A DNA stretch of 64,000 nt, from NCBI GenBank assembly GCA_035512435.1, contig DATKDX010000047.1, positions 4,674 through 68,673 on the forward strand. The letters are read 5' to 3'. The position numbers and the translations under genes were made by a program. The notes under the pieces are model-generated. The model worked only from the letters and a program-made list of their open reading frames with translations. It did no database searches and was not told the DNA's origin. The stretch is from Dehalococcoidia bacterium. Lineage in GTDB: Bacteria; Chloroflexota; Dehalococcoidia; SM23-28-2; RBG-16-64-32. Position 1 is the stretch's first letter; the number at the start of each line of letters is the position of its first letter. Of the stretch, positions 1 through 64,000 are shown one piece after another.

Positions 1-381
1 TGCGACGCCGACATCGACGGTGACTTCGCTGTCAACACGGCGGACAACTGCCCGCTGGTCCACAATCCCACGCAGGCGGACTGGAACAACGACGGCATCG
101 GTGACCACTGCCAGGACAGCGACGTCGACAACTACCTCGACTGGCTCGAGATCTATTTCGGCACCGATCCGGCCGCTGACTGCGGAGTGGACGCCTGGCC
201 ACCGGACATCACGAACGACGGCACGGTCAACACCACAGACGTCCTCTCCCTAAGGGGGCCGTTCTTGACAAGTGCCGGCGAGCCGGGATTTACGCAGCGC
301 GTTGACTTCTACCCCGATGGAACGATCAACACAACCGATGTGCTGAACCTGCGGCCCGTCTTTGGGCTCAGCTGCAGTTAG
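1..381 (+). CDS. 3' end of a 5'-truncated gene for a TSP3-repeat/dockerin-like surface protein
   Basis: Frame 1 is open from position 1 to the stop at 379-381. The translation carries Asp-rich Ca-binding loops (DADIDGDFAVNTADNCP, NNDGIGDHCQD) typical of thrombospondin type-3 repeats, then two dockerin-like segments (WPPDITNDGTVNTTDVLSLRGPF; DFYPDGTINTTDVLNLRPVFG). The same C-terminal module ends the 519..5126 protein. Confidence 0.6.
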   Translation, partial: CDADIDGDFAVNTADNCPLVHNPTQADWNNDGIGDHCQDSDVDNYLDWLEIYFGTDPAADCGVDAWPPDITNDGTVNTTDVLSLRGPFLTSAGEPGFTQRVDFYPDGTINTTDVLNLRPVFGLSCS

Positions 382-518
382 GTGAAATTCCGCCATTGGG
401 AACGTGATAGATAGCGCGGCACGGAATTCGCATATCTATTGGAGGAAATCTACTTGTAATACGCCGTAAGGAGTGTTAAATACCTGTCAAGCTGGAATCG
501 TATTTCTGGGGGTGCGCC

Positions 519-3500
519 ATGCGTCAACTATCCCGCCCTGTTCTCGCCGCAACAATTGCGGCCGCCTTGGCAGTTATTGCCATCGTCGTTTCCTTTCAGG
601 AAGGTCCGTCAGCCGAGGCTGCCGGATCCGCCGATGTCAAAGTGGTCAGCCTCACATTCGGTACGCCGAACGGCACCAATCAGTGCGTCAACCCTGCACC
701 AACGGAAATTCCCGTCAACACAAACGTCACAGTCTGCACGCGGCTCACGTTCCACAACAACGGCCCAACCAGCCCGGTGGACGTCAGCATTGACCGGAGC
801 GCTCAGTTCGTGCCGCAGGGGGGGCAACCTTCCAACGAGTGCACAATCAGCCCAACGAGCGGCCTGCTGACGTTCACGAATGTCTCATCTTCCGTGACAT
901 TAACCCGTGACGAAAATTACACCGTCAACTGCACGAATCCGTCATTCCACAAGTTCCGCGTCACCAACACTCTTAGCGTGGGACCGGCCGGCAACACCGA
1001 TCCGGATACCAGTAACAACAGTGCCACCACAGACCTGGACGTTGGGGTGACCGCTGAAGCGGACTTCTCCATCGTCTCCCAGATTCTTTACGACGCCGAC
1101 TGCACTAGCCCCGCGCCAACAACCATCCTGGTCAACACTGACGCCGTCTTTTGCCTGGTGAAGACCGTTCACAACGCGGGCCCCTTCGGCCCCACCGCGG
1201 CCGACATCTTCTTCCGCAGTGATGCCCCTGCAGACTGTACACTCGTGCCCTTTGTCGATTCCAACGGCGCGCAGTTGCAGGTATCTGTGAATTTCACGCT
1301 GTCGGAGCTCTTTACCCTTAACTGCTCCCAGCCTTCCAGCCACACCTTCATGGTAGAGAACTTCCTGGAACCGGTCGACGTTCACGTCACCGATCCTGAC
1401 GGCGTCTCTTACATGGCCACTCAGCACACCGTGGCCGTCCTGGGCCAAGCGGACGTCAAGATTCAGAGCCAGAACATCTCAGCTCCGCTCTCCGCTCAGC
1501 CCGGCCAACCATTCACGGTTACCGTGAACAAGACGGTGCACAACAACGGGCCTGTGGGGCCAGTCACGGTAAGCATAGCGGCCAGTGTTTCTGCTCCCCC
1601 AGACTGCTCCGTCACACCTGATCCCGGCAACCCAACCTCTGCTAACCTTCCAGTCTCGGCCGCAACGCCGCTTACCGAAAACTTTGAGGTGACCTGCACC
1701 GATCCGTCCAACCACCAGATCACCATCGAAAACTGCATCGCCTTCAGCGTCCTCCACCTTACCGATCCCAACACCGCCAACAACTGCAGCCAGTCATCAG
1801 TCAATGTGCCGATTTCCGTGGACGCTGACCTCAAGATCCAGTCACAGAGCGTCAACGCGCCCAGTCAGGCCGACGCTGGAGTGGCATTTGACATCACCAT
1901 CCAGAAAACGGTCCACAACAACGGACCCGCGCCCTCGGCGCCGGCGACGATCACATCGAACGTCTCCGGACCGGCCGACTGCACGATTACACCCGATCCG
2001 GGCAACCCCGCCGCCGTAACGCTCAGTCCCTCTGTCGCCACGAACTTGAGCGAATCCTTCAGCGTAGTCTGCACCGGCCCATCGTTCCACGAGTTCACCG
2101 TGGAGAACTGTATCGACCCCTCAAACGTGCACGTGGTCGATAACATTCCCGGCAACAACTGCCAGATAGATAGCGTGACGGTCGCCATCGTCGGCGAATC
2201 AGACGTCAAGATCACATTCCAGGAAGTAATTGACCCACCTCCCGCGCCAATTAACACCGTCGCGATCGATATGGATCCGAACAATACGCCGGCTAACACG
2301 GCTACTTCCTACGGCACGGTTGAGAACTGCGGAGAAGTCACAACGGGGAACACAACCATAATCGACGTGATCGTCGACGAGGTGCCTCCCTACAATGGGA
2401 CAAACGGCGGCATTGTTGGCGTCGAGTTCACGCTCAACTATGACCCAACGAAGGTCCACGTAGTAGCCAAGGACTACTTCTTCCTCCTGGCCGCCAACGG
2501 AATTACACCGATCGATTTCTCTGACGACACCAGCGATCCATTCCCGGATGATGACGGCACATACACACTCGCGGTCGTCGACTTCGGTGCGGGAGCACCA
2601 GAAAGCGGAGTTGGCGTTCTTGGCCGCGTTACCCTGCAGGGAGTGGGTTCCGGTACGAGCCCGCTCACTCTTTCAGGCATCGCATTGACTGATGGCGGAT
2701 TCGAGCCGTACTCAATCACGAACACAGTGAATGCAGAAGTCCGCGTGGATGGCGCCTGTCCGCTGCCACCTACACCCACGCCCTCACCGACCCCATCCCC
2801 AAGCCCATCACCGACGCCCTCGCCCGGCGTGCCGCCCGACCTGATCTTCGACGTGGGCGAGGACTTCGGCATCAAGCTAATCAAGACGATGCACAACAAC
2901 GGTCCGGCCGGGCCGACCAACGTCTCGATAAACACTTCGTTCTCAGCCCCTCCAGACTGCGAACTGCTGGACATGCTTACGAACCCCACCAGCGCGACCC
3001 TGCCCGTATCATCCTCCGTGCAGGTGACGGAGAACTTCCTGGCTAGCTGCGATTCGCCATCGGAGCACACCTTCTCCTTCACGAACTGCATTGAAGTGAC
3101 CGACGAGCACGTTACCGACCCGAACCCGGGCAACAACTGCTGGACCAGCAACCTGGTCGTCGTCATCCTGTCGCAGACGGACCTCAAGATCACATCACAG
3201 ACGCTGGACGCGCCGCCTGAGGCAGAAACCGGGACTCCCTTCGGCCTGACCTTGACCAAGACCGTGCATAACAACGGCCCCTCAACGCCGGGCAACGCGA
3301 ACATCGTGACGAACGTGTCAGCGCCGCCCGACTGCACCGTGACTCCGGATCCTGGCAATCCTGCTTCGGTGACACTGGACGCCTCTGTCAGCCAGCACGT
3401 AACGGAGGTATTCAGCGTCACCTGCGATGAGCCCTCGTTCCACGACTTCCAGATCGAGAACTGCCTCCAGGTAGCCGACATCCACCAGAGTGATCCGGAC

Positions 3501-5126
3501 ACCGAGAACAACTGCGAGACGTCTCAGGCAACCGTCTCCGCCACCGCCGAGGCTGACCTCAAGATCACGGCGCAACAGTTTTACGCGGCTGACTGCACTT
3601 CGCCGGCACCGGATATGCTGCCGCCGAACACTGACCTGACGCTGTGCGCCAGCACGACGCTTCACAACAACGGACCGTTCGGACCGATGGACGCCAACGT
3701 CCAGTACGTGGTGACACCGCCTCCGGGCTGTACCAGCAACCCTGACAACGTCACCGTGCCGGCCAACAACATGCAGGTCTCCACGGCACAGGTACAGAAC
3801 CAGTCGTTCACGCTGAACTGCACAACGGGCGGCATGCACAACTTCCAGTTCACGACGACGCTTGCGCCGCAGAATATCCACATCGACGATCCTCAGGCCA
3901 ATAACAACATCGAAACGGAAGTGGTCGAACTGCGCGGTGATGAGGCGGATCCGAAGATCACGGCGGTTGTCGTCGACTGCCCGGACGATGCGATGACAAA
4001 CACGACGTTCGACTGCGACGTGCACGTGACGGTCCACAACAACGGGCCTACGACTCCCGTCCCGGTGGACGTGGAAACGGAACTGGTGGGCGCATTCGAC
4101 TGTACCCTGACTCCGCCGGGATCGCAGACAGAGTCTCGCCTCCTGGTGGCCAGCACGAGCCAGGTGATCACGTACAAATGGTCAGTCACGTGCACGGAGT
4201 ACAGCTTCCACCAGTTCATGGCCAACTCCGAACTGGAGATGTCCGATCCCGGCATCCTGGAGCTCGACCCCAACAACAACACAGGCACCGGCCAGGACAC
4301 GACGACAGTGTCGGCGCCCGTAGACGTGAAGGTGACAGCGGTGACCGGCACTGCGCCCGCCAATTCGCCCGCCAACACACCGTTCAACGTGCAGGTGGAT
4401 GTCTCCGTCCACAACAACGGTCCAGCCTCGCCGATCAAAGTGGAAGGCGGCGCCGGTATCGCGGTGCCCAGCGACTGCACGGTCGCGCCCGGGCCGTACC
4501 AGCTGTTCAACATCATGGTTGTGCCGGCCAGCGCCACGCAGGTCGTGACGAAGGACTTCACGGTGAGTTGCTCCCAGAACGGCGACCACCAGATCGTGGT
4601 CTGCGGACGCGCTGGGCCGAACACACTGCACGTTCAGGAGCAGAGTCAGCACAGCAACTTCAAAAACACGGCCATCATCGTGAACATTGGCGGCAACTCG
4701 CCGACATTCGTGCCGACCACCTCTTGCTCGATCCTGGGCGACCCACCTGAGGTCTGCGGCAACGGAATCGACGACGATGGTGATACTGAAATCGACGAAG
4801 AGCCGGACACCGACCTTGACGGCCTAAGCGACTGCGTTGACCTGGACGACGACAACGACGGGTACCCCGACGTACTAGAGGAATACATCGGGACTGACCC
4901 GCTAAACCCCTGTGCGCGCGCTCCGTTCGATTCCGCATGGCCTCCTGACTTCGACAACAACCAGCGGATCAACACGACCGATGTCCTGGCACTCAAGCCC
5001 ATCTTCGGAACCAAGGCAGGCGATGCCAACTTCGGCCAACGCGGCGATCTTGATGGCAACGGCAAGATCAATACCACAGACGTGCTCTCGTTGAAGCCCG
5101 TGTTTGGAATCACCTGCACCAACTGA
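519..5126 (+). CDS. Giant secreted surface protein (1535 aa) with signal peptide, ten ~120-aa DUF11-like repeats each holding a near-invariant HNNGP motif (one copy reads HNAGP), one internal cohesin-like domain, a PT-rich linker, TSP3 repeats and a C-terminal dockerin-like repeat pair
   Basis: N-terminal signal peptide MRQLSRPVLAATIAAALAVIAIVV. Repeats recur with the pattern ...DVKI(T/Q)SQ... TVHNNGP ... PPDCTVTPDPGNP ... F(S/T)V(T/S)C..PS.H.F..EN. Residues ~590-760 (VEFTLNYDP...DGTYTLAVVDFGAGAPESGVGVLGRVTLQGVGSGTSPLTLSGI) match the cohesin-like domains of the downstream small proteins. PTPTPSPTPSPSPSPTPSPG linker. C-terminus CGNGIDDDGDTEIDEEPDTDLDGLSDCVDLDDDNDGYPD then ...RINTTDVLALKPIFG...DLDGNGKINTTDVLSLKPVFG, a dockerin-type duplicated Ca-loop/helix segment. 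A hairpin terminator follows the gene. Confidence 0.8.
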   Translation: MRQLSRPVLAATIAAALAVIAIVVSFQEGPSAEAAGSADVKVVSLTFGTPNGTNQCVNPAPTEIPVNTNVTVCTRLTFHNNGPTSPVDVSIDRSAQFVPQGGQPSNECTISPTSGLLTFTNVSSSVTLTRDENYTVNCTNPSFHKFRVTNTLSVGPAGNTDPDTSNNSATTDLDVGVTAEADFSIVSQILYDADCTSPAPTTILVNTDAVFCLVKTVHNAGPFGPTAADIFFRSDAPADCTLVPFVDSNGAQLQVSVNFTLSELFTLNCSQPSSHTFMVENFLEPVDVHVTDPDGVSYMATQHTVAVLGQADVKIQSQNISAPLSAQPGQPFTVTVNKTVHNNGPVGPVTVSIAASVSAPPDCSVTPDPGNPTSANLPVSAATPLTENFEVTCTDPSNHQITIENCIAFSVLHLTDPNTANNCSQSSVNVPISVDADLKIQSQSVNAPSQADAGVAFDITIQKTVHNNGPAPSAPATITSNVSGPADCTITPDPGNPAAVTLSPSVATNLSESFSVVCTGPSFHEFTVENCIDPSNVHVVDNIPGNNCQIDSVTVAIVGESDVKITFQEVIDPPPAPINTVAIDMDPNNTPANTATSYGTVENCGEVTTGNTTIIDVIVDEVPPYNGTNGGIVGVEFTLNYDPTKVHVVAKDYFFLLAANGITPIDFSDDTSDPFPDDDGTYTLAVVDFGAGAPESGVGVLGRVTLQGVGSGTSPLTLSGIALTDGGFEPYSITNTVNAEVRVDGACPLPPTPTPSPTPSPSPSPTPSPGVPPDLIFDVGEDFGIKLIKTMHNNGPAGPTNVSINTSFSAPPDCELLDMLTNPTSATLPVSSSVQVTENFLASCDSPSEHTFSFTNCIEVTDEHVTDPNPGNNCWTSNLVVVILSQTDLKITSQTLDAPPEAETGTPFGLTLTKTVHNNGPSTPGNANIVTNVSAPPDCTVTPDPGNPASVTLDASVSQHVTEVFSVTCDEPSFHDFQIENCLQVADIHQSDPDTENNCETSQATVSATAEADLKITAQQFYAADCTSPAPDMLPPNTDLTLCASTTLHNNGPFGPMDANVQYVVTPPPGCTSNPDNVTVPANNMQVSTAQVQNQSFTLNCTTGGMHNFQFTTTLAPQNIHIDDPQANNNIETEVVELRGDEADPKITAVVVDCPDDAMTNTTFDCDVHVTVHNNGPTTPVPVDVETELVGAFDCTLTPPGSQTESRLLVASTSQVITYKWSVTCTEYSFHQFMANSELEMSDPGILELDPNNNTGTGQDTTTVSAPVDVKVTAVTGTAPANSPANTPFNVQVDVSVHNNGPASPIKVEGGAGIAVPSDCTVAPGPYQLFNIMVVPASATQVVTKDFTVSCSQNGDHQIVVCGRAGPNTLHVQEQSQHSNFKNTAIIVNIGGNSPTFVPTTSCSILGDPPEVCGNGIDDDGDTEIDEEPDTDLDGLSDCVDLDDDNDGYPDVLEEYIGTDPLNPCARAPFDSAWPPDFDNNQRINTTDVLALKPIFGTKAGDANFGQRGDLDGNGKINTTDVLSLKPVFGITCTN

Positions 5127-5147
5127 GCAACACCAGCGTCTGACGAT

Positions 5148-5189
5148 TCAGGCTCCGGAAGCTAAAGCCTCCGGAGCCTGAGTTTTTGT
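5148..5189 (+). terminator. Rho-independent terminator after the giant surface protein gene
   Basis: Perfect 12-bp stem tcaggctccgga / tccggagcctga (5148-5159 and 5170-5181) followed by gtttttgt. Confidence 0.6.
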
Positions 5190-5534
5190 CCCGAATCGAG
5201 CCAAACTCAGGGCGGTTAAAAACCGGTTAAAGCGCGTCTACTACTGATGTTCTTCGTTGAATCGCCAACTTTTACAGTGATATAAAGGATTTACTTACAT
5301 ATTCTGCAATCTGGCAAGGGGAGGGTTCGGGTGCGTAGCAGGCAGGGTCACTGCATTTCCCAACGAGGCTGTCGATCGGGTTAGACGGCACGCCAGAGTC
5401 TGCTTCCGGCAGTTTCCGCCGCGCCCGGTCAGGTACTTCGTTGAGCCAACCTCGCGGCAACGCTCCCCTCACATTCTTGCCGGGCATCGCCCTGCTTGCC
5501 GCCGGCCTGAGGTCCTCCTTCTATCCTCGCTATC

Positions 5535-6515
5535 ATGGGACGACTTGGAACGATTAACCCGATGACAGCCCGCGTGATTACCACATGGGTCCTCTGGAGC
5601 GCCGCCGCGACGCTCCTCGTTCTGCACGTCGCCTCTAACGCAGGCGCCCAGTCTGGCACATCGCTGGCCATTGATGTCGGCTCTGCCTCCGGTTGCGATG
5701 AAATCGGCGAAGGCGACGAGATTGAGGTGCTGCTGCGCATCGAAAACGTCATCGAGCTAGGGGCATGGGAAGCAACCATCGTGTACGACCGCGACATTCT
5801 AGAAATCGTCTCGCAGGACAACCGTCAGTTTATCGTCGAAGCTCCGGGCAGCAACGTAGTCGACGCATCAGAGCCGCTCCCCGACTACAATGGGCGCCAT
5901 CTCCTCAGCATCGGTGATGCCAGCGCCAGCGCCGAAAGCGGCGATGGCGTCCTCTCCATCGTCGTATTCAGGGCCGTGGACGAGGGCACCACCCTAATTA
6001 GCATTCCTCAGTACGACATCAATGGGGACGGCCGTACTGACGAAGGCGCGCAGATCTCCCGATATGGCGGCGGCTTCATCGGCGACGTGAATGGCGACGG
6101 GTTCTTCGATGGGCCTGTGAGTGGCGGCATCGTCGCAGTCGATGCTGACTGCAACGATGCGGAGACGCCCGAGCCAACCGACCCGCCAACCTCGGGACCG
6201 GGACAGAGCGACAGCGGGGACGGCGGCGCAAACACATCCAGTCCCAGCGGCGCCGGCCCCGGTGTATCCCAGCCGCCGGAGAGCGGACCACCTCCGAGCG
6301 ACGGCCAGACGCCCCGCACACCCACGCCCATCGACGGAACGCCCCAGACGCCCTCTGACGGCGACCCAAATCGCAGCCCTGAGAGCGACGATCGCACCAA
6401 CGATGGAAACGGCGACGGGGACTCATTCCCGCTCTGGCTGATCGCCGTCTTGCTGACCGGCGGACTGGCCGGCGGCGCAGCAGTCGTCGTTTATGCGGTC
6501 AGCCGTAGGCCCTAA
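5535..6515 (+). CDS. Secreted cohesin-like domain protein with C-terminal TM anchor (type-I membrane topology)
   Basis: Signal peptide (…TWVLWSAAATLLVLHVASNAGAQS). Cohesin-like beta-sandwich motifs (IEVLLRIENVIELGAWEATIVYDRDILEIVS ... ESGDGVLSIVVFRAVDEGTTLISIP). Pro/Ser/Gly/Asp-rich linker. C-terminal FPLWLIAVLLTGGLAGGAAVVVYAVSRRP: hydrophobic helix plus basic tail, no LPXTG. Confidence 0.65.
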   Translation: MGRLGTINPMTARVITTWVLWSAAATLLVLHVASNAGAQSGTSLAIDVGSASGCDEIGEGDEIEVLLRIENVIELGAWEATIVYDRDILEIVSQDNRQFIVEAPGSNVVDASEPLPDYNGRHLLSIGDASASAESGDGVLSIVVFRAVDEGTTLISIPQYDINGDGRTDEGAQISRYGGGFIGDVNGDGFFDGPVSGGIVAVDADCNDAETPEPTDPPTSGPGQSDSGDGGANTSSPSGAGPGVSQPPESGPPPSDGQTPRTPTPIDGTPQTPSDGDPNRSPESDDRTNDGNGDGDSFPLWLIAVLLTGGLAGGAAVVVYAVSRRP

Positions 6516-6672
6516 ACGGTGAGAGAACGGTTAGGAAACTGTAACTGAGGTACTCATGCAAGATTGGGGCGTTCATGTTGCGCCGTACGGGACCTTTGTG
6601 ATACTTATTACCAAAGCTATTTAGCAGAGAAAACTCGCATAACCGCATCCCCAAGGAGGAGGGCATCCAATC

Positions 6673-7680
6673 ATGAGAATTGCCGGAATTCATGTGCTTC
6701 CCGGCTTGACGGTCACTGCCATTGCCGTGGCAGTAGCAATGGCGGTCATCCTCGCGATCCCGCAGGCATCGAACGCCGCCACGGGCACCCACGACGGCTC
6801 AGCTGGCTCCGTTGACCAGTTCGTCGTGGACACTAACATCACAGGGAACACGCTGGGAACCGTGTCAGACACGGGCCAACTCCAGGGCCCGGTCAACGAA
6901 TGCGTCGAGATATCTAGCGGTGGAACCGTGGAAGTCGACATCGTCATCGACGAAGTCAACCCGGCGGACGGATTTACGGGTGGCGAGACTCAGATCTCGT
7001 ACGACCCTGCCATCCTTCAAGTCATCGGCTATACTCTTCCAACCGGCGCCATCAACTTCACGCCAGATACGTTGCCCGACACTGATGGAACGTTTACGCC
7101 GGCATGGATCGCCCTCGCCGCCCCCGCAGACGGTGAAATCGTCCTCGCCCGGGTGGAATTCCAAGCAGTCGGCACGGGTGTCAGCCAAATATCGCTGAGC
7201 AACTCTGTTGCGAATGACAACATCGGGCCAGCGCCCATACCCATTAACTCTGAGGTGGGCGGAAGGATCGCCGTTGGTACCAGCTGCACCGCGCAGGCGA
7301 CGACGCCGCCCGTTTCGACGACGCCTCCGGTCGAGACCACGCCTCCGGTCGAGACCACACCTCCAGTCCAGACGACACCTCCAGCCCAGACGACACCTCC
7401 GGTAACGCCTACGCCTACGCCTACGCCTACTCCTACTCCTACTCCTACTCCTACGCCGACCCCAACACCGACGGCAACAGCCGGCGTGACGGGCACGCCG
7501 ACCGGCACGGGCGGAACGGGCACCCCGATTGGGACGGCAACGCCCGGTAGCCTGCCGCGCACGGGTGGCGAGGAAGGCGCTGACGGCACCAGCATCATGC
7601 TTGTGTTGGCCGTCATTGGCATCGCGGCCGTGAGCGGCGGTGCAGTCGCCCTGAAGGCCGCCGCCCGCAGGGAACAATAG
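6673..7680 (+). CDS. Secreted cohesin-like domain protein with PT-repeat linker and C-terminal LPXTG sortase sorting signal
   Basis: RBS aaggagga 12 nt upstream of the ATG. Signal peptide. Cohesin-like core (VEISSGGTVEVDIVIDEVNPADGFTGGETQISYDPAILQVIGY ... DGTFTPAWIALAAPADGEIVLARVEFQAVGTGVSQISLSN). (TTPPVxTTPPV)n then (TP)n linker. C-terminal LPRTGG, hydrophobic stretch, then KAAARREQ: a classical LPXTG signal. Confidence 0.7.
   Translation: MRIAGIHVLPGLTVTAIAVAVAMAVILAIPQASNAATGTHDGSAGSVDQFVVDTNITGNTLGTVSDTGQLQGPVNECVEISSGGTVEVDIVIDEVNPADGFTGGETQISYDPAILQVIGYTLPTGAINFTPDTLPDTDGTFTPAWIALAAPADGEIVLARVEFQAVGTGVSQISLSNSVANDNIGPAPIPINSEVGGRIAVGTSCTAQATTPPVSTTPPVETTPPVETTPPVQTTPPAQTTPPVTPTPTPTPTPTPTPTPTPTPTPTATAGVTGTPTGTGGTGTPIGTATPGSLPRTGGEEGADGTSIMLVLAVIGIAAVSGGAVALKAAARREQ
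7312..7473 (+). repeat. In-frame tandem nucleotide repeats (21-bp and 6-bp units) encoding the TTPPV/TP linker of the LPXTG cohesin-like protein
   Basis: acgcctccggtcgagacc x2, then acgcct/actcct x ~10 (7405-7473). Confidence 0.7.
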
Positions 7681-7704
7681 GCCGACGATCGAGCCAAGCG
7701 ATAC

Positions 7705-8712
7705 GTGATTAGTGGGGCGGCGGTGCGAAGTGCCCCGCCGCCCCACCACCCCATCCTTATGATTCCTCGCTCACAGACCTATACCGCACCAATCGCGCTC
7801 GCTGCAGCGGTGCTCTCCATGATGATTCTTGCAGGCGAAGTTCGGGCACAGGGAGTAGTGGCCGAGAACGTTGATCTCATCGCTATCGACACCGACACAT
7901 CCGGCAACGACCCCACCACCGTTGGCGCGGTCGATGTCTGCTCGAGGATCGAGGTTGGTGATGAATACGAGGTCGACGTAGTTGTCCAGGGGATCCCGGA
8001 ATTGGATGAAGGGGGTGAGCTTGTATCCTTCGAGTTCGTCCTCCACTATGATGGGCGTTATGTCGAGATAATCGATGCTGATGTCACAGGTCAACTGCTT
8101 GGGGAAGCGCCCGGTAGCAACGTGATTGACTTCACCAACGAAACTCCAGACGACGACGGTCAGTTCACGGTCGCGGCTGTAGACTTCGGCGAGGGAGCAG
8201 ACGAATCGGGCGATGGTGTCCTTGCCCGTCTCACACTCCGCGGCATCGGCCAGGGCACAAGCGACCTCGCACTTACCGGCATCTTGCTACACGATTCCTC
8301 CCCACCTGAGCAGATCGACCACTATGAGTTCGATACCGTCCAGAACGGCCTGATCTCAGTCGGGGTGGACTGCGCGCCCAACGTCACCCCGCCGCCGTAT
8401 GTCTCCGCAACACCAACCGCTACGCAAGAACCAGGACAGGACGGTGGCACCACCCAGCCGCCTGGAGAGTCTCCGGATGATAGCACTCCCGTTGACGGCG
8501 AGACTCCGCCCAGCGACAGTCCCGGCCCGGGCGATGATTCAGCGAGCCCGAGCAACGGCGCAGACGGAGACAACAGCCAGAGCGACGACGATGACGATGA
8601 CGATGGCTCAGGTACGATAATCATCATCGCAGCAGTCGTCGTGGCCATCTTGCTGGCGGCGGCAGGTGCTGGCTACCTCGTGCTCCGCCGGCGCGGAGGA
8701 GATGCTTTATGA
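7705..8712 (+). CDS. Secreted cohesin-like domain protein with acidic linker and C-terminal TM anchor plus RRR tail
   Basis: Cohesin-like core (YEVDVVVQGIPELDEGGELVSFEFVLHYDGRYVEIIDADV ... DGQFTVAAVDFGEGADESGDGVLARLTLRGIGQGTSDLALTGI). D/S/G-rich linker ending DDDDDDDGSG. C-terminal TIIIIAAVVVAILLAAAGAGYLVLRRRGGDAL. The true start may be the internal Met of MIPRSQ (~7759). Stop overlaps the next gene's ATG (ATGA). Confidence 0.65.
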   Translation: MISGAAVRSAPPPHHPILMIPRSQTYTAPIALAAAVLSMMILAGEVRAQGVVAENVDLIAIDTDTSGNDPTTVGAVDVCSRIEVGDEYEVDVVVQGIPELDEGGELVSFEFVLHYDGRYVEIIDADVTGQLLGEAPGSNVIDFTNETPDDDGQFTVAAVDFGEGADESGDGVLARLTLRGIGQGTSDLALTGILLHDSSPPEQIDHYEFDTVQNGLISVGVDCAPNVTPPPYVSATPTATQEPGQDGGTTQPPGESPDDSTPVDGETPPSDSPGPGDDSASPSNGADGDNSQSDDDDDDDGSGTIIIIAAVVVAILLAAAGAGYLVLRRRGGDAL

Positions 8713-9476
8713 TCCGCGGCTTCGTCAGCACGCTAGTAGTCGCCGTGGCGGCACTCCTCGCGGCTCTCATGGCCTCCAGCCCCGTCATGGCCGACGTCGG
8801 TGAGGTAGGCATAGACGCCGACCCCTCCGGTAATGAGGCAGGAAGCCTGGGCGACGTACAGAACTGCATCGGCGTAAGCGTGGGCGATTCGTTTGATATC
8901 GACGTGTACGTCAAAGACATCGACGACTTGATCGCCTTTCGCGCCTTCGTGCAATACGACCCCGCCGTGCTCGAGGTGAGCGACCGCGACACAGAGTTCT
9001 TCCTGACGACGGCCGACGAAACCGGCGTGCTGGACCAGTCTGACACGGTGCCTGACAGCGATGGGCAGTACGAGCTGCAGGCCGTCAACGCCAGCGATTC
9101 GTCGGCCGGCGCCTCCGGTGACGGCGTGCTGGGACGCGTGACGTTCACTGCCGTTGGCACAGGCTTCAGCACGATTGACCTGACCCCGGTGGACCTGAAC
9201 ACCGACGGAGTGATCGATAGGGGCATCTATTTCGCCGACTTTGAAGGCGACAACCCCGGCGACGAAGACGGCGATACGTATTACGACGGCACCTTGCGCG
9301 GGGCCGTTGTCGCGGCCGGCGAGAGCTGCGACGATGCGCCGGACGCACCGGGAAGCCAGGAAGACGATAACGGCATCAGCCTCTGGATCATCATCGCAGC
9401 GGTGGTTGCCGGCATCGTCGTTGTAGCAGGAGCCGGTGCGTTCCTTGTGCAGAGGCGGAAGGCTCCGGCAAGTTAA
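8709..9476 (+). CDS. Secreted cohesin-like domain protein with C-terminal TM anchor plus RRK tail
   Basis: Signal peptide MIRGFVSTLVVAVAALLAALMASSPVMA. Cohesin-like core (SFDIDVYVKDIDDLIAFRAFVQYDPAVLEV ... DGQYELQAVNASDSSAGASGDGVLGRVTFTAVGTGFSTIDLT). C-terminal SLWIIIAAVVAGIVVVAGAGAFLVQRRKAPAS. Translationally coupled to the upstream paralog. Confidence 0.65.
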   Translation: MIRGFVSTLVVAVAALLAALMASSPVMADVGEVGIDADPSGNEAGSLGDVQNCIGVSVGDSFDIDVYVKDIDDLIAFRAFVQYDPAVLEVSDRDTEFFLTTADETGVLDQSDTVPDSDGQYELQAVNASDSSAGASGDGVLGRVTFTAVGTGFSTIDLTPVDLNTDGVIDRGIYFADFEGDNPGDEDGDTYYDGTLRGAVVAAGESCDDAPDAPGSQEDDNGISLWIIIAAVVAGIVVVAGAGAFLVQRRKAPAS

Positions 9477-9682
9477 AGTGACTCATCGGTCACTAATTTC
9501 CCGACTGCTGCGAGAACATTCTCGTGATACCTACCTAATCTGCGTGAAGTATGAGAGTTTGCTACAGTTTTGCTACTGCGATTTTCGGAAACATTGCCTT
9601 GACACCCTATTAACCCGCCAGTATCATCGCGCATGAGCTATAGGTAGCCCCTATTCAAATGTAGAACGAGGAGAGAGCACCC

Positions 9683-11323
<1,641 letters not shown>

Positions 11324-11344
11324 CCGAAAGGTATGTACCAGAAA

Positions 11345-11379
11345 GGGCGGCTGCCTTTCGGCAGCCGCCCTTTTCGTTT
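11345..11379 (+). terminator. Rho-independent terminator
   Basis: gggcggctgcc-tttc-ggcagccgccc followed by ttttcgttt. Confidence 0.7.
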
Positions 11380-11608
11380 GCCCCTTGCGTGACGCTTGCG
11401 CGCCGGGCTAACGGGAGTATCATTTTCGGCAACCCCCTAACCGAATAGGATCAGAGCCCACCTAGGAGGTCAGAGTGACTGCCAGCCGTACGTTAGTCCG
11501 GCCCCTCATTGGGCTCCTTCTCTTAAACGGCCCTCATCGCGTCTCCCGCCTTCTTCGCCTTCCGAGCGGAAGGCGCCAGCGACTCCAACTTCGGCGCCGT
11601 CGTCGCCT

Positions 11609-13045
11609 TCACCCCCGGGCGCGGCTGGGAGCCGCCTCGCGCGGCAAGACGAGCGTGAAGGTGGAGCCGGAGCCGGGCTCGCTCTCGACCATGATGCGGC
11701 CGCCGTGGGCGCGGGCTATCCAGTCGCTGATGGAGAGGCCCAGGCCGGCACCCGTGGTGCGCCTCTGGCCGTTCTCCGCGCGGTACATGCGCTCAAAGAT
11801 GTGTGGCAGTTGCACGGCGCTGATGCCATGCCCCTGGTCCGCCACCGCCACGCGCGCCTCACGCTCATCGCCGCTGACATAGACCGTCACGGTCGTGCCG
11901 GCGGGCGAATACTTGAGGGCATTGTCCAGCAGGTTGAGGACGACCTGCTTCAGCAGGTCGTAGTCGCCCGTGACGGTGACCTGGTCTTCCTCGGCGATCT
12001 TGAGGCTGACCTCGGGGCGCAGGGCGCGGGCCTGGCGGCATGCCTCCAGCACCAGCACGTCCAGTTCGACCGGCGCCTTCGCCACTTCGCGGCCGGCGTC
12101 GGCGTGGGCGCTGTAGAGCAGGTTCGACGTCAGGCGGATCATGCGCTGCACCTCGCGTGACATGCGCTGCAGTTGGTCGCGCGACTCGGCGTCCAGGTTC
12201 TCGTCGAGGAGCAGGACGTCGATGTTGCCGCGCAGCGCGGCCAGAGGCGTCCGCAACTCGTGGGACATGTCCATCATGAAGTCACGCTGCGCGCCGAACG
12301 CCTTCTCAAGCCGGTCAAGCATGGCGTCGAATGTATCGGAGAGCCGCTGCACTTCTGCCGGTGCGTCCTCGGCGTGGATACGCCTGCCAAGGTCCTCCGC
12401 CTCGATCTCCCGCGCCACGCGGATGACGCGCTCAAGTGGCTGCAAAGCGCTGCGGGCAATGACATACCCCGCCAACAGCGACAGGACCAGAGCGATCGCG
12501 CCAACCACGACGAGAGCAGTCTGGAAGTCGCTGACGGTGTCGTTAATATACTGCGCATCACCCACGATCTGGACTGCGCCCCAGACTACGCCGTTCGAGC
12601 CGACGAGCCGCTCCGCATAGACGCGCTGGTCTCCGCCGTCCTCGCTCGCCAGCGTCGTATTTACCGGTTCGCCCGTCAGCACCTGCGCAAGTTCGGACTC
12701 CGTGAGAGGATACGGAGTCGGGTCGCGCGGCGTACCCTGCGCGTCTCCCACCGTCACGGCCACCACATCGCCGTTAGCCTCGCGGATGATCACCAGTGCT
12801 GATCCGCTGGACTGACCGCCGTACAGGTCAGCGATTCGCTGGAAAGAAGAAGCGCTGGCGTCACCACCTTCCAGCACCAGCGCCTGCGCGGCGATCGCCG
12901 CCCCGTCCTCCGCAAGTGATGCGTCGAGGTCGTCGCGCAGCGTGTCGTCGATGACGATGCGGGCGACGACGAGAATGGCGAAGAGGGTCATCACCATCGC
13001 GGCGGCGATGATGATGGCGAGCCGCCAGCGGATGCTGAGTTGCAT
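11609..13045 (-). CDS. Sensor histidine kinase (two TM segments, HAMP, HisKA, HATPase_c)
   Basis: H-box MSHELRTPLAALRGN, N-box LLDNALKYSP, G-boxes DQGHGI and GAGLGLSISDWIARAHGGRIMVESEPGSGSTFTLVLP. N-terminal TM MQLSIRWRLAIIIAAAMVMTLFAILVV. Immediately downstream of the response regulator on the same strand. Confidence 0.9.
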   Translation of the reverse strand: MQLSIRWRLAIIIAAAMVMTLFAILVVARIVIDDTLRDDLDASLAEDGAAIAAQALVLEGGDASASSFQRIADLYGGQSSGSALVIIREANGDVVAVTVGDAQGTPRDPTPYPLTESELAQVLTGEPVNTTLASEDGGDQRVYAERLVGSNGVVWGAVQIVGDAQYINDTVSDFQTALVVVGAIALVLSLLAGYVIARSALQPLERVIRVAREIEAEDLGRRIHAEDAPAEVQRLSDTFDAMLDRLEKAFGAQRDFMMDMSHELRTPLAALRGNIDVLLLDENLDAESRDQLQRMSREVQRMIRLTSNLLYSAHADAGREVAKAPVELDVLVLEACRQARALRPEVSLKIAEEDQVTVTGDYDLLKQVVLNLLDNALKYSPAGTTVTVYVSGDEREARVAVADQGHGISAVQLPHIFERMYRAENGQRRTTGAGLGLSISDWIARAHGGRIMVESEPGSGSTFTLVLPREAAPSRARG

Positions 13046-13047
13046 GG

Positions 13048-13713
13048 CTAGGCCTTGAGCATGTAACCCACGCTGCGCACGGCGTGGATCAGGTCAGTTT
13101 CTCCCGGCGCGTTCAACTTGCGCCGCAGGTAACGCACGTACACCTTGATAGCGTCCGATTCAGCCTCGAAGTCGTATCCCCAGACCTTTTCGAAGATAGC
13201 GGCCTTCTCCATGACTCTGCCGGCGTTACGGGCCAAGAACTCCAGTAGCTCGTATTCGCGGTTGGTCAGCTCAATCTGGCGGCCGGCGCGCTCCACCTCG
13301 CGGCTGGCGGGGCGGATCGTCAGGTCGCCGACCTTGATCTGCTCCTCGCGCGGGGCTTTGCGGCGCAGCGCGGCGCGGATGCGGGCCAGCAGCTCATCGA
13401 AGGCGAATGGCTTCGTGATGTAGTCATCGGCGCCGGCTTCCAGCCCCTCTACTTTCTTGTTCACGGAGTCGAGCGCAGTGAGCATGATCACCGGCGCGTC
13501 ACCGGCGGCGCGGATGCGCTGGCAAACCTGGATGCCGTCGATGTCCGGTAGCATCAGGTCCAACACCACCAGGTCCGGCTCCTCTTCGCGGAAGTGGTCC
13601 AGGCCCTCTTCGCCGCCGTAAGCGACGTCGACGTCATAGCCCTTCAGCTTGAGGCCGCGGGAGATGAAGTTGGCGATGTCTTCTTCGTCTTCGATTACGA
13701 GGATTCTTGTCAT
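13048..13713 (-). CDS. OmpR-family response regulator (receiver + winged-helix DNA-binding domain)
   Basis: MTRILVIEDEEDI...LVVLDLMLPDIDG receiver motifs. C-terminal LTNREYELLEFLARNAGRVMEKAAIFEKVWGYDFEAESDAIKVYVRYLRRKL is OmpR/PhoB-type. Confidence 0.9.
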   Translation of the reverse strand: MTRILVIEDEEDIANFISRGLKLKGYDVDVAYGGEEGLDHFREEEPDLVVLDLMLPDIDGIQVCQRIRAAGDAPVIMLTALDSVNKKVEGLEAGADDYITKPFAFDELLARIRAALRRKAPREEQIKVGDLTIRPASREVERAGRQIELTNREYELLEFLARNAGRVMEKAAIFEKVWGYDFEAESDAIKVYVRYLRRKLNAPGETDLIHAVRSVGYMLKA

Positions 13714-13767
13714 GAGAGAAAGTTAGCGGGAGCTATGTACAGATTCTAACAGGAGACGAACGGAGGC

Positions 13768-14583
13768 TCAGCCCGTCGCCCCCGCTTCCGCGCGGTCGGC
13801 CATTACCTGTGCCCAGAACAGCACCTGGCCCTCCCCTGAGTTACGCGGCGCGTTCGCCAGGTACTGAGCATCGGCACGCAGGAAGGCGCGCACGTTGCCC
13901 ACGCGGAAGACCACCTGGTCCACGATCTGCAGGTTCTGCCCGTCCGAAGTGACGCCGGAGACCCGCACCCAGTACACCTCTTCTCCCACGTTATCAGGCG
14001 TGATCTCGGTTACCTCGACTTCCGTCAGCTCAGGGAAGGAGCCTGCCCAGTCAGCTTCCTCCGCCAGGTCGACGTCGTGGCTGTAGGAGAGCGAGCAGCC
14101 CTGCGCGTCCTCGTAGAGGCTGGCGTCCGACTGCACGCCGAGGAACGTCCGTTGCCCCGTGGCCTGCGAGTCCGGCAGGAAAGCGACGCTCAACCCCAGC
14201 TGGCGCCCCCACGCCTCGAACTGCGCGAGCGTCTCCGCCGGGTCGCGGGTGCCCTGCGCCGACTCCTCGTTCGTGCTGAACGAGCGGCTCGCCTCGATTA
14301 AGCTGAGGCCAGACGTGTCATCCTCGGTCAGCACCATCGAGCCGAGCAGCGCCTGTTGCTCCTCACGGCCCCCGCCTCCTCCGTCGTCATCATCATCGCC
14401 GGATGCAAAGGCAAGGTAGGAGATCACAGCAACGACGGCGATAACGGCGATAAGGCCCGCAAGAAGCTGCGGGAGCCTGCCAGATTTACTTAGATTCAGT
14501 GGTCGTTCTCCAGAATTTGGCGTGACTGGTATGTAATCGTCTTGACACTTAGATGGAAATACTAATATAAGGGGAGCAACCAA
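13768..14583 (-). CDS. Hypothetical membrane-anchored protein (single N-terminal TM, poly-Asp/poly-Gly stretch, extracytoplasmic domain)
   Basis: Long ORF transcribed toward the two-component genes. TM LLAGLIAVIAVVAVISYLAF followed by DDDDDGGGGG. No recognisable catalytic motifs. Start codon uncertain. Confidence 0.5.
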   Translation of the reverse strand: MVAPLILVFPSKCQDDYIPVTPNSGERPLNLSKSGRLPQLLAGLIAVIAVVAVISYLAFASGDDDDDGGGGGREEQQALLGSMVLTEDDTSGLSLIEASRSFSTNEESAQGTRDPAETLAQFEAWGRQLGLSVAFLPDSQATGQRTFLGVQSDASLYEDAQGCSLSYSHDVDLAEEADWAGSFPELTEVEVTEITPDNVGEEVYWVRVSGVTSDGQNLQIVDQVVFRVGNVRAFLRADAQYLANAPRNSGEGQVLFWAQVMADRAEAGATG

Positions 14584-14666
14584 AAAGAGCCACCGGCCGT
14601 CGATTTGCCCGGTGGTGGAGCACGCCTCGAATGGCCTCTGCGCAGACGCTTTGAAGGAGACAACAA

Positions 14667-16133
14667 TTGACTCTCACCCGTAACCCGCTACGCGCCCTGG
14701 TGGCTGCCACCCTTGCGCTGATCGCCGTCGTGGTCATCTCGTCGCCCAGCGACACTTACGCCGGCACCTTCGACCCACAACTCACCGTCTGCCTTGACGA
14801 CCTGTCAACCGTGGACCCCAACCCAGGCACGGACGGTGACCCAGAAGAGTGCGACGGCGACAACAGCCCCGAGGTTGCATCCAGTTTCGTGTCCAGCTTC
14901 GGGATCGGCGATGAGGATGTGAACTTCGCGGCCGTGGTCTCCTACATCCCGCCTGACTGGGGAATCGTCGGGGGCAACGACATTCCGATCGGAGCGGACG
15001 TCGGATACCTCGACGCCGCCGCCACCCTGGGTCTTATCGGCTCCGCCTGTAACCAGGTGCTTCCTGTCCACTTTGACTTCAAGAACTCCAGCATTGATCT
15101 CAGCGATACAGTCATCTTCACCGATGACGAAGAGGATGATGACGCCACGGCCGAGTTCGCCGAGACTGACGAGGCGACCGGTGAGTACATGTCTGTTGTC
15201 AAATACCCGGAGTTTCTCCTGCGCGTGCTTGACGACGAGGATGGCAATCCTCTACAGCCCCTGCGCCGCTCCTCCGGCGTCGCCATCGTCGCAGGCATCC
15301 CGGTCCTCCTGCAGTTCCTGATCTTCCCGCCGGGGACGGTCATCAATGAGGATCTGCCGTCGGAGCCTGAGAAGGGCTGGCCGTCAGTGACTGTGCTGCA
15401 GAACGCCGGCGACCCGGACATAGTCCCGCAGCCCGGCCCAATCACAGACTTCTGCTCGCCCCTCTCCACTACAAATGTCACGCTGGGCGAGACACCGGAA
15501 GGCGACCCACTCTTCATCACCCCAAAGGCCGGCACGCACACGTTCACTACGGTCTCCTTCGGCCAGCGGGACGCCGACAATGACGGCTACGAAAACAGCC
15601 TTGACACTTGCCCCTTCGACGTGAATGCGGGCAACCCCAAGGTTACGCTGGAGGGCGACCTGGACGGCGATGGACTGGACGCCGCCTGCGACCCGAACGA
15701 CGACCCGGCGACGGGTGGCACGAACTCCGACGAGGACGGCGACGGTTACCTCAACCGCCAGGACAACTGCCCGCTGGTGGCGAACGGCCAACAGGACGAG
15801 AGCAACCAGGCCGACGCAGACCTGGACCAGATCGGCGACGCCTGTGACCCCGAGCCGGACGTTGCCGACGGCGATCTCTCCTACTCCGAACTCACGGTCG
15901 ACATTGAGATCGGCGACGCGGCCGGCCCCGGCGGCGCGCCCGACTGCGTGACGGCCGTAGGTGTAGCCTGCCTGCAGGCCGGCGAGACGCAAGACAATGG
16001 CAACGGAAACGGTGACGATGGCGGCTCCGACACGGGCCTGATCATCGGCATCGTGGTCGGCGTCATCGCCGCCGTGGTTATCCTCGGTGGTGGCGCGGCG
16101 CTGCTCATGCGCCGCCGCAACGGCGCCGCTTAA
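14667..16133 (+). CDS. Secreted TSP3-repeat surface protein with C-terminal TM anchor (RRR tail); paralog of 9683..11323
   Basis: Same architecture: CLDDLSTVDPNP...ECDGDNSP N-domain. SVTVLQNAGDPDIVPQPGPITDFCSPLSTT block shared with 9683 (VTVLQNGGDPNIAPAPSAITDFCSPLATS). TSP3-like DADNDGYENSLDTCPFD, DEDGDGYLNRQDNCPLVAN, DLDQIGDACDP. Acidic insert (DDEEDDDATAEF). C-terminal GLIIGIVVGVIAAVVILGGGAALLMRRRNGAA. Terminator follows. Confidence 0.75.
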   Translation: MTLTRNPLRALVAATLALIAVVVISSPSDTYAGTFDPQLTVCLDDLSTVDPNPGTDGDPEECDGDNSPEVASSFVSSFGIGDEDVNFAAVVSYIPPDWGIVGGNDIPIGADVGYLDAAATLGLIGSACNQVLPVHFDFKNSSIDLSDTVIFTDDEEDDDATAEFAETDEATGEYMSVVKYPEFLLRVLDDEDGNPLQPLRRSSGVAIVAGIPVLLQFLIFPPGTVINEDLPSEPEKGWPSVTVLQNAGDPDIVPQPGPITDFCSPLSTTNVTLGETPEGDPLFITPKAGTHTFTTVSFGQRDADNDGYENSLDTCPFDVNAGNPKVTLEGDLDGDGLDAACDPNDDPATGGTNSDEDGDGYLNRQDNCPLVANGQQDESNQADADLDQIGDACDPEPDVADGDLSYSELTVDIEIGDAAGPGGAPDCVTAVGVACLQAGETQDNGNGNGDDGGSDTGLIIGIVVGVIAAVVILGGGAALLMRRRNGAA

Positions 16134-16154
16134 CCCAAACCGAATCGCAACAAA

Positions 16155-16190
16155 GAGCGGGGCGCTCCAGTTGGAGCGCCCCGCTTCTTT
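16155..16190 (+). terminator. Rho-independent terminator
   Basis: gagcggggcgctcc-agtt-ggagcgccccgcttc followed by tttcgcg. Confidence 0.65.
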
Positions 16191-16377
16191 CGCGCCTACA
16201 GTCTCCTGTGCGCCTGTCGCCTGGTCAGGATGACGGGAAAGAAGGCCTCACCGTAGTTGATGGATCGGCAGCACCTGGCCAGTAGGTAAGAGGATTCACA
16301 CCCCCTTCCCGCGCTTGGGGCGTCCGCATAACAGGCGGGCGCCCCTTTCCGTTGCCTGCGGCAGGCGCCTCCGCGGA

Positions 16378-18045
16378 CTAGTCAGGCAGACCTTGCGTCG
16401 GTGGCGGCACCGCGCTCAGGTCAAATGGTGCCGGCATAAGTAGCTCTGCGTTGCGGTCGCTCACCGCCAGGCCGATACCAGCCGGGTCCGCGTGAGGATC
16501 CGCGTATGCGACCTGACGCGCCACGCCGGCAAAGACCCGCTGATTCAGACGGTCGTCAGGTGTCGGGTCGTTGGCGTCGCCGGGGTTCAGCGTCACCGCC
16601 GCGTTGTACATCGTCGTGAAGATAGATAGGGTGCCGTCGCGGTTATCGACCACCTCCATGAGCCTGCCCTGCAAGGGGTAATCAAGCGCCGATCCCGTCG
16701 TTACCTCCCAGTAGCCCCCGCTTCCCGAAGGATTAGGCTTCGCCGAGACGCTGTTGCGCCCGGTATGGCCCGCCACGTGAAGCACCACATTCGGGAAGCG
16801 ATGAAGCAAAGTCTCCACCTGCGCTCCAAGCACTCGTTCCGTCCCGTCCACCGAGGGGAACGGATTCGTCATCACGCCTGTTGGGTGGTGGCTCACCACT
16901 ACCACAAGCTGGTCCCGGTTCTGCGTCGTTACCGCCTGGCCCGCGCCGTCTATATAGCTGCTGCTTCGCGCCGCCAGCTCGCCTTCCAGCCAGTCGTACT
17001 GCGGCCGGTCGATGCTCCCCGAAGGAAAGCCCGTCGGCACGGCCGAGTTCAGAACGATGAATGCGATGTTGCCGCGCTCGAACGTGTAATAAGCCTCACC
17101 ATCCTCGACGCCACTCTCGGTGAATCCGTGACCCAGGGGGCCCCGGGAGGTTTCAGAGGCGAAGTGCTCCCCTATCCAATCACGCAGTGATAGCAGACGC
17201 CGGTTGCCGTCCGATCCCACGCCCCGGACCACCGTTTGCGGGTCGCTCGTCACCTCCGACGTCACGCCCGGCGGCAAAGCGTTCTGCAGCGCGCACGCCT
17301 GTTCCTGCGCCGCGGGGCCCACCGAGATCACCTTCGCCGCACCTGTCGCAATCCGGTTCGCGTCATCGCTGATCGGATACCGCCCCTGTGTCGCCACGTC
17401 GTGGTTCCCCGCCACCGCATACCACGGGTAGCTGATCCCTTCGGGAATGAACGCCTGCTGCGCGTCGTTGAGAAGGCTCTTGTAGGCCTGCGCCGGCGAA
17501 CCAGTCTGCACGCCCTGATAACCTACTGCCCCGCTCTCCGGCGACACCGGCACTCCGTCCATCAGGTCGATAAACCAGCGCAGTTCGTTGAATTGCGCGT
17601 TGTCCGTCGCGTTTCCCGTGTGGATAGCGAAGTCGACATCCCTCCCCGTCACCGGGCTGCGGTCGATAGAATTCGCCTGGCCGATCAACGAGTCAGCCAC
17701 GTGCAGACTCAGCGACTCCTGCGGCCGGAACGCCCCCGTCGAAACCGTCGATGGGCACGCGTCGAGCCACTCGCTCCGCAGCGGCGATTCCTCGTCCACG
17801 ATGTGGAAGTCCGTCAACTGGTGAAACACCACCAGCGATCGCCGGCCGCGGTCGCGCCCCGCCTGTGCCTGCGCCAGTTCCGTCCGCACGGTATATTCCT
17901 CGCCCGGCCCGAGCACCAGGTTCCCTTCAAGGTCAACGGCTACTGTCTCCTCCAGCGTCGTTCCCAACGGCGGCTCCTCATCAGAACCACACGCCAGGAA
18001 AAGCGCCAACAAGGCCACCAGGAGGCCAGCCTTCAGCTTACCCAT
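16378..18045 (-). CDS. Calcineurin-like metallophosphoesterase, predicted lipoprotein
   Basis: Lipobox signal MGKLKAGLLVALLALFLAC|G. Metallophosphoesterase motifs DFHIVDE, HTGNATDN, AVAGNHDV, VVVSHHP, VAGHTGRN. Confidence 0.7.
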   Translation of the reverse strand: MGKLKAGLLVALLALFLACGSDEEPPLGTTLEETVAVDLEGNLVLGPGEEYTVRTELAQAQAGRDRGRRSLVVFHQLTDFHIVDEESPLRSEWLDACPSTVSTGAFRPQESLSLHVADSLIGQANSIDRSPVTGRDVDFAIHTGNATDNAQFNELRWFIDLMDGVPVSPESGAVGYQGVQTGSPAQAYKSLLNDAQQAFIPEGISYPWYAVAGNHDVATQGRYPISDDANRIATGAAKVISVGPAAQEQACALQNALPPGVTSEVTSDPQTVVRGVGSDGNRRLLSLRDWIGEHFASETSRGPLGHGFTESGVEDGEAYYTFERGNIAFIVLNSAVPTGFPSGSIDRPQYDWLEGELAARSSSYIDGAGQAVTTQNRDQLVVVVSHHPTGVMTNPFPSVDGTERVLGAQVETLLHRFPNVVLHVAGHTGRNSVSAKPNPSGSGGYWEVTTGSALDYPLQGRLMEVVDNRDGTLSIFTTMYNAAVTLNPGDANDPTPDDRLNQRVFAGVARQVAYADPHADPAGIGLAVSDRNAELLMPAPFDLSAVPPPTQGLPD

Positions 18046-18060
18046 TCATTAGTCACCTTT

Positions 18061-18100
18061 GTCCCATGCTTCATGTCCCATGCTTCATGTCCCATGCCAT
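18061..18100. repeat. Tandem 14-bp repeat (gtcccatgcttcat x ~2.7) in the 5' region of the metallophosphoesterase gene
   Basis: Perfect copies at 18061-18074 and 18075-18088, partial third copy; 16-55 bp upstream of the minus-strand start at 18045. Confidence 0.7.
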
Positions 18101-18198
18101 GTTCCTTGTTCCCGGTTCCATATTCCACCCCGCCTCACCTTGACATGCCCCCTGCGCACTCCATAGCCTTTCCCCCAGCCAAACAGGAGATTTACGTT

Positions 18199-18723
18199 AT
18201 GTCATCAGTCACCCAGTTCATCCGCGATAGCCTGCGCCAGCTTCATGCCTCCTACGACGAAGGCCTCGCCGATCTCACGTCAGATCAGCTCCACTGGCGC
18301 GCCAACGATTCCGGACAGCCTATCGCCTTCATCGTCTGGCACTACGTCCGAACGGAGGACAATATCATCCAGTTCGTGCTCCAGCAAAAGCCGACAGTCT
18401 GGATCGACGGCGGCTGGTACGAGAAGTTCGGCCTCCACCGCACAGCCCAGGGCACCGGGATGTCACTGGAAGACGCCCAGGGCCTCCGCATCGAATCGCT
18501 GGAGGACTGGGGCGCCTACCAGTCCGCCGTCTGGAAAGCCACCGATGAATTTCTCGCCAACGCCGACGACGCCATTCTCGACAGGCGCACAACCGTCAAG
18601 CCGCTGGGCGAGATGCCCGTGCGCAACGCCATCGGCATGATGTGCCTCACCCATGGATTCACCCACCTCGGCGAGGTTCAGCACCTCCGCGGCCTCATGG
18701 GTCTCAGGGGCATGGGCTGGTAG
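18199..18723 (+). CDS. DinB/YfiT-like (DinB_2 superfamily) metal-dependent four-helix-bundle protein
   Basis: RBS aggaga 9 nt upstream of the ATG at 18199. His-containing motifs (LHWRANDS, IVWHYVRTEDN, CLTHGFTHLGEVQHL) typical of the DinB fold. The ORF-track call 17236..18723 is an artefactual 5' extension antisense to the phosphoesterase gene. Confidence 0.5.
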   Translation: MSSVTQFIRDSLRQLHASYDEGLADLTSDQLHWRANDSGQPIAFIVWHYVRTEDNIIQFVLQQKPTVWIDGGWYEKFGLHRTAQGTGMSLEDAQGLRIESLEDWGAYQSAVWKATDEFLANADDAILDRRTTVKPLGEMPVRNAIGMMCLTHGFTHLGEVQHLRGLMGLRGMGW

Positions 18724-18894
18724 TACCGCACCCGCATCCGTAGATGCAAGGCCTCTGAGTGGACTGAGCATCGTACCTGGACACGACTGACGCCCGCCAT
18801 CATTCTGTAATCCCCTGCTACTTTCCGTATCTCGCTTCGCAACCGCGTATGCCCTTAACCTCGTCGCGACAGGAAGTGAATGAGGAGGAAGGCA

Positions 18895-19455
18895 ATGGAA
18901 GAGGTAATCATCGCAATCATCGCCCTCGTCGCCGTAGCTGCGATCGCGGTAGCCGCCTGGCTCTGGATGGATCGACGGAAGGGCGCACAGCTTCGCGATC
19001 GGTTCGGCGAGGAAGAATACCGGCGTGTCCGGACACGCGAAGGCGGGCGCCGCCAGGCCGACGCTGAACTCGAACGCCGCCAGAAGCGCGTCGAGAACTA
19101 CGACATCCGGCCACTCACCCACAGCCAGTACGACCACTACTCGGACCGCTGGCGCACCGTCCAGTCTGCTTTCGTCGACTCGCCCACGAGTTCGGTGCAC
19201 GAGGCGGATGACCTGGTCGCTGAAGTCATGAACGCCCGCGGCTATCCCATGGAAGACTTCGACGAGCGCGCCGCCGACCTCTCGGTCGACCACGCCAGCG
19301 TCGTCCAGAATTATTGCCGCGCCCACGCCATCGCCGTTTCTGACCGCCGCGGTGAGGCCAGCACCGAAGATCTCCGACAGGCCTTCGTACACTACCGCGC
19401 TCTCTTCGACAAGCTACTCGTCTCTACCGAACAGCACCAGGAGGTATCCCGATGA
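18895..19455 (+). CDS. Hypothetical membrane-anchored protein (N-terminal TM + conserved C-domain); paralog of the next gene
   Basis: AGGAGG 6 nt upstream of the ATG at 18895 (the in-frame ATG at 18880 precedes the SD). TM EEVIIAIIALVAVAAIAVAAWLW. C-domain YDHYSDRWRTVQSAFVDSP...TEDLRQAFVHYRALFDKLL aligns with 19452..19865. Confidence 0.6.
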   Translation: MEEVIIAIIALVAVAAIAVAAWLWMDRRKGAQLRDRFGEEEYRRVRTREGGRRQADAELERRQKRVENYDIRPLTHSQYDHYSDRWRTVQSAFVDSPTSSVHEADDLVAEVMNARGYPMEDFDERAADLSVDHASVVQNYCRAHAIAVSDRRGEASTEDLRQAFVHYRALFDKLLVSTEQHQEVSR

Positions 19456-19865
19456 CCAACGAACGAACCGGCGACTTCAGCCCCGAGCGAAGCGAAACCC
19501 GCGAAAACTACGGCCGCCCCGGCGCCGCCACCGAAACCGCCGAGGCCCGCCAGGACTTCGACGAGCGCGAAGTCCCCTCCACTACCGGCGCCGACCAAGG
19601 CGAACTATTTCGACAGGCCAGCTACGACGAGTACGCCTCCCGCTGGGAACAAATCCAGGCCGACTTCGTCGACGATCCGCAGGCCACTGTCGCCAGGGCG
19701 GACGCCCTCGTCAGTGACGTCATCAACGACCTTACCCAGACCTTTGAGAGCGAGCGCAACTCACTGGAGAACCAATGGAGCCAGGACGCGGAGGCTAACA
19801 CTGAAGACCTCCGCATAGCCCTCCAGCGCTACCGCTCGTTCTTCCAGCGGCTACTCAGTCGCTAA
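19452..19865 (+). CDS. Hypothetical soluble protein, paralog of the C-domain of 18895..19455
   Basis: YDEYASRWEQIQADFVDDP...TEDLRIALQRYRSFFQRLL. Start overlaps the upstream stop (ATGA), which suggests translational coupling. Confidence 0.6.
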   Translation: MTNERTGDFSPERSETRENYGRPGAATETAEARQDFDEREVPSTTGADQGELFRQASYDEYASRWEQIQADFVDDPQATVARADALVSDVINDLTQTFESERNSLENQWSQDAEANTEDLRIALQRYRSFFQRLLSR

Positions 19866-19883
19866 TCACTGAAGGTATTACGC

Positions 19884-20021
19884 ATGCAGATTACTCACAA
19901 ACGTCCAACCAAAGGCACCCGAGCGATCACCAAACTCCGCGAGTCGGTCGGTTGGGTCCTCGGCTCAGCGCTCGTCCTTTACATCTGGCTAGCCGCGGCC
20001 CTCGGCCTGATCGTCGGCTAA
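19884..20021 (+). CDS. Possible small (45 aa) membrane protein
   Basis: ATG...TAA ORF MQITHKRPTKGTRAITKLRESVGWVLGSALVLYIWLAAALGLIVG with one hydrophobic helix. Below the ORF-track length cut-off; speculative. Confidence 0.25.
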   Translation: MQITHKRPTKGTRAITKLRESVGWVLGSALVLYIWLAAALGLIVG

Positions 20022-20091
20022 CCACCCCATCACCGCAAGGAGCAAGGAGCGCAGCACCTGCTGCGCCTCTTCCGACGTCTCGCCCCATGTC

Positions 20092-20439
20092 TCACACACT
20101 CAGTCCCGCCTGCATGAATATCCCGTTATGAATGAAGAAGCTCCTCACCACGTTCCCGGCCTTCACCTGCTCCCGCGCCGTAACACGCGCTGAAGCTTGG
20201 AACTCGGCAATCTTCTCGTTGTACTCCCGTCGCGCCTTGATGCGGATGCGCTTGCCGCTCTCCACCACACGTGTGCACTCTGCGATCATCGTGTCAGGGT
20301 CTGTCCCGGCGAAGTCGCAGAATCCACCTAACGTCTCCAGCCGCGTCGCCATATCGGGCTCCTCGCCCCACTGCTCCTTCAGGCCGTCCCGCCACGTCCG
20401 AACGCTTTCGTATTCGCCGATGGGCTTGTCGAACGCCAC
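20092..20439 (-). CDS. Hypothetical protein (115 aa), co-transcribed with the nitroreductase
   Basis: ORF abuts the nitroreductase stop (1-nt overlap). No recognisable motifs. Confidence 0.45.
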   Translation of the reverse strand: MAFDKPIGEYESVRTWRDGLKEQWGEEPDMATRLETLGGFCDFAGTDPDTMIAECTRVVESGKRIRIKARREYNEKIAEFQASARVTAREQVKAGNVVRSFFIHNGIFMQAGLSV

Positions 20440-21224
20440 TATTCCGGCAGCCCCAGTTCGTCCGTCAGCCGCCGGATTTCGTCCTTGCGGTCCGGAAGCG
20501 GCGCCGGCGCCGTGATCATCTTCGCCGCCTTCAGCTTCTCCACCACCTCCGGGTCGCGCTTGAAGGGCGTGCCATACTCGCCCTCGAAATACAGCTCCTC
20601 AAAGTCAGGCCTCGGTCGCTGTCCTCCGGCCTCCCACGACTCCGCCGGGTACCCCACCAGCATCACCCACATCGAAACCCAGTCGTCCGGCACCCCGAAC
20701 ACCTGCTTCGTCAGCACCGGGTTCGGCGTGTTCAGGCACGCACCCAAGCCCTCGTCGAACGCGGCCAGTAGCGCGTTCTGCGCCGCCCCGCCCGCGTCCG
20801 CGAACGCCGCTGGCACATACCCTTCGAGGTTCTTCGTCATCGGCTCCAGGATCTGCGGGTATACGAAGTCGTCCACGAACTTGTGGCTCCACCCGTGGGC
20901 CGGCGCCAGCGCGCCCACGTCTACCAGCTCTTTGAGCCGCGACCCCTTAATACGGTTAACGACCCCCAGGTCCACGAAAAAGTAGATGTGCACCGGCGCC
21001 AGGTCCAGCGTCAGAGCCGCCACCGGCGTCTTCAGCTGGTTCAGCTTCTCCGCCGGAATCTTATCCCGCTCCACCACGATTGCCCTCAGCCAGTGCGCGT
21101 TCACCGCGCACGAAGCAAGGCGTGCCGTTTCGAGGATCGTCTGTATTTTCTCCCGCTCCACCGGCCGGTCCGGGTCGAAAAAGCGAATCGACCGCCTTCT
21201 GCCAACGACTTCCTTGAACTCCAT
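20439..21224 (-). CDS. Nitroreductase-family flavoprotein
   Basis: N-terminal RRSIRFF motif and overall nitroreductase-like pattern. Confidence 0.7.
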   Translation of the reverse strand: MEFKEVVGRRRSIRFFDPDRPVEREKIQTILETARLASCAVNAHWLRAIVVERDKIPAEKLNQLKTPVAALTLDLAPVHIYFFVDLGVVNRIKGSRLKELVDVGALAPAHGWSHKFVDDFVYPQILEPMTKNLEGYVPAAFADAGGAAQNALLAAFDEGLGACLNTPNPVLTKQVFGVPDDWVSMWVMLVGYPAESWEAGGQRPRPDFEELYFEGEYGTPFKRDPEVVEKLKAAKMITAPAPLPDRKDEIRRLTDELGLPE

Positions 21225-21380
21225 GGGGCCTCCTTCTCGGCGTGCGTGCTCTCTAACGAGATTCTGACCAGACTATACGCCACCAGCGCATCTGGATTGC
21301 TACTCTTTATTAGGGCAATAATATACTTGACTCAGTAGACTAGGTGCGGTATTGTATCTGTGGAGATAGGAGATACCGCC

Positions 21381-22328
21381 ATGAAAACACCGTCCACTCT
21401 CATCGAAGCCATCCGCTACCTGAGCGATCCCGACGTATGTTTGGAGTTCGTCGCGGCACTCCGCTGGCCTGACGGCAAGGCAATTTGCCCTGGTTGCGGC
21501 AGCGAAGACGTGCGGTTTATCTCCACGCGGCGACTGTGGGAATGCAAGACCAAGCACCCCAAGCGCCAGTTCTCCGTCAAGGTCGGCACTATCTTTGAGG
21601 ACTCGCCCATCGGCCTCGATAAGTGGCTCGCCGCCATCTGGATGATTGCCAACGCTAAGAACGGTGTCAGTTCCTACGAACTCCACCGCGCCATCGGCGT
21701 TACTCAGAAAACCGCTTGGTTCATGCTTCACCGCATCCGGCTCGCCATGCAGTCTGACACCTTTGACAGACTCAATGGCACCGTTGAAGTCGATGAGACA
21801 TTCATCGGCGGCGCTGCCCGCTTCATGCACAAGAGCCGCAGGGAGCGCAAGATCAAGGGTACCGGCGGCATGGGTAAGACCGCCGTCATGGGCCTTTTGG
21901 AGCGACACGGCCCCGATGGTCACTCCCGCGTCCGCGCCAAGATTGTGCGCGGCACCCGCCGTGGTGACCTCGTTCCCGAAATCCGGCAGGCCGTGGACAA
22001 AGACGCCGAAGTCATCACCGACAACTACCGCTCCTACTTCCACGTCCGCGATGAGTTCAAGCACCACGTCATCGACCACGCCGAGAAGTACGTCGATGGT
22101 CAGGTTCACACCAACGGCATCGAGAACTTTTGGAGCCTCTTGAAGCGGGCCATTAAGGGTACCTACGTCGCCGTTGAGCCGTTCCACTTGTTCCGCTACA
22201 TTGACGAAGAAGTGCTGCGCTTCAACACCCGCTAAGGCTCCCGACGGCACCCGCTTCGCCTACGTTGCTAGCGGCATCGTCGGTAAGCGACTGACCTACG
22301 CCGAGTTGATTGGCCGTGCTACGACGCC
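21381..22328 (+). pseudogene. IS1595-family transposase (Zn-ribbon + ISXO2-like DDE domain), interrupted by a +1 frameshift near 22232
   Basis: N-terminus CPGCGSEDVRF...WECKTKH (zinc ribbon), then DDE-type core ending ...EPFHLFRYIDEEVLRFNTR with a stop at 22233-22235. The conserved transposase C-terminus KAPDGTRFAYVASGIVGKRLTYAELIGRATTPA continues in the +1 frame to 22328; removing one t in cgcTaag restores one ORF. RBS ggagatagga upstream of the ATG at 21381. Confidence 0.7.
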
Positions 22329-22464
22329 AGCGTAAGAAAGGCAGGCTCCCGCATGGAGAAAGACCGTCAAGAACCAAAGACGAAACCCAAGGCCGCCTTC
22401 CGGAAGTTTGAGGCGCTCGCAAAGAAGATCGTGCGCGTTCCCAAGGACCAGGCGAGAGACAGCG

Positions 22465-22725
22465 ATGCAAGGCGAACTCCTCAACGGAGTCCTTAAGTCG
22501 CTGGCGTTCTATGCCGCGTTGGGCCTGATCGCGCTGGGAGTCTGGTATTTCTATGGGCGCAACGTTAGCGATGAGAGTACAGCGGTTGCACCGACCAATA
22601 GACCGTTCGTGTGCGAGGAGCGCATGCCGGCCATCGTCTGCGAACACATCGATGACAATGTCTGTGTAGACGCCTACATCACCCACGGAATCCGAGGAGA
22701 CGACCTGGAGTTCTTCTGTCGCTAG
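22465..22725 (+). CDS. Possible small membrane protein inside the IS element
   Basis: ORF MQGELLNGVLKSLAFYAALGLIALGVWYFYG...; no homology evidence. Confidence 0.25.
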   Translation: MQGELLNGVLKSLAFYAALGLIALGVWYFYGRNVSDESTAVAPTNRPFVCEERMPAIVCEHIDDNVCVDAYITHGIRGDDLEFFCR

Positions 22726-22739
22726 CACGGATAAAATGC

Positions 22740-23606
22740 TCATCCTAAGTCAAGCCCGGCCTCACGATGTAGGGCAACGGTGTTGTCAATCACACCTTGT
22801 AGCTCCTCACCATAGAAGTACCGCACACTGACGTTCTTGCGGCCCCCCAACTGATCGTCCCACCCGCCAGCGGTGATAGGCGCCTGGTTTCCAACAGTAA
22901 TTCGGCTGGTTACCTTGCGCATCCTCACAGCGAGCAGATCGGCCGCCTGAAGCGGGGGATACTTTTCTTTGTCAGCGTCAAGCGTGATTGTGCCGAGGCG
23001 ACCATGGATGTCGTCTTGTTCCTTGGCCCACTCGAACATCTCCAGAGCGCGGGACTTAAACTGCAACTGGCGATCAAACACAAACGCGATTTGCTCACCT
23101 TCGGGATATGGGCCTTCGATAGTGGACTCAATATCCGTTAAGACGCAATCAAAGAAGAATTTGAAGCAAAAGTAGAATGGATGCTGCGCATAAGCCTTCA
23201 GCCAGTCAGGGGTGAGCCGGTTATAGTCCTGAACGTTCACGTATGCGCCTATTCCAAGGATGGTGTTGTCACGAGCTATGGGGATCAGGTCTTGTATGAA
23301 CCTCTCGCGCTTCTTACCCGACCACTTGTAGTAGATCCAAGTGGGATCGTCGGTGCGATGGCTGGCATTGAAGTCGGCGTAATGAAAAACCTTGACGCCA
23401 TACGCCTTTAGCTTTGCCTGCCACTCTCGCTCGTAGGTGTCCCACTTATCTTTCCAGCCCAGCCACCCGGCGACACCTACAACGTCCGAGCCAGGTTGCG
23501 TGCCCGTCTTATCATGGCTCCCTGACTCATCTACGTAGCAGACTAGACTCACTATGAACCTCTCACGAATGATGTCGGCAAGCCTCATCGGGCACCGCCT
23601 GACCAA
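22740..23606 (-). CDS. DUF3800-family protein (passenger gene of the IS element)
   Basis: N-terminal ...VCYVDESGSHDK (the DESG motif characteristic of DUF3800) and C-terminal PLQAADLLAV. Lies between the transposase and the right IR, inside the lower-GC interior. Confidence 0.55.
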   Translation of the reverse strand: MVRRCPMRLADIIRERFIVSLVCYVDESGSHDKTGTQPGSDVVGVAGWLGWKDKWDTYEREWQAKLKAYGVKVFHYADFNASHRTDDPTWIYYKWSGKKRERFIQDLIPIARDNTILGIGAYVNVQDYNRLTPDWLKAYAQHPFYFCFKFFFDCVLTDIESTIEGPYPEGEQIAFVFDRQLQFKSRALEMFEWAKEQDDIHGRLGTITLDADKEKYPPLQAADLLAVRMRKVTSRITVGNQAPITAGGWDDQLGGRKNVSVRYFYGEELQGVIDNTVALHREAGLDLG

Positions 23607-23872
23607 TCATCCCTTGACCCACTTACTGAGTCAAGTATATTGTCACCTTTATTAGGATAGCGAGCGCTGGAAAGTCAACGCGCAATAATAGAAACCTAAT
23701 TCGGTATTACTTGTTGCAGAATGACTTGACTTAATTCAAACTTCGTCCTAAACTAGACCTCAACCTGAAACCCCGCAAGTTAAGGTCCGGAGAAGGAACC
23801 GTTAAGGAGCCGTCAAGGGACCCGGGTTTCAGAGGCGAACCGTCGTGCTAGAGCCCAAAAGGGGAGGGGTAC

Positions 23873-24484
23873 ATGCCACGGTCTACCTCTGTAGACATCG
23901 CGAACGAACCGCAACCGGCGGAACAGCTCATCGCTAGAGCGGCAAGGGGAGACCGCGAAGCGTTCGGGCAACTTTACGAGGAGCACGCACTCCGAGTCTT
24001 CCGCCACGCCTATTTCCTCACCCAGGACCCGTTCCTCGCTGAGGACCTCACCGCGCAAACATTCCTCAAAGCGCTCGAGGCTATCCCGCGCTATGAGGAC
24101 CGCGGCGTTCCGTTCATCGCCTGGTTGCTCCGGATCACCGGCAACCTCACCATCAACTACAAGAAGGCGCAGAAGAACGGATACCACGCCCAGCTGCCCG
24201 ACTCGCTCATCGACGACGACCGCTTCACCTCACCGGAGAAGACCGCCGAGGCCAATAGCGACGGCGAACGCCTATGGCGATTCGTCCAGAAGCTTCCGTT
24301 TGAGCAGCGCCAGGTCATCGTCATGCGTTTCATAGACGACCTCCCATACACGGAAGTCGCCGATGTGCTCGGCAAGAGTGTCGGCGCCGTCCGCGTCATC
24401 CAGTTCCGCGCGCTCGCCTCTCTCCGGCGCATGGTTCAGAACGCCGACCGCGAGCTGGCATACGCAGTCGCCCAGGCAAGCTAG
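23873..24484 (+). CDS. ECF-type RNA polymerase sigma-70 factor
   Basis: Region 2 (LIARAARGDREAFGQLYEEHALRVFRHAYFLTQDPFLAEDLTAQTFLKALEAIPRYEDRGVPFIAWLLRITGN) and region 4 (LPFEQRQVIVMRFIDDLPYTEVADVLGKSVGAVRVIQFRALASLR). RBS gggaggggt upstream. Confidence 0.85.
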   Translation: MPRSTSVDIANEPQPAEQLIARAARGDREAFGQLYEEHALRVFRHAYFLTQDPFLAEDLTAQTFLKALEAIPRYEDRGVPFIAWLLRITGNLTINYKKAQKNGYHAQLPDSLIDDDRFTSPEKTAEANSDGERLWRFVQKLPFEQRQVIVMRFIDDLPYTEVADVLGKSVGAVRVIQFRALASLRRMVQNADRELAYAVAQAS

Positions 24485-24605
24485 GCAACCCAGAGGCTCC
24501 TTCCGACTGCAATCCAGCCGAGAGCTTCCGTTTGGCCCTATCTGGCGGCGCTGGCTATACTGGACGTTAGACGCCGAGAACACTTCTACGAAGGAGCCAG
24601 CCCTT

Positions 24606-25622
24606 ATGTCCCTCCGCATCGGTATCAACGGCTTCGGCCGCATCGGCCGGCAAGTCTACAAGGCCATGCACGACTTCCACGCGGATAAGCTCGAAGTCGT
24701 TGCAGTCAACGATCTCACTTCCCCTGCCACCAACGCCCATCTCCTCAAGTATGACAGCGTCTACGGCCGCTGTCCGGGCGAAATCTCCGCCACCGACAAC
24801 TCAATCACCGTCGACGGCAAGTCCATCAAGGTTTTCGCCGAGCGCGATCCCGCTGCGATCCCATGGAGCGCCGAGGGCATCGACCTCGTCGTCGAGTCCA
24901 CCGGCATCTTCACCGACGCCACCAAGGCCCGGGCCCACATCGACGGCGGCGGCGCCAAGAAAGTCATCATTAGCGCCCCCGCCAAGAACGAAGACCTGAC
25001 CGTCGTCCTTGGCGTCAACGACCACAACTACGACCCCACTCAGCACAACGTTATTTCCAACGCCTCCTGCACGACAAATTGCATTGCGCCTGTCGTCAAG
25101 GTCATCCACGAAGCCTTCGGCGTCGAAAAGGGCTTCATGACCACGATCCACTCCATCACCAACGACCAAGTCATCCTCGACACCGTGCACAGCGACCTGC
25201 GCCGCGCCCGCACTGCTAGCCAGAACATTATCCCCACCACCACTGGCGCCGCCAAAGCCGTCACGCTCGTCATGCCCGAACTCAAGGGCCGCCTTGACGG
25301 CATGGCGTTCCGCGTGCCGACGGTCACCGTCTCCGTCTGCGACTTCGTGGCCCAAACGAGCAAGCCGGCAACGCCGGAAGCCATCAACGAGGCCTTCAAG
25401 GACGCGGCCACAGAGTCGCTCCGGGGCATCCTGGGTTACTGCGACGAGCCGCTGGTATCCAGCGACTTCAGCGGCGACCCCCGTAGCTCCATCTTCGACT
25501 CGCTGAGCACGCTGGTGCTGGACGGCAACCTCGTCAAGGCGGTGTCCTGGTACGACAACGAGTGGGGCTACTCCTGCCGAGTCGCCGACCTCGCTGCCAT
25601 GATGGCCGATCGCGGCTTCTAA
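24606..25622 (+). CDS. gap: Glyceraldehyde-3-phosphate dehydrogenase
   Basis: MSLRIGINGFGRIGRQVYKA..., active-site SNASCTTNCIAPV, 338 aa. Confidence 0.95.
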   Translation: MSLRIGINGFGRIGRQVYKAMHDFHADKLEVVAVNDLTSPATNAHLLKYDSVYGRCPGEISATDNSITVDGKSIKVFAERDPAAIPWSAEGIDLVVESTGIFTDATKARAHIDGGGAKKVIISAPAKNEDLTVVLGVNDHNYDPTQHNVISNASCTTNCIAPVVKVIHEAFGVEKGFMTTIHSITNDQVILDTVHSDLRRARTASQNIIPTTTGAAKAVTLVMPELKGRLDGMAFRVPTVTVSVCDFVAQTSKPATPEAINEAFKDAATESLRGILGYCDEPLVSSDFSGDPRSSIFDSLSTLVLDGNLVKAVSWYDNEWGYSCRVADLAAMMADRGF

Positions 25623-25638
25623 CCATTGCATCTCGGAC

Positions 25639-26667
25639 TTGAATGAGCGGCTGATGTTTGTAAATCTGGTAACGATGTTTGCGCGTAACCCGTTCGTGCA
25701 AACCCGGACCCGGACCCTAATAATCGTAGCGATCACTACAATCGCGCTGCTCGCCGCGTGCGGCGGCGACGATGATGGTGGCTCCACGCCGAACAACGTC
25801 CGCACGCCCATCACTGCCGACCTCCTACCCACGGTCATATCGTCTGACCTGGCGGTCGGAGAAAACCGCTTCTCGCTCGGCCTGCTGGACCAGACAGCGG
25901 AGGGCGACCCCGTCGTCACCGGCGCCGACCTGCACCTCCGATTCTTCCTCGTCGACGAGGCTGGTGAGGGCACGCTCGAGTTCGAGGCGGATCCAGAGCC
26001 GATCGTTATCGACCGCTTTTCCACTCACCTGCACGACGACGGAACTGTCCATGTCCATGAAGCCGGCGAGACCGGTGCTTACGTCGCCTACGTTGACTTC
26101 GACACCGCCGGCGACTGGGGCGTCGAGGTTACGGGCGCCACCCCCGGAGGCGAGGACTTAGAGCCGGTGCGGCTCTCCTTCAACGTGCTGGAGGAGCACT
26201 TCGGGCTGGCGGTCGGCGATCCGGCACCCCCCACGGTCCAGACGATTCTGTCGGACGTGATCGACATCGCGGAGATCGACACGTCAGAGGTGCCTATCCC
26301 GGAACAGCACGACATGACGATCGCCGACGCCGTCGCCTCCGGCCGCCCCACTGTCGTCGCCATCGTCACACCTGCTTTCTGCCAGACGGTAATCTGTGGG
26401 CCGATCAAGGAGTTGTTCGACGACCTCTACGAAGAGCACAGGGATGAGGCCAACTTCATCCACGTCGAGCCGTATGACGTCGAGTGCGCCCGCAGCGGCG
26501 AGTTTCAGACGCTGTTTGACTGCGCCAACCCGATCGTCGAGGAGTGGGGGCTGCGCAGCGAGCCCTGGGTCTACATCATCGACTCAGACGGCGTCATCGC
26601 GGCCGCATTCGACGGCATCGCCAGCCTGGAAGAGATGCAGGCGGCGCTGGACGAAGTGCTGGCTTAG
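25639..26667 (+). CDS. Hypothetical lipoprotein (possible thioredoxin-like C-terminal region)
   Basis: Lipobox LLAAC|GGDDDGG. C-terminal TPAFCQTVICGPIKELF (CxxxxC) is only weakly suggestive of a redox fold. Confidence 0.45.
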   Translation: MNERLMFVNLVTMFARNPFVQTRTRTLIIVAITTIALLAACGGDDDGGSTPNNVRTPITADLLPTVISSDLAVGENRFSLGLLDQTAEGDPVVTGADLHLRFFLVDEAGEGTLEFEADPEPIVIDRFSTHLHDDGTVHVHEAGETGAYVAYVDFDTAGDWGVEVTGATPGGEDLEPVRLSFNVLEEHFGLAVGDPAPPTVQTILSDVIDIAEIDTSEVPIPEQHDMTIADAVASGRPTVVAIVTPAFCQTVICGPIKELFDDLYEEHRDEANFIHVEPYDVECARSGEFQTLFDCANPIVEEWGLRSEPWVYIIDSDGVIAAAFDGIASLEEMQAALDEVLA

Positions 26668-26777
26668 AAAGCGTGAGCTCAACACGGACCGTACCCGGCT
26701 TGACCTGTGCCCTCGAACCTACTCCCTGACAAACTAGCCCCTGCACGCCCACTCGCGTAAAATAACCATTTGTAGCC

Positions 26778-28112
26778 ATGTTTGACACACTTTCCGACAA
26801 ACTGCAGGGCGTTTTCCGCAAGCTAGGCGGCCACGGCACCGTCACCGAGAAGGACCTTGACGAAGCCCTTCGTGAGGTGCGGCTGGCGCTGCTGGAAGCC
26901 GACGTCAACTACAAAGTCGTCAAGGACTTCGTAGCGGCAGTCCACGAAGAGGCGCTCGGCACGGAGGTGCTGAAGAGCCTGACGCCGATGCAGCAGATCA
27001 TCGACGTCGTCAATCATCAGCTCGTGAAGCTTCTAGGCGGCGAGACGCAGGCCAAGCTCGGCCGCGGCAAGCAGCCACCCACCGTCGTCATGCTTGTCGG
27101 CCTGAAGGGCTCCGGGAAGACCACCACGACCGCCAAGCTGGGCCTCCACCTCCGCCGGAGCGGCGAGCGCCCGATCCTCGTCGGCGCCGACCCGGAGCGC
27201 GTTGCCGCCGGCGAACAACTACAGTCGCTCGGCAAGCAGCTCAGCATGCCCGTCGTCACGGGCAGCGCCGGTGACAAGCCCGTCGACATGGCGAAGCGCG
27301 GCATGGAGCAGGCGAAGAACACCAGCGCCTCATATGTCCTCGTTGACACCGTCGGCCACACGACGATGGACGACGAAGACAAGAAGACGCTGCGCGACCT
27401 ACAAAAGCTCCTGGAGCCGACAGAAGTCCTGCTCGTCGCTGACGCGATGACAGGACAGGAGGCCGTCAATGCGGCAGAGCAGTTCAACGAGACGATACCG
27501 CTAACCGGCCTCATCCTGACCAAGGTTGACGGCGACGCGCGCGGCGGCGCGGCGCTCTCCATCCGCGCCGTCACCGGCATTCCAATCAAGTTCTTCGGCA
27601 TCGGCGAAAAGGCCGACGCCCTCGAGCCCTTCTACCCCGACCGCTTCGCCTCCCGGATCCTCGGCATGGGCGACATGCTCAGTCTCATCGAAAAGGCCAA
27701 GGAGCAGATAACCGACGAGGAGGCCGAGTCCCTCACAGTCCGCATGAAGAAGGGTGAACTCACCCTCGACGACTTTCTCCAGCAGTATCAGCGCCTCAAG
27801 AACATGGGCCCCATCTCAAATTTGTTGAGCATGGTCCCGGGCCTCTCACAGATCAAGAAACAGCTAAACACCGACGAAATGGACGAAAGCTACTTCAAGA
27901 AGGTAGAGGCCATCATTTACTCTATGACACTGAAGGAACGCGCCAACCCGGACATCATTGATGGCAGCCGGCGCAGGCGCATCGCGGCAGGCAGCGGGAC
28001 GCAGCCGCAGGACATTAACCAGGTCATCAAACAATTCAAAGAAGCCAAGAAGATCATGCAACAGATTAGCTCCGGCAAGGGCCCTAACCTGGCGTCGGTG
28101 CTCCGCGGATGA
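26778..28112 (+). CDS. ffh: Signal recognition particle protein Ffh
   Basis: N-domain, G-domain GLKGSGKTTTTAKL, DTVGHT, and M-domain with a Met-rich region; 444 aa. Confidence 0.95.
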   Translation: MFDTLSDKLQGVFRKLGGHGTVTEKDLDEALREVRLALLEADVNYKVVKDFVAAVHEEALGTEVLKSLTPMQQIIDVVNHQLVKLLGGETQAKLGRGKQPPTVVMLVGLKGSGKTTTTAKLGLHLRRSGERPILVGADPERVAAGEQLQSLGKQLSMPVVTGSAGDKPVDMAKRGMEQAKNTSASYVLVDTVGHTTMDDEDKKTLRDLQKLLEPTEVLLVADAMTGQEAVNAAEQFNETIPLTGLILTKVDGDARGGAALSIRAVTGIPIKFFGIGEKADALEPFYPDRFASRILGMGDMLSLIEKAKEQITDEEAESLTVRMKKGELTLDDFLQQYQRLKNMGPISNLLSMVPGLSQIKKQLNTDEMDESYFKKVEAIIYSMTLKERANPDIIDGSRRRRIAAGSGTQPQDINQVIKQFKEAKKIMQQISSGKGPNLASVLRG

Positions 28113-28134
28113 TCCAGGCACACGGAGGTTAGCC

Positions 28135-28887
28135 TTGCTACGCATACGTCTCTCACGAGTAGGAAAGAAAAAGCAGCCGCACTATCGCATCGTGGTCACC
28201 GACCAGCGCAACCCGCGCGAAGGCGCCCACCTCGAAGTCATCGGGCACTACGACCCGCTCGCCAACCCGGCCAACCTCGTCATTAAGGAGGAGCGCGCCA
28301 TTCACTGGCTGAAGGTCGGCGCCCAGCCCTCCGACGCCGCCGCCAAGATCCTGACCAAGGCCGGCATCATGGAACAGGCCGGCGTCCAGCCATTCGTCTA
28401 CGTCGGCAAGCAGATGCCCAAGGGCTCCAAGAACCCCCGCAAGGGTGGCGGCGAAGAAGCCGCAGCCCCGGCTCCTGTAGCCGCCGCAACCTCCGCCGCG
28501 CCTGCCGCTTCCGCCGAGGCGCCCGCACCCGAAGCCGCCGCCGAGGCGCCCGCACCCGAAGCCGCCGCCGAAGCACCCGCGCCTGGAGCCGCCCAAGCAC
28601 CTGCGTCCGAAGAACCTGCGTCCGAAGCACCAACCGCCGCGGACCCGGCTGTCGCCGAGGCAACTGCCGAAGAACCAGCGCCAGAAGCCGCCGCCGAAGA
28701 GCCAGCCGCCGAGACCGCCGAAGAGCCAGCGGCTGAGGCGACAGCCGAGGAAGCGCCCGCAGCTGAAGAGCCAGCCGCCGAGGCGCCTGCCGAAGAACCA
28801 GCCTCCGAGGCGGCTTCCGAAAAAGCACCAGCCGAAGAGCCCGCGGCCGAGGAAGCCGCACCTGCGGAAGACACCGAAACCACCTAA
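28135..28887 (+). CDS. rpsP: 30S ribosomal protein S16 with ~160-aa Ala/Glu/Pro-rich acidic C-terminal extension
   Basis: TTG start 7 nt after GGAGG. LRIRLSRVGKKKQPHYRIVVTDQRNPREGAHLEVIGHYDP is the canonical S16 core (~85 aa), followed by ([10 protein letters not shown])n-like low complexity to 250 aa. Confidence 0.85.
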   Translation: MLRIRLSRVGKKKQPHYRIVVTDQRNPREGAHLEVIGHYDPLANPANLVIKEERAIHWLKVGAQPSDAAAKILTKAGIMEQAGVQPFVYVGKQMPKGSKNPRKGGGEEAAAPAPVAAATSAAPAASAEAPAPEAAAEAPAPEAAAEAPAPGAAQAPASEEPASEAPTAADPAVAEATAEEPAPEAAAEEPAAETAEEPAAEATAEEAPAAEEPAAEAPAEEPASEAASEKAPAEEPAAEEAAPAEDTETT

Positions 28888-28911
28888 TCACCCCTACGGG
28901 AGACCCGCACA

Positions 28912-29142
28912 ATGAAAGAGCTCATCGAGTATATGGCCCGCGCAATCGTCGATAACCCCGACGCCGTTGAGGTCATCGAAGAAGACGCGGGCGATCACAC
29001 CATCTTCCATCTTAAAGTGGCGGAGGACGACATGGGGCGGGTCATCGGCAAGCAGGGTCGCATCGCCAACGCCATGCGTACACTGCTCAAGGTATCGGCT
29101 ATCCGCCGTGGCGAGCGGGCCGTTCTCGAAATCGGCGAATAA
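28912..29142 (+). CDS. KH-domain RNA-binding protein (YlqC/UPF0109-like)
   Basis: 76 aa, VIGKQGRIANAMRTLLK GxxG KH motif; conserved position between rpsP and rimM. Confidence 0.7.
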   Translation: MKELIEYMARAIVDNPDAVEVIEEDAGDHTIFHLKVAEDDMGRVIGKQGRIANAMRTLLKVSAIRRGERAVLEIGE

Positions 29143-29650
29143 CCCGGCCGCCGACATCCCCGACGGCTTCGTCGCGGTCGGCCGTGTGCGTGGCGCCTTC
29201 GGCGTCCGCGGCGACCTCAAGGTCAAGCCAATGGCGCCCCCGCAGACGTTTGCGCCCGGCCGCTCCCTCACCCTTGCTGGCGAGGCTCACAAGATTGAGC
29301 GCTCGCGCCCACACAAAGACACCCTCCTCCTCAAGCTGACCGGCATAGAAACGCCTGAAGACGCCGCCGCCCTTAGCCAGGCCTATCTCCTACTCCCCGA
29401 ATCCGAACTCGAACCCCTCGGCGACGACGAATACTACCGCTACCAGCTCATCGGCCTGCGCGTCGTCAGCACCGAAGGTGAAGACCTCGGTGAAATAACT
29501 GAAGTCCTCGACCGCCCCGCCAACGACGTTTTCGTCGTCAAAGGCTCCCACGGCGAAATTCTCATCCCCGCCGCCGACGACATCGTCCAAACCATCGACC
29601 TCGAAACCCGAACGATGACCATCGAAGTGGTTCCCGGCCTGCTCCCTTAG
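29108..29650 (+). CDS. rimM: 16S rRNA processing protein RimM (start codon uncertain)
   Basis: VAVGRVRGAFGVRGDLKVKP...PRC-barrel C-terminus. No ATG available; candidate GTG starts at 29108 (overlapping the KH gene) or 29186. Confidence 0.7.
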   Translation: MASGPFSKSANNPAADIPDGFVAVGRVRGAFGVRGDLKVKPMAPPQTFAPGRSLTLAGEAHKIERSRPHKDTLLLKLTGIETPEDAAALSQAYLLLPESELEPLGDDEYYRYQLIGLRVVSTEGEDLGEITEVLDRPANDVFVVKGSHGEILIPAADDIVQTIDLETRTMTIEVVPGLLP

Positions 29651-29726
29651 GTTTCAGGTCAGCATCGGATTGAAACACCCGTAACCTGAAACCTCAGCCA
29701 GGCCTGAGCGAAGCGCCTCGATCCGC

Positions 29727-29732
29727 TATAAT
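29727..29732 (+). promoter_or_regulatory. Possible -10 box (TATAAT) for the tRNA pair
   Basis: Perfect TATAAT 31 nt upstream of tRNA-Ala; -35 not convincing. Confidence 0.3.
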
Positions 29733-29762
29733 GGTCTGTGGCGGCCCACCGCCGTCACAGGT

Positions 29763-29838
29763 GGGGATATAGCTCAATTGGGAGAGCGCTGCGTTCGCAA
29801 TGCAGAGGTTGCGGGTTCGAGTCCCGCTATCTCCACCA
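29763..29838 (+). tRNA. tRNA-Ala (anticodon CGC)
   Basis: Cloverleaf folded by hand: acceptor GGGGATA/TATCTCC with G3:U70, anticodon loop TTCGCAA, T-loop GGTTCGAGTCC, encoded CCA. Confidence 0.9.
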
Positions 29839-29868
29839 AATTTGTGCCTTCCAGAGCCGCTCTCAAGT

Positions 29869-29945
29869 GCCCCGGTAGCTCAGCAGGACAGAGCAACGGT
29901 TTCCTAAACCGTGTGTCGGCGGTTCGAGTCCGTCCCGGGGCACCA
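29869..29945 (+). tRNA. tRNA-Arg (anticodon CCT)
   Basis: Acceptor GCCCCGG/CCGGGGC, anticodon stem ACGGT/ACCGT with loop TTCCTAA, T-arm GGCGG-TTCGAGT-CCGTC, encoded CCA. Confidence 0.85.
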
Positions 29946-29962
29946 CTTACCCCTTGCGCCGG

Positions 29963-30781
29963 CTAGCCCGCCGGTGGCGCGCTCCAAATCGCTTCGTCCT
30001 TACCCGCATCCCACGTCTTCGCCTGGACCTCCCTGATCCACTCCGCAGTTGCGTCCGGCACCACATTGCGGAACTTCGAGCCCTCCTCCTCAACGATGCG
30101 CACGAAAGCGTCAATCATCCCCTGAGGGTCGTGCTGGCTTGAGAGGCCGCCAGCGGCGGCGGCCAGCACATCGGGCCGCGTGAGCGATTTCGACATGTCG
30201 AACCAGCGCATCATCGTCTCCGCGCCGCGGTCATTGAATCCCGTACCGTAGACGCCCGGGTTCACCGTGCAGACATCAACGCCGGTACCGGCCAGCTCTG
30301 CCTTCAGCGCCTCCGCGATGGCTTCCAGCGCGTGCTTGGTCGCGCAATAGATTCCCGCGAAGGGCACCGTGACCAGGCCGCCCATCGACGTGACCATCAT
30401 GATCTTGCCCGAGCCACGCGCCACCATCTGGCGCGCGAATCCCTGCGTCAGCGCCACCGTGCCGAAGACGTTGGTCTCGAAGTTGCGGCGGACGCGGTCC
30501 ATCGGGATCTCGGCCACAGGCCCCGTCTCCATTACGCCCGCGTTATTGACCAGCACATCCACCTCGTTCGCAAGGGCTGCCTGGCGGTCGCCTTCATCGT
30601 TAATGTCGAGCACCTGGACCTTGAGCTGGACGCCGGCCTCACCCGCGACCTTCATCAGCTCCGTCACCTGCGGCGCGATCTGCACACCGGCGATCACGGT
30701 ATGCCCACGCTTCGCAAGCTCCAGCGCCGTCCCCCGCCCAAACCCGGTCGCCGCCCCCGTAATCAACACTCGTTTGCTCAT
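29963..30781 (-). CDS. Short-chain dehydrogenase/reductase (SDR) family oxidoreductase
   Basis: MSKRVLITGAATGFGRG (TGxxxGxG) and YCATKHAL (YxxxK). Start chosen at the Met preceded by gaaggaggg. Confidence 0.85.
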   Translation of the reverse strand: MSKRVLITGAATGFGRGTALELAKRGHTVIAGVQIAPQVTELMKVAGEAGVQLKVQVLDINDEGDRQAALANEVDVLVNNAGVMETGPVAEIPMDRVRRNFETNVFGTVALTQGFARQMVARGSGKIMMVTSMGGLVTVPFAGIYCATKHALEAIAEALKAELAGTGVDVCTVNPGVYGTGFNDRGAETMMRWFDMSKSLTRPDVLAAAAGGLSSQHDPQGMIDAFVRIVEEEGSKFRNVVPDATAEWIREVQAKTWDAGKDEAIWSAPPAG

Positions 30782-30879
30782 GCCCTTCCCTCCTTCGCGA
30801 ATGGCGAACTCTACTGCGGCTACCATCCTAATCCATGCCAGTGGCCTGCTGGCCACCATCAGCCCGCCCGTGAAATGAT

Positions 30880-32172
30880 GTGACCATGCGCGAAACCGCC
30901 CCCGCGACCGGCATCTACTACGGCTGGATCGTGCTCATAGCCTCCGTCGTTGCCATGGCCGTCGGCAGCGGGATATCGTTCTGGTCGTTCGGCCTCTATG
31001 TCGATCCGCTCGAATCGGACTTTGGCTGGTCCCGCGCCGAAGTCTCCGCCGGCATCTCCGTCTCCCTCGGCATTGGCGCGCTTTCCGGACCACTAATCGG
31101 CCGCTGGATCGATTCCTCCGGCCCGCGCGTCGTCATCATCGCCGGCGCCTTCGCCAGCTCGGCCACATTCCTTCTCCTCGCCACCACCACCGAGCTCTGG
31201 CAGTGGTTCGTCTATCTCTCGATCAACACCGTCGCCCGCCAGATGGTTTTCTTCCTCCCCTTCCAGGCCCTCGTCTCACGCTGGTTTGAGCGCAAACGCG
31301 GGCTCGCCGTCGGCATCCTCGGCTCGGGATTTTCGTTTGGCGGCCTCGCCATCGTCCCGCTGATGGCCTTCGTCATCGACCGGCTGGACTGGGACGGCTC
31401 GTTCGTCTTCGCTGCCGCCCTTACCCTCGCCCTCTTCCTGCCAATGGGCCTGCTCGTCCTCCGAAACGACCCCGCTGATGTCGGCGCCAACATGGACGGT
31501 GACACCGTCGCCGATGGCGAGACCTACACGCCGGCGCCGCTCACCGGCCTCACCCTGCGGCAGACCCTCCGGACCCCGCTCTTCTGGCTCCTCGCCGCGG
31601 CCATGACCCTCTTCATCTTCGGAATCGTCGGCTGGATCGTGCACCAGGTCCCGTTTTACGAGTCAGTTGGCGTCTCCCGCGGGCTCGCCGCCGGCCTCGT
31701 CTCCATAGCCGCCGGTGGCGGCGTCATCATGCGCCTTACCTTCGGCGTCATCGCCGACCGCGTTCCCCGCATCGAGGTCGGTGCCATGGGCCTTCTCGCG
31801 TTCCTGGTCGCGTCGATGGCCGTACTGCTCGTGGATTCCGGCATCGTCGGCATCTCAATCTTCGTCGTGCTCTGGGTCATCGGCAGCGGTGGCGGCCCTC
31901 TCCTTGAACCCCTCCTGCTCGGGCGCGCCTTCGGCCTCAAACACTTCGCCACCATCCTCGCCACGATGATGCTCATCGACGCTCTCGGCGTCGTCACCGC
32001 TCCCACCATCGCCGGCCTCATCTACGACGAAACCGGCTCCTATGACCTCGTCCTCGTGATGTTCGGCAGCTCCTTCGCCGCCGCCTTAGCCCTCTTCTAC
32101 CTCGCCTCCCGTCTCCCCCACCCCATGCAGGCACTGCCGCTAACCGAACAGTTCCCCGAACCGCGAGCCTAA
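30880..32172 (+). CDS. MFS-type transporter (12 predicted TM helices)
   Basis: 430 aa, highly hydrophobic, two 6-TM halves, GxLxDRxGxR-like loop (GPLIGRWIDSSGPR). Confidence 0.7.
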   Translation: MTMRETAPATGIYYGWIVLIASVVAMAVGSGISFWSFGLYVDPLESDFGWSRAEVSAGISVSLGIGALSGPLIGRWIDSSGPRVVIIAGAFASSATFLLLATTTELWQWFVYLSINTVARQMVFFLPFQALVSRWFERKRGLAVGILGSGFSFGGLAIVPLMAFVIDRLDWDGSFVFAAALTLALFLPMGLLVLRNDPADVGANMDGDTVADGETYTPAPLTGLTLRQTLRTPLFWLLAAAMTLFIFGIVGWIVHQVPFYESVGVSRGLAAGLVSIAAGGGVIMRLTFGVIADRVPRIEVGAMGLLAFLVASMAVLLVDSGIVGISIFVVLWVIGSGGGPLLEPLLLGRAFGLKHFATILATMMLIDALGVVTAPTIAGLIYDETGSYDLVLVMFGSSFAAALALFYLASRLPHPMQALPLTEQFPEPRA

Positions 32173-34667
32173 ACCTCCGTCCCCACGTCCGGGCAGTCCG
32201 GCTCCTGCGCCACAGACAGACCCGCATCGTGACGCAACACCTTCAGCCCATCCACCGGGTCCGCCGCTCCAGAGCAGTCGAAGTCGCCCCAGATGCGAGG
32301 GGTGCCGTCGACGTCGACCTCTTGGCCCATCTCCGGGCACTCGTTCGTCTCGGTAGACAACCCCGCGTCGTGGCGGAGGTTGAGGAGCGCGTCGACGGGG
32401 TCGGCAGATCCGGAGCAATTGTGGTCGCCCCAGGCGACTTGCTGGCCGGCGTTGGTTGGGGAGGGTGTAGCGGTCGGCGTGGGTGTCCCGGACGTGGTTG
32501 GCGCAGGAGTGGGCATAGCCGTTGGCGTTGGGGTAGCCATTTGAGTTGGGGAAGGAATAAGTGTGGGTGTAGCGGAAGGCGACGGGCTGGGCGTCGGTGT
32601 AGCGGGTGGCGAAAGATCAATACAGTTTGAAAACTCGGAGGAGTGCTGAGGCAGTCCATCCAGAGTCGCCACCGCTGTCACATTTCGCAGAATAGCGAAG
32701 TTCACGGGAAACGTCTGGTTGATTGTCAGGTTGCCGCTAGCGTCGGTCACCCCGCCTCCTTCGGCGATTCGCATCTCGCCCTCGCCGTACCCAGTCGGAT
32801 CGCAGTTGGCACTGTCGAAGTAGTCGATGTTAATCTCGGTGTTCGGCAGGCTATTTAACGTCCCCTGGATGTTCGTCTGGCCGCCGGCGTCAGTAACCGA
32901 CGTAAGGACCGGGAAGTTCTGCAGGTCGTTAGGCCCCGTGTCAGTATCACCAGCATCGTTCGGCGTCACGCCATCGTTTCCAAGGTCGATGCCCAGGCCC
33001 GCGTTCTGGAAGATCGCATTGCCGATGATGCCCGTACCCGTTCCTGACAGCACCGAGATGCCGTCTCCCCCGTTATGAGCGATCCGGTTGCCGTTGCTCG
33101 GGTGGACGCTGCCGATGCGATTGACGGGGGCGCTGTCCTCTACAAGTATCCCGTGATTTGCATTGCCCAGAGCAGTCTCGCCGTCTTCTGCGAGCCCGAT
33201 GATATTAGCGTAGATTTCGTTGAATGAGTTCGCTCCAGTCAGGCGAACCCCCGCCAATTGGTTGCCGGAGATTACGTTGGCGGCGGCCGCCCCCCCTGGG
33301 CAGGTCTGGAACTGACTTCCACCAATACAGTTGCCTTCGGAACTGTCGATCACCACGCCGTCCTGGTTGCCCAGTACCGCGTTCCCGCTCACGTCTGTGC
33401 CGATGAAGTTGCCTTGCACCTTTACCTGCCCGGACATGAGAACTAGCCCCGGCCCGTTGTTTCCGGAAATGACGTTGCGCTCGCCGGCCGCGGGTCCGCC
33501 GATTGTGCTCCCCTCGCTTCCGGGGAAGAGAGAGATGCCGTTGATATTTGCGACAGCGGCCGTGCCGGTCAGGTTCGTGCCAATTCGGTTGCCGTGAACC
33601 GTTACAGAAGTCTCGGCGATGATCCCGCCCCCGGGTGCATTGCCGCTGATAAGGTTTCCGGCACCCGGTTCGCTGCCGCCAATGATGACGGGCCCGTCGA
33701 ACTCAGCTGATATGCCTGTGTTGTTTGGGAGGGCCCCTGTACCGGGCGAATTCGTGCCGATCCGGTTACCCTGAATCACTGTGCCCTCTTCGGTCACCGT
33801 GACGCCCACGTTTGTGTTTCCGGAGATCAGGTTGCCGGCGCCGGGCAGAGTTCCGCCGATGAGCGTTCCGATAGCCTCATTATAAATACCTCTCGCATTC
33901 CCGATAGCGGCAGAGCCGGTGACATCGGTTCCAATGTAGTTGCCCTGGACCACAATTCCATTCCCGGACTGCAGGAACACCCCCTGCAAGATGTTCCCCG
34001 AAATGAGGTTGCAGTCGCCCGCGCATGCTCCATCGAACTCGGTCCCGCTTGTGCCACCGATACGGATGCTGTCACTCGACGCAAGTACGCCCTGAAAATT
34101 GGGTACGGCAGATGTACCGGCTGCGTTCGTGCCGATGAAGCTGTGCCTGAGCACTGTGTTGGCGGCGCCGAGGCGGATGCCGAACCCGCCGAAGTTGTTG
34201 ATGACGAGACCGCTGATCTCGGAGCCGCCGGTGAAAGGGCCCGTGACGAGCCCTGTAATGCTTACATCAAGACCCGGCCCGTGTAGTTCGACACGCGTCG
34301 ACCCGCCCGTCGCCCCATCTATATGGATCGATCTGCTTATCTCAGGGAGGGCCGAGCCGATGTTGATCGTTGGCGTGCCGGGTCCCAGTGCGAAATCGAT
34401 TGCGTAGATGACACTTTGGTTGAGGGTACCGATACAGCCCTGATATGTCGAAATGCCCAGGTTGGTCGCAGTAATCGCTTCACGGAGAGTGCACAGCGTG
34501 TCGCCGGTGCCCGGATCGTCGGGCGAGTCGACGACGTACGTGTAGGAGATGGGCGGGCTGCCTCCGCTTGCCGGCCCAGCCTTGTGTCCGACCACTAATC
34601 CGGAAGCGGCCAACAACCCGATTACTGCGAGCGCAAACCAGCCAGCGAACTTTGGCATGTTCCTCAT
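32169..34667 (-). CDS. Secreted CSLREA-domain / right-handed parallel beta-helix repeat protein with PT-rich linker and C-terminal Cys-containing dockerin-like repeat pair
   Basis: Signal peptide. N-terminal DTLCTLREAITATNLG (CSLREA-type motif). More than 20 copies of the G-N-x-I-G-T/NxxxGN beta-helix repeat. (PTPS)n linker. C-terminus WGDHNCSGSADPVDALLNLRHDAGLS...WGDFDCSGAADPVDGLKVLRHDAGLSV. Confidence 0.75.
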   Translation of the reverse strand: MRNMPKFAGWFALAVIGLLAASGLVVGHKAGPASGGSPPISYTYVVDSPDDPGTGDTLCTLREAITATNLGISTYQGCIGTLNQSVIYAIDFALGPGTPTINIGSALPEISRSIHIDGATGGSTRVELHGPGLDVSITGLVTGPFTGGSEISGLVINNFGGFGIRLGAANTVLRHSFIGTNAAGTSAVPNFQGVLASSDSIRIGGTSGTEFDGACAGDCNLISGNILQGVFLQSGNGIVVQGNYIGTDVTGSAAIGNARGIYNEAIGTLIGGTLPGAGNLISGNTNVGVTVTEEGTVIQGNRIGTNSPGTGALPNNTGISAEFDGPVIIGGSEPGAGNLISGNAPGGGIIAETSVTVHGNRIGTNLTGTAAVANINGISLFPGSEGSTIGGPAAGERNVISGNNGPGLVLMSGQVKVQGNFIGTDVSGNAVLGNQDGVVIDSSEGNCIGGSQFQTCPGGAAAANVISGNQLAGVRLTGANSFNEIYANIIGLAEDGETALGNANHGILVEDSAPVNRIGSVHPSNGNRIAHNGGDGISVLSGTGTGIIGNAIFQNAGLGIDLGNDGVTPNDAGDTDTGPNDLQNFPVLTSVTDAGGQTNIQGTLNSLPNTEINIDYFDSANCDPTGYGEGEMRIAEGGGVTDASGNLTINQTFPVNFAILRNVTAVATLDGLPQHSSEFSNCIDLSPPATPTPSPSPSATPTLIPSPTQMATPTPTAMPTPAPTTSGTPTPTATPSPTNAGQQVAWGDHNCSGSADPVDALLNLRHDAGLSTETNECPEMGQEVDVDGTPRIWGDFDCSGAADPVDGLKVLRHDAGLSVAQEPDCPDVGTEV

Positions 34668-34670
34668 CTA

Positions 34671-36667
34671 CTAAGCGCTGCTAACAGCGACCGTCTCCCC
34701 CGGGTCCGGGCACCCCGCCGGCCGCTGCACTACCAATCCTGCATCGAAGCGCAACACCTTCAGCGCATCCACCGGGTGCACCCCATCGCTACAATCAATG
34801 TCGCCCCACAGCTCCTCACCATCGCCAACATCGACAGGGTCCCCAATCGGCGGGCAGTCCGGACCCTGCGCCACCGAAAGGCCCGCGTCGTGGCGCAGCA
34901 GTTTCAGCGCGTCCACCGGATCGACTCCACCGCTGCAGTCCACGTCTCCCCACAGCAGCCCCTCCGGCGCAGCCGTCGCTGTCGGCGTTGCCGTATCAGT
35001 CGGTGCATCCGTGCCTGAAGGCGTCGCCGTCACAGATGGCGTCGCCGTCAGAGTCGGCTCGGGGGTCTCGCTCGGCTCTGGCGAAGGCGTCGGTGTTGGT
35101 GTCGCTGGCGACAGAATCGCTACGCAATTCGAGAACTCTGACGTGTCGCCAGTACTCTGGTGAGTCGCCGTCGACGTCACAAAGCCCGCCGTCGGGGCTG
35201 AGGTGAAATTCGCGGCGAAGGGCGCGTTGCCCTCAGCGTCCGTCTCCACTTCCACGAAGCCGATGAACGTCTTGCCCTCGCCGAATCCCGTCTGGTCACA
35301 CGCGTCGTTGTGGAAGAACTCGATGCGGAACTGCGACAGGGGGACACTGTTCAACTCGCCCACGACCGAAACGCTGCCTGGTACAGCGGTGACTATCAGT
35401 GGGAAGTTCTGTCGGTTGTTCGCCCCCGTGTCAACATCCAGCGGATCGTTGACCGTCAGTCCTATCGGGTCCAGGTCGATGCCCAGCCCGTCATTGTCAT
35501 AGATGCTGTTGCCCAGGATCGAGTTTCCGGTCGCGTCGCTGTCGTCAACGTACACGCCCGCTCCGCCGTTGCCCGTGGCCACGTTCGCGTCCTGCGCCGA
35601 CGTACCGCCGATCGTATTGTTCCCATCGAAGACTGCGATGCCATGTCTGGCGTTGCCGCTGGCCACGTTATCGGTGACAGTTTGCCATCAGAACTGCCAC
35701 CGATTTCGAAGCCGTCGCCGGGATAGATGCCGAAGCCGTTATCGTTACTGATGTTCTCACGCACGGTGGCCGGACCGCCGCCTACCACAATGCCCGTTCC
35801 GGCATTTCCCGTCGCCGTATTGCCCGTTACCAGCGCCGTCTCACCAGACGCACGTAGGCCGAGGTCACCGTTATTCGTGGCGACGTTACCCGTCATCACG
35901 GTGGAGCCTCCTCCCGATAGAGCGCCATAGCTGCCGTTGCCGGAAAAGACGTTATCCGTAATCGTTGAATCGGCGATGCCTGAGGTGATCCCCGACCCAC
36001 CGTTGTCCGTAATCTCGTTGCGGTCCACCAGAAGGCCCGTACCCGCGCCCGCGAAGTTGGCCGCAATGCCGTCGAACTCGTTGCCCTCTATCAGATTATT
36101 GGTGACCTCAGCATCGTCTCCGTTCAGACCAATTCCGTAAGTCCCGCTGTCCCGGATGATGCTGTCGTGCACCTCTCTGCCGACATAATAGGTACCCGTC
36201 GCGGCGTGCGCTCCCATGCCCGGAAAGTTCTGAATGACAAGGCCCCGCACGATCACGTCGTTCGCCCAGAGATAGATGCCCGCCTCGCCGGAAGCGAGTG
36301 CGCTACCATCGACGATGACGATCGGCGTGTTGGCGTAATCCGGTTCGCTGGTTCCGTCTATGACCGTGCCATCCGCGGTTACCGCCGGCAGGTCATCCGT
36401 CGGCGGGCTGATCGTGCACGCAGGCGGACAGCCGGGGATGTTAAAGACGATCGTGCTGCCCGGGGCCAGGTTCGCCGCTGTGATCGCCTCCCGCAGTGTG
36501 CATTCGGCGACATCGCAGTTTCCGTCGCCTGGGTCATCGATCGTATTGACCACGAGGTCAGGCGGTACAGGGCCAGCACTCGCGTCATCGTATGCGAGCA
36601 CGAGAACCAGTGCGGCGGCGGCGATTACCAGGGTGGTCAGGGCGGCGGCGATAGTGAGTGTACGCAT
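34671..36667 (-). pseudogene. Paralogous CSLREA/beta-helix/dockerin-like protein gene interrupted by a single-base frameshift (or sequencing error) near 35681-35683
   Basis: ORFs 35462..36667 (signal peptide, CTLREAITAANLAPG, beta-helix repeats) and 34671..35666 (beta-helix repeats, PT linker, LWGDVDCSGGVDPVDALKLLRHDAGLSV...LWGDIDCSDGVHPVDALKVLRFDAGLVV) are one gene in two frames. Adding one A to the AAA run (gatggcaaactgtcacc on the coding strand) joins them. Confidence 0.6.
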
Positions 36668-36737
36668 TATGTCGGAATTCTATGGCTGGCGTAGATGAGC
36701 GTCAATCGAGACGGGATCGCGGAAGGTTACGACATCG

Positions 36738-37592
36738 CTAACCTATGGCACCTTCCAGCCCCAGCAGCTTCGCCGCGTTCCCCTTCAATATTTTGTCCCG
36801 CACGTCGTCCTTGAACCCGGCGGCCTCGAAGTCCGCAAGCCAGCGTTCGGGATTCATGACGGGGTAGTCGGAGCCGAAGAGGACTTTGTCCTGGATGAGG
36901 TTGTTCGCGTACCGTACCAGCGCGGGCTGGAAGTACTTAGGCGACCAGCCGGAGAGGTCCATGTAGAGGTTCGGCTTGTGGACGAGCATGGCTAGCTGCT
37001 CGTCCTGCCAGGGCCAAGCGGGGTGCGCCATGATGATGTTTAGGCCGGGGAAGTCCGCGGCCACGTCGTCGATGTAGGGGACGGGGCGCGAGTACTTGAG
37101 CTTGACGCCGCCGCCCCCCGGCGTGCCGGCGCCGACGCCGGTGGTGCCGGAGTGTATGAGCACCACCAAGCCTAACTTCTGCGCGCGCTCCCAGATAGGG
37201 TAGAAGCGGCGGTCGTTGGGGAAGAACTCCTGCATGTTCGGCATGAATTTGAGGCCGATCATGCCCAGCTCTTCAGCGCACCGTGATACCTCGCGGACAG
37301 CGGCGCGGCCCTTCCACGGATCCACGCTGCCGAAGGCGGCGAACTGTTTCGGGTACTTCTTCGCGATGTCCGCGATGTAGTCGTTCGGCGTCGGCGGGCG
37401 GCCACTTACGGACTCCGTGTCGATATCGAAGACGATGCCGAAGATGTCGAGGCCGGCGTAGTACTCTGCCATCTCCTCGACGGAGGCCGGCGGCTTGCCG
37501 ACCTTGAAGTAGCGTTGCGCCTCCTCGGACGAGGTCAGGGATTCGCCGGTGGGGCCCGGCGGATGGATGTGGACATCAATCGCTCGGACCAT
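36738..37592 (-). CDS. Amidohydrolase-2 family metal-dependent hydrolase (TIM barrel)
   Basis: MVRAIDVHIHPPGP N-terminal metal-binding HxH; His/Asp positions consistent with amidohydrolase_2. Confidence 0.65.
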   Translation of the reverse strand: MVRAIDVHIHPPGPTGESLTSSEEAQRYFKVGKPPASVEEMAEYYAGLDIFGIVFDIDTESVSGRPPTPNDYIADIAKKYPKQFAAFGSVDPWKGRAAVREVSRCAEELGMIGLKFMPNMQEFFPNDRRFYPIWERAQKLGLVVLIHSGTTGVGAGTPGGGGVKLKYSRPVPYIDDVAADFPGLNIIMAHPAWPWQDEQLAMLVHKPNLYMDLSGWSPKYFQPALVRYANNLIQDKVLFGSDYPVMNPERWLADFEAAGFKDDVRDKILKGNAAKLLGLEGAIG

Positions 37593-37623
37593 GCCTCACC
37601 TGCTTTCCAGGCAGATTGCCTTG

Positions 37624-37944
37624 CTAGTCACCCGGGGCGCGGTAGTCCGGGCTCTTCTTTACCGCCTGGTCAATCTCCTCGGGTGTCAGCAGCGGCGTCG
37701 TCGTCACGCTGACCTCGCCACTCGCGTTGATCGTCAGAGCAACCGCTGCCGCCGTCACGTTGTCCGGTAGTTCGACGACCGCATACACGTCGATGTCCCC
37801 AAACGCGTAGTAAATGCTCTCCAGCTTGCCACCAACTGAGTCCAGCAGCTTCACCACAGCCTCCCGCCTCGCCGATCCGCCTTCCTCCATCAACCCCTCG
37901 ACCCCCTCGCCGACATACGTCGCCATCACCAGGTACTTGGGCAT
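37624..37944 (-). CDS. GYD-domain protein
   Basis: 106 aa, MPKYLVMATY...YYAFGDIDVYAVVELPD pattern. Confidence 0.5.
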   Translation of the reverse strand: MPKYLVMATYVGEGVEGLMEEGGSARREAVVKLLDSVGGKLESIYYAFGDIDVYAVVELPDNVTAAAVALTINASGEVSVTTTPLLTPEEIDQAVKKSPDYRAPGD

Positions 37945-38089
37945 CCCGTCCTCCTTATTTTGCTGTATCGAATCAGAATCGCAGTTGATACTATCACCCC
38001 GCCTCCGCTTATGCCCGATGCAGTCGTTACCTTATTCATAGCACCTAAGTTATGGAAACACCCCTCTTTTTTCCAAACAAATTCCGTAC

Positions 38090-38110
38090 CTAAAACCCCA
38101 CCACTGTCCA
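38090..38110. repeat. Perfect 7-bp x3 tandem repeat (ccactgt) 27 bp upstream of the DNA ligase start
   Basis: ccactgtccactgtccactgt in the divergent intergenic region between the GYD gene and the ligase. Confidence 0.7.
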
Positions 38111-38137
38111 CTGTCCACTGTCCCCTAGAATAGAGCC

Positions 38138-39247
38138 ATGTCCCTCCCCTTCCAGCCTCCCCTCGCCCCCATGCTCGCTCGCTCCGCAGAGAAGCTGCCG
38201 GAGGGCGAGGGCTGGCTCTTCGAGCCGAAGTGGGACGGCTTCCGCACGATCGTCTTCCGCGACGGCGCCGAGCTCACGCTGCAGTCGCGCGACAAGCGCC
38301 CGATGAACCGCTACTTCCCCGAGCTCGAGGCGCCGCTCCTGGACGCCCTGCCGGACCAATGCGTCCTAGACGGCGAGATTGTCATCGTCGGCGAGGCGGG
38401 GCTGGATTTCGAGGCGCTTCTGCTGCGCATCCACCCCGCGGAGTCGCGCGTTCGCATGCTGGCCGAGCAGTCGCCGGCGTCGTTTGTTGCCTGGGACGTG
38501 CTCGCCCTCGGCGGTGAGGATATGCGGGAGACGCCGCTGGCGGAGCGCCGCAAACGCCTCGAGAAGTTGCTCGCCAAAGCGAAGCCGCCGGTCCACCTTT
38601 CGCCTGCGACGCTGGACCGCGAGCTGGCCGAGGACTGGTTCCGCCGCTTCGAGGGTGCGGGCCTCGACGGGGTCATGGCCAAGCGGCTCGACGAACCGTA
38701 TCGCCCGGGCGAGCGGACGATGATCAAGGTGAAGCATCGCCGCACGGCAGACTGCGTCGTCGCCGGCTTCCGCTGGCACAAGAACGGCAAGGGCACGATG
38801 ATCGGCTCGCTGCTGCTCGGCCTCTACGACGACGCGGGCGCGCTCCAGCACGTCGGCGTGACCGCTGCGTTCACGACGGCGGTCCGAAAGCAGCTCGTGG
38901 AGGATCTGGCGCCGCTGCGGGAGAACGCTCTGGAAGGTCACCCGTGGCATGACTGGGCGGAGGCGCACGACGAAGCGGCCGCTGCTGGCCAGCGGCTGCC
39001 GGGCGCGAGCAGCCGCTGGAACCGCGGGAAGGATCTGAGCTGGGAGCCCCTGCGCCCCGAACGGGTCTGCGAGGTCGCGTACGACCATATGCAGGGGACG
39101 CGCTTCCGTCATGCCGCGCAGTTCGTGCGCTGGCGGCCGGACAAGCCGCCCGAAGCCTGCACCTACGACCAGCTCGAGGTGACGCCGCCCTACGAGCTAG
39201 AGCGCGTCTTCGGCGGCTCGCCCTCAATACCTTCGAAGGGATCGTAA
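38138..39247 (+). CDS. ATP-dependent DNA ligase (stand-alone LigD-type ligase domain, NHEJ/repair)
   Basis: Motif I EPKWDGFR (KxDG), adenylation and OB domains, 369 aa. Confidence 0.85.
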   Translation: MSLPFQPPLAPMLARSAEKLPEGEGWLFEPKWDGFRTIVFRDGAELTLQSRDKRPMNRYFPELEAPLLDALPDQCVLDGEIVIVGEAGLDFEALLLRIHPAESRVRMLAEQSPASFVAWDVLALGGEDMRETPLAERRKRLEKLLAKAKPPVHLSPATLDRELAEDWFRRFEGAGLDGVMAKRLDEPYRPGERTMIKVKHRRTADCVVAGFRWHKNGKGTMIGSLLLGLYDDAGALQHVGVTAAFTTAVRKQLVEDLAPLRENALEGHPWHDWAEAHDEAAAAGQRLPGASSRWNRGKDLSWEPLRPERVCEVAYDHMQGTRFRHAAQFVRWRPDKPPEACTYDQLEVTPPYELERVFGGSPSIPSKGS

Positions 39248-40503
39248 TCCGGGTCCGGCGGTTCTTCCCGCGGGCGGTCCGCCTCGGGGACGTGGCGGAG
39301 GTTGACGCGGATGCGCGTCCAGGTGGTGAAGCGGCCGCGCATGGCGTCGACGAGGATGTCGTCGACGGCGAGGTGCTTGGCGGCCTTCGGATAGCGCTTC
39401 TTCCAGCGTTCGAGGCCGGCACGTGCCTTGGCTTCGTCTTCAGCCTTTGCGATTGTGATTAGCGGGTGCTTCGGCACACGGCGGCCGGTGCCCTTCGTCG
39501 CGGCCTTCCGCGCTTTGGAGGGCTGGACACGCGGCGGCTCGCCTTCCTGCTTCTGGTAGTGCGGTGGCCAGGGGGCGTCGCCAAGGCCGGCCGCCTCTTG
39601 CTCCTTCGACAGCTCAAGCAGGCCGTCGAGCGAACCGGCGGCCTCATCGATGCCGTCCGAGGCGTCACCGCGCTCCGCGAAGCGCTTCGGGGCCGTGACG
39701 AGCGTGAACTCGGCGGGGTCACAGTCGGGGACTTCGTCCCATGTCAGCGGCATCGAGACGCGGGCATCGGGGGTCGGCCGCACTGACCAGGCGGAGGCGA
39801 CGGTGCGGTCTTTGGCGTTCTGGTTGTAGTCGATGAAGACGCCGTGGCGCTCCTCTTTCCACCAGGCGCTAGTGGCGAGGTCCGGGACACGACGCTCGAC
39901 CTCGCGGGCGAGGGCGAGGGCGGCGCGGCGGACCTCGTCGAAGCCCCAGCGGCGCTCGATGCGAACGTTGACGTGAATACCGCGCGAGCCGGAGGTCTTC
40001 GGCCAGCCGGTGAGGCCGTAGTCGCCGAGGACATCGCGGGCGACGAGGGCGACCCGGCGGATGTCGTCCCACTCGACGCCGGGGCCGGGGTCGAGGTCGA
40101 CGCGGAGCTCGTCGGGGTGGTCGAGGTCATCGGCGCGGACGGGGTGGGGATTGAGGTCGATGCAGCCGAGGTTAATCGTCCACAGCAACTGGGCGGCGTC
40201 GCGGACGACTACCTCCCGGGCGGTGCGGCCGGAGGGGAAGGCGAGCTCGACGGTCTCGATCCAGTCAGGATGGGACTCGGGGGCGCGCTTCTGGAAGAAG
40301 GGTTTCTCCTCCGCGCCGTTGACGTAGCGCTTGAGGACGACTGGTCGCCCGCCGATGCCCCTCAGCGCGCCATCGGCGACGGCGAGGTAGTACTGAACGA
40401 GGTCGAGCTTGGTGTGGCCGGCCTTCGGGAAGAAGACCTTATCGGGGTTGGTGACGGTGACCTCGCGGCCGGCGGCCTCGATGAGGACCTGCTTCTTCGG
40501 CAT
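39190..40503 (-). CDS. LigD-type polymerase/primase domain protein (NHEJ PolDom) with C-terminal basic extension
   Basis: VTNPDKVFFPKAGHTKLDLVQYY, PVVLKRYVNGAEEKPFFQKR, LRVDLDPGPGVEW, GWPKTSGSRGIHV are archaeo-eukaryotic-primase-like LigD polymerase motifs. 3' end overlaps the ligase 3' end by 58 bp (convergent). Confidence 0.75.
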   Translation of the reverse strand: MPKKQVLIEAAGREVTVTNPDKVFFPKAGHTKLDLVQYYLAVADGALRGIGGRPVVLKRYVNGAEEKPFFQKRAPESHPDWIETVELAFPSGRTAREVVVRDAAQLLWTINLGCIDLNPHPVRADDLDHPDELRVDLDPGPGVEWDDIRRVALVARDVLGDYGLTGWPKTSGSRGIHVNVRIERRWGFDEVRRAALALAREVERRVPDLATSAWWKEERHGVFIDYNQNAKDRTVASAWSVRPTPDARVSMPLTWDEVPDCDPAEFTLVTAPKRFAERGDASDGIDEAAGSLDGLLELSKEQEAAGLGDAPWPPHYQKQEGEPPRVQPSKARKAATKGTGRRVPKHPLITIAKAEDEAKARAGLERWKKRYPKAAKHLAVDDILVDAMRGRFTTWTRIRVNLRHVPEADRPREEPPDPDYDPFEGIEGEPPKTRSSS

Positions 40504-40887
40504 GGGCCCAGTGTTCCGCTACTGACGGAGGGCGTCAAGCTGAGGCAGCCGCCTCCCGCATGAGGGCCGCGTTCACCGCCGAAACGATCGATTCGATCAA
40601 TGCGATTTTGTACCTGGTGGTTTGATGGATTTCGGGGGACCGTGTCCGGGGATTGATCGTTCCGACGCTGGGAAAAAATTTAAGGGGAGAATTGTATCTG
40701 CGAAGGCCGAAAATCGTTTGATGGAATCGAAGACCGAGCCTTCGCGGGTCGAAACGAATTCTGACGGGGTTGGCGGAGAAAAGGATGCATGAACATGGTC
40801 CGAGGATAGCCGATAACGCGGCGATCTCCGAGGGGTAAATGGCGCTGGGTGCGGCGGCTTCGGGCGCGCTCCACGTACGCCCCGGCC

Positions 40888-43332
40888 TCAGATAACCGAG
40901 ATGGGGTCTACGTCTACGGTCCAGCCACGCGGCAGCGGTTCGTCGCCGAGGAGGGCGGCGGGGTCATCACCGCGGATCAGCACGTTCCAGCGCCAGCGGC
41001 CGCGGATGCGGGAGACGTAGGCGGGGGAGGGGCCGAGGACGTCGACGTTGGGGAGGCCGAGGCGGGCGGCTTCGGCGCGGAGGCGGGAGGTCATCTCGAA
41101 GGCCTGGCGCTGGGCGTAGTCAGCGCCGGTGTGGGCGTAGGTCAGGCGGACCAGGCGGCCGAAGGGCGGGTAGCCCATGCGCTGGCGGTTCTCGATCTCG
41201 GCGGTGTAGATGGCGTGGTAGTCGTGGCGGGCCATCGCTTCGATAGCGAAGTGGTCGGGGGTGTAGGTCTGGACGACGACGCGCCCGCCCTTCTCGCCGC
41301 GACCGGCGCGCCCGGCGACCTGCTCCAGCAGCTGGAAGGTGCGCTCACCGGCGCGGAAGTCGGGGAGGTGGAGGGCGATGTCAGCGGAAATGACGCCGAC
41401 GAGGGTGACAAGCGGGATGTCGAGCCCCTTGGCGATCATCTGGGTGCCGACGAGGATGTCGGCCTCGTGGGCCAGGAACTTCGCCAGGATCGCCTCGTGC
41501 TGGTCGCGACCTCTCGTCACATCGCGGTCCCAGCGCAGCGTCCGCGCACCCGGGAACTCGTTGCGGGCCGCTTCTTCGACGCGCTCGGTGCCGATGCCGA
41601 CCTGGCGAAGGCGCTTGCCGCCGCACTCGGGGCAGGTCGCGGGAAGCGAGTAGCGGCGGTGGCAGTAGTGGCAAACGAGCCGGTCGACGGTGTCATGGTA
41701 GGTGAGAGCGACGGCGCAGGACTTGCACTCCGGCACGTAGCCGCAGTCCCGGCACTGGACGAAGGAGGCGCTGCCCCGGCGGTTGAGGAAGAGCATGACC
41801 TGCTCGCGGGAGTCGAGGGCGGCGCGGATAGAGCGCGAGAGCGAACGGCTGAAGATGCTGCGGTTGCCAGCTTTCAGCTCTTCGCGCAGGTCAACGATCT
41901 CGACTTCCGGCAGCGGCGCAGGCACGATCGCGCCGTCCTGCCGGATCAGGCGCTGCGGCAACTCCAGCAAGCGATGCGCTTTCGCCGACGCGCGAAAGTG
42001 GCTCTCGACGTCCGGCGTCGCTGAGCCGAGGACGAGGACGGCGCCGGTGCGGCGGCAGAGCTCCTCGGCGGCTTTCCGGGCGTGGTATCGGGGGGAGCCT
42101 TCCTGCTGCTTGTACGTCCACTCGTGCTCCTCGTCGATGATGACGAGGCCGAGGTCCGGCTGAGGGGCGAAGAGGGCTCCGCGCGGGCCGATGACGACGC
42201 GGTAGTTGCCGTCGCGGACGGTGTGCCACATGTCGAAGTGCTCGCCCAGTGACAGCTCGCTGTGCATGACGGCGACCTCGCCGGGGAATCGCTCCCCGAA
42301 GCGGCGGACGGTCTGCGGGGTGAGCGAGATCTCGGGGACGAGGGCGACGGCGCGCTTGCCGAGCGACGCGGCGTGGTCGATCGCCGCCAGGTAGACCTCG
42401 GTCTTGCCGGAGCCGGTGACGCCGTGGAGGAGGAACGACCGGTGGGCGCCAGAGTCTAGGGCAGCGATGATCTCGCTCGCGGCGGCCTGCTGGTCCGGTG
42501 TCAGGTCAGCGGGCGGCTTCGGCGCGTAGACGCGGCCGGCGAGCGGGTCGCGGACGACGGAGACGTCTTCGACGGTGGCGATGGCTTCGGCCTCGAAGTC
42601 GCGTAGGGTAGCGGGCGTAAGGCCGATGGCGCGGGCGCGGCTAAGGGGGAGCGCGCCTTCTTCGGCGAGGGCGTCGAGGAAGACGGCGCGCTTGAGGGCC
42701 TTCGCTGAGCCGTCGGCGCGGAGGGCGTCGGCGCGGGCGCGGGCGTCGTCTTCGGGGATGCGGAGGGTGAGCTGGGAAACGGTCTTTGCCTGGACGGCGG
42801 GGCGGGCGAGGCGGTAGCTGCGGGCGAGTACGCCGAGCTTGGTGAGCGCGCCGATGGCGCGAGCGGCGCCACGGACGGACTTGAGGGAGCGCTTCAACTC
42901 CTCGAGTTCGGCTTCGGGGCGGTCCTGGAGGGCGTCGAGGACGGCGCGTTCGGCGTCGGTCAGGTCGTGCGTGGCATCGCCGGCCCAGAAGGCGGGGCGC
43001 ACCAAAGTCTGGGGCTTGCGCTTGAAGCCGGGCGGGAGCATGAGGGAGACGCAGTCGAAGAGGGGGGCGAGGTAGTAGCCGCTGAGCCAGAGGGCGAGGG
43101 CGACGCGCTCGGGCGAGAGGAGAGGGCGCTCGTCGATGATGTCTTCGATGTCGCGGGCGTCCTGGTAGCGGGGCTCCTCGGTGACTTCGCAGACGATGCC
43201 CTGGAGCGTGCGGGCGCCGAAGGGGACGTAGACTGCCTGGCCGACGGCGACGTTAAGGCCATCGGGGACGCGGTAGGTGAAGGTCTGGCGGATGGGTGCA
43301 GCTGCGTTGACGGCTACCTCGGCGTAGGGCAT
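40888..43332 (-). CDS. priA: Primosomal protein N' (PriA replication-restart helicase)
   Basis: Walker A GVTGSGKTEVY, DEEHEW, Cys-rich zinc region CRDCGYVPECKSCAVALTYHDTVDRLVCHYCHRRYSLPATCPECGG. Start set at MPYAEVAV. Confidence 0.9.
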   Translation of the reverse strand: MPYAEVAVNAAAPIRQTFTYRVPDGLNVAVGQAVYVPFGARTLQGIVCEVTEEPRYQDARDIEDIIDERPLLSPERVALALWLSGYYLAPLFDCVSLMLPPGFKRKPQTLVRPAFWAGDATHDLTDAERAVLDALQDRPEAELEELKRSLKSVRGAARAIGALTKLGVLARSYRLARPAVQAKTVSQLTLRIPEDDARARADALRADGSAKALKRAVFLDALAEEGALPLSRARAIGLTPATLRDFEAEAIATVEDVSVVRDPLAGRVYAPKPPADLTPDQQAAASEIIAALDSGAHRSFLLHGVTGSGKTEVYLAAIDHAASLGKRAVALVPEISLTPQTVRRFGERFPGEVAVMHSELSLGEHFDMWHTVRDGNYRVVIGPRGALFAPQPDLGLVIIDEEHEWTYKQQEGSPRYHARKAAEELCRRTGAVLVLGSATPDVESHFRASAKAHRLLELPQRLIRQDGAIVPAPLPEVEIVDLREELKAGNRSIFSRSLSRSIRAALDSREQVMLFLNRRGSASFVQCRDCGYVPECKSCAVALTYHDTVDRLVCHYCHRRYSLPATCPECGGKRLRQVGIGTERVEEAARNEFPGARTLRWDRDVTRGRDQHEAILAKFLAHEADILVGTQMIAKGLDIPLVTLVGVISADIALHLPDFRAGERTFQLLEQVAGRAGRGEKGGRVVVQTYTPDHFAIEAMARHDYHAIYTAEIENRQRMGYPPFGRLVRLTYAHTGADYAQRQAFEMTSRLRAEAARLGLPNVDVLGPSPAYVSRIRGRWRWNVLIRGDDPAALLGDEPLPRGWTVDVDPISVI

Positions 43333-43723
43333 GGGGCCAGTATAGGAAGGGCGGGCGCAGGGGCGATAGAGATTCGTGGCCCAAGAAGAAGCCCGCCTAC
43401 GGCGGGCAATACGCATGAATCGAAGGCCGCGTACTCGCGCTCTAGCGCTTGCGACGTTGTCGGAGCATAGCAATCCGCCACTGCGCGGCACTGGATAGAA
43501 GTCCCGCCCCGAGACCGATTGGCAACCCAACATAGAGCGCCTCAGAAACACTGCCGCCATCCGAGATGAAGATCACGGGACCAGCGATTGCAGAGCCGAT
43601 AACGACGAAAAGAGTAACTGGCAAGTGCTCACCCGAAAACAATCGGCGCCTCTCAGTCCAATATATTTAGGTCACGATTGTAGCACCGTCGAACAGACTG
43701 ACTCCCACAGCGGGGGCGAAGCG

Positions 43724-43786
43724 CTACTTGCGTTCTTCGATGGCTTCGCCGGGCTCTTCGCCGGATTCGGATTCGATGAACTGCTC
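43724..43786 (-). repeat. 63-bp degenerate duplicate of the rplS 3' end (3 mismatches vs 44901..44963)
   Basis: ctacttgcgYtcttcgatggcttcgccgggctcttcgccggattcggattcgatgaRctgYtc present at both loci. The copy here terminates a short ORF ending ...[19 protein letters not shown]. Confidence 0.8.
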
Positions 43787-44400
43787 CGTAGGTGCGGCGT
43801 CAATGTGCTGTTGCTCCGCTATAGAAGACGCCGGTTGGGTGCGGGTATTGCGGTCGGCGGCAGGTCCCGTAGCTTTCGCGGGGACCCGATTCACCGCGTC
43901 GTGTGTGCTACTTTGGAAGGCTCCCAACAATGAAAGCGAGACCACTAGCCGCGATGACTGCTCCGATCAGCCACGACATGGTTCTGGTGCCATCGAGCGT
44001 TGGTTGGAACATACGGCGATCGACCCACGCGAAGCGACCCTCCCGCCTTGGCCGATGCGCAAACCGATGGCCAGCGTTGTGCGAGTTCCTCGCGCGTTGC
44101 GGCAAAATAGACTCCGCCAGCGAAGAGAATAATCCCCAAGATGAGGCCACTAGCGTCCATCGCGTGGATGTTCACTCCTTTCCGTCGGTCCAAAGAGCGG
44201 CGAATTGACGCCATCGTCAACTGTCAGGCTCATCCTCAAACCGTCTCCGTGATATAGAGACGTGTAGGTTAGGTCACGTGATACAAGGCCGGGACTACGA
44301 TAAAAGGGCGACACGCTGGTCAGGGCTGAAGCCTGACCACGCGAAAATGTTGGCGGGGTTCAGCGCCCCAGGGGCCTGGCAATCGCAATTCGCGATTGCC

Positions 44401-44727
44401 CTAACTGGCCAGTCTTCCTATCCCTGCAACCATCGCGAACAATCCGAATAGAAGTCCGAACGCCCCGAGAAACCGGATTAGCCAAAGAACCCCGGGAAAC
44501 GCGGATGGGTCCCTTGCTGACGACGCGGCGAACTCATCGGGTGGTACGCCAGTGAAGGCGCGTTGGAACCACCCGAACGGTGTCCGCGAGAATACCTTCG
44601 TATAGGCGCTGTCTTTGCCGTAGATTCGGATGCTGAGATTAGCAGTTGTGCTCAGAACCCATGCGGGCCTCAGAAGAAGAGTCGCGCCAAGCACCGCCCA
44701 AAAGATCCCGCCACTTAAGATGAACAC
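44401..44727 (-). CDS. Hypothetical small membrane protein within the segment between the two rplS-tail repeats
   Basis: 108 aa, two or three hydrophobic helices. No homology evidence. Confidence 0.3.
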   Translation of the reverse strand: MFILSGGIFWAVLGATLLLRPAWVLSTTANLSIRIYGKDSAYTKVFSRTPFGWFQRAFTGVPPDEFAASSARDPSAFPGVLWLIRFLGAFGLLFGLFAMVAGIGRLAS

Positions 44728-44900
44728 TAGTAGAGCTCAGACCTCCTAGCAGCCAGTCGAACGAATCAGTCGGACAACGAACCGCATTAAGGCTAATTCT
44801 ACCGCTTCGGGGACAGGAAGCGACGAGACCCCCCTATGTAAGCAGGGCCGAGGTGACGCGGAACTTCGAAGACTAAGAGCCTGACCCCGAGGGTGTGAAG

Positions 44901-45629
44901 CTACTTGCGCTCTTCGATGGCTTCGCCGGGCTCTTCGCCGGATTCGGATTCGATGAGCTGTTCGACCTTCTCTTCTTCGGGGGTCTCGGGCTCTTCGACG
45001 ATGCCTTCGCCGTCGTCGGCGGGGGGTTCTTCGGCGGCGGGCTGGGGGGCGGCCTCGGTTTCTTCGGGCTCGGCGGCGGCTTCGGGGGCGGGTTCTTCGG
45101 CGGGGGCCTCGGTGGCTTCGGCTGCGGGGGCCTCTTCCTCGGCCTGGGCTTCGATCTCGGCTGTTTCTTCGGTCGTCTCGGTCTCGGCGGTTTCGTCTAG
45201 CTCTTCGATTGTCTCTTCTTCGTCGGCCTCGGCAGGCTCGACGTAGGAGACACCGGCGGCTAGCTGGGCGGCGAGGGATTCGAAGCGCTCGCGCTCGCCG
45301 GCGCGGATGCGTGCGGCCTTGCCGACGCGGTCGCGCAGGTAGTAGAGGCGGGAGCGGCGGACCTTGCCGACGCGGGCGACCTCGACTTTGTCAATGAGCG
45401 GGGAGTGGTAGGGGAAGACGCGCTCGACGCCGACACCGTTGGTGACTCGGCGGACGGTGAAGTTGCTGTTGATGCCGCCGCGGCGGATGCGGATGACGAC
45501 GCCCTCGAAGACCTGGATGCGGCGCCGCTGTCCTTCGACGACGATGGCGTGCACGCGCACGGTGTCCCCTGTGCGGAAGGAGGGGATGTTGCGGTTAGGC
45601 TTGAGTTCTACGTATGCGTTAGCGTCCAT
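44901..45629 (-). CDS. rplS: 50S ribosomal protein L19 with ~125-aa acidic Glu/Ala/Pro/Thr-rich C-terminal extension
   Basis: [99 protein letters not shown] is the canonical L19 core, followed by (E/T/A/P)-rich low complexity to 243 aa. Confidence 0.85.
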
Positions 45630-45864
45630 GGGCAACATTCGGAGTGTACCTGCGGGGAGGGGTTAGGGCAATGGCTGGTGCGAGTGATTAGGTGCCAGGT
45701 GCGAGTGTGATTGGTGATTAGTGATTGGTGATTAGTCGCCGCGGATGCCCGCGGGACACGAGTCGCGATTCACCACTCACAATTCATATCCGCGCCGCGG
45801 GAGGAGGGCTGAAGCCCCTCGGGGCTACGGCGAAGGCGGAGCGCATGGGACGCTGTGACTGAGT

Positions 45865-46083
45865 GGGAGGTTGGTTGCAGGTCCTCGCCTTCGCTGCGGC
45901 GAGATCCCCTTCGACTGCGGCTGGCGCCGCGCTCAGGGCAGGCTTTGGCTGCAGCCTCAGGAAGTGATGGCGTCGTTCATCGGCGGGAGGGTGGTTGCAG
46001 GTCCTCGCCTTCGCTGCGGCGAGGTCCCCTTCGACTGCGGCTGGCGCCGCGCTCAGGGCAAGCTTTGGCTGCGGCCTCAGGAA
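45865..46083. repeat. Tandem direct repeat, 120-bp period, ~1.8 copies, between rplS and trmD
   Basis: gggaggKtggttgcaggtcctcgccttcgctgcggcgagRtccccttcgactgcggctggcgccgcgctcagggcaRgctttggctgcRgcctcaggaa repeated at 45865 and 45985. Each copy contains the hairpin ctcgcc-ttcgctgcg-ggcgag. Confidence 0.8.
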
Positions 46084-46823
46084 ATGTCGAATGAGCCGCC
46101 GAGTTGGTCGGCTAGCCACTCTTTGTCGTCATTACTTATAGAGATGCGCTCGAGGAGGTCGGGGCGGCGGCGGGCGCTGAGGAGGAGGTTTTGGCGGCGG
46201 CGCCACTTTTCGACTTCGGCGTGGTGGCCGGAGAGGAGGATGTCGGGGACGGACCAGCCGCGGAAGTCGGGGGGGCGAGTGTAGTGGGGCGCTTCGAGGA
46301 TGCCTTCCGAGAACGACTCCTGCTCGGCGGACTGGGGGGAGCCGAGGGCGCCGGGGACCTGGCGGATGACGGCGTCGACGACGACCATGGCGGGGATCTC
46401 GCCGCCGGAGAGGACGTAGTCGCCGATGCTGACCTCGTGGGTGGCGAGGTGTTCGTGCACGCGGGCGTCGAAACCTTCGTAGTGGCCGCAGAGGATGACG
46501 AGGCGCTCTTCTTTCGCGAGTTCGAGGGCGAGGTCGTGGCCGAAGGGCCGGCCGATGGGGGTCATGAGGATGATGGGGCCGCGCTCCGGCGCCATTTCGA
46601 GGACGGCTTCGGTGGCGGCGAAGACTGGCTCCGGCTTCAGCACCATTCCGGGGCCTCCGCCGTAGGGGGAGTCGTCGGCGACGGAGTGCTTGCCCTCAGC
46701 CCAGTCGCGGATGTCGTGGAGGTGGATGGAGGCTAGGCCGGCGTCGAGGGCGCGCTTGATGATGGACTCATCGAAGGGGCCGCGGAACATGCCGGGGAAG
46801 AGGGTGAGGATGTCGATGCGCAT
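46077..46823 (-). CDS. trmD: tRNA (guanine37-N1)-methyltransferase
   Basis: MRIDILTLFPGMF...GYEGFDARVHEHLATHEVSIGDYVLSGGE, 248 aa. Confidence 0.9.
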   Translation of the reverse strand: MRIDILTLFPGMFRGPFDESIIKRALDAGLASIHLHDIRDWAEGKHSVADDSPYGGGPGMVLKPEPVFAATEAVLEMAPERGPIILMTPIGRPFGHDLALELAKEERLVILCGHYEGFDARVHEHLATHEVSIGDYVLSGGEIPAMVVVDAVIRQVPGALGSPQSAEQESFSEGILEAPHYTRPPDFRGWSVPDILLSGHHAEVEKWRRRQNLLLSARRRPDLLERISISNDDKEWLADQLGGSFDIS

Positions 46824-46866
46824 GGCTTAGCCGCGAAGTCTCCCCATTTCGTCCCACATGGCGGCG

Positions 46867-47355
46867 CTAGCCGTGGTCGCTGTACTCGCCGGAGAGGAGC
46901 TCGACGGCGTGCTGGAGGACGGGAAGGACGACGGTGAGGTTTTCGCGGACGCCCTTGGGGTTGCCGGGGAGGTTGACGATGATCGTCTTGCCGCGGACGC
47001 CGACGACGGCGCGGGAGATCATGGCCATAGGGGTGTGTTTGAGGCCTTCGGCGCGCATGGCCTCGGCGATGCCGGGGATCTCGTAGTCGAGGACGGCCTG
47101 GGTGGCCTGGGGGGTGAAGTCGCGGAGGCCGAGGCCGGTGCCGCCGGTGGTGACGATGAGCTGCACCTTGCCGCCGTCGGCCCAGCGGCAGAGGTGGTCG
47201 GCGATGCGCTCAGCGTCGTCAGGGATGACTTCGTAGCGGACGATTTCGGCGCCGAGAGAGGCGAGCAGCTCCTGGATTATGGCGCCGGAGGTGTCATCGC
47301 GTTCACCGCGGGCACCCTGGTCGGAGGTAGTGAGGACGGCGGCGCAGATAGTCAT
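46867..47355 (-). CDS. mogA: Molybdenum cofactor biosynthesis protein MogA/MoaB family
   Basis: LTTSDQGARGERDDTSG...LIVTTGGTGLGLRDFTPQA...NLPGNPKG. Confidence 0.8.
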   Translation of the reverse strand: MTICAAVLTTSDQGARGERDDTSGAIIQELLASLGAEIVRYEVIPDDAERIADHLCRWADGGKVQLIVTTGGTGLGLRDFTPQATQAVLDYEIPGIAEAMRAEGLKHTPMAMISRAVVGVRGKTIIVNLPGNPKGVRENLTVVLPVLQHAVELLSGEYSDHG

Positions 47356-47564
47356 GGGCCTGGCGAGGGAGTTCCGTTGACTGTCCTTCGAGACGCCCTC
47401 CGTTCTTCTGCGAAGAACTCCGGGCTCCTCAGGATGAGCGGGAAAAGGGGGGGACGAGGCGCACCCGGATTTGCGTTGTGACAGCGGACGCCCTCCGTCC
47501 TTCTGCGAAGGAATGCGGGCTCCTCAGGATGAGCGGGACGGGGGGCGGCGCAGATAGTCATGGG
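47338..47564. repeat. Duplicated mogA leader/start region: two ~55-bp direct repeats each containing a covarying palindrome, plus a second copy of the mogA start (ggcgcagatagtcatggg)
   Basis: Copy 1 at 47391-47446 (…ccgTTCTTCtgcGAAGAActccgggctcctcaggatgagcggga). Copy 2 at 47486-47540 (…ccgTCCTTCtgcGAAGGAatgcgggctcctcaggatgagcggga). ggcgcagatagtcatggg occurs at 47341-47358 and 47544-47561. This creates a 69-codon uORF (47352..47561, minus strand) that begins MTICAA like mogA and ends in ATGA overlap with the mogA start. Confidence 0.75.
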
Positions 47565-47607
47565 GTGACAAGAGTGTGGAGAATTGCGAAATATATTGTA
47601 TAAGCGC

Positions 47608-47635
47608 TTGACACGCTATGGCGTGGTGGTATGAT
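47608..47635 (+). promoter_or_regulatory. Putative sigma-70-type promoter of the dcw cluster (Pmra)
   Basis: TTGACA (47608-47613), 16-bp spacer, TATGAT (47630-47635), AT-rich upstream tract. About 145 nt upstream of the mraZ ATG; TGGG-containing direct repeats (aatgggttgaagtggggac) follow and resemble MraZ-box repeats. Confidence 0.4.
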
Positions 47636-47778
47636 TTCCCACGAAATGGGTTGAAGTGGGGACTCGGCCCATCCAGTATTCGGTTCCAGACCTCAGCCGG
47701 AAGGCTTCCGGCTTCGGGCCTAGCCGATTCTAGCATAAGCGTCCCCGAGACCGCAGAAGGAAATGGCTCACGGAAAAG

Positions 47779-48201
47779 ATGGGGTTCAGAGGCAACTTCG
47801 AGCATACGCTCGACGACAGAGGCAGAGTCGCCATCCCGGCGAAGTACCGCAGCGATTTCGCTGCGGGTGCTGTCCTGACGCCGCACCCCGACGGGTGTCT
47901 GCAGGTCTACACGGACGCAGCGTTCAACGAGATGTCTAACGAAGTGGCGTCGCGCCCGGCGACCGTGCGAGTTGGTCGACAAGTACGGCGGGCGTTCGAC
48001 GGCACGGCATTCGAAGCCGAGCTTGACCGCCAGGGACGAATCCTGGTTCCCGCCCGCTTCCGCGAACAGCTGGGTCTCAACGGTTCCGTCGTTATCGTCG
48101 GTACCCGCGAGTGCCTGGAGATCTGGAGACCGGAGGCCTGGGAGAGGGAGCTAGAGGATTCACGGACGGCCTTGTCCGCGGGACAGGAGCCGGTGGATTA
48201 G
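47779..48201 (+). CDS. mraZ: Transcriptional regulator MraZ
   Basis: [24 protein letters not shown] and second DxxGR repeat ([13 protein letters not shown]); 140 aa. Confidence 0.85.
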
Positions 48202-48205
48202 GACG

Positions 48206-49174
48206 GTGGTTGCAATCTCCCCCCAGAACAATGTTCTAGTCCACAATCCTGTTCTGCCGGATGAGGTCATCCGTTACCTGGCGGTCGAGCCCGGCGGCCG
48301 CTACATCGACTGCACGCTGGGCGCGGGGGGTCATGCCCGCGCGATCCTGGAGCGAGGGGCGCCGGGAGCGATGCTAATCGGCTTCGACGCTGACCCGCAC
48401 GCCATCAGCCTGGCCCGGGACACGCTGAAGGACTTCGAAGACAGCGTGGACCTGATTAACGGCAACTTCCGGGACCTAAAGGCTACGGCTGAGAATTTGA
48501 ACTTTGTGCCTGCGCACGGCGTACTCTTCGACCTGGGCCTTTCCTCGATGCAACTGGCGGAGGAAGGCCGCGGCTTCAGCTTCCAGTACGAGGCGCCCCT
48601 GGACATGCGGTTTGGGCCGGACCAGACGGTGACAGCGGCCGACATAGTGAATGAATACGACAAGAATGAACTCGCGAATGTCATCTGGGAGTTCGGCGAG
48701 GAACGATTCAGCCGGCGGATAGCCTCGGCGATCATCCGTGCGCGGCCGCTGAAGACGACGACGGAACTGGCGGCGATCGTATCGAAGGCCGTGCCGGGGA
48801 CGCGCAGCCGAATTCACCCGGCGACGCGGACGTTCCAGGCGCTGCGCATCGCGGTAAATGATGAACTGAACACATTGCAGACGGCGCTGGAGCAGGCGCG
48901 CGACGTGCTTGGCAGCGGCGGCCGGCTGGTGGTGATTTCGTTCCACTCGCTGGAGGACCGGATCGTGAAACAGTACCTGCAGCGCGAATCGCGTGACTGC
49001 ATCTGCCCGCCGGAGACACCTGTCTGCGTGTGCGGGCACAGCGCCAGCCTGCGGGTCTTGACACGACGACCGGTGACGCCGACGCCTGAGGAGATGGCTA
49101 ACAACCCACGCAGCCGCAGCGCAAAGCTGCGGGCGGCGGAACGAGTCGGGGCGGAGGCGCACGGTGGCGACTAG
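48206..49174 (+). CDS. rsmH: 16S rRNA (cytosine1402-N4)-methyltransferase RsmH (MraW)
   Basis: HNPVLPDEV...[12 protein letters not shown]...[11 protein letters not shown]...[13 protein letters not shown]. Confidence 0.9.
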
Positions 49175-49592
49175 CCGCAACGGCGCACGCTCAATCCCGC
49201 AGGCTGCCGCCGGCGGCAGCCTACCTATCGTGATCCTGGTGGCGACACTGATCGTTGGCACGGCGGCCCTGTTGCCGCTGGTGCAAAACAGCCTGGCAAC
49301 TTCGACCGGTGGCAACATCAGCCACCTTGAACAGCAGCGAGAAGACTGGCAAGCGCGACTTCACGAGCAGGAGGTCGCGGTGGCGCAACTGGGCAGCCTG
49401 GAGCGGATCGAGCGCGAAGCAAAGGCCCGTTTCAAGATGGTGGAGCCGGAGAACGTCACTTACATCCAGGTGGACGTGGCGCCAGCGGCGCCGCACAAGC
49501 TGCCGAGCCGTTACCTGCCGCCAGAGGACAGCAGCACGGGCTCCGGTTCATCACTTATCGACGACGTATTCGGCTGGATTCCGTTCCCCTGA
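49164..49592 (+). CDS. ftsL: Cell division protein FtsL/DivIC-like (single TM + coiled coil)
   Basis: Position between rsmH and fts[24 protein letters not shown] followed by a coiled-coil ([36 protein letters not shown]). Confidence 0.55.
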
Positions 49593-49601
49593 GGCTGAAC
49601 G

Positions 49602-51341
49602 ATGGCTAAGAGGCGATTTCGCGAGACGTGGCGGGTCTGGGCAGTGGTGGCGGCGATCGTCGTCGGCTTCGTTGTCGTGATCGGAAGGCTGGCGCAGCTC
49701 CAGATCCTGGAGCATGACCAGTATGCCGAGCAGGCGCGCGACATCCATTACGGCGTGGAGACACTGACGGACCGCCGGGGCGCGATCCTGGACCGCAACG
49801 GATACCCGCTGGCGGCGAGCGAGGCCGCGTACAACGTGATGGTGGAGAAACGTGCATGGACCGATGCCGCAACGGCACAGGCGGCCGCCGCTGAACTCGC
49901 GGAGATCACCGGCGTTAGCGCCAACGAAATGGTGGAAACCGTTGCCCAGACTGAAGTATTCGAGATCCCGGTGGCGCGTGGCCTGCACTACCAGCAAGCT
50001 GTGGGGGTGCGGGCACTAGGCCTGAGCGGAGTGCGCCTGCTGGAAAGCAGCCGGCGCGTGTACCCGGAGGGTAACCTGGCGGCGCAGTTGCTGGGGTTCG
50101 TCGGGCAGGACAACAACGGCCTGACGGGCCTGGAGACAGACCTGGACTCGATCCTGGGAGGAAATCCGGGCTCTGTCACTTATGAGCGAGACGGGCTCGG
50201 GCGGCAGCTCGCATACGGTGAGCGCTCGGAGATCCCTGCCCAGCCCGGCGCTAACGTAGTGTTGACAGTGGACCGATACATTCAGCGGCTGGCGGAGCAG
50301 GAACTTGACAAGGCGATCCAAGATCACGAGGCCGCCGGCGGCACGATCATCGTGGTAAAGCCCGAGACCGGCGAGGTGCTGGCGATGGCGAGCCGCCCGA
50401 CATTTGACGTGACGCAACCGCTGGTCGATGACGGCTCCAAGCAGGCTCTGTACCGCAACCGCGCGATTACGGACACGTATGAGCCCGGCTCCGTGTTTAA
50501 GTTGATCACGGCGAGCGCCGCAATCGACCTGGGGTTGGTATCGCCGGGGACGTGGTGGAACGATACGGGAGTGGTCCATCTGAGCGACTGGAGCATCTAT
50601 AACTGGGACTACTCGGCGAACGGATCGCAGACAGTGCAGCAACTGCTGAGCAAGAGCCTGAACACGGGCGCAGCCTGGTTGGCCAGCCTGTGCGGACCGC
50701 AGAGCTTCTACGACTACATAGCGAGGTTCGGGTTCGGCATGACGACTGATAGCGGCCTCTCCGGCGAGGTCGAAGGGCGCGTCCGGACCCCGAAGACTGA
50801 CGCTGAGGGCTGGAGCGCGGTGGACATGGCGACCAACAGCTTCGGCCAGGGAATCGCGGTAACGCCCCTGCAGATGGCGATGGCCGTGGCGGCAATCGCC
50901 AACGACGGGCAGTTGATGAAGCCACAGTTCGTCAAAGAGATCATCGGGCCGCTGAGCCGCAGCGAGGTGGAACCGGAGGTCGTGCGGCAGGTCATGTCTC
51001 CCGAATCGGCGCGAACCATGCTCGACATGATGGGCGTTGTTGTAGACGGGTACACGACGGTGGACGTGCCCGGTTACGAGGTTGGTGGCAAGACAGGCAC
51101 GGCCAACATCGCGACCGAGAACGGAGGCTACAAGCCCGACGCCTACATCTCGAGCTTCGCCGGCGTCGCCCCGCTGGAGGATCCACAGATCGCTGTGCTG
51201 GTGAAGATCGATGAGCCGAAGGACGTGCCGTGGGGCACTGTTGTGGCCGCGCCGGCCTTCAACCGACTGGCGCACCAGGCGCTGGCCTACATGAACGTGC
51301 CGCCGACAGAAGAGGCGCTGGTAGCGAGCGTAGACAACTAG
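49602..51341 (+). CDS. ftsI: Peptidoglycan D,D-transpeptidase FtsI (class B PBP)
   Basis: N-terminal TM, dimerisation domain, SxxK (…GSVFK), SxN (SKSLN), KTG (GKTGTA) motifs. Confidence 0.9.
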   Translation: MAKRRFRETWRVWAVVAAIVVGFVVVIGRLAQLQILEHDQYAEQARDIHYGVETLTDRRGAILDRNGYPLAASEAAYNVMVEKRAWTDAATAQAAAAELAEITGVSANEMVETVAQTEVFEIPVARGLHYQQAVGVRALGLSGVRLLESSRRVYPEGNLAAQLLGFVGQDNNGLTGLETDLDSILGGNPGSVTYERDGLGRQLAYGERSEIPAQPGANVVLTVDRYIQRLAEQELDKAIQDHEAAGGTIIVVKPETGEVLAMASRPTFDVTQPLVDDGSKQALYRNRAITDTYEPGSVFKLITASAAIDLGLVSPGTWWNDTGVVHLSDWSIYNWDYSANGSQTVQQLLSKSLNTGAAWLASLCGPQSFYDYIARFGFGMTTDSGLSGEVEGRVRTPKTDAEGWSAVDMATNSFGQGIAVTPLQMAMAVAAIANDGQLMKPQFVKEIIGPLSRSEVEPEVVRQVMSPESARTMLDMMGVVVDGYTTVDVPGYEVGGKTGTANIATENGGYKPDAYISSFAGVAPLEDPQIAVLVKIDEPKDVPWGTVVAAPAFNRLAHQALAYMNVPPTEEALVASVDN

Positions 51342-51343
51342 AA

Positions 51344-52717
51344 ATGCTGACGACTAACGACGTAATCGAAGGGACAGGCGCGATGCTGGTTTCGGCGCGC
51401 GCGGGTAGGGACGTCACGTTTGCGCGCGGCGCGATCGACTCCCGCACCGTGGGCAAGGGAGACCTTTTCTTTGCGCTGCACGGCGAGAACCTTGACGCGC
51501 ATGCGTTCGTGCCGGCTGCACTCGAGGCGGGCGCGGCCGGGGCGGTAGTGGCGAGGCCTGTTGAATCAGGGGACAGAGCTGTCTTCCAGGTCAGCGACCC
51601 ACAGACGGCCCTGCAGAAGCTGGCAGCCTACTGGCGCCGGCGACATGACGCCAGGGTGATCGGCGTGACCGGCAGTGTCGGCAAGACAACGGCCAAGGAA
51701 CTGATCGCGGCGGTGCTTTCAGCCCGCTATCGCACGCTGAAGAGCGAAGCAAACCTGAATACTGAAATCGGAGTGCCTCTGACCCTGCTGCAACTGCGAC
51801 CTGAGCACGAGCGTGCGGTGCTGGAGCTGGGGATGTATGTACCCGACGACATAGCCCTCCTGGCGCAGATATCGCAGCCGGATGTCGGAGTCGTGATGAA
51901 CGTTGGGCCGGTGCACCTGGAGAGGGTCGGATCGATTGGGCGCATCACCGGCGGCAAAGCAGAACTGGTGGAGGCATTGGGGCCGGACGGCCTCGCAGTG
52001 CTCAACGGAGATGACGCGCGCGTGGCATCGTTCTCCCGGCGGACCCGCGCACGGAGCGTCCTCTTCGGGCTATCCGAGCAGTCTGACGTGCGTGGCAGCG
52101 ACGTCGAATCGCGCGGCCTAGAGGGCCTCTCATTCACGATTTCGGCGAACGGCGAAAGCGCACGCGTTGACTGCCCACTGCCGGGACGCCATCACGTTTA
52201 CCCGGCGCTGGCGGCAGCAGCAGTTGCACTCAACGAAGGGATGACGCTGGCGGAAATCGCCGAAGCGCTGCGCGAGGCGCGCGTGGACCTGCGCCTGGCG
52301 GTGCGCGCGGGAATTAACGGCAGCACGCTAATCGATGACAGCTACAACGCCAGCCCAGCCTCCGTGATCGCTGCGCTGGACCTGCTCTCGGAGCTGCCAG
52401 GCCGACGCGTCGCGGTTCTGGGTCATATGCGGGAGCTGGGCGCGGCAGAGGACGAGGGGCACCGGCGCGTGGGACATCATGCGGCCGGTCGCTGTGACCT
52501 TCTCTGTGTAGTCGGCGAGGAAGCGTCACTGATCGCCGAAGAGGCTCGGGCGGCGGGGCAAGAGACGCGGACGTTCGAATCGACCGTCGAAGCCGCGCAG
52601 GCGCTGACCCGTGAACTGCGCGCGGGAGACCACGTTCTGATTAAGGCCTCGCGCGCGGTTGGGCTGGAAAGCCTGGTTGAGGCGCTGCTGGCGCACGATG
52701 ACGAGCCGAGGAAATGA
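51344..52717 (+). CDS. murF: UDP-N-acetylmuramoyl-tripeptide--D-alanyl-D-alanine ligase MurF
   Basis: DSRTVGKGDLFFALHGENLDAHAF, GVTGSVGKTTAKE, 458 aa (length fits MurF rather than MurE). ATG 3 nt after the ftsI stop. Confidence 0.8.
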   Translation: MLTTNDVIEGTGAMLVSARAGRDVTFARGAIDSRTVGKGDLFFALHGENLDAHAFVPAALEAGAAGAVVARPVESGDRAVFQVSDPQTALQKLAAYWRRRHDARVIGVTGSVGKTTAKELIAAVLSARYRTLKSEANLNTEIGVPLTLLQLRPEHERAVLELGMYVPDDIALLAQISQPDVGVVMNVGPVHLERVGSIGRITGGKAELVEALGPDGLAVLNGDDARVASFSRRTRARSVLFGLSEQSDVRGSDVESRGLEGLSFTISANGESARVDCPLPGRHHVYPALAAAAVALNEGMTLAEIAEALREARVDLRLAVRAGINGSTLIDDSYNASPASVIAALDLLSELPGRRVAVLGHMRELGAAEDEGHRRVGHHAAGRCDLLCVVGEEASLIAEEARAAGQETRTFESTVEAAQALTRELRAGDHVLIKASRAVGLESLVEALLAHDDEPRK

Positions 52718-53685
52718 CGTATGCACTGGTACTGGGCGCGATGACACTGGCGGCGACTGTGGCGGCGGGATACCCGGCCGTTGAGCTCCTGCGCCGGCGA
52801 AAGATCGGCAAGGAGATCAGCGAGTGGGCGCCGGAGACGCACCAGTCGAAGGCCGGCACGCCAACGATGGGCGGCCTGTTGATCGTCCTGGTGATTGTCG
52901 CCTTCACGCTGGCGGCCAACTTCTTCGGGCGTTACAGCATCGGGCTGCCGCTTTTGGTGGCGGGTTGTTTGTGCGCGCTTGGATTCGTGGACGACGTGGG
53001 TTCGCTGCAGGGGCGCAGACAGGCTGCACTTCAGCGGCGCGTGAAGCTGGCGGTGTTTATCGCCGTGGGCATCGGCGCCGCGATCGCGCTGTACCACGAA
53101 GATCTGCTGGACCTGCGGAGCGTGAACATACCGTTTGAGGGCCGGCACGACATCGGCTGGGTTTACATCCCGGTTGCCATCGGCATCATTGTCTTGACGG
53201 CGGGCGGCGTGGCCGTCACGGACGGGCTGGACGGTCTTGCGGCGGGAACGCTGGCGATCGCCTACGCCGCGTACGGCATCCTGGCTATGCACCAGGAGCA
53301 GACTTACCTGGGCGCCTTCTGCTTCACGGTGACCGGCGCCTGCGCCGGCTTCCTCTGGCACAATGCTTATCCCGCCCGCGTGTTCATGGGTGACACGGGA
53401 GCGCTGGCACTGGGCGGCGCGCTGGCCGTCGTAGCTTTCATGACAGGACAGTGGCTGGTTTTGCCGCTAATCGGAATTATTTTCGTAGTAGAAGGAGCGT
53501 CGGTCGGGCTGCAGGTCGGATACTTCCGGCTGACGGGCGGCAAGCGCATATTCCGCAAGACGCCTCTGCACCACCACTTCGAAGAAGGCGGCCTGAGCGA
53601 GATGCAGACGACGATGCGCTTCTGGGTCGTGGGGGTGCTGGGCGCAATGGCCGGCGTGGCGCTGGCGCTGGAGGTGTACTCGTGA
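52714..53685 (+). CDS. mraY: Phospho-N-acetylmuramoyl-pentapeptide transferase MraY
   Basis: 10-TM profile, DDxxD-like (FVDDVGS), NAYPARVFMGDTGALALGG, HHHFE. Confidence 0.9.
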   Translation: MTYALVLGAMTLAATVAAGYPAVELLRRRKIGKEISEWAPETHQSKAGTPTMGGLLIVLVIVAFTLAANFFGRYSIGLPLLVAGCLCALGFVDDVGSLQGRRQAALQRRVKLAVFIAVGIGAAIALYHEDLLDLRSVNIPFEGRHDIGWVYIPVAIGIIVLTAGGVAVTDGLDGLAAGTLAIAYAAYGILAMHQEQTYLGAFCFTVTGACAGFLWHNAYPARVFMGDTGALALGGALAVVAFMTGQWLVLPLIGIIFVVEGASVGLQVGYFRLTGGKRIFRKTPLHHHFEEGGLSEMQTTMRFWVVGVLGAMAGVALALEVYS

Positions 53686-55088
53686 TCGACACGCGGCGTC
53701 TCTATGAGCTGGATTTCACGGACCGGCGCGTAACGGTCGTTGGGCTGGGCGTGGAGGGCGTGGACATGGTGCGCTACCTCTCGCGCCAGCACGCTTACGT
53801 CACGGCGTCTGACTCCAAGACTTCGGACCGTCTGGCGGACAGCCTGCGTGAGGTTGAGCCGCTTCATGTGAACGTCTCGCTGGGCAAAGACCAGGCGCAG
53901 GCGATCGCTGATGCCGAAACGTTATTCGTTTCGCAAGGCGTGCCGCTGGACTTGCCGCCGCTTAAGACAGCACGAGACAACGGCGTGCCATTCATGTCGA
54001 TGGTGGGGCTGTTCTTCGAGCTCTGCCCCGGGCCGATCATCGGCATCACCGGCTCTTCCGGGAAGACGACGACGACGGCGCTGGTGGCAGAGATGCTGAA
54101 GGCCGACGACCAGGATGTCTTCGTCGGCGGCAACATCGGCGTGGGGCTTCTGGACCGGCTGGAGGACATCCGTCCGTATACGCGATCCGTGCTGGAGATA
54201 AGCCATACCCAGTTGCAACTGGTTGACCGAAGCCCGCACATAGCGGCGATCCTCAATATCACACCGAACCACCTGGACCGTTTCTCCTGGGACGACTACG
54301 TGGCGCTCAAGGCGCGCATCATCGAGTTCCAGGAGGCGGACGATATAGCAGTACTGGGGTACGACAACGCCGAGACGCGGGCACTGGAACCGAAGGTCCG
54401 CGGCCGCCTGCTGTGGTTCAGCATGACGGACACGATTCCGGGAGACGGCGTGTTCGTGCGAGACGGGCGGGCGACGGCGCGCGTGAACGGAATCGAGCAG
54501 CCCCTTTTCTTGCTGGATGAAGTGAGCCTGCGCGGCCGCCACAACCAGGAGAACGCCGTTGCGGCGGCCGCGGTAGGGCTGGCGAGCGGCGCATCGCCGG
54601 CGGCGATAACGATGGCCGTCCGCGGTTTCGCCGGCGTTGAGCACCGCCTGGAGCTGGTGGCGGAATTCAACGGCGCCGGGTATTACAACGACAGCATCGC
54701 CACGACGCCGGAGCGTACCCTCGCCGGGATGCGTTCGTTCAGCGGACCGATCGTCCTGCTCCTGGGTGGGCGCGACAAGCACCTGCCACTGGAAGAACTG
54801 GCCGCGGAAGCGCATAAGAGGTGCCGGGCGGTGGTGCTGTTCGGCGAGTCGGCCGAGAAGCTGGAAGCGGCACTGCTGGCAGCCGGATCGGAGACGGCAA
54901 TCATCCGGGGCGAAACGCTGGAAGAAGCGGTGACGGCTGCGCACGGGGCTGCCCAGCCGGGCGACGTGGTGCTGCTCTCGCCGGCCTGCACCAGCTACGA
55001 CGCATACGACAACTTTGAGCAACGCGGCGAGCACTTCCGGCGACTGGTCGGCCGGATAGCCGGGGAGGCACAGTCATCGATCCGGTAG
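53682..55088 (+). CDS. murD: UDP-N-acetylmuramoylalanine--D-glutamate ligase MurD
   Basis: GTG start overlapping the mraY stop. VTVVGLGVEGVDMVRYL, GITGSSGKTTTTAL, 468 aa. Confidence 0.85.
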   Translation: MIDTRRLYELDFTDRRVTVVGLGVEGVDMVRYLSRQHAYVTASDSKTSDRLADSLREVEPLHVNVSLGKDQAQAIADAETLFVSQGVPLDLPPLKTARDNGVPFMSMVGLFFELCPGPIIGITGSSGKTTTTALVAEMLKADDQDVFVGGNIGVGLLDRLEDIRPYTRSVLEISHTQLQLVDRSPHIAAILNITPNHLDRFSWDDYVALKARIIEFQEADDIAVLGYDNAETRALEPKVRGRLLWFSMTDTIPGDGVFVRDGRATARVNGIEQPLFLLDEVSLRGRHNQENAVAAAAVGLASGASPAAITMAVRGFAGVEHRLELVAEFNGAGYYNDSIATTPERTLAGMRSFSGPIVLLLGGRDKHLPLEELAAEAHKRCRAVVLFGESAEKLEAALLAAGSETAIIRGETLEEAVTAAHGAAQPGDVVLLSPACTSYDAYDNFEQRGEHFRRLVGRIAGEAQSSIR

Positions 55089-55135
55089 AAGGAACCCCGT
55101 TCCAGGGACGCAGGGCAGGTAGCCGCCGGCCAGGC

Positions 55136-56308
55136 ATGCCGGACTACCACCTGTTGGTGGCGACCGTGATGCTTCTGATCGCTGGGCTGCTGGCCGTCTA
55201 CACGTCCAGCTTCGCGGTGGCATACCACGAGTACGGGGACCCGAACTACTTCATCTTACGCCAGGCGCTCTTCACGGGCCTGGGGATGGTTGCGCTGGTC
55301 TTCTTCATGAAGGTGGACTACAACCGCCTGCGCAGCTGGAGCGCGCCGATGCTGCTGGTTGCCCTCGTGGGCCTGGTCCTCGTTCTCTCGCCGCTGGGCT
55401 CGGAAGTGAACGGAGCGAAGCGCTGGCTGATCTTTGGGCCGATTTCAGTGCAACCAAGCGAGTTCGCAAAGCTGGCCGTGCTCGTGTACATCTCAGCCTG
55501 GTTAGCGAGCCGCGGCAAGGAGATTAACCAGTTCACGATTGGCTTCGTGCCGTTCGTCCTCCTGCTGAGCGTCGTCGCGGCGCTCGTCGTCTCCGAGCCG
55601 GACATGGGGACAACGGTGATGATCGTGCTTGTGGCGTGCACGCTGTTCTTCGTCGCCGGGGCTCCGATCACCCACCTGGCGCTGCTGCTGGGAGCGGGAG
55701 CGACGGCAAGCTACTTCATGATCGGCGCGCGTGAGTATCAGCTTGACCGCCTGACTGGCTTTCTTTCGGCGGAATCGGACCCGCAGGGGCTGGGGTTTCA
55801 GATCATCCAGCTGGCAGTCGCGCTGGGAAGTGGCGGGCCGCTGGGCATCGGCTGGGCGGAAAGCCGGCAGAAGCACCTGTACCTCCCGGGCGCGCACACC
55901 GACGGAGTGTTCGCCATCCTGGGCGAGGAGTTGGGGTTCATCGGGCTGATTGGCGTGCTGGCCCTCTTCGCATTCTTCCTTTATCGGGCCCTGCGTGTGA
56001 CCTTGAAGACGAACGACGACTTCGGAATGCTGCTAGGGGTGGGGATTATCAGCTGGATCGCGTTCCAGACGCTGATCAACATCGCCGGCGTCACGCGTAC
56101 TATCCCTCTCACCGGTATTCCCCTGCCGTTCCTGAGCTACGGAGGTTCGGCGCTGATCAGCCTGATGGCCGGCGTCGGAATACTGCTCAATGTGTCGCGG
56201 TATACGTCGGACGTGAGATACGCGGCGCGGGCGCGGCCCGTGGCCAAGGCACCCCCCCGACCGAAGGCGCGGCGTCGCGGCCCGGTGTTTGAGAGGGGCG
56301 CGGCATGA
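55136..56308 (+). CDS. ftsW: Peptidoglycan glycosyltransferase FtsW (SEDS family)
   Basis: 10-TM SEDS profile, GAKRWL, QPSEFAKL, TDFIFA-like (TDGVFAILGEELGFIG), PLPFLSYGGS. Confidence 0.85.
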   Translation: MPDYHLLVATVMLLIAGLLAVYTSSFAVAYHEYGDPNYFILRQALFTGLGMVALVFFMKVDYNRLRSWSAPMLLVALVGLVLVLSPLGSEVNGAKRWLIFGPISVQPSEFAKLAVLVYISAWLASRGKEINQFTIGFVPFVLLLSVVAALVVSEPDMGTTVMIVLVACTLFFVAGAPITHLALLLGAGATASYFMIGAREYQLDRLTGFLSAESDPQGLGFQIIQLAVALGSGGPLGIGWAESRQKHLYLPGAHTDGVFAILGEELGFIGLIGVLALFAFFLYRALRVTLKTNDDFGMLLGVGIISWIAFQTLINIAGVTRTIPLTGIPLPFLSYGGSALISLMAGVGILLNVSRYTSDVRYAARARPVAKAPPRPKARRRGPVFERGAA

Positions 56309-57414
56309 GGCTGGTCTTGAGCGGCGGCGGCACCGGCGGGCATGTCTACCCGGCGCTGAGCGTAGCCGAAGCCGTACGTTCCGCGCTGCCAGCGGGAGAA
56401 ACGCTGGAGCTCCTGTACGTAGGCTCGGCGTCCGGAAACGACGCAGAGATCGTCGAGCGGGCAGCGGTCGAGTTTCGCGGAGTCAACGCGGCGCCGATCC
56501 GCGGGCGTATGCCCTGGCAAATGGGCATGAACGCGGCCAAGATCGCGTCCGGCGTAACGCAGGCGCGTGCGATCATCAGCGACTTCCGGCCAGAAGTAGT
56601 GCTTTCGACGGGAGGCTATGCGAGCTTCCCTGTGGCGCTGGCGGCGAGGGGCAAAGGCGTGCCGCTGGCGGTTTATCTTCCGGACCTTAGCCCCGGATGG
56701 GCCGTGCGAGCCATCGCCCGGCTGGCGCAGAAGGTGGCTGTGACGGCGATCGAGTCGCTGCGCAAGCTGCCCTCCGGAAAGACGATCGTGACGGGCTATC
56801 CGGTGCGCGGTGAGTTCTGGAAGGCGGACCGGGCATCTGGCCGTGAGCGGCTGGGGATCAGTCCGGAGGAAAAGGTGCTGTTTATCGGCGGCGGCTCGAC
56901 GGGCGCGCATCGCATAAACCGTGCCGTGGCGTCGGACCTATCGGGGTTGCTGGAGTTATGTGAAGTCGTGCATGTCTCCGGACTGGGCGATGAGCCCTGG
57001 CTGCGCGAAATTCGTGACGGCATGCCGGACGAGCTGCGGAGCCGGTATCACCTGCACGGCTACATGCACGACGAAATGCCCTGGGCGATGGCGGCCGCGG
57101 ACCTGGCGCTGTGCCGCTCGGGCGCATCGGTGATCGGCGAGTTGCCGGCGCTGGGACTGCCGGCGGTGCTGGTGCCGCTGCCGCTGGCAGGCGCTCACCA
57201 GAGGGTGAACGCGCACTACCTGGAGAAGCAGGGCGCGGCCACCGTCCTTGAGGAAGAGTACCTGGATAACATCCTGCCGATCGTCGGCACTTTGCTGCAC
57301 GATGAGACGCGGCTGAAGGGCATGCGTGAAGCGTCCAGGCGACTGGCGCGGCCGAATGCCGCCACGCGGCTGGCCGGTATGTTGCTTGACCTGGCGAAAT
57401 GGACCAGCCGATGA
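56305..57414 (+). CDS. murG: UDP-GlcNAc--MurNAc-pentapeptide-undecaprenol GlcNAc transferase MurG
   Basis: LSGGGTGGHVYPAL, GGYASFP, CRSGASVIGELPALGLPAVLVPLP. Confidence 0.9.
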   Translation: MRLVLSGGGTGGHVYPALSVAEAVRSALPAGETLELLYVGSASGNDAEIVERAAVEFRGVNAAPIRGRMPWQMGMNAAKIASGVTQARAIISDFRPEVVLSTGGYASFPVALAARGKGVPLAVYLPDLSPGWAVRAIARLAQKVAVTAIESLRKLPSGKTIVTGYPVRGEFWKADRASGRERLGISPEEKVLFIGGGSTGAHRINRAVASDLSGLLELCEVVHVSGLGDEPWLREIRDGMPDELRSRYHLHGYMHDEMPWAMAAADLALCRSGASVIGELPALGLPAVLVPLPLAGAHQRVNAHYLEKQGAATVLEEEYLDNILPIVGTLLHDETRLKGMREASRRLARPNAATRLAGMLLDLAKWTSR

Positions 57415-58856
57415 CGCACGTAGCAGAGCGGACGATTCCGCAGCGCGTGCACCTGATCGGCGTTGGCGGCATCCACATGTCGGGTATTGCGCAGATATTG
57501 CGCGACCGTGGACATACCGTTTCTGGCTCAGATATCTACCTGACACCGCTAACTCGCAAGCTAGAGAAGATGGGAGTTACGGTGCATGAAGGGCATGCCG
57601 GCGGGAACATCGACGACGCTGAGCTTGTCGTGTATACGTCGGCGGCACACGCGGACAACCCTGAACTGCTGGAAGCCCAACGGCGCGGCATCGAGGCGAT
57701 CAAGCGCGCCGAAATGGTTGCCGTGCTTCAGCAGGGCAAGCAGGTGATCGCCGTGGCGGGCGCCCACGGCAAGACGACGACATCGTCACTTATCGCGTTC
57801 ATGCTTCATAAGGCTGGGCTTTCGCCGACGATCATGCTGGGTGGCGAAGCGCGCGACCTGGGCAGCAATGCCCTGCCCGGCGAAGGACCGCACTTCGTGG
57901 TCGAGGCGGACGAATACGACCGCGCATTTTTGAACTACCACTCGCACATCGCGGTGGTCACCAACGTGGAGCCAGATCATTTGGACATCTACGGCTCCTT
58001 CGAGGAGTTGCAGCGTGCGTACGCGCAGTTCCTCGCTCAAGTAGACATTTCCGGTTTTATTGTGGCCTGCTTGGATTCCCCCCCCTTGCAGGCTTGCCTG
58101 TCCCAGCGACAGGCGTTCCTTCCCCGGACTGTAGGAGGTGACGTGACTTACCCCGTCCACGTCACCTCCTACAGTCACCTCTCGCCAGAGGCTGACTGGT
58201 ATGCGGAGATCGTGAGTCCACAAGATGAAGCGTCAAAGGGTATAGACGGTTCAACATTTGTGGTACGATTTCAAAAACAACTCTGGGGGGAGTTTGTGAC
58301 ACGGCTACCAGGTGCACACAACGTGAGCAACAGCCTCGCCGCTATCGCGGTAGGCGAGATCGTCGGGGTCCCCAAGGACACCGTTCGTGAGGCCATCGCC
58401 GAATTCAAGGGCGCCGCGCGGCGTTTCGAATTCGTCGGCGAGGCAGCCGCCGTGATCGTCATGGACGACTATGCTCATCACCCGACCGAGATCCGCGCCT
58501 CCCTGGCGGCGGCACGCACCCGCTTCCCCGGCCGGCGCATCGTAGTGCTCTTCCAGCCGCACACGTACACCCGCACGGCATACCTGCTGGACGAGTTCCG
58601 CGACTGCTTCGCGGACTGTGACGCGCTCTTCATCGCCGACACTTATGCGGCCCGCGAAGACCCGTCGGAGGGCATGGACGCAAAGGCACTCACCGGGGAG
58701 ATCACAACTCCGAAGGCCGTCTGCGCCGGCCCGGTCTCCGAGGCCGCGGCCCTCGTGGCAGACGAGCTGCGTGAGGGCGACGTCTTCTTCACGGTAGGCG
58801 CGGGCGACGTCGACAAGGCCGGCCCGCTGGTCCTGAAAGCGCTGGAGGCCCGATGA
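57399..58856 (+). CDS. murC: UDP-N-acetylmuramate--L-alanine ligase MurC
   Basis: VHLIGVGGIHMSGIAQIL, AVAGAHGKTTTSSL, DDYAHHPTE. Confidence 0.9.
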   Translation: MDQPMTHVAERTIPQRVHLIGVGGIHMSGIAQILRDRGHTVSGSDIYLTPLTRKLEKMGVTVHEGHAGGNIDDAELVVYTSAAHADNPELLEAQRRGIEAIKRAEMVAVLQQGKQVIAVAGAHGKTTTSSLIAFMLHKAGLSPTIMLGGEARDLGSNALPGEGPHFVVEADEYDRAFLNYHSHIAVVTNVEPDHLDIYGSFEELQRAYAQFLAQVDISGFIVACLDSPPLQACLSQRQAFLPRTVGGDVTYPVHVTSYSHLSPEADWYAEIVSPQDEASKGIDGSTFVVRFQKQLWGEFVTRLPGAHNVSNSLAAIAVGEIVGVPKDTVREAIAEFKGAARRFEFVGEAAAVIVMDDYAHHPTEIRASLAAARTRFPGRRIVVLFQPHTYTRTAYLLDEFRDCFADCDALFIADTYAAREDPSEGMDAKALTGEITTPKAVCAGPVSEAAALVADELREGDVFFTVGAGDVDKAGPLVLKALEAR

Positions 58857-59767
58857 GCGACGACCTGATTGCCGAACTGGGGCAGATCGCGGAAGTCAGG
58901 CTGGACGAGCCGATGTCGCGTCACACGACGTTCGGCGTGGGCGGCCCGGCGGACATGTACGTCACCGTGAAGACCGAGGACGAGCTTCGTCAGGCTTTCG
59001 CTGTGGCGCGCCGGCACGGCGTGCCGGTGTACATTCTGGGATCAGGGTCAAATACGCTGGTCGGCGATAAAGGCATCCGCGGACTGGTGATCGACAACCA
59101 GTACGCGCAGCTTGAGGGGCCTGTTCAGAACGGCGTCGGCCTGAAGGTGCGGGCTGCGAGCGGCCTCAGCTTCTCGACGCTCGCCCGGCGGCTGGCGAGT
59201 TCAGGCTACGGAGGAGTTGAGTGGGCGTGCGGGATCCCCGGCACGCTAGGCGGCGCCGTCGTGTCTAACGCGGGGGCCTACGGCCGCTCACTCGCTGACG
59301 TGCTCGTCGGCGCGCGGCTGACCGATGAGAAGGGGGACATCCGTGAGATGAAGCCGGATGACTTCGCGCTGGGCTACCGGCAGAGCTCTACCGAAGTGTT
59401 GCGCGATGCGGCGGTCCTTTCCGTCGACATTCGCGTCGTTGAAGGCGATCCTGAGGCGCTGAAGGCGCGCATCAAGGAGTTCGACCAGCAGCGCAAGGAC
59501 GCGCAGCCGCCGGGCCAGAACTGCGGCTCCGTGTTCAAGAACCCTGAAGGGAAGTCCGCCTGGCAGTATGTCGACGAGGTGGGCCTGAGGGGCCATCGCA
59601 TTGGCAATGCGCGCTTCTCTGAGAAGCACACGAATTTCATCGAGAACATGGGCGGCGCCACGGCGAACGACGTCCGGGCGCTGATCAACCTCGCGCAAGA
59701 ACGCATCCGTGAGCGCGTCGGCGTCGATATGGAGCGAGAAGTGGCTTTCGTGGGAGAGTTCGAATGA
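58853..59767 (+). CDS. murB: UDP-N-acetylenolpyruvoylglucosamine reductase MurB
   Basis: FAD-binding GVGGPAD...ILGSGSN, C-terminal GSVFKNP. Confidence 0.9.
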   Translation: MSDDLIAELGQIAEVRLDEPMSRHTTFGVGGPADMYVTVKTEDELRQAFAVARRHGVPVYILGSGSNTLVGDKGIRGLVIDNQYAQLEGPVQNGVGLKVRAASGLSFSTLARRLASSGYGGVEWACGIPGTLGGAVVSNAGAYGRSLADVLVGARLTDEKGDIREMKPDDFALGYRQSSTEVLRDAAVLSVDIRVVEGDPEALKARIKEFDQQRKDAQPPGQNCGSVFKNPEGKSAWQYVDEVGLRGHRIGNARFSEKHTNFIENMGGATANDVRALINLAQERIRERVGVDMEREVAFVGEFE

Positions 59768-60840
59768 CGCCGCGCAGCCGGAAACTCAAAGTAGGCATCT
59801 TGTTCGGCGGCCGGTCTGTCGAGCACGAGGTGTCAGTTGTTTCCGCACAGGGTGTGATGGCGGCACTGGACGCGGACCGCTTCAAGGCAGTGCCCATCGG
59901 GGTAACACGCCAGGGCACATGGCTGACCACGGCTCAGACGGAGCAGGCGCTGGACCGCATCCGATCGGAACGGCTGCGGTCGCTGGATGAGCCGCTGGGC
60001 GACGGATTGCTATATCGAGTAGCGGCGCTGGCCTCCCTTCGGCGGCTGGACATCGTATTCCCGCTGATCCACGGCACAAACGGCGAAGACGGCACCCTGC
60101 AGGGCTTCCTGGAGATGGCCGGCGTGCCTTACGTGGGTGCGGGACTGGCCGCGTCCGCCCTGGGAATGGACAAGGCCCTTCAGAAGACGTTCTTCCGGCA
60201 CCACGACTTCCCTGTTGTCAACGACGTCGAAGTCAGGACGAGCGATTGGAAGCGTGACCGCGAGGGAGTGCTGCGTGCGGCCGAGGCGACGATAGGGTAT
60301 CCGGCGTTCGTGAAGCCTGCCAACGGTGGCTCAAGCATCGGCACGTCGAAGGCGCGTTCGGGTGAGGACCTCGACACAGCCATCGCTGAGGCGTTCCGCT
60401 ACGACCGCAAGATTCTAGTTGAACAGGCCGTTGACGCGCGCGAGATTGAAGTCGCCGTGCTGGGGAACGATGAGCCCGAGGCCTCGCCCTGTGGGGAGAT
60501 CACGTTCGACGCGGAGTTCTACGACTACCGCGCTAAGTACGACGACCCGCGCACGCAGCTGCACATCCCTGCGGACATTTCGGAGTCACTCGCGGAACGA
60601 CTGCGTGAGACGGCGATAGAGGCGTACAAATCGATCGATTGCGCCGGGCTGGCGCGCGTCGACTTTTTCGTGCAGACGGACGGCACGTACTTCATCAACG
60701 AAGTGAACACGATACCGGGCTTCACGCCCATGAGCATGTACCCGAAGCTCTGGGAGAATGCCGGACTCTCGTATCGCGACCTGATAACGCGCCTGATCGA
60801 GCTGGGGCTTGAGCGCCACCAGGAGAAGCCAGGTGCCTGA
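59764..60840 (+). CDS. ddl: D-alanine--D-alanine ligase
   Basis: KVGILFGGRSVEHEVS, FPLIHGTNGEDGTLQGFLE, ATP-grasp EVNTIPGFT. Confidence 0.9.
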   Translation: MTPRSRKLKVGILFGGRSVEHEVSVVSAQGVMAALDADRFKAVPIGVTRQGTWLTTAQTEQALDRIRSERLRSLDEPLGDGLLYRVAALASLRRLDIVFPLIHGTNGEDGTLQGFLEMAGVPYVGAGLAASALGMDKALQKTFFRHHDFPVVNDVEVRTSDWKRDREGVLRAAEATIGYPAFVKPANGGSSIGTSKARSGEDLDTAIAEAFRYDRKILVEQAVDAREIEVAVLGNDEPEASPCGEITFDAEFYDYRAKYDDPRTQLHIPADISESLAERLRETAIEAYKSIDCAGLARVDFFVQTDGTYFINEVNTIPGFTPMSMYPKLWENAGLSYRDLITRLIELGLERHQEKPGA

Positions 60841-61639
60841 CCGCTCGCGTCCGGTCGGCACGCCGTTCTCCCGCCACAAATCATCGCGGCGCGTGCGGGG
60901 AGAGGTATTGCTGGACGACCGCACAAAGCGGCGGCTGTCGCGGATTCGCTGGCGGCGAATCGGCCTTGGACTGATGCTTACCGCGTTCGCCGCGGGGGCG
61001 ATCACACTGTACGTCTCGCCGGTTGCAAGGGTACACAACGTGGAAGTGACGGGCGCGAATGGTCTCAGCACGGCGGAGATTGAAGACCTGGCCGGCCTCG
61101 AAGGCGAGTCGCTGCTGACGATGAACGGACAGGCAGCGGCTGAGCGTATCCGAGCGCTGCCGATGGTCAAGGACGTGGCGATCACGCGCAGCTGGCCGCA
61201 GACGGTGCGCATCTCAATCGTCGAGAGGACGGCGTGGGCGGTCTGGCAGGTGGGTGCCGCGTCGTACGTCGTCGACGACACCGGAGTTATCTTGCCTCTG
61301 CAGGCGCCGCCCGAGGGCTTGCCGACGATCGTAGTGGCCGGAGCGGAGGGAGGCCTCGAGCCGGGCGACATCGTCGATCCGGACGCGGTCGCGCTGACCC
61401 GGCTGCTGCGGGAGCAAGTGCCGGCACAGCTGGCGCTTAACGTAGGAACGTTCGAATGGTCGGCCCAGAGCGGCCTCACGCTGACAACCGACGCTGGGTA
61501 CCGAGTGGTCCTTGGTGACAGCCAAAACATGGAGTATAAGCTCGCCGTTTGGCGACAGGTCGAAGGCCAACTGGGAAGGGAGAGCATGTCCGGACACGTC
61601 CTGGACCTGCGATTCGGGGACCGGCCGTCATTCCAGTGA
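60809..61639 (+). CDS. ftsQ: Cell division protein FtsQ/DivIB (TM + POTRA)
   Basis: Basic N-terminus, TM IGLGLMLTAFAAGAITLYV, POTRA-like VHNVEVTGANGLSTAEIEDL. Start may be the in-frame GTG at 60833 (less overlap with ddl). Confidence 0.75.
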   Translation: MSATRRSQVPDRSRPVGTPFSRHKSSRRVRGEVLLDDRTKRRLSRIRWRRIGLGLMLTAFAAGAITLYVSPVARVHNVEVTGANGLSTAEIEDLAGLEGESLLTMNGQAAAERIRALPMVKDVAITRSWPQTVRISIVERTAWAVWQVGAASYVVDDTGVILPLQAPPEGLPTIVVAGAEGGLEPGDIVDPDAVALTRLLREQVPAQLALNVGTFEWSAQSGLTLTTDAGYRVVLGDSQNMEYKLAVWRQVEGQLGRESMSGHVLDLRFGDRPSFQ

Positions 61640-61657
61640 CGGCAGGGAGGTGATGCT

Positions 61658-62920
61658 GTGAAAGACAACGTACTGGCGGCAATAGACGTAGGGAGCAGCA
61701 AGATCTGCACCCTCGTCGCCGAGCCGATGCCCAACGGCGACGTGCGCGTTCTGGGCGTCGGGATCACGCCCTCGTCAGGCGTGAAGAAGGGCATGGTGGA
61801 CAACATCCAGGAAGCGACCGCGGCGATTGCCACGTCGGTGGAACGCGCGGAGAAGTCTTCCGGGACGCGAATAATTTCAGGTTACGTGAGCATCAGCGGA
61901 AATCACACGACTTCGCTGAACAACCGCGGCATATCGACGATCCCCGGCCGCCAGCGTCCGATCACGGATGAAGACATTGACCGCGCGCTGGAAGGCGCCC
62001 GCTCGCTGAGCCTGCCGACCAACCGCGAGGTGCTGCACAGCATCGCGCGCTACTTCATCGTCGATGGGCAGGAGCAGGTGACGGACCCAGTCGGCATGTA
62101 CGGTGGGCGGCTGGATATGGACACGCACATCGTGACCGGGTCCGTGACGGCGATCCAGAACCTGACGCAATGCGTGGAGGGGGCAGGCGTACAGGTGGAG
62201 ATGCTGGTCTTCGCGCCGCTGGCGGCCGGCGAGGCTGTGCTGGAGGTAGAGGAGAAGGAACAGGGCGTGATCCTGGCCGATATCGGTGGAGGCACGACAG
62301 ACATCGCTGTCTACGTGGACGGCAGCGTCTTCCACACGACGGTGCTGCCGATCGGCGGCTATCACCTGACACATGACCTGGTGGCGGGCCTGCGGGCGCC
62401 ATTCAGTCATGTCGAGGACCTGAAGCTGGAGCACGGTGCCTGCATGCCGAGCCTGATCGACGCCGACGAGATGGTGGAGATCGAGGCATTCGGCGGTCAG
62501 CGGACGAAGGAGGTGCCTCGCCGCCTTATCGCGGAGATACTGCAGGCCCGCTGCGAAGAGATGCTAGAGATGATCTACGCCGACGTGAAGCGAGCGGGCT
62601 TCGACGACCTGGTTTCCGCCGGCGCCGTCCTTACGGGCGGCACCGCGGCGTTACCGGGCCTGGTGGAGCTTTCGGAGGCGGTGCTGCGAATGCCAGTGCG
62701 CGTCGGCATACCAAGGGGTGTGCAGGGGCTGTCGGATTCGCTGAACGGCCCGGCGTATGCGACGAGCATCGGCTTGCTGCGCTGGGCTATCGAAGAGGAA
62801 GCGCCTCTAACGCACAACGGGAACGGCAACGGTCACCACGCGCCGGCGCTGAGGTTGCCCGCGATGGACGGTGTGATGGGCGCCGCCGGCAAGTGGCTAA
62901 AAACGCTAATACCCAAGTAA
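61658..62920 (+). CDS. ftsA: Cell division protein FtsA
   Basis: GTG start 8 nt after [21 protein letters not shown] actin-fold phosphate-1, [12 protein letters not shown] phosphate-2. Confidence 0.9.
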
Positions 62921-62949
62921 CGGAAGGCAATCGGGGAAAGGAGCAAGGC

Positions 62950-64000
62950 ATGATGGACTACAGGGACAGATACGACCTGGACGGCCTGCCGCCAATCAAG
63001 GTCGTGGGCGTGGGAGGCGGCGGCTGCAACGCCGTCAACCGCATGATCGAGGCGCGCATCACGGGCATAGACTTCGTGGGCGTCAACACGGACCAGCAGG
63101 CGCTGGCCCGCAGCGAAGCGCCCCAGCAGCTGCGCATCGGCAACCTGGTGACAAAGGGCCTCGGCGCGGGCAGCGACCCCGAAAAGGGCCGCGAGGCCGC
63201 CGAAGAGTCCCGCGACGAGATCAAAGAAGTTCTCGCCGGCGCCGAGATGGTCTTCATCACGGCAGGGATGGGCGGCGGCACCGGCACCGGCGCTGCGCCC
63301 GTCGTCGCGCAGGTGGCACAGACCATCGGCGCGCTGACCGTCGCCGTCGTCACGCGGCCGTTCGCTTTCGAAGGTGCCAAGCGACGGGACGCCGCGGAGC
63401 GCGGAATCGAGGCGCTGCAGCAGGAAGTGGACACGTTGATCACTATCCCGAACGACCGCCTGCTCGCCGTGTGCGACCAGAAAGCGACGATGGCCGAGGC
63501 CTTCTGCATGGCGGACGACGTCCTGCGGCAGGGCATCCAGGGGATCTCTGAGCTGATCACCGTACCCGGCGACATCAACCTGGACTTTGCGGACGTGCGG
63601 CGCATCATGCAGAATGCAGGGCCGGCGCTGATGGCTATCGGCCAGGCGCCGGGCGAGAACCGCGCCGTTGAAGCGGCGCAGGCGGCGATCCAGAGCCCGC
63701 TTCTGGACGTCAACATCCACGGCGCGACGGGCGTTCTCTTTAACGTCGCCAGCTCTGGCACGATGGGCCTTCACGAGCTGAACATGGCTGCGCAGGTCAT
63801 CGCAGAAGTCGTGGACCCGCAAGCTGAAATCATCTTCGGTTCCTCCACCGATGAGTCGCTCGGTGAGGACGTTAAGATCACGCTGATCGCCGTTGGATTC
63901 GAGCGCGTGCGCAGCCGCCGCGAGCCCGAATTCGAGGACGAGGAGTACCGGCGCCTTCGCGACGAGGCGCTGGAGAACAGGGACGACACCGACCTGCCTA
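62950..64000 (+). CDS. ftsZ: Cell division GTPase FtsZ (3' end beyond window)
   Basis: [17 protein letters not shown], tubulin signature [14 protein letters not shown]7 loop NLDFADV. ORF is still open at 64000. Confidence 0.9.

Follow-up and report, generated by a model that had tools for sequence, protein, structure and literature searches.

Two dockerin-tipped repeat proteins, here called giants, adjoin four surface-anchored cohesin proteins in one Dehalococcoidia (Chloroflexota) genome. Their genes lie at the beginning of the window, the 64,000-nucleotide stretch of DNA that was analysed, and all are on the forward strand; they are 78-408 nt apart, except for two that overlap by 4 nt. The open reading frames of this locus lie where the initial annotation had placed them. 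A scan for promoters and terminators gave counts equal to the shuffled expectation.

The first gene starts 5' of the window and encodes a protein of at least 1655 aa; its 3' end (1..381), which codes for the C-terminus, lies inside the window. This C-terminus (Dockerin_1, 33.8 bits; TSP_3, 29.0 bits) is composed, in order, of TSP3 repeats, a GTDP...C...AWPPD lead-in, a duplicated dockerin F-hand and a terminal cysteine. The upstream part of the protein, recovered on locus L017, contains TSP3 arrays and divergent CARDB-like repeats, and no cohesin was found in the portion visible there. The second gene (519..5126) encodes a secreted giant of 1535 aa (HUF54309.1) with a signal peptide, nine CARDB-like repeats, a nested cohesin and a TSP3-dockerin end. 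Repeats R1-R4 (627..2195), which carry an HNNGP motif and two conserved cysteines, and the rest of repeat 5 together with R6-R9 (2829..4694) were delimited by repeat alignment. The cohesin (2250..2771) was placed by its HMM envelope and sequence, and the terminal TSP3 repeat and dockerin module (4755..5123) by Pfam, alignment and matches to dockerins in the PDB.

Four consecutive genes follow, and the proposal that they encode small secreted cohesin proteins with C-terminal anchors is borne out by signal-like N-termini and by hydrophobic segments followed by basic tails. As read from sequence, each protein has a signal peptide and a single cohesin, which a low-complexity stalk joins to a C-terminal membrane anchor. 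In the first (5535..6515; 326 aa; HUF54310.1) the cohesin (5625..6164) has an insertion with two DxNxDG loops and is followed by a Pro/Ser/Asp-rich stalk, a membrane segment and RRP. The cohesin of the second (6673..7680; 335 aa; cohesin at 6811..7299) precedes a PT-rich stalk, LPRTG, a hydrophobic segment and a basic tail; LPRTG occurs in this protein alone among the four, and a 10-residue spacer separates it from the hydrophobic segment. In the third (7705..8712; HUF54312.1), for which GenBank gives a start at 7759 and hence 317 aa, the cohesin (7870..8385) is followed by an acidic stalk, a membrane segment and RRR. The start of the fourth (8709..9476; 255 aa; HUF54313.1) overlaps the stop of the third by 4 nt, and its cohesin (8796..9341) is followed by a membrane segment and RRK. 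None of the NCBIfam C-terminal sorting domains reached its cut-off, GVDTG_CTERM and LPxTATN being the only sub-threshold matches, and no sortase was found among the subset of window ORFs scanned with Pfam.

Cohesins, dockerins and repeats

Against a gathering cut-off of 24.1 bits for the Pfam Cohesin family (PF00963), the four anchored proteins score 27.1 (5535..6515), 23.1 (6673..7680), 19.4 (7705..8712) and 32.9 bits (8709..9476), while the domain inside the 1535-aa giant, scored alone, reaches 16.9 bits. Two of the five cohesins therefore pass on their own and three do not. All five align as paralogues, with pairwise identities of 26-40% and two invariant cysteines. PDB searches with single sequences (one cohesin protein and the giant's cohesin) gave no significant match; only the joint profile of the five domains succeeded, matching about 30 solved cohesins including cellulosomal ones (best 3kcp_A, 3e-7). 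One domain of the five, that of 7705..8712, was modelled with AlphaFold (pLDDT 93.5, pTM 0.90), and the best 50 Foldseek matches to this model in the PDB are all cohesins (5lxv_C at 4e-10; 2xdh third-best at 2.7e-8). Paralogy, the profile and this one predicted fold thus sustain the initial count of five cohesin-like domains.

The two C-termini that had been called dockerin-like both exceed the gathering cut-off of Dockerin_1 (PF00404; 22.9 bits). In the 1535-aa giant the match, of 30.9 bits, covers aa 1477-1526, with TSP3_bac directly upstream. A profile of the dockerin modules matched 25 solved dockerins in the PDB and no other class, with both F-hand repeats in register (best 2y3n_B, 4e-7, and 1ohz_B, 8e-7). 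The HMM and structure searches, which could have pointed to other kinds of domain, thus returned cohesins and dockerins instead. The Ca2+ loops of the giant's dockerin, DFDNNQRINTTD and DLDGNGKINTTD, both have D or N at positions 1, 3, 5, 9 and 12. Both of its repeats carry T-T (positions 10-11) and K-P (positions 17-18), and their putative recognition residues are near-identical. In the 1..381 dockerin the loops are DITNDGTVNTTD and DFYPDGTINTTD, in which the Ca2+ ligand at position 3 is T and Y, respectively, and so departs from the canon.

The repeats of the 1535-aa giant are CARDB/DUF11-like Ig repeats. With CARDB and DUF11 surface proteins they share an xADLxV...TVxNxGP start and an Ig-like sandwich, but they differ from them in having their own HNNGP signature, two invariant cysteines and an invariant histidine. 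Their best scores are 20.5 bits for DUF11 (PF01345) and 18.6 bits for CARDB (PF07705), both below the respective gathering cut-offs of 24.6 and 22.7 bits, and the whole protein gave no match to either Pfam family at E values up to 1. Aligned with hhalign to a bona fide DUF11 domain (L016), the repeats matched over the first 43 columns only, at a probability of 28%. The repeat profile found no matches among PDB sequences; a model of R4 (pLDDT 90.4) has as its best PDB fold match the CARDB domain of PF1109 (3idu, 2.7e-5). The earlier description of a DUF11-repeat giant therefore stands as a superfamily-level call, and not as membership of DUF11 itself.

A single cohesin had been predicted inside this giant, and it is nested in repeat 5, after strand A (DVKITFQEVIDPPP). 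The repeat resumes at PPDLIFDVGEDFGIKLIKTMHNNGP, past a Pro/Thr/Ser linker (~2772..2828) on the 3' side of the cohesin. A cohesin nested in an Ig-like repeat is an unusual domain arrangement that merits structural study.

Two CSLREA/beta-helix genes lie further along the window on the reverse strand. One (32169..34667) encodes a protein of 832 aa with Pfam Beta_helix matches, a CSLREA_Nterm score of 21.6 bits (cut-off 25), a PT linker and, at its C-terminus, a pair of Cys-containing repeats, WGDxxCSGxADPVDxLxxLRHDAGLS. The other (34671..36667), split into two overlapping ORFs (34671..35666 and 35462..36667), ends in the same dockerin-like pair. Evidence for the dockerin reading of these C-termini is mixed. 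They gave no Pfam match even at an E value of 10; the module shares 47% identity (E 7e-20) with that of protein P0042, which has a precomputed PF00404 annotation, and a profile search of the PDB returned 14 chains, all of them dockerins, with weak scores (best E 7.7e-4). It is possible, judging from these similarities, that the beta-helix proteins represent a second cargo class with a second dockerin subtype.

Related loci in other Chloroflexota

The dockerin alignment was used as a seed to find related loci, 12 of which come from other genomes. The synteny check proposed at the outset shows the locus to be conserved in other Chloroflexota MAGs (L007, L011). In Dehalococcoidia LejiaF_64_43 (L007), an orthologous giant of 1552 aa has four repeats before its cohesin and five after it, followed by a dockerin, and three cohesin proteins are encoded downstream of it. 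The same giant is present at L011, where a dockerin-bearing subtilase sits between the cohesin genes; the nested-cohesin arrangement is conserved in three genomes. At L003, a papain-family protease with a dockerin lies beside cohesin genes. At eight of the 12 loci, no significant cohesin was found within 10 kb.

More elaborate proteins are encoded on a 2.66-Mb Chloroflexota chromosome (OY969584.1), where proteins with eight and six tandem cohesins and a C-terminal dockerin adjoin membrane-anchored cohesin proteins. Clusters (50% identity) that score E<=1e-30, candidate members of one cohesin subfamily, number at least 225. Architectures were counted in the 147 closest cluster representatives retrieved, from the best 150 listed by score. 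Among these 147, a single cohesin with a membrane tail is found in 58, two cohesins with a tail in 30, several cohesins with a dockerin in about 10, and one or more cohesins with a Cys-type dockerin in four. To judge from their domain content, the architectures in relatives cover the anchoring, primary and adaptor types of scaffoldin.

In relatives, the dockerin type of this locus is carried by secreted proteases, a lipase and oxidoreductases, and not by cellulases. The cargo domains are mainly peptidases (C1, S8 and M36), with a GDSL lipase, a PQQ dehydrogenase, cupredoxin and NHL; they include papain-family proteases with a P-domain, and subtilases. In one relative this dockerin is found on a DUF4185 protein.

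Predicted surface docking and its alternatives

The analysis shows what the domains are, how they fold and how they are arranged, and that the gene neighbourhood is conserved. The architecture originally proposed, in which anchoring cohesin proteins stand beside dockerin-borne non-enzymatic giants, has held up in the domain assignments and in the recurrence of the locus and the presence of multi-cohesin scaffoldins in relatives. It is probable that this is a Ca2+-dependent cohesin–dockerin surface display locus, independent of cellulosomes, in a peptidoglycan-making Dehalococcoidia bacterium; cohesin–dockerin binding, its specificity, its Ca2+ dependence and its biological role are what we infer. 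Four Sec-exported proteins would each present one type-I-like cohesin on a low-complexity stalk, fixed to the envelope by a C-terminal membrane segment and, in one case, equipped with an LPXTG-like signal as well. The two secreted giants are built from CARDB-like Ig repeats with Ca2+-binding TSP3 repeats, and the duplicated F-hand dockerin at the C-terminus of each would plug in a Ca2+-dependent manner into at least one anchored cohesin, such that long adhesin- or fibre-like molecules hang on the cell. As it has a cohesin of its own in repeat 5, the 1535-aa giant could act as an adaptor, either recruiting a further dockerin protein or chaining giants together. Most of the sockets have no identified partner in the window, because five divergent cohesins are met by two dockerins of one apparent specificity. 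These sockets would also serve proteins with the same type of dockerin whose genes lie elsewhere in the genome, like the proteases, lipase and oxidoreductases of relatives, and the two beta-helix proteins may dock too through their second dockerin subtype. Several points weigh against the display reading: the sockets that have no partner in the window, the three sub-threshold cohesins, the position-3 deviations in the 1..381 dockerin, the lack of a match to a curated sorting signal and the eight of 12 loci with no significant cohesin within 10 kb.

The same modules might instead build a self-assembling fibre or sheath, with the cohesin of one giant binding the dockerin of another, or that of the upstream giant, to form head-to-tail chains rooted on one anchored cohesin; the product would then be a structural or adhesive coat and not a platform for enzyme display. 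This is suggested by the presence of both modules in one giant, an architecture kept in L007 and L011, by the non-enzymatic repeat character of both dockerin proteins of the locus, and by a relative that encodes a protein of >3200 aa with at least 20 repeats of the giant type. In characterised systems, however, a protein with both modules usually has a dockerin that does not bind its own cohesin. Moreover, the same type of dockerin is borne by many enzymes in relatives, so enzyme display would be at least part of the system, and we regard a fibre as unlikely. It is quite improbable that the modules do not pair at all, the cohesin-like domains being generic beta-sandwich spacers or ligand-binding domains of membrane proteins, and the dockerin-like ones Ca2+-stabilised C-terminal caps or binders of polysaccharide or another receptor. 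Many of the cohesins and dockerins that occur outside cellulosomes are not known to have a partner, and most of the dockerin-seeded loci lack a nearby cohesin, as would suit this idea. On the other hand, cohesin and dockerin are repeatedly fused and are co-localised in several genomes, and multi-cohesin arrays end in a dockerin, all of which would be puzzling if cohesins and dockerins did not interact; every solved relative retrieved is an interaction module.

The likelihood that this is a true plant-polysaccharide cellulosome, with its glycoside hydrolases encoded outside the window, is very small. Both modules do resemble type I, and the DUF4185 protein of one relative belongs to a family that presumably includes glycoside hydrolases. 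However, as initially annotated, no glycoside-hydrolase module is found on the cohesin or dockerin proteins of the window, nor was any such module or CBM found on those of the related loci examined, where the recovered cargo is mainly of the peptidase, lipase and dehydrogenase kinds listed above. The window has single-cohesin proteins only, the proteins with 6-8 cohesins being found in related genomes. Cellulosome membership was rejected because Pfam searches of the cohesin and dockerin proteins in the window found neither a glycoside hydrolase nor a CBM.

Known systems and wider significance

The display system favoured here resembles cellulosomes in several respects. The cohesins match those of C. 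thermocellum OlpA, OlpC and CipA (3ul4, 4dh2, 3kcp, 1ohz) in sequence profile and predicted fold; the domain layout is similar to that of cellulosomal anchoring scaffoldins, surface-fixed single cohesins that receive duplicated F-hand dockerins (binding is predicted here); and relatives likewise have multi-cohesin scaffoldins ending in a dockerin. Clostridial anchoring scaffoldins, however, are anchored by SLH domains, whereas here there is a C-terminal membrane segment, with LPRTG in one protein. Unlike cellulosomal dockerins, those of this locus follow TSP3 repeats and a conserved GTDP..C..AWPPD lead-in and have a cysteine at the end. No CBM or glycoside-hydrolase cargo was found, and the locus is that of a Chloroflexota bacterium and not of a cellulolytic Firmicute.

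Cohesin–dockerin systems outside cellulosomes form a recognised category, of which there is a survey by Peer et al. (2009). An Archaeoglobus fulgidus cohesin (2xdh) provides the third-best fold match to the 7705..8712 domain, and cohesins of Clostridium perfringens NagJ/GH84 and GH33 (2jh2, 2ozn, 2vo8) are also matched. Those cases are single modules or enzyme–enzyme pairs, in contrast to the dedicated multi-gene locus described here, with its membrane-anchored cohesins and giant Ig-repeat partners and, in relatives, scaffoldins of 6-8 cohesins. A close parallel is the 'planctosome', a hypothetical, genome-inferred and cellulose-independent cohesin–dockerin complex of freshwater Planctomycetes (Andrei et al. 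2019, PMC6461901). It would bring together peptidases, proprotein-convertase P-domains and TSP3 repeats, with a lamin-tail domain as its anchor on the outer membrane. Relatives of the present locus similarly bear their dockerin on P-domain papain-family proteases and on subtilases. The phylum is different, however, as is the C-terminal membrane-segment anchor, and CARDB-repeat giants and a nested cohesin are absent from the 'planctosome'.

The system had been put forward as undescribed. In support of this, no paper in the literature searched brings cohesin, dockerin and Dehalococcoidia together or describes the Chloroflexota system; what was found on cohesins or dockerins in these groups was cellulosome metagenomics. 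The claim is tempered by the GenBank pipeline, which names HUF54309.1, HUF54310.1, HUF54312.1 and HUF54313.1 as cohesin or dockerin domain-containing, by the established category and by the similar Planctomycetes hypothesis (PMC6461901).

The role of the many non-cellulosomal cohesins and dockerins found in genomes is a largely unanswered question, for which this locus offers a compact testable set: five cohesins that diverge from one another, and two dockerins each of the TSP3 type and the Cys type. It comes from a lineage that abounds in soils and sediments and of which very few members have been cultured. Should the pairs bind, the use of plug-and-socket modules to arrange proteases, lipases and adhesins at the surface would be general well beyond cellulolytic Firmicutes, and new orthogonal cohesin–dockerin pairs would be available for protein engineering. 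A broader proposal, made tentatively, is that Dehalococcoidia-lineage Chloroflexota may have a phylum-scale system for docking the exoproteome, with its own cohesin subfamily, two dockerin subtypes, membrane-anchored sockets and scaffoldins of 6-8 cohesins. Such a system would organise proteases, lipases, oxidoreductases and CARDB-repeat adhesins, and the nested-cohesin giant would serve in it as a branching adaptor or a self-polymerising fibre.

Downstream of the cohesin genes, on the forward strand, lies a gene for a TSP3 surface protein (9683..11323; 546 aa; HUF54314.1; Pfam TSP_3, 55.5 bits) with a signal peptide, an N-domain of ~265 aa, TSP3 repeats, a Gly/Ser stalk and a C-terminal membrane anchor. 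A paralogue of the same architecture (14667..16133, forward strand) is 43% identical to it. For the N-domain of these TSP3 membrane proteins, no PDB homologue and no relationship to cohesins were found. Homologues of the 9683..11323 protein adjoin cohesin genes in L001 and L002, and it is possibly a part of the cohesin–dockerin system.

Cohesins and dockerins of the locus

Positions 1..9476 of the window hold six ORFs, all on the same strand, with intergenic gaps of 78-408 nt and a 4-nt overlap between the final two. They comprise the 3'-terminal 126 codons of a gene that begins upstream of the window (1..381), a giant protein of 1535 residues (519..5126) and four small proteins (5535..6515, 6673..7680, 7705/7759..8712, for which there are alternative starts, and 8709..9476). 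The initial annotation placed a cohesin-like domain in each small protein and a fifth in the giant. Against Pfam Cohesin (cut-off 24.1 bits), the small proteins score 27.1, 23.1, 19.4 and 32.9 bits in order and the giant's internal domain 16.9 bits, two of the five thus passing. All five align with one another across ~170 residues, sharing two invariant Cys and the motifs PDxDG and ESGDGVL(A/G)R, and their joint profile matches about 30 solved cohesins (best cited 3kcp_A, 3e-7). A model of the 7705..8712 domain, built on an alignment of 50 homologues (pLDDT 93.5, pTM 0.90), was compared with the PDB using Foldseek; the top 50 matches are all cohesin modules, among them the non-cellulosomal 2xdh of Archaeoglobus fulgidus. 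The assignment as cohesins is upheld by alignment and profile for all five and by fold for the one modelled.

Pairwise identity among the five is only 26-40%, a divergence that, by analogy with cellulosomal cohesins, points to different specificities. Three of the five have orthologues of 40-53% identity at a locus of Dehalococcoidia LejiaF_64_43 (L007); for the 7705..8712 and 8709..9476 cohesins, the nearest relative found shows 39-40% identity and is not an L007 orthologue. An insertion of ~40 residues towards the C-terminus of the cohesin (~6010..6130 in 5535..6515; ~9190..9320 in 8709..9476) holds Ca2+-loop-like motifs, e.g. DINGDGRTD...DVNGDGFFDG; it is present in most cohesin homologues and absent from the other three window cohesins.

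As read from the sequence, all four small proteins have an N-terminal hydrophobic, signal-like stretch with an AxA-like site at its end; a Pro/Thr/Ser/Asp/Gly-rich region leads into a C-terminal hydrophobic segment with a basic tail, and 6673..7680 additionally has LPRTG. This agrees with their earlier description as four consecutive secreted proteins with C-terminal anchors. Where the C-terminal membrane segment begins, 5535..6515, 8709..9476, the neighbouring 9683..11323 and homologues at L007 and at L001, a locus of another genome, share a semi-conserved motif, [F/L/S]-P/L-x-W or P-W; in two proteins LPRTGG or LPPTGG lies 10-15 residues upstream of it. Since none of the curated C-terminal sorting-domain models matched the tails at or above cut-off, the motif may be an uncatalogued sorting signal.

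The two proposed dockerin-like C-termini both exceed the Pfam Dockerin_1 cut-off of 22.9 bits (33.8 for 1..381, 30.9 for the giant), and in both proteins TSP3 repeats lie directly upstream. Alignment of the two with one relative defines an extended module: a DDDNDG-type TSP3 repeat, GTDP..C, AWPPD, two F-hand segments and a terminal Cys. Its profile retrieves 25 solved dockerins from the PDB with both repeats in register (2y3n_B 4e-7, 1ohz_B 8e-7). The giant's loops, DFDNNQRINTTD and DLDGNGKINTTD, carry D/N at every canonical Ca2+ ligand position; the 1..381 dockerin departs from the canonical ligands at position 3. T-T occupies positions 10-11 in all four repeats. Judged by known type I dockerins, this suggests a common specificity and a module that is symmetric and of the dual-binding type.

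The giant and a probable second dockerin type

The giant contains nine repeats of ~125 residues, in which H-N-x-G-P, two Cys, a Ser and a His are invariant. Single repeats give nearly full-length matches below cut-off to DUF11 (20.5 against 24.6 bits) and CARDB (18.6 against 22.7). A model of repeat 4, built on an alignment of the other eight (pLDDT 90.4), is an Ig-like sandwich; among solved structures it matches the PF1109 CARDB domain best and macroglobulin-type domains next. The original label of DUF11 repeats therefore holds at the superfamily level but not at that of the family. The cohesin lies within repeat 5 rather than between repeats (region 2193..2850): strand A (DVKITFQEVIDPPP) precedes it, and beyond a PT linker the repeat continues at PPDLIFDVGEDFGIKLIKTMHNNGP. 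At L007 the orthologue (6269..10924, residues 580-805) has the same nesting; in that of L011, a further locus (2709..7046, residues 560-930), the cohesin is inserted in a different loop. Through locus L017, the upstream gene ending at 381 can be extended to at least 1655 residues of TSP3 arrays and divergent CARDB-like repeats, with the dockerin at its end.

The two CSLREA/beta-helix proteins of 32169..36667 both end in two WGDxxCSGxxDPVDxLxxLRHDAGLS repeats, previously read as a different dockerin-like pair. A Pfam scan of these C-termini gave no match. With 47% identity (E 7e-20), the module matches the C-terminal part of P0042, a member of the window cohesin family that carries a precomputed PF00404 annotation there. 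A four-sequence profile of this Cys-type module finds dockerins only in the PDB, although weakly (best 7.7e-4). The module is probably a divergent dockerin subtype. The second of these genes, 34671..36667 (-), appears as two overlapping ORFs (35462..36667 and 34671..35666), a split due either to a frameshift or to faulty assembly.

Relatives and the nature of the proposed system

A word-index search found 51 cohesin relatives, mostly of 165-320 residues and built like the window's small proteins, the named ones being Dehalococcoidia. An exhaustive search with the five-domain profile returned 4836 cluster representatives at E<=1e-3, 1595 at 1e-10 and 225 at 1e-30. Architectures were counted in 147 representatives from the 150 best-scoring listed: 58 have a single cohesin and a membrane tail, 30 two cohesins and a tail, ~10 several cohesins with a TSP3-type dockerin and four one or more cohesins with a Cys-type dockerin; others have 3-7 cohesins. 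The word-index search also gave 130 relatives of the dockerin module, many of them C-terminal fragments whose other portion is Peptidase_C1, P_proprotein, S8, M36 or cupredoxin.

A scan that took a single genome for each species yielded 12 loci with the dockerin module. The window's locus is reproduced at L007, and at L011 a dockerin-bearing subtilase lies between cohesin genes. Multi-cohesin proteins occur on OY969584.1, a 2.66-Mb Chloroflexota chromosome (L006 3221..10258 and 10612..20253; L008 3575..10276), where proteins of 2346 and 2234 residues carry eight and six tandem cohesins, respectively, plus a dockerin, and another of >3200 residues has at least 20 tandem CARDB-like repeats. These genes lie upstream of membrane-anchored cohesin genes and of housekeeping genes that the window holds too (nitroreductase, GAPDH, SRP54). 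Dockerin carriers at further loci are a GDSL lipase, a YHYH protein, a PQQ glucose/sorbosone dehydrogenase, an NHL/DUF11 protein, a DUF4185 protein and a papain-family protease with a P-domain. Three of the loci (L009, L013, L014) have record titles reading 'uncultured Gammaproteobacteria', which may reflect a fault of binning or labelling or a real occurrence outside Chloroflexota.

The simplest account of the locus is a cohesin-dockerin surface display system in which pairing, Ca2+ dependence and specificity are putative. Anchored single-cohesin proteins would act as sockets and dockerin-tipped giants as the partners encoded at the locus; the nested cohesin would make one giant an adaptor or polymer unit, and additional cargo would be enzymes that bear this dockerin type and have their genes elsewhere. 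The putative interaction is argued mainly from the repeated fusion and co-localisation of both module types across genomes and from arrays of several cohesins with a dockerin at the end. A cellulosome was considered and rejected, as the locus fails its defining tests: neither glycoside-hydrolase cargo, already not obvious in the initial annotation, nor a CBM was found on the locus proteins, and no multi-cohesin scaffoldin within the window.

The display system had been proposed as undescribed, and among the papers searched none describes one for Chloroflexota or Dehalococcoidia. However, GenBank automatic annotation already carries the cohesin and dockerin calls, and such modules outside cellulosomes are an established class. 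The 'planctosome' is a comparable model, genome-inferred like the present locus and featuring TSP3 repeats, P-domains and peptidases, although in Planctomycetes rather than Chloroflexota (PMC6461901). Because these precede it, the system is not a new principle; it is real, conserved and widespread in metagenomes.

Neighbouring genes

TSP3 surface proteins of ~490-610 residues, with a conserved N-domain of ~265 residues, TSP3 repeats and a C-terminal membrane anchor, are encoded at 9683..11323 and 14667..16133 of the window, at 10956..12860 and 14133..15782 of L001 and at 1726..2793 of a further locus, L002; their genes adjoin cohesin genes in two genomes. No Pfam, PDB or cohesin relationship was found for the N-domain. 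In a promoter scan whose counts were no different from those for shuffled sequence, the region's top sigma-70-like match (11/12, 9599..9627) is directly upstream of the 9683 gene. Between the two window genes, a histidine kinase (HAMP, HisKA, HATPase_c) and an OmpR-type response regulator (11609..13713, -) are encoded, a pair that may regulate the surface locus. G+C across 1..10000 is 0.59-0.63, somewhat below most of the remaining window (0.55-0.68, mostly 0.62-0.68). The window also encodes a cell-wall and division cluster with an FtsI-type transpeptidase, several Mur ligases and FtsA; the host therefore makes peptidoglycan. At 38138..40503, an ATP-dependent DNA ligase gene adjoins a LigD primase-polymerase gene on the opposite strand, which looks like a non-homologous end-joining repair pair.

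Follow-up and report, generated by a model that had tools for sequence, protein, structure and literature searches.

A 2.3-kb IS1595-family transporter insertion sequence with a frameshifted transposase and a DUF3800 passenger gene in a Dehalococcoidia genome

The IS1595 family reportedly includes transporter insertion sequences (ISs), described by Siguier, Gagnevin and Chandler in 2009, and ISfinder is said to contain groups of it with passenger genes. A Zn-ribbon domain is found in all groups of the family except IS1016. The ISNwi1 group is defined by ends like ggnnatTAT and by a DDEK signature, with an E followed by an R four residues later. This looks like the group closest to the element described here, whose termini are GGCAATAATAT and GGTGACAATAT (clade consensus GGyAAyAATATAC): the GGyAAyAATAT terminus and the D-D-E-K and E-x3-R residues may correspond to the features of the group. 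A literature search for a link between DUF3800 and IS1595, beyond whose reach the 2009 family paper lay, found no paper.

We know of no biochemical or phenotypic function for any protein of DUF3800, the family to which the passenger gene belongs. The domain has an RNase H2-like fold, and type VII retrons have it as their associated protein (PMC7736814). It has also been linked to Cas12a2 and Cas12a3 (PMC10910872, PMC13594972), and it occurs in a Cas13-associated operon, in CASK loci (bioRxiv 10.64898/2026.08.25.746378).

The DNA analysed here (the window) is a stretch of 64,000 nucleotides, and it contains a 2.3-kb IS1595-family element with a one-base frameshift in the transposase gene. As a whole, the element is best read as a transporter IS that carries an exchangeable gene for conflict or defence, and not a transposition factor, as its cargo, a reading to which we give a probability of roughly 80%.

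Boundaries and gene content of the element

The element sits between two divergent genes recognised by Pfam, one for a nitroreductase and the other for a sigma-70-family (ECF-like) sigma factor, whose intergenic region is AT-rich, and the insertion duplicated TTTATTAG. Its features are the following.

21314 to 23647, plus strand: the whole element, a 2,334-bp IS1595-family transporter IS
21306 to 21313: left copy of the target-site duplication (TSD), TTTATTAG, 8 bp, placed by the repeat and the register of the GG terminus
21314 to 21337, plus strand: left inverted repeat (IRL), 24 nt, GGCAATAATATACTTGACTCAGTA, with a perfect 18-nt core at 21320-21337
21327 to 21355, plus strand: inward promoter-like site with its -35 box in the IRL (TTGACT-17-TATTGT), upstream of the transposase gene; a consensus match, putative in function
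21381 to 22235, plus strand: transposase, first frame, 284 aa and then TAA; annotated in the source metagenome-assembled genome as a 284-aa IS1595 transposase (P0001)
22233, plus strand: extra T that makes the frameshift and the TAA stop, in the context CGC-T-AAG, placed by alignment with relatives
22234 to 22335, plus strand: C-terminal 33 codons of the transposase in the +1 frame, KAPDGTRF...GRATTPA and then a stop
22353 to 22496, plus strand: conserved basic ORF of 47 aa (MEKDRQEPKTKPKAAFRKFEALAKKIVRVPK...), starting 18 nt past the transposase stop codon
22466 to 22725, plus strand: 86-aa ORF (P0146) with an N-terminal transmembrane-like segment and four conserved cysteines
22740 to 23588, minus strand: DUF3800 cargo gene, which encodes 282 aa if read from the ATG at 23588; a TTG start gives the longest ORF, 22740-23606, of 288 aa
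23606 to 23634, minus strand: inward promoter-like site with its -35 box in the IRR (TTGACT-17-GATGAT), ending 17 nt before the DUF3800 ATG; putative in function
23614 to 23641, plus strand: outward promoter-like site across the IRR (TTGACC-16-TATATT, 10 of 12 matches), directed towards the sigma-factor gene that starts at 23873; a consensus match
23624 to 23647, minus strand: right inverted repeat (IRR), 24 nt, GGTGACAATATACTTGACTCAGTA (reverse complement), with its core at 23624-23641
23648 to 23655: right copy of the TSD, TTTATTAG, 8 bp

The perfect core of the repeats, AATATACTTGACTCAGTA, occurs exactly twice in the window, against 0.01 occurrences expected by chance. This core is not the true terminus: the repeats run further outward, to 24 nt, over which they are imperfect (21 of 24 positions match), and both start with GG. 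The uninterrupted direct repeat around the element is 10 nt long, CTTTATTAGG, rather than 8, because flanking bases match the terminal G/C of the inverted repeats by chance. It is 62 sister elements (discussed below) that set the register at GG ends and 8 duplicated bp, and 6 of the 8 positions of the duplicated octamer agree with the target consensus of the family, CTAATTAG. An earlier, sequence-only reading had proposed inverted repeats, an 8-bp duplication and an interior richer in AT than its surroundings, all of which are present (the GC content is 56.3% in the element and 62-63% in the 5-kb flanks). It had placed the right 18-nt copy correctly at 23624-23641, but its left copy was 1 nt off, and its 'ttattagg' is the same duplication read 1 nt to the right.

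The element is single-copy within the window, and neither a second copy nor an intact copy of this exact element was found. No empty site was found either, the exact-protein look-ups leading only to Logan contigs of the same run, in which the junctions are identical to those of the window.

The gene content is larger than the two genes first counted: the transposase and the DUF3800 gene stand, but two further ORFs, of 47 and 86 aa, had been overlooked, giving four genes in all. The 47-aa ORF has homologues in the same position in L001, L085-L090 and L170, a seed profile of it matches 42 loci, and the 27-nt junction that joins it to the transposase stop is invariant; a search for RNA structure at this junction gave no covariation. 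The sole Rfam match, a sub-threshold one to CRISPR-DR47 at 22332-22366, is taken as chance. In the representative-library search the 47-aa ORF had one marginal match, the query being too short to inform. The 86-aa ORF has no family match in Pfam, NCBIfam or PADLOC; its homologue in sister element L170, P0147, is equally placed and shares 68% identity with it. The three non-transposase ORFs have no match in PADLOC or NCBIfam, nor did the DUF3800 protein, the 47-aa ORF and a 105-aa ORF match any model of PADLOC-DB v2.

The passenger on the opposite strand, first seen as a 288-aa DUF3800-like ORF, does belong to that family. It matches Pfam PF12686 at residues 23-226 with 28.4 bits (cut-off 21, E 3.1e-6), and the source annotation is a DUF3800 domain-containing protein. 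The two motifs defined for the family in PMC7736814 are both present, the DE motif as D20-E21 in YVDESG and the QxxD motif as Q214/D217 in PLQAADLL; all of 24 homologues keep Q214 and D217, and D20 and E21 are nearly invariant among them. An AlphaFold2 model of the protein (pLDDT 87.8, pTM 0.87) has RNase HII structures as its top PDB matches in Foldseek (1eke, 2dfe and 1io2; E 3.5e-4, probability 1.0, TM-score 0.4-0.5), and its top viral match is a phage DUF3800 protein (E 1.3e-7, TM-score 0.60-0.68). Searches of PDB sequences with a DUF3800 profile returned nothing meaningful, and the plasmid collection held no DUF3800 match. The protein is thus predicted, from the modelled fold and the motifs, to be an RNase HII-like nuclease.

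The promoter-like sites appear to be a family-wide feature. A -10-like hexamer lies 16-18 nt from the TTGAC of the repeat in 60% of 120 termini, compared with about 10% at control offsets; these calls are consensus matches, in a phylum whose own promoters are poorly characterised.

The transposase and its lesion

When the extra T is removed, the repaired transposase is 317 aa long and its family is clear. It matches Zn_ribbon_IS1595 (PF12760, E 3.3e-11), DDE_Tnp_IS1595 (PF12762, E 2.5e-38, 153 of 153 profile positions covered) and the NCBIfam IS1595 model NF033547 (189 bits, cut-off 75). The Zn-ribbon cysteines C36, C39 and C55 are invariant among relatives, and the residues of the DDE core are present: D138, D214, E248, K255 (E+7), E276 and R280 (E+4). 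D138, D214, K255, E276 and R280 are kept in at least 32 of 33 relatives, among which E248 is not invariant. Together with the alignment and the 62 sister elements, these domain matches bear out the assignment to IS1595 made from the sequence. The nearest full-length transposase is about 75% identical.

The same early reading had the transposase split by one extra base near 22232, with its C-terminus continuing in the +1 frame, and the alignment locates that base as the T at 22233. It is absent from L085, L086, L087, L089, L090 and L170, all of which read CGC-AAG in one frame. The C-terminal tail is conserved in full-length relatives, which have a single ORF of 317-320 aa; this copy has no such unsplit ORF. 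The split is a defect of this copy and not of the family assignment. Since the extra T removes the conserved last 33 residues, the copy is probably non-autonomous, with all catalytic signature residues retained.

The frameshift was read from the source assembly alone, a metagenome-assembled genome, and it is possible, though unlikely, that the extra base arose in assembly or consensus calling, or belongs to a minority variant, and that the real element is an active IS with an intact 317-aa transposase. In Logan contigs of the same run, breaks inside the transposase flank the lesion, with contig ends near 21626 and 22363, and point to assembly ambiguity there. Moreover, the 284-aa protein is on record from the NCBI record only, while the DUF3800 and 86-aa proteins are also known from Logan, and the termini and TSD are pristine. 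Against this, the extra T lies outside any homopolymer (CCCGC-T-AAGG), a context in which indels in short-read consensus are uncommon, and no intact version of the protein was found in a collection of 5.8 billion clusters. Broken transposases have also arisen independently in relatives, that of L004 being split into 186 and 133 aa and that of L001 interrupted.

Sister elements and exchange of the cargo

A failure of the repeats and duplication to recur at other copies had been named beforehand as what would refute the element, and the pattern turned out to recur abundantly. We found 62 distinct complete sister elements with perfect 8-bp duplications, the terminus consensus GGyAAyAATATACTTGACt and a preference for the palindromic target CTAATTAG; the transposase loci form a biased set, the best 80 of at least 590 matches. 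The sister elements measure 1,972-4,322 bp (n=62), and therefore all carry cargo. No cargo-less member was found among these 62, by a method that was able to pick up a 1,036-bp minimal IS in a distant subgroup. Tandem elements on one shared target site are present at L040, L094 and L024.

Across the clade the cargo module is swapped wholesale, while the core and the 25-30 nt of the IRR are kept. Homology between sister elements extends over a core of about 1.1 kb and then resumes at the terminal repeat alone. L170 has the same core as the window, including the 85-aa ORF, and a different cargo, and cargoes are unlike between transposases that are 95% (L137/L140), 83% (L086/L090) and 78% (L124/L133) identical. 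The GC3 of the transposase gene is 0.78 and that of the DUF3800 gene 0.58. Divergence of the transposase and of DUF3800 is weakly correlated (Mantel r = 0.18, reached by 18 of 2,000 permutations; Spearman near 0), which fits exchange and does not demonstrate long-term co-inheritance; strict co-inheritance of the two genes was dropped in favour of exchange on this result.

DUF3800 is the commonest cargo, alternating with restriction, methylase, toxin-antitoxin, RNase and protease genes. It occupies 14 of 48 surveyed cargo slots (13 by profile and one more by Pfam). Other slots hold an N6_N4_Mtase+Mrr_cat fusion, RelA_SpoT, SocA_Panacea, NYN, Bro-N, and SDH and trypsin-like proteases, and some cargoes match PADLOC methyltransferase models or the PADLOC candidates PDC-S33 and PDC-S45. 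About 28 of 40 non-DUF3800 cargo ORFs have no Pfam match, so the label 'defence-type' draws on the annotated minority. One cargo type, that of L087, is a candidate HEPN protein, with an R-N-x-x-x-H motif seen by eye; a PDB sequence search with it gave nothing meaningful.

The association is also seen from the side of DUF3800. Among 80 genome loci encoding relatives of the protein, from Acidobacteriota, Nitrospira, Verrucomicrobiota, Proteobacteria and others, an IS1595 transposase lies within 2 kb in 34, in a set that is biased because a single peptide pattern, PLQAADLLA, was used for sampling. Three homologues, with 60%, 42% and 40% identity, all adjoin an IS1595 transposase. The passenger that had been thought worth recording is thus no one-copy curiosity: across a large clade, no other cargo fills the exchangeable slot as often.

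The element has two modules. The core module comprises the IRL with its inward promoter-like site (no part of the repeat is more conserved than the -35 box of this site), the Zn-ribbon/DDE transposase, the 47-aa basic ORF and, here, the 86-aa putative membrane ORF. The cargo module runs from the end of the core to the IRR and in this copy holds one DUF3800 gene, which is convergent and apparently expressed from the mirror-image site in the IRR. The two inverted repeats may act as promoters open to regulation by transposase binding. The DUF3800 protein would be an RNase H-like nuclease and a conflict gene with no part in transposition, serving either in defence against phages or mobile elements or in an addiction function that retains the element in the genome. 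Recombination between elements inserted at the same palindromic target may shuffle the cargo. A bolder proposal, which we hold only tentatively, is that this large, cross-phylum IS1595 clade serves specifically as a minimal vehicle for conflict modules of one gene, in which every member has cargo in a slot expressed from the IRR promoter and swapped by recombination at a shared palindromic target, with DUF3800 preferred and a large share of one DUF3800 subfamily residing on these elements. If so, DUF3800 would act on its own as a defence or addiction nuclease carried by ISs, with no need of a reverse transcriptase, Cas protein or structured-RNA partner.

Other roles for the cargo protein are less convincing. 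Elsewhere, DUF3800 genes are tightly linked to structured non-coding RNAs (11 motifs, PMC5737381), and here the gene is convergent with the transposase operon, with no terminator-like site found between them; ORFs abut or overlap in sister elements. Overlapping transcripts of the element might therefore be the RNA partner of a nuclease that tunes transposase expression. This is improbable: the Rfam motifs DUF3800-I to XI, drum and skipping-rope have no match at E up to 1 in positions 20800-24200, and DUF3800-associated motifs have none at the gathering score in 17 related loci. Non-nuclease cargoes also occupy the same convergent position, and co-directional arrangements occur (L020, L028, L040, L043).

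The rapid turnover of cargo, together with the lack of any known phenotype, could also describe a neutral hitch-hiker of no use to host or element. We consider this quite improbable, since the ORF is intact with all family-invariant residues, DUF3800 ORFs are likewise intact in at least 14 divergent elements, down to about 25% identity, and no member of the clade has lost its cargo.

An accessory nuclease needed by the IS for second-strand cleavage or for processing of a nucleic-acid intermediate, as TnsA is for Tn7, would agree with the RNase H-like fold, to whose class DDE transposases and many DNA-processing nucleases belong, with the frequent adjacency of DUF3800 and IS1595 transposases and with the DNA that every element of the clade has beyond its transposase. 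It is nevertheless very improbable. The near-identical transposases and termini of the pairs above come with unrelated cargo and still produce perfect TSDs, methylases, a RelA/SpoT enzyme and proteases cannot replace a nuclease, and IS1595-family elements generally have a single transposase gene (PMC8101967).

Least credible is an alternative that concerns the transposase, namely programmed +1 frameshifting past the stop at 22233-22235 to give full-length protein at a regulated low level. Recoding does regulate the transposase in some IS families, and the conserved C-terminus would be regained by a +1 shift at precisely this codon. We reject it on sequence context and the continuous frames of relatives: CGC-UAA-G gives the P-site tRNA no re-pairing, six relatives read through in one frame, the extra base has been seen in none so far, and the family is described with a single transposase ORF (PMC8101967).

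Comparison with transporter ISs, DUF3800 systems and Tn7-like elements

For this window the outcome amounts to the routine annotation of a single decaying transporter IS in the genome of a Dehalococcoidia bacterium. Like other IS1595 transporter ISs, it has a Zn-ribbon + DDE_Tnp_IS1595 transposase, an 8-bp TSD, short inverted repeats starting with GG, and passenger genes unrelated to transposition inside them (PMC8101967, PMC3129680). Unlike them, the surveyed clade has an extra conserved small ORF, prefers the palindromic target CTAATTAG, carries a mirror-image promoter-like site in each repeat and has no cargo-less member; the small ORF, the target and the promoter-like sites of the repeats are concrete features of IS1595 biology that lend themselves to testing. 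In the plasmid collection, named or plasmid-borne IS1595 transposases are at best less than 40% identical, and for this reason no named IS is assigned.

The cargo protein shares with the DUF3800 proteins of retrons, Cas12a2, Cas12a3 and Cas13 the Pfam family, the N-terminal DE motif, an RNase HII-like predicted fold and a mobile or conflict context, but its partner is a DDE transposase. In contrast to type VII retrons, the element, with four ORFs only, contains no reverse transcriptase domain (Pfam) or retron RNA (Rfam), and the Q of QxxD, lacking in the retron-associated clade (PMC7736814), is kept. In contrast to the CRISPR-associated TPR-DUF3800 proteins, it is a stand-alone protein of 282 aa, with no TPR domain (Pfam), no cas genes and no recognisable partner RNA. 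DUF3800, a widespread family, recurs beside retrons, Cas12a2/a3, Cas13 and unexplained structured RNAs, and here as the commonest cargo of a compact two-module transposon, which is easily reconstituted and may offer a simple natural context for stand-alone DUF3800 function.

Tn7-like elements and other larger transposons carry defence genes as cargo. The elements described here resemble Tn7-like elements in joining a conserved transposition module to a variable cargo region with restriction, toxin and nuclease genes, and differ from them in that the vehicle is about 2-4 kb long, with a single transposase and usually one cargo gene, apparently expressed from the terminal repeat. The pattern suggests that, besides large Tn7-like or integrative elements, small ISs also spread defence-type genes through bacteria of soils and sediments.

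Boundaries and genes of the element

The element is framed by inverted repeats and a target duplication, and two small open reading frames (ORFs) lie between its transposase and its cargo gene.

Features of the IS1595-family element (window coordinates)
21306-21313 and 23648-23655: 8-bp direct repeat TTTATTAG, directly outside the 24-nt repeats
21314-21337: left inverted repeat (IRL), 24 nt, GG start, GGCAATAATATACTTGACTCAGTA, from the termini alignment
23647-23624: right inverted repeat (IRR), 24 nt, GG start, GGTGACAATATACTTGACTCAGTA, from the termini alignment
21320-21337 and 23624-23641: perfect 18-nt inverted repeat AATATACTTGACTCAGTA, from the termini alignment
21381-22235: transposase ORF, 284 aa, ending at TAA
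22234-22335, stop codon included: conserved transposase C-terminus, +1 frame
22353-22496, + strand: basic 47-aa ORF (…KPK..F.KFE.LAKKIVRVPK…), starting 18 nt past the transposase stop
22466-22725, + strand: 86-aa ORF, N-terminus transmembrane-like, cysteines conserved at four positions, overlapping the end of the 47-aa ORF
22740-23588, opposite strand to the transposase: DUF3800 gene (Pfam PF12686), 282 aa from ATG, above the Pfam threshold

The 64-kb window contains exactly two copies of the repeat AATATACTTGACTCAGTA (chance expectation 0.01), and both extend outwards into the 24-nt repeats, which are identical at 21 of 24 positions. The sequence-only reading had recognised this perfect repeat and placed its right copy correctly; however, the left copy lies at 21320-21337, and the true repeats are 24 nt long. 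The 8-bp duplication it reported, ttattagg, is likewise present but was read one base out of register, since the register at 21306-21313 and 23648-23655 is the same in 62 related elements. With the GG-starting repeats and the duplication outside them, the element spans 21314-23647 (2,334 bp), with a single copy in the window. Its GC content is 56.3%, compared with 62-63% in the flanks, in keeping with the AT-richer interior described earlier. The structural reading, an IS1595-family transporter IS with a damaged transposase, is secure.

The damaged transposase

The repaired transposase (317 aa) matches Pfam Zn_ribbon_IS1595 and DDE_Tnp_IS1595 and scores 189 bits against the NCBIfam IS1595 model (cut-off 75), which bears out the proposed Zn-ribbon and DDE assignment. 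When the transposase is aligned with L170, a locus sharing the window's core, and with its five closest relatives, the extra base suspected near 22232 resolves to a single T at 22233 (CGC-T-AAG), beyond which the C-terminus continues in the +1 frame; the frame is uninterrupted at this position in 6/6 aligned relatives. Since the family-conserved D138, D214, K255, E276 and R280 all lie upstream of the lesion, as does E248, which is present but not invariant among relatives, the truncated protein retains the catalytic core and misses a conserved 33-residue tail.

Two Logan contigs (L171 and L172), from a separate assembly of run SRR8556377, have the same junctions as the window, and the flanks and cargo assemble cleanly. 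Contig ends flank the frameshift within the transposase gene (window 21626 and 22363), so the frameshift is seen in a single assembly. These breaks may reflect several transposase variants or copies in the sample; they also speak for the lesion being an assembly or minority-variant artefact, an explanation we regard as unlikely. Both the sequence context and the continuous frames of the relatives make programmed +1 frameshifting very unlikely.

Database records of both the transposase and the DUF3800 protein trace to a 210,668-bp contig of a Dehalococcoidia MAG. As the nearest full-length transposases are just 74-75% identical, this very element has no known second or intact copy. Two further elements that carry DUF3800 have interrupted transposases as well (L001, 3443-4141; L004, 3805-4763, 186+133 aa), at positions that differ from the window lesion; the interruptions represent decay that occurred independently in low-copy elements, or else errors.

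Cargo exchange on a conserved core

DUF3800 homologues with 60%, 42% and 40% identity are each convergent to an IS1595 transposase; one of the three, L003, is a whole element that shares the terminus and has an 8-bp duplication. In a scan of species-representative genomes, an IS1595 transposase lay at most 2 kb away in 34 of 80 DUF3800-relative loci; the hosts include Acidobacteriota, Nitrospira, Verrucomicrobiota and several Proteobacteria, and both convergent and co-directional orders are seen. The repeat core ATATACTTGAC marks the element ends. Scanning metagenomes with the transposase added another 80 loci, the best 80 of at least 590 matches. Taken together, the loci contain 62 distinct elements (1,972-4,322 bp) that are complete and have perfect 8-bp duplications, so the repeat and duplication pattern first noticed in the window recurs at other elements. 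None of the 62 is a minimal IS (~1.1 kb), even though this procedure is able to pick one up, as it did in a distant subgroup (1,036 bp). The transposase clade is always cargo-bearing, and its cargo is exchangeable.

DUF3800 is the cargo of 13 of 48 complete transposase-anchored elements by profile, and of one more by Pfam. The other cargoes are diverse proteins of 190-400 aa, with Pfam matches in about 12 of 40.

Annotated cargoes of sister elements
L104, 4208-5398, + strand: DNA methylase and Mrr-type endonuclease fusion (N6_N4), 396 aa
L157, 5423-6541, - strand: RelA/SpoT-domain protein, 372 aa
Sister element: SocA/Panacea antitoxin domain (Pfam)
Sister element: NYN (Pfam)
Sister element: Bro-N (Pfam)
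Sister elements: ClpP-like and trypsin-like proteases (Pfam)
Sister element: DUF5343 (Pfam)

The single-gene cargoes of L104 and L157 are, as predicted from their domains, clearly of defence or toxin character, and PADLOC matches among sister cargoes include the candidate systems PDC-S33 and PDC-S45. The second most frequent cargo is an unannotated family of ~260-290 aa (L087 5095-5871, - strand; L088, L090, L124, L127, L160; L170 849-1064, - strand) for which Pfam, PADLOC and PDB sequence searches returned nothing. Its conserved R-N-x-x-x-H near the C-terminus is reminiscent of HEPN RNases. The L087 element adjoins a type I CRISPR-Cas locus (Cas3, Cas5d).

Cargoes differ despite transposase identities of 95%, 83% and 78%. 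Pairwise DNA homology between elements covers IRL, transposase and small ORF (~1.1 kb), and then just the final 25-30 nt; L170 has the window's core, including an 85-aa ORF, with other cargo. Transposase and DUF3800 divergence are weakly correlated and GC3 differs sharply (0.78 vs 0.58), both of which agree with cargo exchange.

The two small ORFs, absent from the sequence-only reading, are kept in sister elements. Homologues of the 47-aa ORF occupy the equivalent position in L001, L085-L090 and L170, a seed profile detects 42 loci, and in a few elements (L003, L142, L144) the ORF is on the cargo strand. Its sequence matches no family, and it may act as a so far unrecognised co-factor or regulator of IS1595 elements. 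The 86-aa ORF is 68% identical to P0147, which occupies the equivalent position in L170, an element whose cargo is other than DUF3800; it therefore moves with the core and not with DUF3800. A 27-nt block, CTACGACGCCAGCGTAAGAARGGCAGG (window 22318-22345; alignment A3 columns 33-60), covers the stop codon of the transposase and the ribosome-binding site of the small ORF. Six elements that are ~75% identical elsewhere carry it without any change, even at synonymous sites, and no covariation supporting RNA structure was found in this six-element comparison. Translational coupling or a binding site may underlie this conservation. An Rfam CRISPR-DR47 match on it (22332-22366, E 0.14) is sub-threshold and probably due to chance.

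The most conserved part of the repeats is an inward-facing TTGAC box, followed in the window after 17 nt by TATTGT at IRL and by GATGAT at IRR, the latter ending 17 nt before the DUF3800 ATG. A TATAAT-like hexamer (at least 4 positions) occurs at this spacing in 60% of 120 termini, compared with ~10% at control offsets. IRL would then drive the transposase operon and IRR the cargo, which would account for cargo mostly pointing inward from IRR. An outward promoter-like site, TTGACC-16-TATATT (10/12 matches; 23614-23641, + strand), crosses IRR and is directed at a sigma-70-family sigma-factor gene starting at 23873, whose expression may be altered by the insertion. Host intergenic DNA just upstream of this gene (23779-23822) contains an imperfect 22-nt direct repeat in tandem, GTTAAGGTCCGGAGAAGGAACC / GTTAAGGAGCCGTCAAGGGACC.

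The target duplications of the 62 elements (L003-L169) give a palindromic consensus, CTAATTAG, which the window target matches at 6 of 8 positions. The extended target AGGTATCGAAG is common to L087 and L089 in opposite orientations, L085 has the similar AGGAATCGAAG, and CTTGTTAG / CTAACAAG are the extended targets of L137, L140 and L122. Such common targets at unrelated loci suggest marked target-site selectivity. Two different clade elements stand head-to-tail or side by side in L040 (4641-9780), L094 (123-5828) and L024 (5883-11819); in L040 and L094 the same 8-bp target lies on all sides, implying repeated use of a single site. Recombination within the transposase genes of such tandems could re-assort cargo.

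DUF3800 and comparison with known systems

The passenger first described as DUF3800-like exceeds the Pfam threshold and bears the DE and QxxD motifs of the family. A confident AlphaFold2 model (pLDDT 87.8), for which 24 homologues were used, has archaeal RNase HII as its top solved-structure matches and an annotated DUF3800 protein as its top viral match. The fold has been described as RNase H2-like and the domain tied to type VII retrons (PMC7736814). We infer that DUF3800 acts as a nuclease in conflict or defence, with its gene open to exchange, and not as a transposition factor. The unrelated defence-type genes that replace it on near-identical cores support this reading, which stays inferential because most alternative cargoes are unannotated.

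Four traits make up the clade-level pattern, which is of greater interest than the single window element: obligatory cargo, a repeat with a promoter-like site, a palindromic target and conservation of the small ORF. Our literature search found no paper connecting DUF3800 with IS1595. DUF3800 has been linked to Cas12a2/a3 loci (PMC10910872, PMC13594972) and Cas13 loci (bioRxiv 10.64898/2026.08.25.746378), and eleven unexplained RNA motifs are associated with it (PMC5737381). Pfam, PADLOC and Rfam searches of the element revealed no retron, Cas12a2/a3, Cas13 or RNA-motif partner, and the RNA motifs were also absent from 17 related loci. IS1595 transporter ISs have been on record since 2009 (PMC3129680, PMC8101967), and the window element adds one member to this already described kind.
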